This document shows, piece by piece, positions 1-64,000 of a stretch of 64,000 bases of DNA (the stretch's first letter is position 1; every line of letters begins with the position of its first letter). A program made the translations under genes and the position numbers. The stretch is from Eledone cirrhosa (Eukaryota), in NCBI GenBank assembly GCA_964016885.1, contig OZ024742.1, positions 27,900,001 through 27,964,000 of the forward strand. The letters run 5' to 3'. The notes beneath the pieces were generated by a model. It was given only the letters and a program-made list of their open reading frames with translations. It was not told the origin of the DNA and ran no database searches.

Positions 1-1364
1 TCATCGAGCAAGAGCAAGAAGAAATAGGCCACAATAGCAATAGTAGATTATACTAATTGACACCATTATGTAACAGTTTTTCTTTATATACCCAGCAACT
101 TTTAGAGAAAAGTTTATATAGTACACAACCCCACCTCTTCTTGATTTAGGAAATGAAATAATGAAATACTGTGGAAACCTTAACATAAAGTGAAATCACC
201 AGAAAACATAAAGTAAAACTGACATAATATTCTCTGAGAAAAATGACAGTAATGTAGTAATTATAAACATAACAGTACTAAATGATGATAATACTGACAA
301 TTTAATAGGAGACACCGATTTAGATGTATTAAAAATATCAGAGAAGTTAAGGAATGTGTTTATCATACCATTTGTAATTGGTATAACTAGAATAATACAC
401 AACCTCTTGACAGATTGTCTATAAAGATAGGCATAGGCATATTAGAGAAAATATCTATTCTAGCATCTGTAATTATTATCAAGGCATTCTCACAAAGTAT
501 TTGTTAACCACAAATAGCGTAATGCATGTTATTAAAGATATGCCTAATTGCCTTTGATGTAAGAAAGGACCTCTTGATGTATCTATTAAACCATTAATAT
601 AAAAATTGCAATGTTGATAATTAGAAACATAGCAAAGACCAAATCTCAGACTGACTCTTCTCAACTTCAGGCCAAAAAATAGTTTAACCCTTAACAATTA
701 TTGATTATCTGTAAAGCTCAAGTGATACCAACAATGAAATACTGCTCCCACACCTAGGACAGTTTTCATCATCATCATTATCATCATCACTGTTTAGCAT
801 CCATTTTTCCATGCTAGTATGGGTTAGATGAGTTATCCTGTTGTGAGCAATAACAGGTCAGGTGACCATGTCTTGCTCATACAGAATTGATTTTGGCTTA
901 GTTTCTACAGCTGGATGCCCTTCTTAATGCCAACCTCATTTACAGTGAGTACTGGGTACTTTTTCTTTATTAGTAACACAGTCATCGTAGACTACACCCA
1001 GATAAGAGCTACCTGGTTAATCAGCCTGAACTTCCTCACAGACACTCTCCAGCTTCTGGCCTCATAGATGTGGCATCTCTTCTTTCTAACTTTTCTATTG
1101 CAACTATAATGGTTTCAGTACTTCAGATCTGGTTGCTCTCATGCCACCTCTATTTAGGCATTACTGACTCCCTCCTCTCAGTCTACGTGTTTACCCCACC
1201 CAAATTAATCATCAATGTTCCGAGAGGTTCACAGTCCAATTTTCAAGATGCAGTAGTTTTGATATATGTTGCTCCCTCTTTATAGTAAGCAGGACAGAAC
1301 CAATGTAATTGCGGGAAATATAGCTGCCAGAATTTGAATTTTTCGCCTCCAGAGTTAAGCAGCA

Positions 1365-1520
1365 AATTGGCAGAGTCGTTAGAACATCCGATAAAATACT
1401 TTGTAGTATTTGTTTCGTTTTATGCTCTCTGAGTTCAAATCCCACTGAGGTCAACTTTGCCTTTCATCCATTTGAGGTTGATAAAAAAAAAGTACCAGTC
1501 TAGTACTTGCGTTGATTTTT
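1365..1520 (+). mobile_element. SINE-A (tRNA-like head, TTA tail), degenerate
   Basis: TTGGCAGAGTCGTTAGA..CTGAGTTCAAATCCC..GAGGTCAACTTTGCCTTTCATCC. Confidence 0.7.
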
Positions 1521-2213
1521 CCTCTATGTCTTTTTCTCACTTCCATTCTTTCATTCACTCTACCTTACTCTTGAAAAACTCTGCTGTATTCAGGCCTGGA
1601 GAGGAGATGGGCTCCACCAGGTTTTTAAATGCCCTAGAAACACCATATGTCAATATGGCACCCATATGACACACTCAAAAGTTACCATGCAACTTCACTG
1701 TTAGACACCATCACTTGGGTGTATATTTTAGTTGGTGTTTAGTGTAGGTTGTCAGCATATTTATTTTAGCTTTATGGTGTGTTATGATTGTTTATTTATT
1801 ATACTCTATACAATGGCTTTGAAACTTATTGTGTTATGTAATTCATATCACATTTTAGGGAAAACCTAGAGGAAGTAAATTTTAATAAAAAATTAAAAAT
1901 TAAATGAAACAAAAGTTATTTCAGAGAGAGAATATATTCATAATAAAAGAAAAGATATATAATAAATTTTATTGAAAGGCACATTTGCTCATGAAACCCA
2001 CTTTCGAAAACTCTGGTGTATAATATAGAAGTGTTGTTTATTAATGTTTTTATATATATATATATGTGTGTGTGTATAATGTATCTATGCATATATATAT
2101 GTATGTGTATGCATATATATATGTATGTGTATGCATATATATGTGTGTATATACATACACGTGTGTGTGCGTGCGTATGCATATATATATATCCATATGC
2201 ACACACACACACA

Positions 2214-2253
<40 letters not shown>

Positions 2254-2258
2254 GATGA

Positions 2259-2301
<43 letters not shown>

Positions 2302-3326
2302 CACACACATACATACATATTTGTATTATATGGAGAAACAGATTTTCTTATAGCACTTCCCAAATTGCAGCTGTTTTGGCTCCTTGTGAAGAGATCTATA
2401 ATAACTACAGAATTCTCTTCAACCAGTAGGGATCTAGAAAAGAAGCTTTTGCTTATTGTAACAATCTACATACTATATCGCATTCCAAATTGCAGCTGCA
2501 CTTTCTGGTTTATTATCAAGAGAGTCTTTAGTTATTATACAGAATTCCCTTCAACTAACTTTTACTCTACAAGACGTAACTCTTCAGATAAATCTACCAT
2601 GTTTACAGAATTTTATCTTTCCAACTCGATACTGAATACATGGAATGAAATAGAAATGGTACTATTTCAGTTTCAACAATGAGTGCTCTAATTGTTGAAA
2701 CAAAAGTACAAGTAGTCGAGTATTCTACAGACATATATATATATACTTAACGTAATTCTCAAGAAGAAGCAACATAACAGTCTCTGCCAGGGCAGGCTCT
2801 TTGAATTACATATTGAGTCCATCTAATAAACTTCACTAATAAAAGATGAGCAAAATTAAATAATACAAAAAGGAAGAAGAGGTAAAGAAGGGCAGATCTG
2901 GTTGTATAGGAAAGTAAAGGAAAGAGCTATAAATGATATAAATGAAAAGAAAAGGAGGGAAAGGGCAAAGACTATAAGGAAAGGGCAAGGACTATGAGGC
3001 AAAGTAGAAAGAGGAGGGAGAGGAGAGGGTGACAGACACTACGCCAACGCCGGGGCGGTGTTTCAGCTGCACCACACAGACAAAATTGCAATGGCATTTC
3101 CAGAGATACTGGCCAGTGACACCAGTTGAAACAGCCACCCTAGCTGCCAGGACTCCTTCCTCAGATAAGCTGCTGACCGAATGTGAAACAAAGTAAATGG
3201 CACTTGCCCAAAATTCCCCAGTATGTTTAGATCCAGGATCTAATGATTACAAAGTGAACACCTTGTCATTTACAATCTTTTAACGAGTGCTAATAATAAA
3301 TATTTGCTCTATGGACTTATACATAC

Positions 3327-3376
<50 letters not shown>

Positions 3377-3379
<3 letters not shown>

Positions 3380-3597
3380 GTTATTAGGAGTATTCCAAAG
3401 CTTGGTAGAACAAGTTGTAGTGGAAACACGAACAAACGAGGAGTGTAATCAAAGAAGAGAAATAGGATGAAGGTAAACAGTTACAAAAGAATTTCAGCCA
3501 CGTATTAACAATTGTTTCATCAGAATAATTCTGATGAAACAATTGTTAATACGTGGATTAAATTCTTTTGTAACTGTTTACCTTCGTCCTATTTCTC

Positions 3598-3601
<4 letters not shown>
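3377..3601. mobile_element. (TA)n-inserted palindromic element with stem-II-deleted hammerhead remnant
   Basis: 149-bp palindrome 3453-3601 (3 mismatches) centred on 3527, each arm reading ATT-CTGATGAAAC-AATT-GTT-AAT; left extension; (TA)n flanks. Confidence 0.6.
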
Positions 3602-3636
<35 letters not shown>

Positions 3637-3718
3637 AGTAGGACCCCGACGGCTGAGCTGAAGCCATTTCGACGACTAATTCTGGACTAAATGAAAATTT
3701 TTATCCTCATTTCCTTCG

Positions 3719-3780
<62 letters not shown>

Positions 3781-3854
3781 TCATCATCATCATCAACGTT
3801 TAACGTCCGTGTTCCACGCTTGCATGGGTTTGGAGTATATATATATATATATAT

Positions 3855-4201
3855 GGAGGCACATCGCTTAGTGGTTAGAGCATTGGCCTTGCAATCGAAA
3901 GGTTGTGAGTTCAATTCTCAGACTGGGTGATGTGTTGTTTCCTTGAGCAAGACACTTTATTTCACATTGCTCCAGTTTACTCAGCTGTAGAAATGAGATG
4001 ATAGGGACTGGGGTCCATATCATTCCACTGCAAAGTGGTCGTGCAGGTGTCATGGCAAAAAAGCACCCAGAACTCACTGTAAATGAGGTTGGTGTTAGGA
4101 AGGGCATCCAGCTGTAGAAATCAAGCCAGAATCAGTTCCCGTCCCACCCTTGCAAGCAGGGAAAAAGCGGAAGTAAAATGAAATGATGATGATGATTATG
4201 A

Positions 4202-4205
<4 letters not shown>
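3855..4205 (+). mobile_element. tRNA-headed CORE-type SINE with RTE-derived tail (SINE-B)
   Basis: A/B-box head (TAGTGGTTAGAGC..GAGTTCAATTC), CCTTGAGCAAGACACTT core, tail matching the RTE 3'UTR, (GAT)n. Confidence 0.85.
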
Positions 4206-4238
<33 letters not shown>

Positions 4239-4247
4239 TATATGTAT

Positions 4248-4590
4248 GGAGGCACTTGGCTTAGTGGTTAGAGCATTGGCCTTGCAATCGAAAGGTTGTG
4301 AGTTCAATTCTCAGACCGGGTGATGTGTTGTTTCCTTGAGCAAGACACTTTATTTCACATTGCTCCAGTTTACTCAGCTGTAGATATGAGATGATAGGGA
4401 CTGGGGTCCATATCATTCCACTGCAAAGTGGTCGTGGAGGTGCCATGGCAAAAAAGCACCCAGCACTCACTGTAAATGAGGTTGGTGTTAGGAAGGGCAT
4501 CCAACTGTAGAAATCAAGCCAGAATCAGTTCCCGTCCCACCCTAGCAAGCAGGGAAAAGTGGACGTAAAATGAAATGATGATGATGATGA
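4248..4590 (+). mobile_element. SINE-B, tandem second copy
   Basis: Near-identical to 3855-4205. Confidence 0.85.
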
Positions 4591-4636
4591 TATATATATA
4601 CATATATATATATATATAAAAACAAATAACGAAACG

Positions 4637-4680
<44 letters not shown>

Positions 4681-4780
4681 CAAAAGAATGTGACTTGTTT
4701 TTCCTCAAAGAAATCTTTTTCGTTTCTGTCATTGCTCACTCTCCTCTATTTTTTCTATTTCTTCTTTAATTTCTCATTCT

Positions 4781-4818
4781 CTTTTCTGATGAAGGGCTAG
4801 CCTCTGAAACGTTATGAC
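4781..4818 (+). ncRNA. Minimal type I hammerhead (family B), degenerate stem I
   Basis: CTGATGA-AGGGCTAGCCTCT-GAAA-CGTT|ATGAC; flanks homologous to the 43.3 kb and 49.7 kb copies. Confidence 0.5.
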
Positions 4819-4921
4819 CTTTCCTACTATATCAAGCTTAAAACTAATATATTTTTTCATATGCTTATTTCTGTTTGCCTTTTGCATATATATATATACA
4901 CATACACATATATGTATATAT

Positions 4922-5120
4922 AATGAAGGAAGTGTCGTAAGGAACCCAGCTGGACCATAACGCACCAGAGAACTCGATACTTAGTGTAGTAGAGTGGGTA
5001 ATAGGAAATGAGTCAGGACTCCGACAACTGAGCTCCAGCCGTTTCGACAGCTAGATCTGAACGTTCTGATCTAGCTTTTGAAACAGCCATAGCTCAGTTG
5101 TCGGCATCCTGACTCTTTTC

Positions 5121-5122
<2 letters not shown>
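4922..5122. mobile_element. (TA)n-inserted imperfect palindromic element (family C)
   Basis: Arms 5004-5062 / 5063-5121 with left extension; related partial copies at 3636-3690 and about 37570-37692. Confidence 0.55.
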
Positions 5123-5215
<93 letters not shown>

Positions 5216-5250
5216 GTTTCTTCGTGAGTGAATAACAATAATATCATAAT

Positions 5251-5440
5251 AGTGGATTGGCAGTGTCGGTAGAGGATCGGACGCCATGCTTTGACGCATT
5301 GAGTTACGGCCCTTGCCATTCTGAGTTCAAATCCTGCCGAGGTTAACTTTGCCTTTCATCCTTACGGGGTCGATAAAATAAAGTACCAGCAATACACTGG
5401 GTAATTGCTGGCCTTGTGCCAAAAGTAGAAACAATTATTA
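5251..5440 (+). mobile_element. SINE-A
   Basis: TTGGCAGTGTCGGTAGAG..GAGTTCAAATCC..GGCCTTGTGCCAAAAGTAGAAACAATTATTA. Confidence 0.85.
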
Positions 5441-6012
5441 ATATTCTCTCACAAATACATTTAGGTATCCACCACGTTACGACCGAAAACAAATTTTGTT
5501 TATACATATATATATATATATACATTAATGTATACACAGATACATTAATATTGGTATCACTTGACTTAAAGACAATCACTTAAGATTTTAACTATATGAA
5601 TAAAAATTCATTTTTTCACATCGTTATATAATGTCAATTTGAAGCAAAAATATATTTTTTTTAAATTTTAATTAGCAGAATGCAATTATCGACAATATCA
5701 ATAATGCAACAAAAATGAACATTAATTTAAGAATATTAAAGAAAAAAGAAATATTTAAATTTTAATATTGTACTCTATGTGAGAAAATCTATTAACTATA
5801 ATATTTATAGAATATCATACTAGGATGTGTTGTGAAATAGTTTATAACCATGTGTGTGTGTCTCTATATGTGTCTGTGCATGTGTGTGTGTTTCTATATA
5901 TATGTATATAAAATACAGTTTATCAAAGTGTTTACTTACATGGTTTAGTTTTCTCCCTCACTGGGTTATCTGTAAAAGAAACAGAAAGATGGAGGTCTAT
6001 GAGAAAAAAGAT

Positions 6013-9000
6013 ATCATCATCATCATCATCATCATCATCATCGTTTAACGTCCATGTTCCACGCTTGCATGGGTTTGGACGGGAGTTTTCCCACTTGAGG
6101 CAAGAGTGGTTGTCTTGCTCGCATAGGACAGTCTGGCAGGTTTTCTACAGCTGGATGCCCTTCCTAACACCAACCACATTTGCAGTGTGGGGCTGGGAGG
6201 TTTTTACCATCTTGCCTTACACGGCCACATTACAGCGTGGACTGTGTGTTTTTTGTTGTGACATCTACACGATCTCATTTGTTTCGGCCTGGATGTTGTG
6301 GCACCAACATAACTTTACATTGAAAGGGGCGGTGTGGATGGGGTGGGGGTGCTGGGATGGGGGAGTATTTCGTTAGAGATGCCTACTGACTGTAGCAGGT
6401 TTTACTTTGTATTTAGGTAAGGCGGGTCTTCTCTATTACTGAGTACCGCCAAAGGTCTCGGTCCAGTGACATTGTCTTGGAGAGGTGTAAGCGTGTGAGG
6501 TCGGAATTTATCAGCTCGTCCGAGGTTTTTCTGGGTCTGCCTACTCCATAGCTACCGTCTATCTTTATTTCCCTGCACTTTGTTATACAGCTGTCGTCTT
6601 TCATGCGCATCACGTGACCATACCAACGTAGCCTTCTCTCGAGTAAACAACATCTGATCCCTCTTATTTCTAATTTGTTCCTTAGTTCGTTTATGCTTTG
6701 CCGTTCACGTATATTACTATTACATATCCAGCAGAGCATGCAAGCTTCGTTCCTCTCTAGTCTGCGTATATCCTCTGCACACAATGCCCAGGTCTCACTG
6801 CCATGCAGCATTGCTGTTCGTATGCAGGCATCATACAACCTGCCTTTCATTTTTAGGGAGAACCCTTTAGCGGCTAATAGTGGTATAAGCTCTCTGAACT
6901 TTTTCCATCCAGTTCTGACTCTAGCTACTGTACTTTCAGAGCACCCTCCCCCACTGCTGATTTTCTCACCCAGGTAACGGAAGCTGTCCACTATTTCTAT
7001 AGAACCCTCTGCGCAATTGAAAGAGCTAGTATTCTGTGGGCACTTGCTGCTACTTATTGCACCAGAGCACCGGCCACATGTAAAATCTATGTTCTTAGTT
7101 AGCTTACCTGTGATCCCACTACATATTTTATGCACCCATACTTTGCATTTGGGACATAAAATGGAGTTTCTACCTACGCCTTTCCTACACACTGAGCATG
7201 GCCATTTCCCGGAAGGGACCGCCGCCTTATTTTCTTTCCTACAAACTAGAACTTTAGTCTTAGCCAGGTTAATTTTAAGGCCTTTTGATTCTAGGCCGTG
7301 CTTCCATGTTTGGAATTTCTTCTCTAGCTCGGTCATTGATTCAGCTATGAGCATTAGATCATCTGCGTATAGGAGTTCCCATGGGCAGCCGGTCTTGAAC
7401 TCCTCTGTTATAGCCTGAAGGGCAATAATAAATAGTAGGGGGCTAAGAACAGAGCCCTGATGGACACCAACTTTTACGCTAAACTCTTCACTATATTTGT
7501 TGTTAATTCTAACCTTGCTGACTGTTTCTTTATACATGGCTTGTATAGCTCTCACAAGCCATTCGTCAACACCTAGTTTTCTAAGAGCCCACCAGATAAT
7601 GGAACGGGGGAATCTGTCGAATGCTTTCTCCAAGTCAACAAAAGCTAAGTATAGGGGTTTACTTTTAGCTAGGTACTTCTCCTGTAGTTGTCGTACAATG
7701 AAAAGAGCGTCTGTGGTACTTTTGCCTGACACAAACCCGAACTGCATTTCATCTAGATCAATTCTCTCTCTGATTAGTTGTGCTATTACTTTTTCCGTGA
7801 CCTTCATGACCTGGTCGATAAATTTAATGCCTCTATAGTTACACCTATCTAGGGCATCTCCTTTACCCTTGTAACAGTTAATGATGATGCTGCTATGCCA
7901 GTCCTTCGGAACAACCCCATTCTGTATGACTCGGTTTACTATCCGGGTGACCATGGTGTGTCCCTCCGTTCCAGAGGCTTTCAGCATCTCAGCAACTATT
8001 TCCGAAGGCCCAGCCGCCTTACCCGTCTTCATATCTTTGATTGCCTTACTTATTATACTACCTTCGACTAACACTGCTGGTCCTTCTATTGGGTCGATGT
8101 GGGGGAGACTGTCTTTCTCCCATTTGTTCTCCTCATTTAGAAGCCTTTCGTAGTGACACTTCCAAGCTACCTTCTTATCAGCGTCAGTGATGGCAAGTAC
8201 ACCATCATCATTAAGTACACACTTCTTCCCGACAATATCACGGTTTTCCTTGACACATTGCCTAGCAATCCTGAACACCTCACGTTTTTGGTCCTCACGT
8301 TGTAGAACATGCTTGAACTTTCTTTCCTCTGCTTCCCTTCTTGCGAAGTACACTTGTCTCCTAGCTTCTCTCCTGGCCACTTGGTAGTCTTCTCTACTTC
8401 CCCCATCCCGCCATACTTTCCAAGCCTGCTTTTTGGCCTTAATTGACTCCTCCACCTTACTGTTCCACCACTATGTTACTCTCCTCCTACCTACAGGCCT
8501 GCTCCAGCCACAGACTTCGTCTGCCGCCGTCAGCAGGTTTGCTTTCAGGAATTCCCACTGTTCCTCTATATTATACAACTGTAATTGCTCTTCCTTACTG
8601 TCGAAAGCATCAAGTAATATGCTTTGAAATTTATTTCTGGCTGTGGGGTCCTTTACCTTCCATATTTTTCTCCTGAAGATAGTCCTCTTCTGCTGTCTAG
8701 TACGTCTCGTCCTGACTATGAGGTCGCTAATTATCAATCTATGTTGGGAGGTGCATTTTTCATGGGGGAGGGATTTAGTGTTAACAACAGACACTCTGTC
8801 ACGTCTTCTGGTAAGGATATAATCTACCTGGCTTGTGTGTTACCCCGATCTATAGGTGACCAAGTGATTGTCTCGTTTTTTGAAGTTAGTGTTACAGATA
8901 GTTAGGTTATTTGCGTCACAGAATTCCAGGATTCTGGAGCCTTCCTCATTTCTAGTTCCGAACCCATAGCCTCCATGGATTCCGTCATAGCCGTCACAAT

Positions 9001-10035
9001 GTTGTCCAACGTGACCATTTAGGTCACCTGCAATAATTATATAGTCACTGTCGGTTATTTGGGAGGTAGCGAGCATCAGTGTCTTATAGAATCTGTCTTT
9101 TATAGCGCCGGGCAGTCCGGATTGGGGTGCGTACGCAGATATTACTGTCACCGTAGTTCTATTGAGGACAAGTCTTATTTTAATTATTCTGTCGTTCACT
9201 CTATTTACGTCTATTATCTTATCTGCCCACTTTTCTGCTAATTTGATTCCTACCCCCACCTAGCCCATTGTCATTTCCCACCCAGAAAAGCTTATAGCAT
9301 CGTTCTTTACCCACGATGAATCTAGCAGACCCTTCCCTCCACCTGGTCTCTTGAATACAACAAACATCGACCTCCTTACGTTCAAGCATTTCTACAACCT
9401 CGTTAGAGCGACCCTTTAAGGTGCCTACATTCATGGTACCAACTCTGAAGTTTTGGATTGCGTTTGGAGGTTGGGAGCGGTGGGGCGTGGGGGGGGGGGG
9501 GGGTTATGTTAGCCATCCGCGGCCGAAACAAGGAGGAGGAGTGCTTGCATTTTCGTCCACGAGGTGAATTTGTCTTTATCTTTGGCAGTGTCGCTGAGCG
9601 TCCCTATTTTTCTCTCTTCAACTCTCCAGAATTCCGTAGTCCATCCATCATATCGAAAGGCAACCAGTTAAGCGATAGTATGGGCCTCTGACTTATGATT
9701 GGTCCACGTAATAATGGTGGTGCGTGGGGGCGGGAGGGAGGGAGGGAGGGATGGTGGTGCGTGAGAGCGGGAGGGAGGGATGTTGGGTAGTTAGCGAGAA
9801 GGTAAGGTTTTAAATAAGATCCCCGTATTTTGGGCATAATTTAACAATAAACGAAAATACAAGATTTGTTTTGCTTAGGAAAATACGATGATAGAGAAAA
9901 TATGATATAGAATGGCGAATAAATGGACTAAAGGATTAGAATGGAGAGGAGAATGGAGAAAATATTTGTACGTTACATTATACCAAAGGAAACAGCCATA
10001 CCAGAATAGGGATTTGGCGATTTTGATTTTTTTCG
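6013..10035 (-). mobile_element. RTE-clade LINE, near full length, disabled (APE endonuclease + RT + PHD-like finger)
   Basis: EN motifs (GTMNVGTL, IQETRW, AYAPQ, GDLNGHVG, VDYIL), RT motifs (QFGF, FVDLEKAFD, GVHQGSVLSP, YADD), RRLRWYGHV..GRPRKT tail, (GAT)n 3' end. One frameshift near 9255, stops near 8840 and 8471. 5' boundary approximate. Confidence 0.92.
6413..9450 (-). pseudogene. Disrupted RTE EN-RT ORF
   Basis: ORF pieces 9219-9434, 8840-9259, 8471-8794 and 6413-8455 join into one EN-RT protein; the last three are in one frame, split by single stops (RSG*HTSQVDY; RVT*WWN). Confidence 0.9.
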
Positions 10036-10072
10036 TATATATATACAAACAAAGGGACACTACTGTGATCAG

Positions 10073-12767
10073 GTTAACAGATATACAGGGAACAGATATG
10101 GAATGATAATACATAGTTAACAGATATAAAGGAAACAGATATGGAATGATACTACATAGTTAACAGATATAGTGGAAGCAGATATGGAATGATACTACGT
10201 AGTAAACAGATAGATAGGAAACAGATATGGAATGACACTACATAGTTAACAGATATACAGGGAACAGATATGGAATGATACTATGTAGTAAACAGATATA
10301 TAGGAAACAGATATGGAATGACACTACATAGTTAACAGATATATAGGAAACAGATATGGAATGACACTACATAGTTAACAGATATATAGGAAACAGATAT
10401 GGAATGACACTACATAGTTAACAGATATGGAATGATACTACGTAGTAAACAGATATATAGGAAACAGATATGGAATGACACTACATAGTTAACAGATATA
10501 CAGGGAACAGATATGGAATGACACTACATAGTTAACAGATATATAGGAAACAGATATGGAATGATACTGCATAGTAAACAGATATATAGGAAACAGATAT
10601 GGAATAATACTACATATTAAACAGATATATAGGAAACAGATATGGAATGACACTACGTAGTTAACAGATATATAGGAAACAGATATGGAATGATACTACA
10701 TAGTAAACAGATATAGTGGAAACAGATATGGAATGATACTACGTAGTAAACAGATATATAGGAAACAGATATGGAATGATACTACGTAGTTAACAGATAT
10801 ATAGGAAACAGATATGGAATGATACTACATAGTTAACAGATATATAGGAAACAGATATGGAATGATACTACGTAGTTAACAGATATATAGGAAACAGATA
10901 TGGAATGATACTACATAGTTAACAGATATACAGGGAACAGATCATCATCATCATCATCATCAACGTTTAACGTCCGTATTCCACGCTTGCCTGAGTTTGG
11001 ATGGGGTGGGGGTGCTGGGACGGGGGTGTATTTTGTTAGAGATGCCTACTGACTATAGTAGGTTTTACTTTGTATTTAGGTAGGGCGAGTCTTCTCTATT
11101 ACTGAGTACCGCCAAAGGTCTCGGTCCAGTGACATTGTCTTGGAGCGGTGTAAGTGTGTGAGGTCGGAATTTATCAGGTCGTCCCAGGTTTTTTGGGGTC
11201 TGCCTACTCCGTAGCTACCATCTATCTTTATTGCCCTGCACTTTGTTATACAGCTGTCGTCTTTCATGCGCACCTCGTGATCATACCAACGTAGCCTTCT
11301 CTCGAGTAAACAACATCTGATCCCTCTTATTTCTAATTTTTTCCTTTGTTCGCTTATGCTTTGCCGTTCACGTATGTTACTATTACACATCCAGCAGAGC
11401 ATGCAAGCTTCGTTCCTCTCTAGTCTGCGTATATCCTCTGCACACAATGCCCAGGTCTCACTGCCATGCAACATTGCTGTTCGTATGCAGGCATCATACA
11501 ACCTGCCTTTCATTTTTAGGGAGAACCCTTTAGTGGCTAATAGTGGTATATGCTCTCTGAACTTTTTCCATCCAGTTCTGACCCTAGCTACTGTACTTTC
11601 AGAGCACCCTCCCCCACTGCTGATTTTCTCACCCAGGTAACGGAAGCTGTCAACTATTTCTATAGAACCCTCTGCGCAATTGAAAGAGCTAGTATTTGTG
11701 GGCACTTGCTGCTACTTATTGCACCAGAGCATCGGCCACATGTAAAATCTATGTTCTTAGTTAGCTTACCTGTAATCCCACTACATCTTTTATGCACCCA
11801 TACTTTGCATTTGGGACATAAAATGGAGTTTCTACCTACGCCTTTCCTACACACTGGATATGGAATGATACTACATAGTTAACAGATATATAGGAAACAG
11901 ATATGGAATGATACTACATAGTTAACAGATATAGAGGAAACAGATATGGAATGATACTACATAGTTAACAGATATATAGGAAACAGATATGGAATGATAC
12001 TACATAGTTAACAGATATAGTGGAAACAGATATAGAATGATACTACATAGTTAACAGATATATAGGAAACAGATATGGAATGATACTACATAGTTAACAG
12101 ATATAGAGGAAACAGATATGGAATGATACTACATAGTTAACAGATATAGAGGAAACAGATATGGAATGATACTACATAGTTAACAGATATAGAGGAAACA
12201 GATATGGAATGATACTACATAGTTAACAGATATAGAGGAAACAGATATGGAATGATACTACATAGTTAACAGATATATAGGAAACAGATATGGAATGATA
12301 CTACATAGTTAACAGATATATAGAAAACAGATATGGAATGATACTACATAGTTAACAGATATAGAGGAAACAGATATGGAATGATACTACATAGTTAACA
12401 GATATAGAGGAAACAGATATGAAATGATACTACATAGTTAACAGATATATAGGAAACAGATATGGAATGATACTACATAGTTAACAGATATATAGAAAAC
12501 AGATATGGAATGATACTACATAGTTAACAGATATAGAGGAAACAGATATGGAATGATACTACATAGTTAACAGATATAGAGGAAACAGATATGGAATGAT
12601 ACTACGTAGTTAACAGATATATAGGAAACAGATATGGAATGATACTACATAGTTAATAGATATAGAGGAAACAGATATGGAATGATACTACGTAGTTAAC
12701 AGATATATAGGAAACAGATATGGAATTAACTACTAGTTAATAGATATAGTGGAAACAGATATGGAAA
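10073..12767. repeat. 43-bp minisatellite split by the RTE insertion
   Basis: Unit GATATGGAATGATACTACATAGTTAACAGATATATAGGAAACA, about 40 copies. Confidence 0.95.
10943..11856 (-). mobile_element. 5'-truncated RTE copy inserted in a 43-bp satellite
   Basis: Near-identical to the 3' part of the 6-10 kb RTE, with a 1-nt frameshift and an internal 3'UTR deletion; GAT on both flanks (10940-42, 11857-59). Confidence 0.9.
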
Positions 12768-13603
12768 TGACAGACTGATGGTTGGATCCATGATACCTTG
12801 AGTCAAAAGTGATGTCTGTAGGTTTTCAGGACCTCACCAACCCATGACCCAGAAGCTGGCCACATATTTGCTACTCATCCACCTTTATCACAAAGATAAA
12901 GCCGTTGGCCACTTGAAAGGCTGTCACAAAGTTGATTAAGGAGTTCTATGCACCCAGGTTTTGAAACCACAGTGATCCATATCCTACACCACCTACTAAC
13001 AACCAAGGCTAATGAGCTATGTCTAACTATACTGGATGGCTGTCGACTCTCCTGACCCATGAGCCTGTGATAAACAGGCAAAACTCCAGCGTAACAATAC
13101 AAAGAAGGGGACATGTGCGTGTGTGGGAGTTGTTTTTTTTGTGTAATACCTTAAATATTGGTGGAATGGTCAATACATTGTTTGTGATGGTGTCTAAGAG
13201 TGTCTAGGTATATTAAGATTGTGCATGAGAGTGCTTTGTCTGTGTATGTATCAAATTATCAAATATAAAATATATTATATATATAAATATAAGAAAAATA
13301 GCATAAGAGAATGATAAATCCAATGATGATAGATTAGTTTAGTGCTTGATGTAAAAAGGAAAGAATAAAAAATGTTGGACACTAGTCCTTCATCAGAGTG
13401 AGAGAGAGAGAAGAGAAAGGAAAGTAGAGGGGAGAAAGCAAGAAAGCTGTAGATAGGAGATGAAGCATTTTTTCTTGTTAGTCAGCCATCTTATATATAT
13501 GCTGGCAGGGAAAGTGGATGTTAAAGTGATGATATGTATATATATACACACATATACATACATTTATATACATACATATTTATAGATAGATATACATTCC
13601 TAC

Positions 13604-13642
<39 letters not shown>

Positions 13643-13969
13643 CAGAGAGAGAGAGGGAGGAGAAAGAGAGAGAACCCTACACCAAACATACTCACTACAA
13701 GGTTTTCCATTAGGCCATATAATAAATAAAACATTTTCTCTATACATTCTCATGTTATTCAAATAGAGATATTCTCTGACTATTAATATATAACATATTA
13801 TCTATCCCCACCCCACGCTACACCACACCACCCTCCCTCACTCAATGTATTGTTACAACAGAATTCCTAGTATTTAGGCCATTCATTGGCTTTTAATGTA
13901 CACACAGCTGAATGAATGGTTGCAGGAAATATATTTGACTTTGCTACAAAATAGAATCCAAGGCCTAAC

Positions 13970-14825
<856 letters not shown>

Positions 14826-15509
14826 ACAACAATAAGAATATGAATAATATTAACAAGACAATAATGATATTAATGATACTATTATTTATAATAACAATAA
14901 TAATAATGTAATACTAACTATATTATTGAAATTGATAATGATAGTTCCTTACATAGATACTACTACTACTATTACTATTACTACTACTACTACTAATAAT
15001 AATAGTAACAATAATAATAAAATGGCAACAACAACAATGATGAGGGAACAGTTATGTTTTAGTTGGTTGTAGTGTTTGTATTCATTGTGTGTATGATTGG
15101 AAATTGATCTTCAGTAACGATTCCTAAGCCAGCCTCACTTCTCCTTCCACCCTACTCACAAAACAACAACAGCAACACCAACATAATGAAGCAATACTAT
15201 ATTCACACATGAGATAATTAGAAATGGATCTGAATAAATATAATTACATAATGCAAAAATACATTACACAGATATCACATACGCTGTAGGGAAGACTTAT
15301 TGTTTGCTGGTACCAACGTTCACAGTGTATATGAACTAGTGGCTCACAGCCTGCCAACCTAATTAGCTGCCTGGTTAGTTAGCTACTTCTGATATAATGT
15401 AATCATTACTGTAGCGACCCCACACATGTGCATGTATATGCAATTTACAAACACATAAACCAGTTCGGGAAGAACACTCTGATCACTTATTTCGTTTTGT
15501 TTTGTCTTC

Positions 15510-15775
15510 GACTGTTTCAGCTTCAACAGTGAGGAAAAGGAAACTTCAGTATCTTGGTCATGGCATCAGGGCCAAAAATTTGACTACTTACATCCTTCAG
15601 GGGTCAGGTCAAAGGATCAGGGGATGGTAGAAAAGGAAATGGACAGATGATTTTAAGGAATGGACAGGAAGAACTTTGGTGGATTTACAGCAATGGTAAG
15701 GGACAGGAAAAGGTGGAGAGTGCTGGTACATGAGTCCATGAGCCCTGACCTTCAAATATAAGGATGCAATGGGAA
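15510..15775 (+). mobile_element. Degenerate RTE/BovB-like C-terminal fragment
   Basis: RKRKLQYLGH..RAKNLTTYILQG..RKWTDDFKEWTG. Confidence 0.6.
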
Positions 15776-16339
15776 GAAAGGGTTTCAGCTTCACATCTGA
15801 AAAGAGGGTAATAGCCCAGAAATATGTTAAAATACGCTGGGTAAATTACTTCATTTTGTTTTGCTTCATTTGTCATCATTTGCACTTCGTATTTTTCTAC
15901 CACATTGTTCTGGCTTTAAATCAATATTATCGGCCTTTTACTATGTAATCATAATTGTTATGCCTGGTTATTTTTCCATGCTGTTCAGGACTAGATGAGA
16001 TGTTTTTCAGGGAGTATTTAGTGTCTGAAAGTCTTTCCTGATGCCAATTCATACTTGTGTTTAAAGTTTTAGTAAGGTATTTAATCCAAGGATATTCACA
16101 TAAATATACAACATACGCTACATTCATGAGGATACAATCATAAAGCCATGTTCTTTTACTTTTTTACTCTTTTCAGTTATCAGACTGCTTTCATGCTTGG
16201 GCACCGCCTTCATTTTAGTCAAGTATATAGAACCCCTGTACATATTGTATCAATCGCTTTCTTGTTGAATCACTAAGTTATAGGACATAAACAGAGACAC
16301 CTCAAACTCTACATTTCATGGTGGGTATCCTTCAAATGT

Positions 16340-17030
16340 CGTGGTGACCTGTTGTTGACCACTAACTATACATCTGTTGTTAGGAGACCTTCTATTGACA
16401 TGTGACCAGCTGTTGACCACTAACTATACATCTGTTGTTAGGAGACCTTCTATTGACATGTGACCAGCTGTTGACCACTAACTATACATCTGTTGTTAGG
16501 AGATCTTCTATTGACATGTGACCAGCTGTTGACCACTAACCATACATCTGTCAGTAGGAGAATTTCCATTGACATGTGACCAGCTGTTGACCAGTAACTA
16601 TACATCTGTTGGTGGGAGATCTTCAAATGACATGTGACCAGCTGTCCTCTAATTCTACATCTGTCAGTGGGAGATCTTCGAATGACATGTGACCATCTGT
16701 CCTCTAACTCTACATCTGTCGGTGGGAGATCTTCAATTGACATGTGACCAGTTGTTGACCACTAACTTTACATCTGTTGGTGGGAGATCTTCAAATGACA
16801 TGTGACCAGATGTCCTCTAATTCTACATCTGTTGATGGGAGATCTTCAATTGACATGTCACCAGATGTCCTCTAACTCTACATCTGTTAACGGGAGACCT
16901 TCAATTGACATGAGACCAGATGTCCTCTAACTCTACATCTGTTAATGGGAGATCTTCAATTGACTAGATGTTCTCTAACTCTACATCTGTTGGTAGGTGT
17001 CCATCAAATGATATGTTACCAGATGTCCCT
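16340..17030. repeat. 55-58-bp minisatellite
   Basis: Unit GACCAGCTGTTGACCACTAACTATACATCTGTTGTTAGGAGACCTTCTATTGACATGT. Confidence 0.9.
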
Positions 17031-17886
17031 TGCAGTGAATTTTGGCAATAAGGATCATCATCATCATCATCTTTATCATCCTTATCATCATCATCATCTT
17101 TATCATCATCTTTATCATCTTTATCATCATCATCATCATCATCTTTATCATCATCATCGCCGTCATCTTTATCATCATTAACATTGTTATCGCCGTCGTC
17201 GTCTTCATCATCATTTTTATCATCATCATCATCATCATCATCATATTTATCATCATCGCCGTCATCTTTATCATCATTATCATCATCATCACCATCATCT
17301 TTATCATCATTATCATCATCATCACAGTCATCTTTATCATTATTATCATTGTTATCATCATCTTTACCATCACTGTATTCTTTGCTTCTACTCTCTCTCT
17401 CCTTCATCCATCGAGTCCTTGTTCTCCTGTCTATTCCCCCACCCCACCTCTACAATTGAAATAGATTCATCACATGACCCAATATCACAGCATTAGCTCT
17501 CCTAACACCAGTTCTGTTTATTTACACACATGCATATGCTTTCACACACACACAGACACATGTGCACATACATGCACACATCTCCACACATACAATACCA
17601 TACCATCAAACCCTACACCCCACTCTCATTGTTGTAGTAAAGAGAGGGGAGAGTGAGAGAGAGAGAGCGAGAGAGAGATGGATAGATAGATAGATAAGCA
17701 GAAAGAGAGAGAGGGGGGGGAGAGATGAGTAATAGATAAATAGATAGATTGTATGGAGAGTGGGAGGGAAGGGGTGAGAGATGAGGAGTGAGAGAGAAGG
17801 GGAGAGAGATTGTCAGCTAAATAGATAGGGAGAGTGAGATAGAAATAGATAGATATTTAGATAGATAGAGGAAGAGAGAGAGATAA

Positions 17887-17956
<70 letters not shown>

Positions 17957-18099
17957 CAATCTGTTATGAATTCCTCATCCTATTATAAAAGTTATCAAAG
18001 ATCTGATCAAAGCAAGGGAGCATTTAGTAATACTTTAAAGCATTCATAAAATGGTCCCTAATGATTCTTACAAGATGGGAGAAGGGAAGATAAAGAATT

Positions 18100-20060
18100 C
18101 CACTACCACTACTACAACAGTAGCAACAACAATTACTACTATCACTACTTCACCATCACTACTACTGTAGTGACAACAACCACCACAACTACAACAGTAG
18201 CAATAACAACCACCACAACTACAACAGTAGCAACAAAAACTACTATCACCACTACTACAATTACCATCATCACACCACCACTACTACCACCATCACCACC
18301 ACTACTACCACCATCACCACCACTATTACCATCACCACCACTACTACCACCATCACCACCACTATTACCATCACCACCACTACTACCATCACCACCACCA
18401 CCACTACTGCCACTATAACACACCACCATCACCACCACTACAACCACCATCATCACCACTACTACCATCACCACCACTACTGCCACTATAACACACCACC
18501 ATCACCACCACTACAACCACCATCACCACCACTACTGCCACTATAACACACCACCATCACCACCACTACCATCACCACCACCACCACTACTGCCACTATA
18601 ACACACCACCATCACCACCACTACAACCACCATCATCACCACTACTACCATCACCACCACTACTGCCACTATAACACACCACCATCACCACCACTACAAC
18701 CACCATCACCACCACTACTGCCACTATAACACACCACCATCACCACCACTACCATCACCACCACCACCACTACTGCCACTATAACACACCACCATCACCA
18801 CCACTACAACCACCATCATCACCACTACTACCATCACCACCACTACTGCCACTATAACACACCACCATCACCACCACTACCATCACCACCACCACCACTA
18901 CTGCCACTATAACACACCACCATCACCACCACTACAACCACCATCACCACCACTACTGCCACTATAACACACCACCATCACCACCACTACAACCACCATC
19001 ACCACCACTACTGCCACTATAACACACCACCATCACCACCACTACAACCACCATCACCACCACTACTGCCACTATAACACACCACCATCACCACCACTAC
19101 AACCACCATCATCACCACTACTGCCACTATAACACACCACCATCACCACCACTACAACCACCATCATCACCACTACTACCATCACCACCACTACTGCCAC
19201 TATAACACACCACCATCACCACCACTACAACCACCATCATCACCACTACTACCATCACCACCACTACTGCCACTATAACACACCACCATCACCACCACTA
19301 CAACCACCATCAGCACCACTACTGCCACTATAACACACCACCATCACCACCACTACCATCACCACCACCACCACTACTGCCACTATAACACACCACCATC
19401 ACCACCACTACAACCACCATCATCACCACTACTACCATCACCACCACTACTGCCACTATAACACACCACCATCACCACCACTACCATCACCACCACCACC
19501 ACTACTGCCACTATAACACACCACCATCACCACCACTACAACCACCATCAGCACCACTACTGCCACTATAACACACCACCATCACCACCACTACCATCAC
19601 CACCACCACCACTACTGCCACTATAACACACCACCATCACCACCACTACAACCACCATCATCACCACTACTACCATCACCACCACTACTGCCACTATAAC
19701 ACACCACCATCACCACCACTACAACCACCATCACCACCACTACTGCCACTATAACACACCACCATCACCACCACTACCATCACCACCACCACCACTACTG
19801 CCACTATAACACACCACCATCACCACCACTACAACCACCATCACCACCACTACTGCCACTATAACACACCACCATCACCACCACTACAACCACCATCATC
19901 ACCACTACTACCATCACCACCACTACTGCCACTATAACACACCACCATCACCACCACTACAACCACCATCACCACCACTACTGCCACTATAACACACCAC
20001 CATCACCACCACTACAACCACCATCACCACCACTACTACCAACAACAACCACACCACTAC
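18100..20060. repeat. (CAC/TAC)-based higher-order tandem repeat
   Basis: Recurring ACTACTGCCACTATAACACACCACCATCACCACCACTAC units of about 59/62/77 bp. Confidence 0.9.
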
Positions 20061-20306
20061 TATACCAATACTATAATTATCACCACTATCCAAACACTGT
20101 GTATTATATTACTGAGGGTCAACAATGGTGATGGCTTCACCAGTCTTGTACCAATGATCCACTGGTATTATAGGATTTGCTGTAGACTGGCTAGTTTGTA
20201 TGTGTGTGTATTGTGTGTGTATTGTGTGTGTATATGTGTGTATTGTGTGTGTATGTGTGTGTATGTATGTGTATGTATGTGAATATGTGCATATAATAAT
20301 AATAAT

Positions 20307-20731
20307 AATTGTTTCTACGTTAGGCACAAGGCCAGCAATTAACCAGTGTATTACTGGTACTTTATTTTATCGACCCCGTAAGGATGAAAGGCAAAGTTAA
20401 CCTCGGCTGGATTTGAACTCAGAATGGCAGGGGCCGTAACTCTATGCGTCAAAGCATGGCGTCTGACCCTCTACCAATACTGTCAATCCACCACCCTAAC
20501 AGTATAATATAATAATAATAATAATAATAGTTTCTAATTTAGGGACAAGGTCAGCAATTTGGGGGGAAGGGAAAGTTGATTAAATCAACCCCAGTGCATT
20601 ACTGGTACTTTATTTATCAAGGATGATAGGTAAAGCTAACCTCGGTAGGATTTGAACTCAGAAAGCAAAGGGCCATAACTCTATGCTGCAAAGCATGGTA
20701 TCTGACGTTCTACTAATTCTGCCAATCCACA
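20307..20731 (-). mobile_element. Two tandem SINE-A copies
   Basis: Short variant 20307-20496 and long variant 20527-20731. Confidence 0.85.
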
Positions 20732-21299
20732 GCCATGAAAATTATTGTGTACACTGCTCAGGTGCACTAAAACTCATCAAAAGTGCAGAGGAGATAAGAA
20801 AGAAATCTGAAAAGTGGAGAGATGCTGTACTGAGAAGGACCCATCCAACACATGCAAGCATGGAACATCATCATCATCATTTAACATCTATTTTCCATGC
20901 TAGCATAGGTTAGATGGGTTTTGCCATCTGAGGCAAATCAAGTGTCTGGCTTGGTTTCTATGGCTGGATGCCCTTCCTAACACTAACCCGATGTACAGTG
21001 TGTGCTGGCTGCTTTTTGACACTTACACAACCACATTATAATTTGGGCTGGTGTTTTTTGTCATGATACCAACATGAACACTTTACAGTATGGGCTGGTC
21101 ACTTTTTTTTTGTGGCACCAAATGACCACTTTACCATGGAACAATTGATATGTGATGCTGATGCTGAATGCTATGATAGTGCCCTTACTATTCCATCAAG
21201 AGTTAATAAACCAGGACTGATATAAAAAAGTCATCTGGATAGATAGTCTTCTTGCTCTTGTTCAATGAGGCTGGGGGGGGGGGGTCTTCTTAGGTCAAT

Positions 21300-21560
21300 T
21301 ATCCCAGAGGCATCATCATAAATAAAACTGACCAGGTCTGCCAGTACCCTCCATAACTGGTGATTCCATGCCAGCCCATTTGCATCCTCCAAGGTGATGC
21401 TGAGCATCTGGAGTTCTTTGGTGACATCCAGCCTTCTAGTGCAGTGCTTGTCGTGGAGTCTCTTCCAGCCTGTTGCTGTAGGATGATCTGACAGTAGACA
21501 AAGCACATGTCCATACTGGCAAATGTGGTGGATGGCTGCTACAGTGCATAGTAATCACTA
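21300..21560 (-). mobile_element. Degenerate RTE-like C-terminal fragment
   Basis: YGHVLCLLSDHP..LDVTKELQ..ITLEDANGLAWNHQLWR. Confidence 0.5.
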
Positions 21561-22189
21561 ATTATAGCAGTTAACAGTTGTTGGTTAAATATAAATTCCC
21601 TCCCCTATTGGCTGTGATATGGATATGAGTGCAGTATTTTAAAAAAATGTTCTTTAGAGAAAAAATAGCACTCTCTAAAAATATATTAACTTCAGAGAGA
21701 AGAAAAAATAACATGCAGAAAAAAATCAATGATTTTTCTGTGTTGATAGACTATCTTGTATTGTATTTGAATTGAGGAAAAGCAAATAAAATGAAAATAT
21801 TTTACTTTCATGATGTGAAGAATGAATTTTATATTCATTTTGTAGCAAAAACAATAATTAAAATCTAACTGTAGAATCATTTTTAAAAATCTATTTCATA
21901 TATATTTCTTATGATTTATATTATATTCATTACTATGAAATAAATATGATATAGATTAAAGGCAAGTCTCCAGTTTAATTTTATGTCATATAATTTTCCT
22001 GAAAAGAATCTAAAAGCTTATCATATTTCTATAAAAGACTAACCTCTTTACCATACATACACACTCATTCATATATTGGGTTAGAGAGGTTGTCATATTC
22101 TGAGGCTAGACAGGTCATGCGGCCTTGTTTTACTCATATGTTCTGTTTTAGGCTTGCTTTCTACAACCAGATGCCCTTCCTAATGCCAA

Positions 22190-22790
22190 CCACTTTACAG
22201 TAGGTAATAGGAGCATTTTCTTGTGGCACCTGCACTACCACCTTACAAAGTGGCATGGGTGATTTTTATTACAGAACCATCATTACCACCTTACAGCGAG
22301 GGTTAGGTGTGTTTTATCATGGTACCTGCACTACCATCTTACAGAATAGGTAGGGTGTGATTTATAATAGCACAAACACTATCACTTTACAGTATGGGTT
22401 AGGTGTGTTTTATTATGGTATAAACACTACCATTTTACAGTGTGTTTTTTACCATCAACCAAACACTCGCATCATATAGCATGTACTGTGTGGATTTTAA
22501 TGTGGCACCTGCAATAATATTTCACACTGGAAAGGGTGTATTTTATTGTAGTGCCAACACTACAGTATGGGCTGTGTGTCTTTTATTATGGCACCAACAC
22601 TACCTCTTTGCAGTGTGGGCTGGCTATGTTCCCTTGTGGCACCAGCACTACCTCGTTACAGTGTGGGCTGGGTGTGTTTTATTATGGCACCAGCACTAAC
22701 TCTTTGCAGTATGAGCTGAGGGTGTTTCATTGTGGTACCAGTACTATCACTTTACAATGTAAGCTGAGGGTGTTTCATCATGGTACCAAC
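22190..22790. repeat. About 48-bp degenerate tandem array derived from the RTE/SINE 3'UTR repeat
   Basis: Unit CCACTTTACAGTGTGGGCTGGGTGTGTTTTATTATGGCACC..; similar array at 28250-28530. Confidence 0.75.
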
Positions 22791-23564
22791 ACAAAGTATA
22801 ATACATACATTAAAATGAAAGTATCATTATAGGAAAGAAAGAAAGAAAATGCTTTCATGAGGTTTATATCGAATAATAATAATATTCGATTAACCCAGAA
22901 ACAACATCATTGTTGATTGTTTCTTTCTGCCATGGCTAAATCAAAAGGATGACGATAGTCATCTAAAACATACAGCATAATGAGGCTGTTTACTTACAAA
23001 CGAATTTAATATTATCTTTATTCGATATAGACTCGTGAATGCATTTTCATATCCAGTATGTTAGAGCAAAAATTAATTTTAAAAAAGAAAAATCAACATA
23101 AATCCTTTAATTTCTGGGACAAAATTATACCAGGTCAAGGGTAAAATGTGACAGACACAAACACAAATTATTTCAATTGTTGTTGTTGTTGTTATTTAGC
23201 CTCAGGCTAACTCTTGCCAAGCTGACATAATCAAGGGCATTGCATTTGTGTTTACACAAAAAAAAAAAAAAAAAAAAAATGTTATTGGTGCTTGAGGTTT
23301 TAAACCTTTTTCTTGATATTTTCAAGCCACTGATTGAGAAAACAACACCCACTTTGTTTCATCAGCTCTAGTTTTTTTAGATATGGCATATGTCATTATT
23401 TATTTTTACTTTTCTAGAATGGTATTATTATGAGTTGCTCATAAATCTAAATGCATCTGTATAATTAAATTGTAGCTATGATTTTGTTGATGTTGGTTCT
23501 TTACATGTCTATTCTGTTTCAAGTGTTGACGTGACTTCATCATGACAAAAATGTTTAAATCATC

Positions 23565-23800
23565 CAGATGTCTTCTTCTTTGCTTTCCTCTTCTTTGCCC
23601 ACTTATTCCTGAGAGTGTTGTGGGGGCAGAGTCCTCAAACATGCCTTCTAAGTCTCCAACTGATCCAGCTGGACCCCCAAGCAGGTCCAGCCAAGCTCAT
23701 GGATGTTGTTCAACCATCTTGCTTGGGGTCAACCCCTGTGTCTCCTGCCAGTTGGTTTTGCCTGTAAAATCTCTCCAGTGATTCTTTCCTGAGACATTGT
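23565..23800 (-). mobile_element. RTE-like 3' fragment
   Basis: Homologous to 50120-50360 and 52561-52770. Confidence 0.65.
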
Positions 23801-23819
23801 AGAGTACATATATTCTTTG

Positions 23820-24650
23820 AATAGTAAAAAAACTATAGGTGATTTTATGAAAAGAATCAATTTTGCCTATTTCAAAGTATGGAGGTTAGGATGTTGGACT
23901 TATGCTCATGTTGTTGTGGGTTTGATTCCTGTGTTGTGTGTTGTGTTCATGAGCAAAACACTTCATTTTACATTGCTCCTGTATACTCAGCTGAAAATGA
24001 TTACCAGTAGGGAGTCTTATACTCTCAGAGGCTTTGCACCATGAAACTGGGATAAGCACTGGCCTAATGACCCTTCTGACAAATTACAACTAGGGGACCA
24101 AGATAAGCTATGGGTTTGTCATGTTATTTGTAAAAAAAAATAGAATATATATGAAGCATCTGTAGCAATGGACCAATGGAAAGAGAGATGCTTGAAATTT
24201 GGGATACCAATTGTATGGCAAGAACAGAGAAACTAGAGTGATGACTCTTACTTTTGTTTGGAGAATATAAAGGGTTTTGATAAATATAACCAGAGTAAAT
24301 GGATGTATCCTAAAATAGAGTCAACATGACAGCCTGTGGGACATTACCATGAAATACGTATCTCATCATTCATTCATCTTCCAGAGCTCCTTCATGAAGA
24401 GAATGAATTAAATATTGACAAGGGAAGAATGTGTGGGCAAAATGACAATTTGTCATCAGCTACAGAAGTTTTTAGTCATCACGAATTGAATGGCCTCATA
24501 AGGGACTTTAGTGTTTCGAAGAAACTCTCTGAATTGTTAACTGCCAGGCTTAGAGAAAAATATTTCCCTTCATTGAGGAACAAAATCATGTGATATCATG
24601 ACAGAGAAAAAGATTTACTATCCTTCTTCTCAAAACAGAACAATTTTATT
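23820..24650 (+). pseudogene. DNA transposase remnant, probably CMC/Chapaev-3 type, interrupted by a SINE
   Basis: DFMKRINFAYFK [SINE 23881-24078] LQLGDQDKLWVCHVIC..FGIPIVWQEQRN*SDDSYFC..YPKIEST*QPVGH..FSHHELNGLIRDFSVSKKLSELLTARLREK. Superfamily assigned from recalled motifs. Confidence 0.7.
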
Positions 24651-25339
24651 TCTACAATAATAATAATGATAATAATGAAAATTATTGTGTACAGTGTTCA
24701 GGTGCACTACAACTTATCAAAGGTGCATATAATAGTACATAGAATAATGTACAAATGTGTAAAGATTGCTGATGAAACTGCTCATATTGGAATATACACT
24801 AAGAGAATGGTAGTTATTGATAGATAGCTCCAAATGTAGCCTGAAATATCTTCTACATAATGGTAAAAGATAAAAATCAATCCCATTTGATGACACTGTC
24901 AGTATGTATGAGGTGCACAAAACAATTGCCTAAGTCCTAGAAAAGGTATTATATGAAGACACCCATCTGTGTCATCATCGTTTTAATGTTCAATTTTCCT
25001 GCCTAGCAAGGGTTTGACACAAACCAAAGGTCATCAGTGGGATTTGAACTCAGAACATAAAGGTACATAACTCTATGCTGCAAATCGTGTCTGGCACTCT
25101 ACCAATACTGCCAATCCACTGCCCCCATCAGCTTAATGGAAAAAGTTATTTTACTAAATTACTCCAAATTCTTGAATATTCTCAATATTAATTGAAACAT
25201 GGAAATATGAAAATTAAAGGGATAATCTTTGTTTTAAAAATACTTTCATTATTAACATGGCATTATTAACATATTAAGATGGCAGTAAGAGAGGAGTTTA
25301 GAAATCCTTTGCTGATATTTAGCTATGTTCTGTTTTTAA

Positions 25340-25571
25340 CCCTTTAGTTAGCAACCCGGCCAAAACTGGCTCTGGTTACATGAAGTAAAACCATCCATTT
25401 TAAAGTTTTCTAAATTAAATCAAAATCTTCCAACATAATTTTATATAAGAACCTTACATTAAGTTACCATCTTAGTAATGAAATAGTTAATAATTTTAGT
25501 AAATTCCTTGAAATCCTTCATTAATTAATTGAAAGAGTGTGTATTTCATGAGAAATACGGTCATGAAAGGG
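25340..25571. mobile_element. piggyBac-type MITE
   Basis: TTAA|CCCTTT ... AAAGGG|TTAA. Confidence 0.7.
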
Positions 25572-26749
25572 TTAAATTTTACCACAAAAGGCCATCAATT
25601 TCTCTTTCTTAATTCCAGTTTAGTGACATAAGCAACAGTTAGCCACCTTCTAGAGACCAGAGGAATAGTAATTATATAAACTACACCTCATCTCCTTTTC
25701 TCACTCCTAAATTTTAGATCTTGTGCTAATATGAGAAATCATTATAATTATCACTACTACATTGCTGAAGACTGGGTCTTTTGTTCACCTAAGTATCATT
25801 ATAGCAGCCAATAACCTCTTAATATTCCTCCAAGGTTCTATTTTCAACTGCATATATTATTTTTGTTGTTGTTGCTGTTGTTGTTGTTCTTCAGTTTGGT
25901 AGTGGAGGAGAAGAGGGAGGGACACCTAGTTGATGAAAGAAGAAGATATGAATGAAATATGAGAAATATCTTCAGGATATGATGCTGAGATGAGGAAAAG
26001 GGAGGGAATCTGAAGAGATTTTAAAGGACTTAAAGTAGTATGAAGTATACAGATGATGATGATGATGACAGTGATAAAATAATGAATAAGGTGATGGTAA
26101 AATGAAAAGGGTAATGATGATAATTTTGTTGTTGTCATTGTTCTTGGTGGTGGTAGTGGTGGTGACAGCTGTGGTAGTGTTGGTGGCAGTGGTGGAGGTG
26201 GTGGTGGTGGTGGTGGTGGTGGTGATAGTGGTGGTGGTGGTTGTGACAGTTGTGGTAGTGTTGGTGGCAGTGATGGAGGTGGTGTTAGTGATGGTGACAG
26301 TGGTGATGGTGGCAGTGGTTATGGTGGTGGTTGTGACAGCTGTGGTGGTGATAGCAGTGGTAGTGTTGGTGATGGTGGTGGCGATAGCAGTGGTAGTGCT
26401 GGTGGTGGTGGCGACAGCAGTGGTAGTGGTGGTGATAGCAGTGATAGTGGTGGTGGAAGTGGTGACAACAGTGGTAGTGATGGTGGTTGTAATATAATGA
26501 TCATGATGATATTATGAGGAACCTGATGATGATGTTGATAATGATGATGATGATTATTATTATTATCATTATTATTATGATGAGCAAATGAAAGAGATGA
26601 TGATGATAAACTGTAGAAAACTGAAGTGGATGCTAAGATGAAGAAGATAATAAAATGGTGATGATTCTGACAGGAAAGATTAAAGGACAAAATGTACTAC
26701 AAAGCAGAACAAAACAGGAAATTGTTCAGAGAAAAATAATATGAATAAA

Positions 26750-27003
26750 ATGAAAATAAAGATAGGATATTAACCCATTAAGGACCAAGTCTAGTGATGT
26801 TTCTACTCAACAGAAAAAAGGGATACTTTTATTGGGTTATTTTATATAAATCTTTAAAATCTTATATCTCAAGCTCAATAAAATGAAAATAAAGATAGGA
26901 TATTAACCCATTAAGGACCAAGTCTAGTGATGTATCTACTCAACAGAAAAAGGGGCTACTTTTATAGGGTTATTTTATATAAAGCTTTAAAATCTTATAT
27001 CTC
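26750..27003. repeat. About 127-bp tandem duplication
   Basis: AATAAAATGAAAATAAAGATAGGATATTAACCCATTAAGGACC... twice. Confidence 0.85.
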
Positions 27004-27564
27004 AATTTCAAAAAACTTAAGAAAAAATATATTATATGTACTTATGTAAAAATCAAAATGTTTTAGACTTTTTTTGCCTAATTTTAAAGGGTTGGCTATA
27101 CATAGGCACTAACTTCATGAGGGTGAAATTTACACTGCAATATAAATCACATTTCTAATTACTCTCAGGTCTTGAATAATCACCCTGCCCTCTCTTATTA
27201 ATTTTTCAGATTTTTTCCACACACCGTCCACTTTTATTCCACCCCACTTCTACCCTCACTGTTTATATAACATTTTGCTAATCTATCTCCTGCGAAATTT
27301 TATTGTAAATTATTCATATGGATACAGCAGCTGGAGAATCTAATGATAATATTATTTTACATTAAAAAACATTATATATGACAAAAAAAATCAACATTAC
27401 AAGAAATCTTATATTTACAAATGTACACAATACAATTACCAATTCCTTACCCCCCCCCCCCCTCGTTTATTCCACCACCACCTACACTTATAGGAATTCA
27501 AGCAAATGTCCAAAACCCCTGCTTATTTCACCCCCTCCCCCTTATTAATTGGGATCCAAGAGAA

Positions 27565-28052
27565 CACTTTGTAATACTAATTTCACTGTGAACCACTAAT
27601 TACACTTTGTAATATTAATTTCACTGTGTACCACTAATTACACTGTGTACCACTAATTACACTGGGTGCCACTAATTACACTGGGTGCCACTAATTACAC
27701 TGGGTGCCACTAATTACACTGTGAACCACTAATTACACGGTGAACCACTAATTACACCATGTACCACTAATTACACTGTGTACCATTAATTACACTTTGT
27801 ACCACTAATTACACTGGGCACCACTAATTACACTGTGTACCACTAATTACACTGTGTACCACTAATTACACTGTGTACCACTAATTACACTGTGTACCAC
27901 TAATTACACTGGGCACCACTAATTACACAGTGTACCACTAATTACACTGGGCACCACTAATTACACTGTGTACCACTAATTACACTGTGTACCACTAATT
28001 ACACTGTGTACCACTAATTACACTGTGTTTTACTAATTACCGTGTACCACTA
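27565..28052. repeat. 19-bp minisatellite
   Basis: (CCACTAATTACACTGTGTA)n. Confidence 0.92.
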
Positions 28053-29111
28053 AAACATAGTAATTAACATGTCTTATATTTCCAGATGTATCATCATCAA
28101 CATCTTAAACATTTAATATCCATTTTAATATCCAGTTTAATATCCATTTTAATATCCAGTTTAATATCCATTTTCCATGTTAGCATGTTAGCTCATACAG
28201 AACTGATTTTTGGCTTGGTTTCTACAGCTGGAAGCTTTTACTAAACCCAACCACATTCACAGTGTAGACTGGGTACTTTTTGTTGTGACACCAACACAAC
28301 CACTTTACTGAGTGGACTGAGCACTTTTTGTCATGACATCTACACAACCACTTTACCATGTGGGCTGGGCACTTTTTGTTGTGTAACCAACATAACCATT
28401 TTACAGCGTGGGCTGGGTACTTTTTATTGTGACACCAACACAACCACTTTATAGTGTGGGCTGTGCACTTCTTGTTGTGACACCTACATAACCACTTTAC
28501 AGTTTGGGCTGTGGACTTTTAGTTGTGGCGCCAAAATTAATTTCCACATTATATCATGTATGTTTAGCATAATATCTTTTTTTCACAAATGTTGATTGTT
28601 GTCTGTGAAGAACTAGAGTCAACATTTACATGAGATACATGGAAAAATCTAAATTTGGGGGGAAAAGATAGGAAGTTAACATTTACACAGACATATATGG
28701 CACATTTTTTTTTTCAAGAAATCAGCAAATATATCAGGCTAATCAGCCCCTAAATTCTTTTGGCACCATCCCAACTAATACAACTCCTGGATCTTTGATG
28801 CAAAGTATGTTTCATTTTAAAGATTTCATATTTAAAGTAAAATCTTTCCTCATAATTTTCATGTATATATATTTTTTGTTTGTTTTACATTTGAAAAAAA
28901 AGGTAATAGCCCTGAAATATATTGAGTAAAACATTGTTTTGCTTAATTTGTCATCTTTATATATTTCTACCATAATGTACCAGTTTTTATTACATCATCA
29001 TTTATTACATATATCACAATGATTCATATTAACTATACTACTTTATTTCTTTTATTAGTTAGGAAGAATGGCAAAATATCTGTTAGCCGAAGACATCATT
29101 TTATAACCTAG

Positions 29112-29551
29112 ATCATCATCATCATCACAGTTTTACGTCTGTTCTTCCACGCTAGCATGGGTTAGACGGGTTATCCTGTTGTGGGCGGTGTCCAGTCGGC
29201 TGACCTTGTCTTGCTCATACAGGAACTGATTCTGGCTTGATTTCTACAGCTGGATGCCCTTCCTAACACCAACCTTGTTTACAGTGAAGGCTGGGTGCTT
29301 TTTTCCATGGTGCCTACACATCCACTTTACAGTGTGGGCTGGGTGCTTTTTTGCCGTGGCACCTCCATGACCACTTTACAGTGGAATGATAGGGACCCCA
29401 GTCCTTATCATCTCATTTCTACAGCTGAGTAAATTGAGCTATGTGAAATAAAGTGTCTTGCCCAAGGAAACAACACATCACCCGGTCCGAGAAATGAACT
29501 CACAACATTTCGATTGCAAGCCCAATGCTCTAACCACTAAGTCATGGGCCT
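29112..29551 (-). mobile_element. SINE-B (longer variant)
   Basis: Same head, core and tail with an extra internal repeat unit. Confidence 0.8.
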
Positions 29552-29559
29552 AGATGTAG

Positions 29560-30045
29560 GTGAGAAATATGTGTTAGCTAAAAACATCTGTTTAATGCCT
29601 AAAAATATGGTAAGAAAAGGGTTAAATTAAAATGTGTAATGAAAAATAACTATCAATTGAAAACATCTTTTAATCCCTAGAAATATGGTAATGAAAGGGT
29701 TAAATTAGAATATGTTAGGTGAGTAATATCTGTAAGCTACAGACATCTTTTAACCCCTAGAAATATGAACCTTTAGATGTAGTTGAGAAATATGTCAGCT
29801 AAAGACATCTTTTAAACCCCTAGAAATATGGAATTGAAAGGGTTAAATTAAAAGATGTAGGTGCGAAATATCTTTTAGCTCAAGACATCTTTTAACCCTT
29901 AGAAATATGAACACTTAGCTGGAAGTGAGAAATAACTCTCAACTGAAGACATCAATTAACCCCTAGAAATACGATAATGAAAGGGTTAAATTAAAATATA
30001 TAGGTGAGAAATACCTTTTAGCTCAAGACGTCTTTTTAACACCTG
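29560..30045. repeat. Degenerate about 58/64-bp tandem array with TTAACCC...AAAGGGTTAA mini inverted repeats
   Basis: Recurring GACATCTTTTAACCCCTAGAAATATGG..GAAAGGGTTAAATTA. Confidence 0.75.
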
Positions 30046-30095
30046 AAAAAAAAAAAAAAACGTCTGGAAGTGATACAAGATTTAAAACTACTCAC

Positions 30096-30306
30096 CAGTA
30101 ATTCTTAGTAGCACCTGTCGAGAGATCCTATCACGTGTACTGACTTGACACACATAAACACCACCGTGTCGTTTTTCTAAGTGTTTTATTAGCAGGTTCC
30201 ATTCATTAGCTTCTTCATTATGGGTTACCGTTACACTGGAATCTTTAACGTATGTATAGGTACCAATTGTCCAAGGATGAGGATCTGAGGCCTTTCTCCA
30301 CATAAC
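30096..30306 (-). CDS. Internal coding exon of an Ig-superfamily cell-surface protein (Dpr/DIP/zig-8/lachesin-like), C-terminal part of the first Ig domain
   Basis: Translates VMWRKASDPHPWTIGTYTYVKDSSVTVTHNEEANEWNLLIKHLEKRHGGVYVCQVSTRDRISRQVLLRIT, with the V-W-R..TxGxxTY..W-L-I..GxYxCQVST pattern of Dpr-type Ig1. Acceptor TTAACAG|GTT (phase 0), donor ACT G|GTGAGT (phase 1), TACTAAC branch point about 24 nt upstream. Confidence 0.9.
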
Positions 30307-30309
30307 CTG

Positions 30310-30552
30310 TTAAGTACATGTAACAAAGGTTAGTAACATGTAGTAGTCTAGTACGTGTAACATCTACTGGTTAGTAACGTGTGGTTCTCTAATATATGTA
30401 CCAGTTAGGAGTTAATAACATGTGGGGCTCTAATATATGTGACAGTTAATGCTTTTTAACACGTGGTGCTCTAATATATGTAACAGATGTTACTAACATG
30501 TGGTTCTCTAAAATATGTAGTAGTTAGAGGTTAGTATCATGTAGTAGTCTAG
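30310..30552. repeat. About 40-bp minisatellite abutting the splice acceptor
   Basis: Recurring GGTTAGTAACATGTGGTTCTCTAATATATGT. Confidence 0.75.
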
Positions 30553-30871
30553 CCACTAATGTAAATATAATTGTGGATAAAAATAACCTTATGAATAATC
30601 AAGTTGAAGACTGTGTTTGAAATTTGAAAATGTGACCATCCCAAATGCAAAAATTAACTGTAATAATAGTCAATCATCATAGATAATAGTTGAGAAAATT
30701 GGGGAAAGTACATGAAAAAAAAAAAAAAAAAGTTGACAAAGGTGCTCGGTTCACCTTTATACTTCTTAAAGTGTATTTTACCCAGTTTTCAAAATTCTTA
30801 TCTATAACAATCACTCTTATTACAGTTATTGTTTGCATCTCATAACAGTATAAACTCATACACAAATACAC

Positions 30872-30953
<82 letters not shown>

Positions 30954-31577
30954 ATGATATTAATAAATGGAAACTATATTTATAAAACCATATTTATTTT
31001 ATTTTATTATATATATTTCAAGGGTACCAACATTTTGGTACACTCTCATCAGATAAAATGCAAAATTTGTTTTATAAATGGTGACATACCCAAGAAACCA
31101 GACCTTATCGGTTCAGGTTCAGTTTGGATTTGGATATATATATATATATATACTTACACACACACAATAATTCATGGGTAAAAAAATTTTCTTGACAAAG
31201 GTATCCAAATGTTTGCCAGAAGATTGAAATTAGTAGAAAAATCTCTATTAGGGTTCAAATCACAGCTGATTTCATAAAACTTACAAGCATTTGTCTATCT
31301 TAATTACTGTATATAGATATATGGCTCAGGCAAACTCCAATTCTCCAACACAAAATTCTTTGCTGATTTATTGAAATCGTGCTAATTTACTGAAATTTAC
31401 CATCGTAAAGTTGCCGTTCTGTGAACAAGACCTCCTGAACTAGAAAATTTGGAGCCAAAAAAACATGTTTTACTCTGCCTCCCATTTTACGCATTCTTTG
31501 GCTCTTAAATCACTCCTAAAGTTATAACAATCCTTTAAAAAAAAAATGTATATATATAGTGTGTGTGTGTACATATG

Positions 31578-31608
<31 letters not shown>

Positions 31609-32462
31609 AGATACGTATATATATATGTATGTGTGTATATGTATATATATAAAAGAGAGAGAGAGTGTGAGGTAGTGAGGGAGAAAGATGGATAGACATA
31701 TAGACAGATACACAAAATCATTTATTCACATTTCTTTATAACTTGAAATCAATTAGATTAACCATCCCTTAAAATTACCACCAATTATATAGGGTCAAGT
31801 CACGCAGTTTATAATTATCACACCAGTACATAATATAGACATTTATCTGTGAAAAAAAATCATCAGTACTCCACGAACATGCCACAATGGAACATGGGGC
31901 ACACTAGAGAACATAGAAATAAAAATTGTATCCACACAGAGAAAAGATGCAATGCTCTAACATTACAGAAGTGACAAACAAACAAAAACTCCAACCAAAA
32001 TGAAACAGAAAACATGAGTGACATAGCAACAACATCACAACAAGTAATTAAGGACAAGATAAAGACATACAGAGACACACAAGAACCAAACTAATAAAAC
32101 AAAGCAGGCACACACAGATAGAACAAACAACCAACTAGTGACAAGTAAATAAATGTATGAATAAATAAATGAATGAAAACCTGGATATAACACATGCACA
32201 ACCTAAATACACAGCACACAACACACAAAAACAAGATGACGTAGAACAGAAGAAACGAGAGACACAAAATAACAAATTAGTCACTGAAGAGATCATAGAA
32301 AGTGTGACGAAAGAGCTTTGACAATAAATAAACCAGCATCTGGTTATTAAACCAACCAACTGGATATTTGTGATAAACTAAAGTGAAAACCAATGGGTGC
32401 ATGTGTTTTTATTTGCAGCGTGACACTCCCAAAGTATAACAATATCTGTTTATTAGCTTTAC

Positions 32463-32691
32463 CCCTTTAGCATTCACATTACTCTATATATACTCACGTA
32501 TATAGTTGTATTTTATCGTAAAGGCTTTATCCCACATAGTATCTCACATAATATCGAATCTATGACATTTTGATGTTGTTTATTTTGAGAACAATACCTT
32601 AACATAAGTATGAGTAGCAAGTTATGACCGGTTTGAACAGAAAGAGGTGATAGAATTCTGGCCGCATATGGCCGGTTTAAATGATAAAGGG
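32463..32691. mobile_element. piggyBac-type MITE
   Basis: CCCTTTAGCATT ... AATGATAAAGGG|TTAA; left target site degenerate (TTAC). Confidence 0.65.
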
Positions 32692-32977
32692 TTAAACAAT
32701 CTTTAATTATTTAGCAAAAAATATCTAAAAACAGGTTTATTAATTCGCATGTTTATTGTATTTCAAACGATAGACAAATTGTTGTATAAATTTATTGAAT
32801 CTAAAATAAAGATTTTAATATTTAATGTTATGCATTCATAGTACTGTTTTGTACTTTTCAACAATGTCTCACTAATGTTGTTTCATATGGTTTGTTAATT
32901 CACATGCTTATCATATCTTCATTGCTTGGAACATTATTGTGAAGATTTGCAGTATTAGAGTAAAAACTGTAATATTT

Positions 32978-33170
32978 AATTGTTTCTACTGTTGGCACAA
33001 GGCCAGCAATTATACCAGTGTATTACTGGTACTTTATTTTATCGACCCCCGTAAGGATGAAAGGCAAAGTTAACCTCGACGGGATTTGAACTCAGACTAT
33101 AAAGGGCCGTAACTCTTTGCTGCAAAGCATGGCGTCCGACACTCTACTGATACTGCCAATGCACCACCCT
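32978..33170 (-). mobile_element. SINE-A with target-site duplication
   Basis: TAAAAACTGTAATATTTAAT occurs on both sides (about 32961 and 33172). Confidence 0.85.
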
Positions 33171-33774
33171 TTAAAAACTGTAATATTTAATGTGATGTAA
33201 TCATAGTACTTTGTTGAACTTTTCAAGAATGTCTTATTAATGTTTCATGCAGTACTGGACATTAAAATTTAAAAACATGCACAAATACAGTTACATACAC
33301 ACAGATGTACATACACACACATACATGAACGCACATATACATATGATAGTTACTGTAGAATTCCTCAATATAAGGAAACTAGTGATGATGTGTCTCAGCA
33401 GTAATTATTCCATAGGGAAATTCATATTAGTGCATGCTAAGTTCAACTGTTGTGATAGGTGAAGAATTTAATCATCATCATCATAAATTTAGTCTATTTG
33501 CATGGATTCATAACTAATCACACAAATCAGTCTTCTGTCCCCACAGGTAAAACATTGATTTTAATTAACAATATTTGAAAGTTTAGCTTTCTGAGCACTC
33601 TTCCAGTTTACAGTTACACCTGAAATGTAAAGTATGTATATAGTGTATATATTGTATATATTGTACTAATATTTCATATGCAGTGTTTTGCTCAAGAATA
33701 CAACACACAACCCATTCGAGGAATTGAACCAAAACAAAACCTACCGTCAGTGGGCATCTCTTAACCAAATATAC

Positions 33775-34135
33775 ACCCCAACCCTCTACCCCTACCTCAT
33801 TCTCCCACTCCCACCAACACCACCCTTTCTCTGTAAAGTTATGTTGGTACCATAACATCCAGTCCAAACTAAGAGGTTGTGTAGGTGTCACAACAAACAA
33901 AACACCCAGTCCACGCTGTAATGTGGCCATGTAGGTAACACGGTAAAAAGCACCCAGTCCACACTGTAAATGTGATTGGTGTTATGAAGGGCATCCAGCC
34001 ATAGAAAACCTGCCAGATAGTCCTATACGAGCGAGACACGGTCACCTGACCAATCTTGCCTCATCAAATGGGACAATTCCTGTCTAAGCCATGCTAGCGT
34101 GGAAGATAGACGGTAAACGATGATGATGATGATGG
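33775..34135 (+). mobile_element. Solo RTE 3'UTR fragment
   Basis: Matches 42630-42984. Similar tails at 767-965, 20866-21130, 37387-37555, 38488-38652 and 59430-59630. Confidence 0.7.
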
Positions 34136-35085
34136 TGACATTACAGTCATACATCAAACATCTTAACAATAGGCCATGCAGCTTTACTTAAACCTTCTGG
34201 GATTGATAAAATATAAAACCAGTCTATAGCAACATGCTGGTGGAATTGTTAGAATGTAAGACAGGTATCCTTGTGGAATTTGTTCCATAATTTTGTGTCC
34301 TGTGATCAAATCTTGCTATAGCCTACATGTGCTGGATTTAATGGATGGCAAAGGGGGCAATTGCTCCACGATCCCTGCACAAGCGATGGCCATAGCAATT
34401 TATTTTTGCCCTCAGCTGGGCATTTTAGTTTTAGGATGGTTAGAATTTTTTAATTTAATACCTGTATGTATAACTTTTCAATTCCAATTACTTACACCAA
34501 GCTGACTTTGATATGTAATTTTGTTTTGGGGGGGTGGCAGCGTATTCTAATTTTTTTGTGCATGTGGGGGCCCCCATACCTGAAGTGCTCCAGGCCCTCC
34601 AAGATCTAAATCCAATCCTGTGTATATGTATACATAAGGCACTCATGTTTCATATCATCATCATCATTAAACATCCATTCTTCCTGCAAGCAAGGGTTGG
34701 ACAAGTCATCACCAAACAAGTTATTACTTAATCAATGTTACTGATCCCTCACATAGGGCATAGGGGCCACAACTTCATTAAATTCGTTTCCACCCTCTCT
34801 CACACACACATTCTCTCTTCTCCACAGTGCCCCTAATGCATTTTTGTTGCACAACCACAAGGAAGGTTGTCATCATGCCCTTAACACAACTGATGTGTCT
34901 TCCAAACAATTTGTTTGACATGGTCTCTGTAGCTGGGTGCAGGGTCATATATAGACCTTGGGGTCCTGGGGTACTTCAGGTTTGGGAGAGGGGGGTTCAT
35001 ACACAATAAAATTAAAATGCACAGCAATATAATAATTGTTTCTACCGACTCAGCCAACCCACCACCCTACATAGCAATATAATAA

Positions 35086-36310
35086 TCTCTCTCTATATAA
35101 AATTCTTTGTCTCTGTCTGTCTGTCTTTTCCGTATGCATTCTCAAATGGCTCAACCAAATCAAATCAAATTTCACAAGGTATTAGAGCCTGGGATTAACA
35201 GCATGCAATTTTCATTTTCATTTGGATGATTAAAACAATATAACATTTTATCTAAAATAATCTACTATAGACTGTAAGTAAACAACATTTTATAACATGA
35301 CAACGACAACGTCATATTTTGTATATGAGTGTGTATGTGTCTGTGAGTGCGTGTGTGTATTTGCACGTTTGTTACATACATTAGGCCTTAGTAAGTTACA
35401 CACACATACATCTTCTCACAAATATTTAATCAGATACAGAGAATTAAACACACACACATCTACACATACATATGTAATGACTGACAAGTATATGAGAGTG
35501 TATATGTGTGTATTTCTGTGACAAACTGACAACGAACACACACACATCTAAAGAGAGAGAGACACAGAGGGAGAGGCTGAAAGAGTAATAGGCCGTTATA
35601 CAGAGAGAGATACAATTAAAATGTTAGATATTCACGAAGAAAGAGAGAGAGTGTAACATCCCACAAAAGTCTAGAATCGGCTTTAACTATAGATCAAAGT
35701 ATCAGTTGAATGTTTAACAATATAGCTTTTATAAAGTCGTTTTGCACCAGTCTTTGATTTTACAGAACACAGAAAAAAATTAATACAATTTGAAATTAAT
35801 CTAAAGTGTACAGAACCCGAGACAGGAAACAGAAAGATTAAGGCAAGAAGAAAGACTATCACAACAAACAGAGGTTTAATATGAAAATCATCAAGAGGCA
35901 ATGACAGTTGTAATGCAAACTCGACCAGCACAAACGACTTTTAAAGGCAGAATAAACTGGTTAAGAGCTGCATTTTCATATGATCCATCGAAGAATTATA
36001 GAAATGATCCTAAAGTCGCGATTGGTAGCATGGATATTACATTTAGCATGTGTTGCTTAGGTGGAAAGGTTAGACTTCCACTGATTAGAGGACCCTCCAG
36101 CTTTTATCCATATACTACTTACAGACTGTACTAACGAAGCTAAACACTGCAGCAGCAATGTTATGCGGTATATGGCTGCATTTCAGATGATGTCCTTTGG
36201 AGCTGAAAAAGATCATACTAACTATGGTTATTTCACAACATTTCAAATCCAAGGCCAATGCTACCATTTAATCAGCAGTTTATTCCCCCAACCTAATAAG
36301 GAAGTTTTAG
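35086..36310 (+). mobile_element. Helitron remnant (5' end plus RepHel N-terminal fragments)
   Basis: A|TC..CTATATAAA..(GTCT)n 5' end; peptides AAFSYDPSKNY..IGSMD..MCCLGGKVRLP and RYMAAFQMMSFGA..TFQIQGQCYHLISSLFP, typical of the Helitron Rep N-terminal region. Confidence 0.85.
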
Positions 36311-37689
36311 GATCGTTTATATATATATATATATATATATCACACTCATACATTATGGGCTCACCTCATACTGTAAACCAGACAACACATCCAATACAAT
36401 CATTTTCCCTTTTATCCATCTTCTCTGTTCTCCTGAGCGAAGCCTGGTACCTCAGTTAGTATATAATAATCTACTAAGATTTTCACATCTATTCATCCTT
36501 ATTCTAAGTTTATAATCAAAACAGGCTTATCTTATTTTATTAAATTTTTTTTCTTCAAACACAAATCTTCAGTTCAATAAATTCTTATCCAATATGCTTA
36601 AAAGAAACTGAATAAATTAAATCAATTATGGCCACCAAGGAGGCAATGAGAAGATTGACCGACAGAGAAATCTAGTGTAGATGAGGAAAATTTAAAAGAT
36701 TAACTTAATAGTATGTTGCTCTCATAAACACTAAAAACAAAGAAACTATATATTAATTAGAAAAAAAAATCTCTAAATAGAATAATAAACAAAGATGGTG
36801 ATGGTGGTGGTGGTGGAGATGGGGGTGGTAGTTGCGGTGATGATGATGGTGGTGATGGGGGTTGTGGTGGTGGTGAGGATGATGATGGCAGTGGTGGTGG
36901 TAGTGATGGTGGTGATGGGTGTTGTGGTGGTGATGTGATGGGGGTTGTGGTGGTGGTGGTGAGGATGATGATGATGGTGGTGGTGATAATGGTAGTGATG
37001 GCGTTGTGGTGGTGAGGATGATGATGATGGTGGTGGTGATGATGATGATGGGGTTGTGGTGGTGGTGTGGATGATGACGATGGTGGTGGGGTGATGGTGG
37101 TGAGGATGTTGATGATGATAGTGGAATAAAAGACAAAATCAGGAGAAGATTGCTGTGGAAATTATTGATTAGTTTATTATGTAAAGGAAGTAGTTAGAAA
37201 ATCTGGAGGATATAAGATCTAAAATATAAACAGTAATAACACATGAGAGATGACATGAATTAACTCTTTGAAAAAACACATAAACTCATGCTGCCAGCTT
37301 TGTGTTTCTTTGTATATATTGCTCTGTGTGTGTTTGTGTATGTCTGTCTGTGTGTGTGAATATGAGTGTGTATATATATATATATATCATCATCATCATC
37401 ATCGTTTAACGTCCATCTTCCACGCTAGCATGGGTTAGAGTTGTCCCAATTTGAGGCAAGGTTGGTCTTGCTCATATAGTACTATCTGGCAAGTTTTCTA
37501 TGGATGGATGCCCTTCCTAACACCAACCACATTTACAGTGTGGACTGGAAACTTTTTATCGCGTTAATAGATGTCGAAACGCCTTGATCTCTGCCATCGG
37601 AATCCTGACTCTTTTCCCACTCTACTACCCTAAGTATCGAGTAATCTGGTGCGCTATGGTCCACCTGGTTCCTTACCACACTTCCTTTG

Positions 37690-37730
<41 letters not shown>

Positions 37731-37851
37731 AGGTGAGTTTTATTGTAGTACAATAAAGCAATGCAGATATCGGATAAGAAGCACTCTACAGTTTGTAGGA
37801 CTGGAGTATAAATAATATATAAGATCAAAAGATGGTTAAAAGAGTTCCATG

Positions 37852-37922
37852 TATTTTATTATGCGCATTTCAAAAACAAATATCATCATGCAATAACATT
37901 TGCGTTTTCGTCAGATAAAATA
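37852..37922 (-). ncRNA. Type I hammerhead ribozyme (left arm, reverse complement of 38052-38122)
   Basis: Exact inverted copy of the plus-strand hammerhead. Confidence 0.85.
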
Positions 37923-38051
37923 GGGAGACATGATATGAAGGTTAAAACACACTTGTGAATAGTGCAGTTTTAAATCAACATAAAATCATGATATGTTGAT
38001 TTAAAACTGCACTATTCACAAGTGTGTTTTAACCTTCATATCATGTCTCCC

Positions 38052-38122
38052 TATTTTATCTGACGAAAACGCAAATGTTATTGCATGATGATATTTGTTT
38101 TTGAAATGCGCATAATAAAATA
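38052..38122 (+). ncRNA. Type I hammerhead ribozyme (right arm of palindromic element)
   Basis: UAUUUUAU-CUGACGA-[15-bp stem II, one mismatch, loop UGCAUG]-GAAA-UGCGCA-UA|AUAAAAUA. 8-bp stem I, palindromic stem III AUGCGCAU. Confidence 0.85.
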
Positions 38123-38150
38123 CATGGAACTCTTTTAACCATCTTTTGAT

Positions 38151-38206
<56 letters not shown>

Positions 38207-39210
38207 GATAAAGATCCCATAAGTCTCTGTGGAGTTGTAGAGGCACCGTCATATGGTGTGTCTAGGGCACAACACTCTCCAGGTCTGAACACAGCCAATT
38301 TTTTCTATAGAGGAAGAACCGACCCCATTAATGGACTGGTTCATTTATATCAACCTCGAAAGGAAGAAACGCAAAGTTGACAATGGCGGTATTTGAACTC
38401 AGAGCACACAATGAGGTGGGACAAATACCGTAAAGCATTCTATCTGATGTCTTAATGACTCTGCCAATTCACCACCTATTTATATATATCATCATCATCA
38501 TCGTTTAACGTCCATCTTCCACACTAGCATGGATTAGACGGGAGTTGTCCCACTTCAGGCAAGATTGGTTGGGTGACTGTGTCTCGCTCGTATAGGACTA
38601 TCTGGCAAGTTTTCTACGGCTGGATGCCCTTCCTAACACCAACCACATTTACATGTGTGTGTATGTGTGTGTATGCAAAACACATCCCCTCTAGATTAGA
38701 TGCGTCTTTGCATGTATAAGCTCACATATCTGATAAGATGTCAAAAAAGAGTTGAGTCCTGTCACCTTCATTGTACGCTGAGCTATTTGATATTGAAACA
38801 ATTGTAATATGCAAATAAAGTTTGTACATATGCTGCAACACCAACTGTCATAATGTGGCAACTCATGCAAGCATGGAAAAATAAATGGTAAACAGTAGTG
38901 GTGATGGTGATGGTGATGATGATGGTGATGATGATGGTGGTGATGGTGATGATGATGATGATATACATATATATTCATTTTATTAAGGTTAACTCATGAG
39001 TCGTGTTACTCTGGAGTTTCTCTTGTTTATCACAGTGTCATCATGTATGTATATGAAGACTATACAGAAAAAACAACAGATGATGAGGTTCAATGAAGAT
39101 ATATATTAGTTTCATGCTTAATATAGTAGGAATAGTTGTAACGTTTCAGATACTAGTCCTTTATCAGAATATATATGGTCTTGGTAATCAATTCTATAAC
39201 AGAATAATAT

Positions 39211-39395
39211 AATTGTTTCTACTTTTGGCACAAGGCCAGCAATTATCCCAGTGCATTACTGGTACTTTATTTGATCGACCCATAAGGATGAAAGGCAAAG
39301 TTAACCTCGGCGGGATTTGAACTCAGATCATAAAGGGCCGTAACTCTTTGCTGTAAAGCATGGCGTCAGACCCTCTACCGGTACTGCCAATCCAC
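39211..39395 (-). mobile_element. SINE-A
   Basis: Full match to the family; another degenerate copy at 38325-38476. Confidence 0.85.
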
Positions 39396-39764
39396 AATAA
39401 TATAATGTTGTTGGTTTCTTGCTGTGTTTCTACTTTGGAGATTCTGGTTTGTAAGTTGTTCAACCTCACTTCAACATTGCTCTGAAGACACATCTGTTAC
39501 ATCTTTTACTCAAACACAGTGCATCTTGGACTACATTATGTAATGTGTCCTCCTCATTAAAGATTCTAATGTACAATTTATTGGAGATTTAGCTGCTATT
39601 TCTTGTAATTCATGTGGCCATAAATAGGCTTCTTTAATAACTTGTGTGGTTTGTTGGTTTACTAAGTAATAACTGCAGGCATTGTTGAATAATTAGTTAT
39701 TCATTTCTTAATTATTTTAGTTATCAAGATAATTAGTTGAGACAGACAGATAGATAAGTAGATA

Positions 39765-40060
39765 CATGAGTAGATAGAGAGGTGGACATAAATAGATAGA
39801 TGGGTAGATAGAGAGGTGGACATAAATAGATAGATGGGTAGATAGAGAGGTGGACATAAATAGATAGATGGGTAGATAGAGAGGTGGACATAAATAGATA
39901 GATGGGTAGATAGAGACATGGACATAAATAGATAGATGGGTAGATAGACAGGTGGACATAAATAGATAGATGGGTAGATAGAGAGGTGGACATAATAGAT
40001 ATATGGGTAGATAGAGAGGTGGACATAATAGATAGATGGGTAGATAGAAAGACAGATAGA
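39765..40060. repeat. 34-bp minisatellite
   Basis: (GATAGAGAGGTGGACATAAATAGATAGATGGGTA)n. Confidence 0.9.
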
Positions 40061-40380
40061 TAGATATAGAAATAGATGGAGAGAGAGAGAGAGGGGGCGA
40101 GAGAGAGGGAGAGAGAGAGGCTCTGATAGAGAGATGTTGCTACAACTAACATTACAACCGCTGCCATAACTACTACTTATACAATTACTACTACTACAAC
40201 AATTAGTACAACTGCTACTACCACTACTACTATTACTACTACTTCCACTACTATTACTACTACTTCCACCACTACCACCACTACCACCACCACCACCACC
40301 ACCACCACTACTTCTATTAAATAACGCGATTGAGCAAACTTGGGAACAGCATTTGTCATGATTTCATTAAATATTAATAA

Positions 40381-40595
40381 TGATTTCTTATATAGGCACA
40401 AGGCCAGCAATTTTGGGGGAGGGGAAAGTCGATTAAATCGACCCCAGTGCGTGACTGGTACTTTATTTTATTGACCCCGTAAGGATGAAAGGCAAAGTTA
40501 ACCTCGGCAGGATTTGAACTCAGATCGTAAAGGGACGTAACTATGCTAGATAACATGGCGTCCGACCCTCTACCGATACTGCCAATTCACTGCCC
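40381..40595 (-). mobile_element. SINE-A (long variant) directly downstream of tRNA-Asp
   Basis: Full match to the family. Confidence 0.85.
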
Positions 40596-40610
40596 TAAAA
40601 CGAAATATAC

Positions 40611-40682
40611 CTCCCTGGCGGGGAATCGAACCCCAGTCTCCCGCGTGACAGACGGGTATACTTACCACTATACTACCAAGGA
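40611..40682 (-). tRNA. tRNA-Asp(GTC)
   Basis: Reverse complement TCCTTGGTAGTATAGTGGTAAGTATACCCGTCTGTCACGCGGGAGACTGGGGTTCGATTCCCCGCCAGGGAG: 72 nt cloverleaf, A/B boxes, anticodon GTC, G-U pairs in anticodon and T stems, TTTT about 10 nt downstream. Confidence 0.9.
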
Positions 40683-41087
40683 TGAATAATAATAATAAAA
40701 ATAATAATAATAATAATCTTCTATGTCCATGTCATCACAAGCAAACATGGACACCCACAGAAATTCTGGAAACTTAACCCAGCAGAAAATCTAATGATAC
40801 ATTTAAATGGAGAAATGGCTGAACTGACAGGGGACTAGTACTAGGGCTGCCATGACAGGGGGCTAGTACCTTCTTTATTGACCCCTCAATTAATTAAACG
40901 AACCATTGACCTCAGTGGAATTCGAATACAGAATATAGAGAACTGGAAATAATACCAAAGTGTATTTTATTAACACCTTAACAATTCTACCAATTCACTA
41001 CTCGGGATTATGTGAGTGTGTTGAGGGCGTATATGTATATTTTACAACTACATACATATATATTTATTTTCATGTGTATATATATTT

Positions 41088-41432
41088 CATCATCATTTCA
41101 TCATTTCATTTTACGTCTGCTTTTTCCCTGCTTGCAAGGATGGGACAGGAACTGATGCTGGCTTGATTTCTACAGCTGGATGCCCTTCCTAACACCAACC
41201 TCATTTACAGTGAGTGCTGGGTGCTTTTTTGCCGTGGCACCTCCACGACCACTTTGCAGTGGAATGATATGGAGCCCAGTCCCTATCATCTCATTTCTAC
41301 AGCTGAGTAAACTGGAGCAATGTGAAATAAAGTGTCTTGCTCAAGGAAACAACACATCACCGAGTCTGAGAATTGAACTCACAATCTTTCTATTGCAAGG
41401 CCAATGCTCTAACCACTAAGCCATGTGTCTCC
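41088..41432 (-). mobile_element. SINE-B
   Basis: Reverse complement of 4248-4590. Confidence 0.85.
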
Positions 41433-41449
41433 ATAGATATATAAATATA

Positions 41450-41700
41450 TAGTTATGTAATAAGCAGCATGAGACAATTATTCCATTTACCAAAGGTTTC
41501 ACGAAGACAGACGAGCTAGACATAGACGTCTGAAATCGCTCATCAGAATGACATTTTATTTGATGTGGATGTAAGATATGGATTTAAAAAGAAAGGCTAA
41601 AAATAGTAACTGTCTTATGTTGTTTATTACATAATTAAATAGCTCTGTAACTTACACAGAGCACTCTCCTTTCCTTTACCTTTCCTACGGAAACACTTAA
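41450..41700. mobile_element. Small inverted-repeat hammerhead element
   Basis: 31-bp inverted repeats 41450-41480 / 41607-41637 (5 transitions) enclose the hammerhead; about 60-bp extension, then (TA)n. Confidence 0.6.
41483..41551 (-). ncRNA. Type I hammerhead ribozyme, apparently intact
   Basis: Minus strand CAUU-CUGAUGA-GCGA uuu CAGACG[loop]CGUCUG ucu UCGU-GAAA-CC uuu GG-UA|AAUG. Core complete, stems I-III pair, predicted cleavage after GUA (41488/41487). Confidence 0.85.
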
Positions 41701-41714
41701 TATATATATATATA

Positions 41715-42984
41715 TCCAAACATGGAAGCACGGCCTAGAATCAAAAGGCCTTAAAATTAACCTAGCTAAGACTAAAGTTCTAGTTTGTAAGAAAGAAAAT
41801 AAGGCGGCGGTCCCCTTGGGGAAGTGGCCATGCGCAGAGTGTAGGAAAGGCGTAGGTAGAAATTCCATTTTGTGTCCCAAATGCAAAGTTTGGGTGCATA
41901 AAAGATGTAGTGGGATCACAGGTAAGCTAACTAAGAACATAGATTTTACATGTGGCCGGTGTTCTGGGAATATAAGTAGCAGCAAGTGCCCACAAAATAC
42001 TAGCTCTTTCAACTGCGAAGAGGGTTCTATAGAAATAGTGGACAGCTTCCGTTACCTGGGTGACAAAATCAGCAGTGGGGGAGGGTGCTCTGAAAGTACA
42101 GTAGCTAGAGTCAGAACTGGGTGGAAAAAGTTCAGAGAGCTTATACCACTATTAGCCGCTAAAGGGTTCTCCCTAAAAATGAAAGGCAGGCTGTACGATG
42201 CCTGCATACGAACAGCAATGTTGCATGGCAGTGAGACCTGGGCATTGTGTGCAGAGCATATACGCAGACTAGAGAGAAACGAAGCTTGCATGCTCCGCTG
42301 GATGTGTAATAGTAATATACGTGAACGACAAAGCATAAACGAACTAAGGAAAAAATTAGAAATAAGAGGGATCAGATGTTGTTTACTAGAGAGAAGGCTA
42401 CGTTGGTATGGTCACGTGATGCGCATGAAGGATGATAGCTGTATAACAAAGTGCAGGGCAATAAAGATAGACGGTAGCCACGGAATAGGCAGACCCAGAA
42501 AAACCTGGGACGAGCTGATAAACTCCGACCTCACACACTTACACCTCACCAAGACAATGTCACTGGACCGAGACCTTTGGCGGTACTCAGTAATAGAGAA
42601 GACCCGCCTTGCCAGTAGGCATCTCTAACAAAATACACCCCGTCCCACCACCACCACCACCCCATCCACACCACCCCGTCCTATGTAAAGTTATGTTGGT
42701 GCCGCGCCATCCAGGCCGAAACAAATGAGATCGTGTAGGTGTCACGACAAAAAAACACACAGTACACGCTGTAATGTGGCCGTGTAGGCAACACGGTAAA
42801 AACCTCCCAGACCCACACTGTAAATGTGGTTGGTGTTAGGAAGGGCATCCAACTGTAGAAAACCTGCCAGACAGTCCTATGCGAGCAAGAAAATCACTCT
42901 TGCCTCAAGTGGGACTACCCCCGTCCAAACCCATGCAAGCATGGAACACGGACGTTAAACGTTGATGATGATGATGATGATGAT
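41715..42984 (+). mobile_element. 5'-truncated RTE copy in (TA)n
   Basis: ORF 41816-42628 matches the RTE C-terminus; full 3'UTR and (GAT)n tail. Confidence 0.92.
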
Positions 42985-43029
42985 ATATATGTCTGTGCGT
43001 CTGTATATATTCTACAATTAGATACACAC

Positions 43030-43219
43030 AGTAGAAGGAAGACGCAATAGAAGTAGACCACGTAAAACATGGGCGGAGGTGGTGAGTGCAGACGTCAGAT
43101 CGCTGAAACTCACCGAGGAGATGACGAAGGACCGTGACAAGTGGAGAAATGCTGTGCTGAATAGGACCCGTCCAACCCTTGCAAGCAGGGAAAAGTGGAC
43201 GTGAAATGCTGATGATGAC

Positions 43220-43220
<1 letters not shown>
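43030..43220 (+). mobile_element. RTE 3' end fragment
   Basis: GRNR-RPRKTWAEVVSADVRSLKLTEEMTKDRDKWR-like translation plus the shared tail. Confidence 0.7.
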
Positions 43221-43257
<37 letters not shown>

Positions 43258-43327
43258 TTTTTATCTAAAGACATTTTTTTCCAATTCCAATCCGCCTGTC
43301 CCCTCAATCTATCTTATTTCTCATTCT

Positions 43328-43365
43328 TCCTTCTGATGAAGGACTAGTGTCCGAAATGTTAAGTC
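43328..43365 (+). ncRNA. Minimal type I hammerhead (family B)
   Basis: CTT-CTGATGA-A-GGAC TAGT GTCC-GAAA-TGTT|AAG. Confidence 0.6.
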
Positions 43366-43737
43366 ACTCTTCCTGCTATATCAAGCGTTAACCTAATATA
43401 TCCCTTCCATATACTGTACTGATTGTGTTGTTATTTCTGTTTACCTTTTACATACATATATTTTTTTTCCGTTCTTTGCCAGGGAACGTTTCCACGAATC
43501 AAAGTATCATCTTCCTGTTTTCCTCCGGTTGCAACGGTTTTTGAAATATTCACTTCTGCGTTCACAGATTGACTTTGTTAGTTTCAGAAGATCCCGTTAA
43601 GGGTGAAAGCAGCGATTCTTTGCTTAAACTTTAATCTGTTATTTTAATAAATATTTGCTCTACGGTTCTTATATATTTGATATATAATTATCCTTATCGA
43701 GCCCTCTTTGGATTTTAGTCTTCAAATTTATTATTAT

Positions 43738-43784
<47 letters not shown>

Positions 43785-43905
43785 GGAGGTGAGTTTTATT
43801 GTAGTACAATAAAGCAATGCAGATATCGGATAAGAAGCACTCTACAGTTTGTAGGACTGGAGTATACATAATATAAGATCAAAAGATGGTTAAAGGAGTT
43901 CCATG

Positions 43906-43976
43906 TATTTTATTATGCGCATTTCAAAAACAAACATCATCATGCAATAATATTTGTGTTTTCATCAGATAAAACA
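43906..43976 (-). ncRNA. Type I hammerhead ribozyme (second copy of the same family, left arm)
   Basis: UGUUUUAU-CUGAUGA-stem II-GAAA-UGCGCA-UA|AUAAAAUA on the minus strand. Confidence 0.8.
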
Positions 43977-44370
43977 GGAGAACATGATATGAAGGCTAAA
44001 AAACACTTGTGGATAGTGCAGTTTTAAATCAACATATGAAAAGTGGTTTTAGATAAATAAAATATTTTTTCCTCGCACATATCCTCCCTTCGTTAATTTT
44101 CAAATTTTTTTAATTTATACATTATCTTCCAACGGTTTTCAACCTCTCTATGTAAAACAATATATCTCCTCTCAGTTATAAAAACTATCTCTTTCTCTCT
44201 ATCACCCATCTCTCCCTCTCATCTCCTCCCCTTTTTCATCCTTTCCAACCCCCCCTCTCTAAATAAAATATTTTTCCCAATATCACACATCAATCTAAAA
44301 CCACTTTTCATATGTTGATTTAAAACTGCACTATCCACAAGTGTTTTTTAGCCTTCATATCATGTTCTCC

Positions 44371-44441
44371 TGTTTTATCTGATGAAAACACAAATATTAT
44401 TGCATGATGATGTTTGTTTTTGAAATGCGCATAACAAAATA
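44371..44441 (+). ncRNA. Type I hammerhead ribozyme (second copy, right arm; one stem I mismatch)
   Basis: TGTTTTAT-CTGATGA-AAACACAAATATTATTGCATGATGATGTTTGTTTTT-GAAA-TGCGCA-TA|ACAAAATA. Confidence 0.75.
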
Positions 44442-44470
44442 CATGGAACTCCTTTAACCATCTTTTGATC

Positions 44471-44517
<47 letters not shown>

Positions 44518-46039
44518 GTGTGTGTATATATTCTACAACTACATGCATGCATATATATATACATATTTATATTTGTATATATATATATATATGTTTTATC
44601 ATCTTGGTTTTAAAGTCCACTTCCCCTTATATTTGTGTGTGCATATATATATATATATATATATTCATATATATAATATATATGTATATATAATATGCAT
44701 ATATATTTCATACACACAAAAATACATACATATCAATATGTAAGTATATATAGTATATATAAATATATATTGTATATATAAGAATATATAGTATATATAA
44801 GAATATATAGTATATATAAGAATATATAGTATATATAAGAATATATAGTATATATAAGAATATATAGTATATATAGTATATGTAGTATATATAAGTATAT
44901 ATAGTATATATAAGTATATATAGTGTATATAAGTATATATAGTATATATAAGAATATATAGTATATATAAGTATACATATAGTATATATAAGTAATAGTC
45001 ATCCTACAAAGTAAATGTTATTACTGCTGTATTCATCACACCACACTAATTACAATATCACAATCAGAATTTCTGGAGACATACCACTCCTTCCTCCCGC
45101 TTCTCCCCCACCTCTCTCCCTCCCTCTCTCTCTCACTCACTCTCTCTCTCTGTCCTATACCTCTCTTTCCCACCTGTTTCTTTTCTCACTACATAGAAAT
45201 ATTGATGAGGTTATTTACTGTTTTAGTTTTTGTTATTTTGTTTTGTCATGCCTTGTTTTTTTTATTTTACCTGGTTCTCATAAATCAGGAAATACACACA
45301 CATATATCCACATACATAAACACACACATCCACACACATATACACACATATCCACATGCATAGACACACATATCCACCTGCATATATATACATATCGACA
45401 TGTAGATACACACATATCCTCATGTATACACAAACATATCCACATATATACACACACATCCACATTCATACACACATATCCACATGCATACACACACATA
45501 TCCACATCTATACACATACACACATATCTACATACATACACATATCCACATGTATACACATAACCACATAGCTACATACATACACATATCCACGTGCATA
45601 CACACATACATATCCACATACATAAACACACATATCCACATCTATACACATACACACATATCTACATACACATATCCACATGTATACACATAACCACATA
45701 GCCACAAACATCCATACACATATCCACATGCATACACACACACATATCCACATACATACACACACATATCCACGTACATACATACACACATGCATAAACA
45801 CACACATCCACATGCTCATAGATTTACATAACAACAACAATGTCAACAACAACAGTAACAAATGCAATAACAACAACAATAATGTCAATAAACCCAACAA
45901 CAACATCATGAACAACATCAACAGAAATAACAACAACAAACCCATCAACAACAACAACAGCATCAACATCAACAACAACAGTAACAGCAACAACAACAAC
46001 AAGAGTAACAAGAAAAGTCAATTAAAGTCTTATATAGAT

Positions 46040-47452
46040 CTGATTTCTGAACAGTTTTACAGACATCTGTTGGTGTAACTATGGAATATTTCTGAACAGT
46101 TCTACTGACATCTGTTGGTGTAAGTGTGGAATATTTCTTAATAGTTCTACAGACATATGTTGGTGTAACTGTGGAATATTCTACAGACATCTGTTGGTGT
46201 AACTGTGGAATATTTCTTAACAGTTCTACAGACATCTGTTGGTGTAACTATGGAATATTTCTGAACAGTTCTACAGACATCTCTTGGTGTAACTGTGGAA
46301 CATTCTACAGACATCTGTTGGTGTAACTGTAGAATATTTCTTAACAGTTTTACAGACAGCTGTTGGTGTAACTATGGAATATGTCTGAACAGTTCTACAG
46401 ACATCTGTTGGTGTAAGTGTGGAATATTTCTAAAGTTCTACAGACATCTGTTGGTGTAACTGTGGAATATTTCTAAACAGTTCTATAGATATCTGTTGGT
46501 GTAACTGTGGAATATTTCTAAACTGTTCTACAGACATCTGTTGGTGTAACTGTGGAATATTTCTAAACTGTTCTACAGACATTGTTGGTGTAACTGTGGA
46601 ATATTTCTAAACAATTCTACAGATACCTGTTGGTGTAACTGTGGAATATTTCTAAACAATTCTACAGACATTGTTGGTGTAACTGTGGAATATTTCTAAA
46701 CAGTTCTACAGACATCTGTTGGTGTAACTGCGGAATATTTTTAAACAGTTTTACAGACATCTGTTGGTGTAACTGTGGAATATTTCTAAACTGTTCTACA
46801 GAAATTGTTGGTGTAACTGTGGAATATTTCTAAACTGTTCTACAGACATCTGTTGGTGTATCTGTGGAATATTTCTAAACTGTTCTACAGACATCTGTTG
46901 GTGTATCTATGGAATATTTCTAAACTGTTCTACAGACATTGTTGGTGTAACTGTGGAATATTTCTAAACAGTTCTACACATATCTGTTGGTGTAACTGTG
47001 GAATATTTCTAAACAGTTCTATAGATATCTGTTGGCGTAACTGTGGAATATTTATAAACAGTTCTACAGACATTGTTGGTGTAACTGTGGAATATTTCTA
47101 AACAATTCTACAGACATCTGTTGGTGTAACTGTGGAATATTTCTAAACTGTTCTACAGACATTGTTGGTGTAACTGTGGAATATTTCTAAACAATTCTAC
47201 AGATATCTTTTGGTGTAACTGTGAAATATTTCTAAACAGTTCTACAGATATCTGTTGGTGTAACTGGGAATATTTCTAAACAGTTCTACAGATATCTGTT
47301 GGTGTAACTGTGGAATATTTCTAAAGTTCTACAGACATCTGTTGGTGTAACTGTGGAATATTTCTAAACAGATCTACAGACATCTGTTGGTGTAACTGTG
47401 GAATATTTCTAAACAATTCTACAGACATTGTTGGCGTAACTGTGGAATATTT
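46040..47452. repeat. 45-bp minisatellite
   Basis: (ACAGACATCTGTTGGTGTAACTGTGGAATATTTCTAAACAGTTCT)n, about 32 copies. Confidence 0.95.
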
Positions 47453-48643
47453 TAGAATAATTTATTCATAGCTTCAATCTATAAAAATAGTTAGAATTTT
47501 AGTTTGGTTGCTGTTTGTTGTTGTTATTGCTGTTGTTCTTATTCTCGCTGACATAGTTGTTGTTGTTGATGTTCATGTTAATTTTAATATTGTTGTTGTT
47601 ATTACTGTTGTTATTGAAGATGTTATTGCTGATGTTGTTGTTGTTATTAAGGATGGCGTTGTTGTTACTGTTGTTGTTATTGATGATGATGTTGTGATTG
47701 CTGATGTTGTTGTTATTACTGTTTTTGTTGTTATTGAGAATGATGTTGTTGTTGTTGTGACTGTTGTTGTTGTAACTGTTGTTGTTGTTATTGGGGATGA
47801 TATTGTTGTTGTTGTTGTTGTTGTTCTATATTGGCCATGGATTGCAATGGCGGGCAGCACAGTTTATTTAAGTCATCGTACAAACATGACATGTTTGACT
47901 AATGTAATTGTTCTGTGAATGCTAGTAGCAGCGAATGTGAGAACGCTCTCATGGAATTTTGCAACGGATATCTGTGTCTGCAAACATCACTGTTGTACAA
48001 AAAAAAGAGTAGAGTGAGGGGTGGGGGTGGTGTTGTATGTGAAAGAGAGAGAGACATCTCTACATACATCTTTCTCCCTCTACATCTCCCTCTACCTATT
48101 TCTTTCTCTCTCTACATCTCTCTCTTCCTACTTATCTCTTTCTGTCTTGCTTGCTCTCTCTGTCTCTATCTATGTACCTCTCTCTCTCTCCATCTCTCTC
48201 AATCTCTACCAACCACTCACTCTCTTGCTCTCTCTCTCTCTCTACTCCTCTGTCTTGCTCCCTTTTTCTCTCTACATATGTACCTCTCTCCATCTCTCTC
48301 ACTCTCTCCCTACCATTCACTATCTTGCTCTCTCTCTCTCACTCTACCTACCCCTCTCTGTCTCTTCCTCTGTATCTCTCTCCATCTCACTCTCATTCTA
48401 CCTACCTACCTCTCTGGGAGAAACAATGAGACAGTGATAGAGGGAGAGAGAGAGAGGAAGAGAGAGGGGGAGAGAGAGAGATTGTTTGGAGTTTTCTTTC
48501 ATTATTCGAAAAACATGAAATTGATGTTGAAGCATCTATGGAAATATATTTATTTGTGGATGTTTTTTATTTGTAAACATGTATGTATACAGACACACAC
48601 ACATATATATATATAAATAGGGAGAGAGAGAGAGAGAAATATA

Positions 48644-48704
<61 letters not shown>

Positions 48705-48984
48705 GATGTCCCTAAAAATGTATACACTGCAACAACATTCTAATAAATGCGTGTATACATTTTTGGAATATATATATATGTATATATATATATGTATGAA
48801 TAGGTATGTATATACACATATGCATGTATATATACTCATACATACACATGCATGTAGATATACACATACATACACATGCATATTTATATAATCATACATA
48901 CACACACATGCATATGCACATATATATATATATATGGGTATATATATACACATATATATGTATATATATATGCATATATATTTA

Positions 48985-49059
<75 letters not shown>

Positions 49060-49711
49060 GCTTAGATTTGGGCAATATAAAATTCGATATTTTATTAAAA
49101 TGATATTATTGAAACACAAATAGTTGCCAATATTCCTTCAGTCATCACTAGAGGCTGGGTTTATTAACTTTTTCATGGCTTACACAGGAAAGAAAGGAGA
49201 CATGGGGTGGTGGTGTGAGGGAGCAGCAATGACTGTGACCTTCACATATCATTCATAACCATGACCTTTGCAGGTCTCCTCCAGTTAGAGAGGTATGTGA
49301 TAAACATCATTTAACATCTGCTTTCTCTGTTAAGGGTTGGACAGGTCTACCTGCACCAAGTCAGTACTGAAGCAGGACCACTGATGTTCCAGACTGGTTC
49401 AAGGAGGTATATTCATATATATAGATGAACATACACACACACACATATATATACCAATACACACACATGCACACACACACACACACGTGTACGCACATGC
49501 ACACATATAGCTCTATATACAAAACGTTTTTTTTTCCTTTCAGATAGATGTGCTCCATCGTCCACTTTTCTAAATAAGTATATTATACACAAAACGCCAG
49601 CATCAACAGTTTTCCAAGAGATGGCAACAAGAATGGACCTGTTATTTTTCTCTAAAAATTTTTTCAGATTCTGCTCTGTCCCTCCTCTCAATCTTTCTAA
49701 TTTCTCATTCT

Positions 49712-49749
49712 GTCTTCTGATGAAGGACTAACGTCCGAAACCTTAAGAC
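49712..49749 (+). ncRNA. Minimal type I hammerhead (family B)
   Basis: GTCTT-CTGATGA-A-GGAC TAAC GTCC-GAAA-CCTT|AAGAC. Stems I and II perfect; stem III mutated from consensus ACGT. Confidence 0.65.
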
Positions 49750-50119
49750 CACCTTCCTGCTATTTCAAGTGTTAAACTAATATATTTTTCCAATGTACTG
49801 TGTCATTTGCTTTGTTATTTATGTTTATGTTTTACATATATTACTCATTACTGTTACATGTTCCAGGATAGACTGGGTACTGTGGTTTTGGTGGCACTGG
49901 ATCAGCATACAATATAAGGTAAAAAAAGTCTTAGTCCTGTCAATAATTTTCCAATGTCTCTAGTGTTAATGCCATGATAAAATACACCCTGTTACATCCA
50001 GTACACTCTGTAAGGTGGCTAGCTTTAGGAAAGTGATATAGCAGTAGAAACCATGCAAATATATGAAATATATGAGCACAATAGAGTTTTCAGACCTAAC
50101 ACCCATTTCAATATATATA

Positions 50120-50790
50120 TATCTTCTTTGCCCACTTATTCCTGAGAGATTCATAGAAAGCAGAATCCTCAAACTCTCCTTTTAGTGGGTTCTGTCAGAA
50201 GCAACCACCTCCAAATTATTCAGTTGTATCCCCAAGCAAGACCAGCCAAGCTTATGGATGTTGTCCAACCATCTTGCTCAGGATCTGCCCCTGGGTTTCT
50301 GGCCAGCTTGTTTTGCCCATAAAATCTATCCAGCAATTCATTCCTGAGACATTCTAACCACATGCCCATAACATTGGAGATATGATCTCTCAATTCAGAG
50401 AAGTAGCGGCTCGTCCTTCAGTTACTCTCTGATCTCCAAGCTATGCACTCTACTGAGTAATGTTACTCCAGAGACCCTTTGGAGGAACCCCATTTCAGTC
50501 GTTGTATTCACATTACTGCACCAGCTCATGCAATTCAGCCGCCTACCTTCCATCACTCATGAACATGTCCCCAAGATACTCTCCACCTGCTTCAGTAGAT
50601 CTTCATTCACATATAAAGTGTGCTGTGTAGGTTTCTTTGAGAGGACAAGTGTCTCAGTTTCAACAAGACTGATTTTCATTCCAGCCATGCAGCATTTAGC
50701 ATCAAACCTATCAAGTGCAAACCAGATATCACCTTCTGTCGAGTTAAGTAACACTATGTCATCTGCAAATTCCAGTTAACTGATTTACAC
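50120..50790 (-). mobile_element. Degenerate RTE-like 3' fragment (family with GAA-rich tail)
   Basis: FADDI..GMKIS..TETLV..LKQVE; tail CTCTCAGGAATAAGTGGGCAAAGAAG shared with 23565-23800 (-) and 52561-52770 (+). Confidence 0.7.
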
Positions 50791-50818
50791 CTGCCAGCAG
50801 TGAACACAATATATATAA

Positions 50819-50857
<39 letters not shown>

Positions 50858-51548
50858 CACTTACATATAGATATACACACATATGTAGATATATATATAT
50901 GTATATACATGTGCATATATATATACACGCATATGGATATTGAAAGTTTTCAGACTGTAGATGATGATCAAGTGAAGAATTATTTACTCTAACCTATAAT
51001 AATTAGCCAGAATTACACATCTGCTTTGTATGGTACCAGAAAGTAGTAGAATTCTTTCTTCCAATTACATAACAAAGGGAATATCTTCTTGCTCAGTTTA
51101 AAATTTTCCTTTCATCATCGACTTGAAAATCCAGAAGTGCATTCATTATCAAACATTCTTGCATTCTAACAAATCTCCTTGGTTTTTCCCAAACATGAGA
51201 TATTTTAGACTTTAATTTAGCCATTCCTGTTATCGTTTCTTCCCCACTTTCTTGTGAAATGTTCATGTTTCATCTATTATTTTATATATGCATAAAAGGA
51301 AATTTTGCTGTGTCTGACATTTATAATTTTTAACCAGAATAGATATTGGTTGTTATATTCAGATTATGATTATTCCCTTTTTTCTTCCTATGATTATTAT
51401 TATATCCCTGCTGCTCTGATCATATACATCAAAGCTTTGTAAGTTTTCTCCATGTTTTTATAAATTTCTCTGGAGTTTTATCGTTACAATTGTTAAAAAT
51501 ATTCTCAAGAGAATGTGGGCTCTAAAAAACCTCAATCATTACCATTAT

Positions 51549-51738
51549 GTGGATTGGCAGTATCGGTAGAGAGTCGAACACCATACTTTGAAGCATAGAG
51601 ATACATCCCTTTATGATCTGAGTTCAAATCCTGCCGAGGTTAACTTTGCCTTTCATCCTTACGGGGTTGATAAAATAAAGTACCAGTAATGTACTGGGTA
51701 ATTGCTGGCCTTCTGCCAAAAATAGAAACAATTATTAT
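51549..51738 (+). mobile_element. SINE-A
   Basis: Full match to the family. Confidence 0.85.
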
Positions 51739-52560
51739 TTTATGTCAGCATTCCAAGCTATCATGGGTTGGACAAGTTGTTGTGGTCTAAATCAATTCTT
51801 ATTTTCTAACCACATCATGTTCATATGTTTCATTTTCCACAAGGCTTCTGTAGCTGTATGTCTTTCATAACTTCAACCACTTTATCAAACCTTCCAGTGC
51901 CAATAACGGCAGTGATGATATAAAATAATTTGTTTCAATATACTTGTGCTTTGGTTTTTACTATACTGATGCTCTACTGATTCTCAATATATTAGTATGA
52001 TCATGTTTTTAATTTCTTTCTTAACCTCGTATTGGTGATATAAATGTGATCTAATCTTAATCTTAATACACATGTACAGAATATATATATATAAGCCCTT
52101 CCAAGCCCCAAACTGTAACAGAAATTCTGTTTATCAAGTGTGGAGAGTGTTTCTTTATAATAGTACCAGCATTAAAGAGGTTATCATATCCTGAACAAGA
52201 TTGAAGAGTTTTTCTTTTCCATCCTATGTTGTCTCCATTCAATTACCAACCACTTTACAGAGTGTACTGGGTGCATTCCGTCTATTGTGATGCCAACCAA
52301 CTTCACAGACACTTATTAAATTAGGAAGATACAACCACAAGCATGGATAGCTTAGACTTCCCCCCACTCCCAGTAACATACAGGATGTCCCTAAAGTTGG
52401 GACACATAGGAATGGTGAGGTTAACCAACAGAATGTTTGATACTGGTCACAAAATAATCTGCATTGTATATGGTCCAAACAGCAAGGAGTTGTTATTTAT
52501 TAATATTTCAAGTAAATAAAATGTTATTGAATTTTTTTTTTTTGGGGGGGGGGGGGGGGG

Positions 52561-52770
52561 TCAGATTGTCTCAGGGAAATATCGCTGGACAGATTTTACA
52601 GGTAAAACCAACTGGCAGGAGACCCTGGGGTAGACATTGAGCAAGCTGGTTGGATAACATCCATGAGCTGGTCTCACTTGGGAATCCAGCCGGGTCAGTT
52701 GGAGACGGTTGCTTCTGTGAGGACTCTGCTCCCATGACCCTCTCAGGAATAAGTAGAAGAAGAAGAAGAT
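52561..52770 (+). mobile_element. RTE-like 3' fragment
   Basis: VKPTGRRPWGR..WLDNIH-like translation; (GAA)n tail. Confidence 0.65.
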
Positions 52771-52984
52771 ATGCATGTTGCTTATGTGTCCTTTCTGGAC
52801 ACCCTGTATATCAAAATATTATGGTATCTTCAAATATCAAACCATGCTACTACCCAATATGCTGAAGAATGCTGTCATTCATAAATGTATTAGAAAACTC
52901 AATGTTACATATACACACATACACAACTCTGTCTATCATTTATAATATACAATTGTGTTTTCCGTAATTTAGTAGTTTATTTAA

Positions 52985-53171
52985 CCCTTAACATCCTGTA
53001 CCACATGAAGTCACATTAGCAAGACATTCTTGAAAAGAACAAAAGAGAACTACAACTATACTACATTAAATATTAAAGTCTTTACTTTAATAGAGAAATG
53101 GCTTGTCCACTAGCAAAGACACAAACCCACTTTTAGATATTTTCTGCTAAATCATTACAGGATGTTAAGTG
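52985..53171. mobile_element. piggyBac-type MITE
   Basis: TTAA|CCCTTAACATCCTGTA ... TACAGGATGTTAAGTG|TTAA. Confidence 0.7.
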
Positions 53172-53449
53172 TTAAATACTGACAAGTCCCTAGGGAAATA
53201 ATTTCATTAACAATCTCTCTAATTGGGACAAGATGGCTAGATACAATTATACTCCTCTCTCTTCTTTGTATTATGTGAGAGGGAACAGGCAGAACTTGTA
53301 AATAATGTCAACAGTTTTGATGTTTAAAGAAAGGAGCAGCTGTATCTGATATAGAGGCAATGGTGAAGTTAATGTTGCCACCTGCCTTAATGAATTAGTT
53401 TGTCAGTAATTGTTGCTACTGTTTTTACTCAAACATCTTTTATATTTTC

Positions 53450-54072
53450 AGATAATTTGTTGTTTGGACCCTAAACTCCCAGTGGAGTTACAGTGGCAGT
53501 GTTGTGACATACACACATCTGTCATTTCCAGACTGTTTGTGGTTGGGACCATAACACCTGCTGGAACTATAGGGCACCTTAGTGACATACACACATCCTT
53601 CATATTTCCAGATTTTTGTTTAGAACCATAACTCCTGGGGGAGTTGAAGGGGCACTGAGTGACATAAGTACATCTTTCATGTTTCCAGATTGTTGTTTAG
53701 ACCCATAACACCTGGTGGAGTCATAGAGGCACCGTAATTACATAAGCACATCTTTCATATTTCCAAATTGTTTGATATTTTAACCCTAAACTCCTAGTGG
53801 AGTCCCAGGAGCACTGTAGTGACACACACACACATCTTTCATATTTCCAGATTTTTGTTGTTTGAAACCATAACTCTTAGGTGAGTCCCAGGGGCACTGT
53901 AGTGACATATACACATCTTTCAAATTTCGAGATTTTTGTTGTTTGGAACCATAATGTCTAGTGGAGTCATAAGGGCACCATAGTGACATACACACATTTT
54001 TCATATTTTCAGATTGCGTGTTGTTAGGATTCATAACTTCTGGTGGAGTCATCAGAGCATCGTAGGGATATA
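53450..54072. repeat. About 78-bp degenerate minisatellite
   Basis: Recurring GTGACATACACACATCTTTCATATTTCCAGATTTTTGTT..ACCATAACTCCTAGTGGAGTC. Confidence 0.85.
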
Positions 54073-54399
54073 CAGTGCTTCGTGGGAATTCTCATCCTAG
54101 ATTTTCATATTGATAACTTTGTAAATCAATACTTATTTCCAGGTAATTTTGTGAAGTAAGAAAGATGTTGGTCTGAATGCAAAGGTTTTCCTGTTAGTAT
54201 TTAGGTGTATCTGATTGATTCTATTTGATGTCCTTGTTATCCCTTTTGATACCAAACTGCCTGGCAACACCCCTGCTTCTATGATGTAAAACTGTTTATG
54301 TTAAATTCTTCATCATCATCATCATCTGCATTTTTACATCCAATTTTCTAATAACTTCGATACACACAGCATCTAAAAAGTGGGATACACACAGCATAA

Positions 54400-54985
54400 T
54401 AATAATTGTTTCTACTTTTGGCACAAGGCCAGTAATTACCTCAGTACATTACTGGTACTTTATTTTATCGACCCCGTAAGGATGAAAGGCAAAGTTAACC
54501 TCAGCGGCATTTGAACTCAGAATGTCATAACTCTATACGTCAAAGCATGGCGTCTGACCCTCTACCGATACTGCCAATCCACCACACAGCATAATAATAA
54601 TGATGATGCTTCCAATTTCGGCACAAGGTCAACAATTTTAGGGGAGGGGAAAGTCAATTAAATCAACCCCAATACATTACAGGTACTTTATTTTATCGAC
54701 CCTGAAAGGATGAAAGGCAAAGCTAACCTCGGTAGGATTTGAACTTAGACTGTAAAGGGCCGTAACTCTCTGCCATAAAGCAGAGTGTTCAACGCTCTAC
54801 CGATACTGCCTATCCATCTAATAATAATAATAATAATAATAATTTTTTCGACTTTAGGCACAAGGCGAGCAATTTCGGGTGAGGAGAAAGTCAATTAAAT
54901 TGATCCCAGTGTATGACTGGTACTTTAATTTATTGACCCCAAAAGGATGAAAAGCAAAGATAACCTTGACAGGGTTTCAACTAAA
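54400..54985 (-). mobile_element. Cluster of three SINE-A copies
   Basis: Three consecutive copies separated by (AAT)n. Confidence 0.8.
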
Positions 54986-57342
54986 ATAATAATAGTAAAG
55001 TAGTTGGAAGGTAATTCCCAACGTGCACTTGATAGGTTTGTTGCATGGATGGAATTAAAGTGATGTGAAGACTGAGACACTTGTCATCTCATGGAAGCCT
55101 ACACAGAAGAGATTAAATCTGAGAGAGTTATAATGTTAATATCACATCTGTTGTAATAGCATTGTTTTCACTTTTGTTATTGCAATCAGTGCCAGATTTA
55201 CTATTGTGCTTAGGTCTGCTTAAGCACAGGGTCCTATTGACCAGTGGGGGACCCATCTTCCTGTGTAGGCCTACCTCCTTCAAGGCCCAAGTAAGGGACC
55301 TCATAACTTAACTAGCACAGGTCCTCATTTGTCCTAAATCCAGCACTGATTGCAACGACTGCTTATTGCCCAATGAAAGAATGGAGACAATGTGGAGTAG
55401 AGTTAACTCTTTAGTCATGCAGTGGACAAGGAAACCTTTGGTGTCATGATAAATGTACACAGTGTTCTTCATAAAGGGGTTATTGCTCAACCATATATGA
55501 GCTAGAGAGGATTCTTCAGTCAATTTGAGGACATACCAACTTCTCTAGTGTTGGTGTCACTATAAAATACATTAGTAAAACAGTTAGTATTAAGACAAAC
55601 ATCCAGCCAAAGCAACCATGCCAAAACTTAGAATACACTAGTGTTCAAAAGAGCATTAATTCCCAATAAAAACTGACTTGAATGATAGTCACCCCATGTC
55701 CAATATGTGTCAGCATGGAAGGTGGATATAAATGATATTGATGTTGATGAAAGATATGACAATAATGGTGATAATGATGAAAGTGCTGATAACAAAAATG
55801 CCATTGATGATGATGATGATGAAAGTGCTGATAGCAACAATGACATTGATGTTGATGAAAGAGATGGTGGAAATGGTGATAACAATGAAAGAGTTGATAA
55901 CAACAATGACATTGATGTTGATTATGATGATGAAAATGATGATGACAAGAATGACGATGATGACGAAAAAGGCGATGATGATTATGATGATGATGAAAAA
56001 GACATTAAGCAATAACACTGACGACGATTACAAAGACGATAACAGCAACAATGATGTTGACAATGATGATGATGTTTAGCTAGGTAGTCAGCTAACTCAC
56101 CAATCATGTTTGTGTATATATGATCTGTCTTTGTAAAGACTGGTCAGTAAGAAACTAAGCAGTCAATTATTTCTTTATGTTGATTATGTATTCTACAGTC
56201 GATATTATTAGCCTCTTCTTTTGTTTTATTATATTTTATTTTAGTAGCTTTTATATAGTAAAGCCATTGATCTTGTTTAGCTAAAACCAAATCTTCTGTT
56301 TCTGTCTTTAGTCTAGAGAGCTTTTAAACATTTGTTGTCGTTCATATTGACTCAGTATCCCTCTAGCTACTATTGCAGGATATTGACAATGGAGAAATAC
56401 TTTTTTTTTTCATTTCCATTTTTTCTGTTTATTATCTTTTGAAGTCCTGCTTTGATTTTATCCATTACATTTTTTATTATTTCTTTGGCTTTTCTGTTAT
56501 TTTGTCCTTATGTAAAACCTTTTACCTCAGCATAATTACCTTCTAGTTTGTACTTTATTGTTTCTTTTAGATCTAGAGAAACATTTTTTTAAAAATATTA
56601 TTTAGATTTTTTTTTCATTCACGCTGTCTTATTACACTAATCAGTTTTCTTTCTGCTTGCTTCTAAGCATTTTTTCTATATCCTTTGTGGTTAATTTGTA
56701 ATAGTTTGCTATTTGTATCAAGCCCTGGCCTTCATGTTTACATTATAGGTATATCTTATCATGGGTTTGCTATGTAAAGAGTAATTTTCTAGTTTTCCGG
56801 TTTAAGCTTTTAAGTTCACTTAATTTTCAATTTATTATATTGAAGCTGTAGTTTATGGTTTTGGTAGCTAGTATATTTATATTTATTATCTTATTTATGT
56901 CTACAAGTTTAGTTCTTTTAAAATTAGACTAACTGTTCTAAAGTGCTTTTTTCTAAGTTTCTATTTAACTTCTGTGTGTTGTATCTTAATTAGATTCATC
57001 TACTTCTAAGTAACTGTGTAGTTGGTTCTTTTTAATTATTTGAAGATAATTCTTTTTCCTTTATTTAATTTTCTTCTTGTTAGAGTAGCTTTGACTTATA
57101 TATCTAACCACACCGTCATTCTTCATGTCACTAATGAATCTATGAGCAATTATATACATTCTAATTAGGTGCTATCTATAGAGTAAGGTGTGACTTGAGG
57201 GAGATTTGGTTGCTATTTCTAGCAGGTTGTGTAATTATACAGAAATTCCATCAATGTTGTCTGTGTTAGGGGTATTGGTTTCAAGAAGACTTTTTTTAAT
57301 GATATTTCTTTCATAATGGAAGAATTGCTTAAGTTTATCAAA

Positions 57343-57830
57343 TAATTGTTTCTACTTTAGGCACAAGGCCAGCAATTACCCAGTGCATTACTGGTACTTT
57401 ATTTTATCGATCCCGTAAGAATGAAAGGTAAAGTCAACCTCGGCGGGATTTGAACTCAGATCGTAAAGGGACGTAACTATACTGGAAAGCATGGCGTCCG
57501 ACCCTCTACCGATACTGCCAAATCAAATAATTGTTTCTACATTTGGCACAAGGCCAGCAATTACCCAGTGCATTACTGGTACTTTATTTTATCGACCCCG
57601 TAAGGATGAAAGGCAAAGTTAACCTCGGCGGGATTTGAACTGAGTCCGTAAAGGGACGTAACTGTGCTGCAAAGTATGGCGTCCGACCCTCTACCTATAC
57701 TGCCAAATCAGATCTGAGTTCAAATCCCGCCAAGGTTAACTTTGCCTTTCATCCTTACGGGGTCGATAAAATAAAGTACCAGTAATACACTGGTAATTGC
57801 TGGCCTTGTGCTAAAAGTAGAAACAATTAT
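57343..57830. mobile_element. Two minus SINE-A copies followed by an inverted partial copy
   Basis: 57343-57522 (-), 57528-57706 (-), 57709-57830 (+). Confidence 0.85.
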
Positions 57831-59002
57831 CTAACATGCTTTTGTCATGATTTCATAAGAAGCAGTCACAGATTCCAGAAACCTTTGTAGTTCACATGAT
57901 TAATAAAGGAATCGATTGACAAGATTTGCTTACCAAGTGGGATGGAGCTCATCAAATTGGAGCAACAAAATAATAATTCCATTGGTCTTTCCATTGCTGG
58001 TACTATTTACTGGTCACAATTCCTGGCAGAAGGAGCAATGTGAAATAAAGTGTCTTGCTCAAAGGCATAGCACATTGCTCAGTCCAGTAATCAAGCCCAC
58101 AACCTCATGATTGTGAATCTAAATCTCTAACCGCTAAGCCACCGGCCTTCACAGATGATTAACAAAATAAAAAATGCATATGATATAGACACAGAATGAT
58201 AATAAAAGTCATAATTTTTTCTGTCACTTCTCATTGTTTTCATTTTACTTTATGTCATACCTTTTAACTTAACATCCTACAAGAATTTAGCAAAAAATAT
58301 CTTTAAATTATATTTGTGGACATTCATGTTGTCCTTAATATTGCCAAAAATAGTAAAACACACTCACTGTTTGGTTTGGTTTTCGCTTCAGTTTCAGTAC
58401 ATTTAAAAACATATTTCTATAAATGATTTAACTGGCAAATCATTGTTTATCATTGATTGACCAACAGTTAAAAATATAATTATAAAGATAATTTCTTAAA
58501 GTTGGTTTCTTAATTCAAATGATTGTTAATACTTACCAATTCAAATTTTTACTAGAGGACAAATCGTTGGGAAAATTTCCAGTAAACTAATATAAATACT
58601 TTAAATTTTAATGTGATGCAGTCATAATGCTTTTGTGTATTTTCAAGAATATCTTACTAATGTTGTCTCATGTGACAGAGGGCGTTCAGAGTTAATATTT
58701 GATAAATTTCCATCTACTTTCTTCAACACTTTTCCTTTTGCTACTTCACTAACTAAAGATATTTATTTCCTTGCTTTGTTGATCTTCTATTGTTTATTTT
58801 CTTCACGTTCGTTTTTGATGGTCTTAGATGATAGGTGATGTATTTCAATAAAATTAAACTCTCATTCCTTCAACACTCACATCACTTCTCTGCTATTTAT
58901 TTGCTTCAGTAAAAAAATAATTTTTCTGTAAGGGCTACATTATTATTATTATTGTTATTATCATCATTATTGCTACTATTATTATTGTCATTATTATTAT
59001 TA

Positions 59003-59975
59003 TGGTAGATTGGCAGAATCGGTAGAGCGTCAGACGACATTCTTCGTGGCATAGTTATGGCCCTTTACATTTTCTGAGTCCAAATCGTGCTGAGGTTAGC
59101 TTTGCCTTTCATGCTTACGGGGTCGATAAAATAAAGCATGCACTGGTGTCGATTTAATCAACTTCCCCTCCCCTTCAAATTGTTGGCCTTGCGCCTAAAG
59201 TAGAAACAATTATTATTATTATTATATGTAGGTGGTGAATTGGCAGTATCGGTAGAGGGTCGGGCGTCATGCTTTGCAGCATAGAGTTACGGCCCTTTAT
59301 GATCTGAGTTCAAATCCCATCGAGGTTAACTTTGCCTTTCATAGTTACAGGATCGATAAAATAAAGTACCAGTAATACACTGGGGTAATTGCTGGCCTTG
59401 TGCCAAAAGTAGAAACAATTATTATATGTAGGTATCACAACAAAAAGCATCCAGTACTCAGTATAAATGTTAGTCTTAGGAAGTGCATCTAGTCATAGGA
59501 AGAAACCAAACCAAAATCAGTTCTGTAGGAGCAAGACATAGTCACCTGACCTGGCATAGCTCACAACAGGATAACACGTCTAACCCATACTAGCAAGGAA
59601 AAATGCATTTTAAATGGTGATGATGATGATATTATTATTATTGTCCCCCATATGTAGGCCCTAGTGGCCAATAAAGAAATTATTTGGCAGTATCAGTAGA
59701 GAGTCGGACACCATGTTTTGCAGCATAGAGTTACGGCCCTTTACGGTCTGAGTTCAAATCCCGCCGAAGTTAACTTTACCTTTCATCCTTACAGGGTCGA
59801 TAAAATTTAAGCACCAGTAACGCACTGGGGTCGATTTAATCGACTTTCCCCTCCCCTTAAATTGCTGGCCTTGTGTCTAAATGAGAAAGCATTATTATTA
59901 TTAGGGGTCGATAAAATAAAGTACCAGTAATGTACTTGGTAATTGCTGGCTTTGTGCCAAAAGTAGAAACAATTA
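59003..59975 (+). mobile_element. Cluster of four SINE-A copies with an RTE-tail fragment
   Basis: 59003-59215, 59232-59423, 59683-59890, 59903-59975. Confidence 0.8.
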
Positions 59976-60454
59976 TTACTATTACTATTATAATATTTGT
60001 CTAACATTTCTCACAGATATTTACTTAGGAAAAAAGCTTGGGAATCTGTTTCTGATAATCCTTGTTCATTGATTTTCTTATGATCAACTCTCTCCTACAT
60101 TGTTGTGGTTACATTTATCTCATTGTTGACTCTGCTTATTCTATTGTTACATCTGTGTTATTTACTCTTCTTCTTGCTATCTATGAAGCTGATGTAGATT
60201 TTTACTGTTGTTGCAGGCTATTGCAATAGTTGAATAGTTGTTTCTATTGGCTCTTGTTTGGTCCTCAACATTGTTGTTGTGATTATACTTGTGCTGTTTT
60301 CATTACTACTTTGTAGGAGCTCATCAATTTTCTATGTGGTCAATGCTTTTCCATTTAACTTTCAGTATGTGTATGTGTATATATATATATATATATATAT
60401 AAATTCACCGAGAATCGCATTTCGGCAGGTAGAAAAAGCGCAACGAAATGCAAA

Positions 60455-61710
<1,256 letters not shown>

Positions 61711-62536
61711 TTTGTAGATAAATCTACCAAAATATACGCTGTATGTATTTACACATATATACATATATACATATATATATGAGTTATTTTTATTCCTTGT
61801 TCCTGAGATCTTTTTTATTGTTTATAATAAATGTGTGTATATTTACTAATATAGTTGATGTTTTATATCATCTTTGCCTCTTTTTTTTTTCATCTGCATC
61901 AACAGATCTCGTACATCTGTTTTATGGTGCTAGCATGTGTTAGATATACAGCTTACGAAGAAGTACATATGAAACACTTCAAGGTATTAAGTTTTTGCTC
62001 CATCAATCTCGAGTTGTTTTCATTTTAATTTGTCAGAATGCTAGTAATAGCAATAGGAAGCGAGCCTTTTTGTCAAAGATTAACATTTTTAGAGGACAAC
62101 TACTTCTACTATTCATACTACATGTGATTCATAGCATGACCACATTAAACTCTCTCTATGACATTCCTCATATATCCTCACATAAAAGGCATTGTTTTTT
62201 ATAGCTGTCTTTTCTTGTTGGTCATCATTCATGTATTTTCTATCATTCAGTTTCTTTCAAGTTGGTTTGTTTATATTTATTTATGTCTCATTTTTTTGAG
62301 ATTGCCCATATTACTTTGTTCCTCTAAACAGTATATTTTATGCTGCTCCAAGACAAGGAACACATAAAATAAATATTTGTTCAACTTGCTACAACTCCAA
62401 ATAATATCTCTATCTCTACTTGTTTTCTATATTTTCCTCTTAGATTCAGTTCTAATATTATTGGTTTTATATTATTTTCTTATAGAGCTCTGCTTCTTCA
62501 CCCTTGTCTGTCATCCAGTCCCCAATTTACTATTAT

Positions 62537-62925
62537 ATCATCATCATCATTTAACATCCACATTTCTCTGCTTGCAAGGGTGGGACAGGTCCTATCCACT
62601 TGTCACGGTCCTTCGTCATCTCCTCCGTGAGCTTCAGCAATCTGTGATCCGCTCTCACCACCCCCGTCCATGTTTGTTTGTAGTCTTCCTCTTCTGTGTC
62701 TTCCTCCTACTGGGATTTTTTGATACTTCTTTACCCAGCGGTCATCCTCCATGCGCATCACATGACCATACCATCGCAGTCTTCTCTCCCGCACATTACA
62801 ATTTATCCCTCTTATACACAGTTTCTCTCTCAACTCGTCTATGCTTGGTTGTTCACGCACATTGACATTGCACATCCAACAGAGCATGCTTGCTTCATTT
62901 CTCTCCAGCCGTCGCATATCTTCTG
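62537..62925 (-). mobile_element. 3' fragment of a related RTE subfamily
   Basis: RRLERNEASMLCWMC...RERRLRWYGHVMRM, (GAT)n tail; similar fragment at 43030-43220 (+). Confidence 0.85.
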
Positions 62926-62959
62926 CAGTTATTATTATTATTTACGGAGGAGATGACAA

Positions 62960-63570
62960 GGGCGGTGGAATGGCAGTATCGGTAGAGAGTCGGACACCAT
63001 GCTTTGAAGCATAGAGTTACGTCCCTTTATGATCTGAGCTCAAATCCCACCGAGGTTAACTTTGCCTTTCATCCTTACGGGGTAGATAAAATAAAGTACC
63101 AGTAATGTACTGGGTAATTTGCTGGCCTTGTGCCAATAGTAGAAACAATTATTTATGGTGGTGGAATGTTGGACAACTTTCTTTGTGGAATAGAGTTGTG
63201 GCCCTTTACGTTCTGAGTTCAAACCCTGCCACGGTTAGCTTTGCTTTTCATTTTTATGGGGTACATAAAATAAAGTAGCAGTAATATACTAGGGTCGATT
63301 TTTTATATTTGATTTTTTCCTGCAAATTGCTTGCCTTGTGCCAAATATAGAAAGAATTTATATTAATGTTGTAATAATAATTTGAAGGGGGAGGGGAAGT
63401 CGATAAAATCAACCCCAGTACATTACTGGTACTTTATTTTGTTGACCCTGTAATGATGAAAGGCAAAGTTAACCTCGGCAGGATTTGAACTCAGAACGCA
63501 AAGGGCTGTAAATATGACACAAAGCATGTTGTCTGATGCTCCACCGATTCTGCCAATCCATGGCCCTTGT
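62960..63570. mobile_element. Three SINE-A copies (+,+,-)
   Basis: 62960-63152 (+), 63157-63355 (+), 63385-63570 (-). Confidence 0.8.
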
Positions 63571-64000
63571 AACAATAATAATATTAACACACACATACAC
63601 ACACTATAATATATCACTAGTCACTTTTATATAAACATACACACATATAAACTATTACTTTATACATACACATACTCTCTCTCTCTCACACACACACAAT
63701 CTCTCTCGCTCTCTCTCTTACACACACTCTCTCTCTCACACACACACTCTTTCACACACACACACACAAAGCTTGACTATGTTTCACAAAATGTTTTCAT
63801 ACACTCAAACACACACACACATACACATGCCATCACATACATTCACATGCCCACATATATGTACACACATGCCACCGCATACACAAGCACACATACACAC
63901 TTACACACATATTTCTTGATAAACCTATAAATGAACACATGCAGCATATACACATATACTCCCCACCTCCCCAAACACCCACACACACACCCACATGTAT

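What the first reader, a model, noticed from the sequence alone, without database searches (positions are those of the whole stretch)
41450..41700. Intact monomer-competent type I hammerhead on the sense strand of the putative host intron
Minus strand 41551->41483 has every conserved core nucleotide, a 4-5 bp stem I, an extended stem II (GCGA/UCGU plus CAGACG/CGUCUG), a closed stem III (ACC-UUU-GGU) and a GUA site. It has no antisense copy next to it, only 31-bp outer inverted repeats. It lies on the same strand as the Ig exon, so if the gene spans this position the nascent pre-mRNA could self-cleave (inference).
Basis: partly seen in the sequence, partly recalled or inferred. Interest (0 to 1): 0.75.

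Follow-up and report, generated by a model that had tools for sequence, protein, structure and literature searches.

The report
Penelope-element hammerhead stub in an intron
A real hammerhead (self-cutting RNA) motif lies on the sense strand of a predicted 46-kb intron of an octopod Ig-domain gene, but it is the leftover end piece of a Penelope-like jumping gene with about 11,000 related motifs in this genome, and it likely cuts too weakly to affect the gene.

Summary
The motif is real: a type I hammerhead at minus 41551-41483, GUA site 41488/41487 (0.01 expected by chance). A homology gene model puts it on the sense strand of a 46.3-kb intron of a zig-8-like gene, 11.2 kb before the next exon. 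It is not a host element. It is a 250-bp truncated pseudo-LTR of a Hydra-clade Penelope-like retrotransposon inserted in (TA)n. The genome holds 190 exact full-core copies, 1,038 subfamily motifs and 11,073 family motifs, and ORF-linked parents. The 3-bp/3-nt stem III is the published Hydra-clade design. The inverted repeats are part of a 94-nt inverted end copy. The copy is averagely decayed (7 of 158 changes); stem I has dropped from 7-8 to 5 bp, and the active fold is predicted about 8 kcal/mol above the ensemble. The gene carries 16 sense-strand hammerhead motifs, 5 with a stem III of 3 bp or more. Cleavage is untested. The scan reported the same kind of thing before on other DNA. Verdict: ordinary passenger.

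The parts
41483..41551 (-). Type I hammerhead motif (stem I 5 bp, core, stem II 4+6 bp with G.U at 10.1-11.1, stem III 3 bp + UUU, GUA site at 41488/41487)
   Evidence: family covariation
41451..41602 (-). Sense arm: 5'-truncated pseudo-LTR of a Hydra-clade Penelope-like element, ending at the short 3' end
41607..41700 (+). Inverted arm: 94-nt copy of the element's 3' end, made of 35 bp that pair with the sense arm plus the ~59-nt tail; it stops before the hammerhead
41701..41716 (.). (TA)n target-site remnant, left
   Evidence: relatives flanked by (TA)n
41433..41450 (.). TA-rich target-site remnant, right
30096..30306 (-). Host exon: second half of the first Ig domain of a zig-8-like gene (AG acceptor, GTGAGT donor); the upstream exon lies outside the window at C3:27976580-27976711
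30307..64000 (-). Window part of the predicted 46.3-kb host intron that contains the motif
5941..5970 (-). Likely micro-exon of the same gene (DNPVREKTKP)
   Evidence: 92% over 12 aa, E 0.05; fits exon order
41715..42628 (+). Unrelated neighbour: 5'-truncated LINE copy (family with endonuclease, RT and PHD finger; longer copy at 6413-9500)

Best explanation
This is a truncated end piece (pseudo-LTR) of a Hydra-clade Penelope-like retrotransposon that sits in a (TA)n tract of a predicted intron, and its hammerhead is likely a decaying passenger that cuts slowly or not at all and does not regulate the host gene. Shown: family membership, copy numbers, linkage to RT/GIY-YIG ORFs, two-armed layout, degree of decay. 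Inferred: the element's endonuclease cut the (TA)n tract; reverse transcription started at the two fixed 3' sites about 59 nt apart and gave one sense and one inverted arm; both aborted early, the inverted arm before it reached the hammerhead. In the parent the motif lies about 200 nt upstream of the ORF start and likely processes partial-tandem transcripts, helped by a second hammerhead (the 9-nt stem III is a near-palindrome) or by the element's protein. In this solo copy there is no nearby same-family partner and no obvious loop-loop contact, and upstream sequence is predicted to pair with the core.
For: Copies: 190 exact full-core matches, 1,038 subfamily, 11,073 family; reversed-pattern controls 0. 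Parent: in L068 the hammerhead arm abuts a truncated RT followed by GIY-YIG; 13 of 30 ORF loci hold a pLTR piece within the fetched flank, and in 5 of 30 the sense 3' half plus tail precedes the ORF start. Hydra motifs among 30 decayed ORF loci: CxCX5C 23, DKT 15, RWK 6, YVGMT-type 24 (definition in PMC8557442). The published Hydra table shows the same stem III class: Hydra-1_oBim acca-a-tggt, Penelope-2_HM act-ttt-agt, and G.U at the base of stem II in Penelope-13_HM. Tail on one arm only: 17 sense, 8 inverted, 0 both, 5 neither, of 30. Decay: 7 of 158 differences from the majority of 17 close copies (median 6); 43 of 51 subfamily copies have a stem I of 7 bp or more, this one 5. Active fold predicted 2.8 kcal/mol above the ensemble for the core and about 8 in context. 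Gene-wide 16 sense against 10 antisense motifs, p=0.33. Metazoan PLE hammerheads were inactive as monomers in PMC4209133 and needed protein in PMC11167929.
Against: No cleavage assay exists for this motif. The tested PLE ribozymes have a shorter or absent helix III than this one, and a 3-bp stem III works as a monomer in ASBVd minus. A coral retrozyme monomer cleaved at about 0.8/min. The copy escapes the antisense lock that holds 12 of 26 scored siblings at more than 18 kcal/mol. The UUU loop weakens the dimer (-5.1 against -8.2 kcal/mol for ACU) and leaves the monomer hairpin unchanged. The folding model omits Mg2+ and tertiary contacts, and I ran no known-active control. The strand count is small and not independent. 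Pfam named none of 8 parent ORF pieces, so the clade call rests on motifs and a by-eye match to Hydra-1_Obim. The orthologous site in other octopods could not be checked.
Confidence: 0.85

Rival explanations
1. Same retrotransposon origin, but the solo motif cleaves measurably as a monomer in vitro or slowly in vivo, with no effect on the host mRNA because splicing is finished first or tolerates the cut.
For: Complete core and a 3-bp stem III; ASBVd-minus precedent; no antisense lock. Slow intronic ribozymes left splicing unaffected (Fong 2009 as cited in PMC10919898).
Against: 5-bp stem I, G.U at 10.1-11.1, and a competing hairpin predicted to take up CUGAUG. This overlaps the best explanation and differs only in the rate.
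Confidence: 0.3
2. Exapted intronic ribozyme: fast co-transcriptional cleavage 11.2 kb before the exon competes with splicing and tunes zig-8-like mRNA output, as reported for the mammalian CPEB3 ribozyme.
For: Sense-strand intronic position; distance similar to CPEB3's 9,931 nt; core not blocked by an antisense copy.
Against: No sign of constraint (7 of 158 changes, one in stem I). It is one of 4 sense motifs in this intron and 16 in the gene, and several of those have longer stems. 9 of 26 sibling copies are predicted to fold better.
Confidence: 0.05
3. Monomer of a tandem non-LTR retrozyme that propagates as circular RNA.
For: Retrozymes carry type I hammerheads and are proposed to derive from PLE pLTRs (bioRxiv 2026.07.22.740005).
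Against: No head-to-tail repeat here. None of the loci inspected showed a tandem array of this unit, and the family continues into a coding PLE.
Confidence: 0.03
4. Chance match to a short motif.
For: No Rfam hit; core MFE z-score -0.54.
Against: 0.01 expected; C-G to U-A covariation at pair 10.2-11.2 between subfamilies (40 of 49 against 19 of 22).
Confidence: 0.01

Closest known systems
Hydra-clade Penelope-like elements and their hammerheads, incl. Hydra-1_Obim from Octopus bimaculoides (Craig et al. 2021, PMC8557442; passages, supplement searches and supplement part 2 of 59 read)
   Same: C-terminal GIY-YIG, RWK, DKT and CxCX5C motifs, (TA)n target, inverted 5'-truncated copy, tail on one end, type I hammerhead with a 3-bp + 3-nt near-palindromic stem III.
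   Different: A different family from Hydra-1_Obim (its exact motifs are not in the supplement); longer, interrupted stem II; tail about 59 nt against the 30-40 bp described.
Minimal hammerheads in pLTRs of metazoan PLEs (Cervera and De la Pena 2014, PMC4209133; parts 1-2 of 4 read)
   Same: Mostly solo motifs from truncated PLEs, long helix II, short helix I, no defined loop 1, thousands per genome.
   Different: This motif has a closed 3-bp helix III and G.U instead of G10.1-C11.1.
Poseidon PAc from Anolis (Frangieh et al. 2024, PMC11167929; parts 1-2 of 4 read)
   Same: Hammerhead at the pLTR-ORF junction; two fixed 3' ends that define the tail; AT-rich targets.
   Different: Other clade; there the ORF starts inside the hammerhead, here about 200 nt downstream. 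PAc's ribozyme needed protein; untested here.
CPEB3 intronic ribozyme (PMC10919898, passages read)
   Same: Sense-strand intron position about 10 kb before an exon.
   Different: CPEB3 is single-copy, conserved and shown to be active (its HDV-like fold is from the listing); this is a decayed repeat copy.

Membership tests
Type I hammerhead ribozyme | Core C3-A9, G12-A14, A15.1-U16.1, H17 | tested here: met
Type I hammerhead ribozyme | Three helices, helix I open | tested here: met
   5, 4+6 and 3 bp; covariation at 10.2-11.2
Type I hammerhead ribozyme | G10.1-C11.1 pair typical of canonical motifs | tested here: not met
   G.U in 42 of 49 subfamily cores, A-U in 7; G.U also in published Penelope-13_HM
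Type I hammerhead ribozyme | Loop 1-loop 2 tertiary contact for fast cleavage at low Mg2+ | tested here: inconclusive
   No conserved helix I bulge seen in the alignment; the sister subfamily has an uninterrupted ~10-bp stem II; by inspection only
Type I hammerhead ribozyme | Rfam hammerhead model match | tested here: not met
Type I hammerhead ribozyme | Site-specific self-cleavage | not testable with these tools
   needs an assay
Hydra-clade PLE pLTR | Linked to RT plus C-terminal GIY-YIG ORF | tested here: met
Hydra-clade PLE pLTR | RWK, DKT, CxCX5C, CxxC and CxH motifs | tested here: met
   6, 15, 23, 19 and 20 of 30 decayed or truncated loci, loose regexes
Hydra-clade PLE pLTR | (TA)n insertion, inverted truncated copy, tail at one end | tested here: met
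Hydra-clade PLE pLTR | Placement in an RT phylogeny with reference Hydra proteins | not tested
   no reference proteins were loaded; compared by eye with Hydra-1_Obim
Non-LTR retrozyme | Head-to-tail tandem units, each with a hammerhead | tested here: not met
Exapted intronic ribozyme (CPEB3-like) | Sense-strand intron location | tested here: met
Exapted intronic ribozyme (CPEB3-like) | Constraint on this copy relative to its family | tested here: not met
   7 of 158 differences, family median 6, one in stem I
Exapted intronic ribozyme (CPEB3-like) | Conserved at the orthologous site in other species | not testable with these tools
   no related genomes held

The most novel reading that the evidence does not exclude
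The UUU subfamily of this Hydra element has traded dimer pairing for monomer cleavage, so solo copies on the sense strand of introns cut nascent RNA unaided, and this copy acts as a CPEB3-like timer on splicing of a zig-8-like Ig gene in an octopod.
Probability: 0.05. Interest if true: 0.6.

Novelty: new member of a known kind. Interest (0 to 1): 0.12.

Why it matters
As found, little: it adds one more octopod family of Hydra-clade Penelope-like elements and confirms that their hammerheads litter introns on both strands. The one open point is biochemical. Hydra-clade hammerheads share a 9-nt stem III that can fold as a monomer hairpin or a dimer duplex, and my searches found no cleavage test of a Hydra-clade or cephalopod hammerhead. 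If they cut as monomers, thousands of intronic copies would be a load on, or a tool for, splicing of long cephalopod genes. Other copies in this gene would be better test cases than this one.

Tried and rejected
Rfam scans: no hammerhead hit. Expression: no RNA holder listed. The three listed runs are contigs of unrecorded kind from one sample; laid on 40800-42000 they showed only family-wide repeat coverage, no piece spanning the element and no end at the cleavage site, which contigs cannot show. They are no evidence either way, and exon coverage was not examined. Pfam on 8 parent ORF pieces gave no relevant family. A search for copies that run on past the tail (30 of 199 inspected) found none continuing into an ORF but exposed the larger ACU-loop sister subfamily; the parent came from extended flanks. 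I first read loop variation (UUU, ACU, AUU) as support for a monomer fold and dropped that: ACU, 76 of the first 100 listed matches by hand count, restores a near-perfect palindrome, as a dimer would favour. The loose 'inverted arm present' flag can be hit by AT-rich flanks, so only the tail and full-antisense counts are used. ADAR footprint: 3 of the 7 changes are T>C in the paired arm, too few and on the wrong strand for sense-RNA editing. [quoted passage not shown] The search for kinetics of G.U at 10.1-11.1 was seen as a listing only. One search listed nothing relevant. Supplements of the bioRxiv preprint were not seen; they may list octopod families.

Full report
Observation. The minus strand at 41551-41483 carries a complete type I hammerhead core, a 5-bp stem I (one G.U), a stem II of 4 bp, a 3x3 loop and 6 bp, a 3-bp stem III with a UUU loop, and GUA with the scissile bond at 41488/41487. 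The pattern occurs once in the window against 0.01 expected. Rfam does not detect it, and the core alone does not fold better than shuffles (z -0.54). Pair 10.1-11.1 is G.U.

Host gene. An Ig exon at minus 30306-30096 has canonical splice sites and is 97-99% identical to octopod zig-8-like proteins. The preceding exon lies at C3:27976580-27976711 with a GT donor in matching phase, and later exons follow in order on the same strand. The motif therefore lies on the sense strand of a 46.3-kb intron, 11.2 kb before the acceptor. This is a homology model; no RNA data were available.

It is a repeat. A search of the own genome gave 3,446 first-look candidates, of which 40 were scored. Exact patterns gave 190 full-core copies, 1,038 motifs of the UUU subfamily and 11,073 of the wider family, with 0 in each reversed control. 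Copies sit in (TA)n and have two fixed 3' ends about 59 nt apart. Among the first 30 of the 190 full-core copies, the tail is on the sense arm in 17, on the inverted arm in 8, on neither in 5 and on both in none; 23 of 30 lack a full antisense hammerhead (two of the 30 are near-duplicates). The window copy is the tail-on-inverted-arm type: 94 nt of antisense 3' end (41700-41607) joined to a 152-nt sense arm (41602-41451).

Parent. In L068 an inverted hammerhead arm abuts a truncated RT that continues into a C-terminal GIY-YIG domain. Of 30 loci found with that ORF, 13 hold a pLTR piece in the fetched flank, and in 5 the sense 3' half of the hammerhead plus tail precedes the ORF start by about 120-200 nt. 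The ORFs carry RWK, DKT, CxCX5C, CxxC and CxH motifs, which define the Hydra clade in Craig et al. 2021 (PMC8557442, passages). The N-terminus resembles Hydra-1_Obim by eye. Pfam named none of 8 pieces and I built no tree. The paper's supplementary table shows that a 3-bp + 3-nt near-palindromic stem III is the common Hydra design, including acca-a-tggt in Hydra-1_oBim and act-ttt-agt in two Hydra magnipapillata families. Stem II covaries between subfamilies (C-G in 40 of 49 cores, U-A in 19 of 22), which points to selection on the fold in the active element lineage, not in this copy.

Can it cut as a monomer? For: a 3-bp stem III suffices in ASBVd minus (PMC6466107, passages); a coral retrozyme monomer cleaved at about 0.8/min (PMC7229834, passages); this copy is free of the antisense lock that puts 12 of 26 scored siblings above 18 kcal/mol (4 of 30 were not scored for lack of a 4-bp stem I). 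Against: the stem III hairpin is predicted at +0.4 kcal/mol while the dimer duplex is -5.1 (UUU) or -8.2 (ACU, the majority loop). The only other family motif on the gene's sense strand is about 219 kb away. The copy differs from the majority of 17 close copies at 7 of 158 sites (median 6), including T>G at 41552; 43 of 51 subfamily copies keep a stem I of 7 bp or more. The active fold is predicted 2.8 kcal/mol above the ensemble for the core (family median 2.45) and 7.9-8.5 in context, where upstream sequence pairs with CUGAUG and the arm junction invades stem I; 9 of 26 siblings score better. These energies omit Mg2+ and tertiary contacts and have no active control, so they rank copies but do not give rates. 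Tested metazoan PLE hammerheads were inactive as monomers (PMC4209133, parts 1-2) or needed the element's protein, with no RNA-seq ends at the site (PMC11167929, parts 1-2); both have weaker helix III than this motif.

Is the position special? No. The same intron holds 4 sense-strand hammerhead motifs. Over the 449-kb predicted coding span my descriptor finds 16 sense and 10 antisense motifs (p=0.33, not independent; reversed control 0), 5 of the sense ones with a stem III of 3 bp or more. The far end of that span rests on a 36-residue exon match and crosses 200 N. In Xenopus 42-44% of retrozyme copies overlap introns, with a significant but partial depletion (bioRxiv 2026.07.22.740005, part 1 and passages). 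Only fast intronic ribozymes disturbed splicing (Fong 2009, seen only as cited in PMC10919898). The distance to the exon is close to that of CPEB3, where the half-life is 2-3 min, so a rate of that order would be needed.

Verdict. A real hammerhead motif, intronic and sense, but a standard end fragment of a Hydra-clade Penelope-like element with average decay. It is most likely an inert or slow passenger (0.85); exaptation as a splicing timer is not excluded (0.05). Earlier scan notes reached the same reading for other loci; they are not independent evidence. New member of a known kind; interest 0.12.

Noticed in passing
window 43968-43914 (-), 37914-37860 (-), 38060-38114 (+), 44379 (+, stem I damaged), 31052-31008 (-), 49717 (+): Other type I hammerhead families, most with 6-nt palindromic stem III, in the same intron; 37914/38060 form a head-to-head pair.
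   Followed up: partly
G000:C3:27726741-27727791: Two-armed array of 310-bp units, each with a hammerhead (3 sense, 2 antisense) in a later intron of the same gene. The sense tandem could form double hammerheads, a better candidate for cutting this pre-mRNA.
   Followed up: no
G000:C3:27576482 (-) / 27581313 (+), 27722767 (-), 27562138 (-): Sense-strand hammerheads in the same gene with stronger stems (stem I 6-10 bp, stem III 3-4 bp) than the reported one.
   Followed up: no
L077-L106: Larger sister subfamily (ACU/AUU loop) with a perfect ~10-bp stem II but a mismatch (C.A, A.A) at 10.1-11.1 in 16 of 22 non-UUU cores.
   Followed up: partly
L076:9100-9400 (+): Another Hydra-like PLE whose 5' region has GAAAC, a long stem III-like hairpin and GUC, but no plain CUGANGA upstream; possibly a variant core.
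   Followed up: no
window 40611-40682 (-): tRNA gene-like sequence, anticodon GUC, 58 bits, 800 nt downstream of the motif; tRNA-derived SINEs at 41431 and 4256.
   Followed up: no
window 6413-9500 (-), 11076-11856 (-), 41715-42628 (+): Young LINE family (90-95% alike) with a PHD finger after the RT domain.
   Followed up: partly
window 41464-41471: Three T>C changes cluster in the paired part of the sense arm; too few to call RNA-editing scars.
   Followed up: partly
window 5941-5970 (-): Likely 30-33-nt micro-exon linking the two Ig domains.
   Followed up: partly
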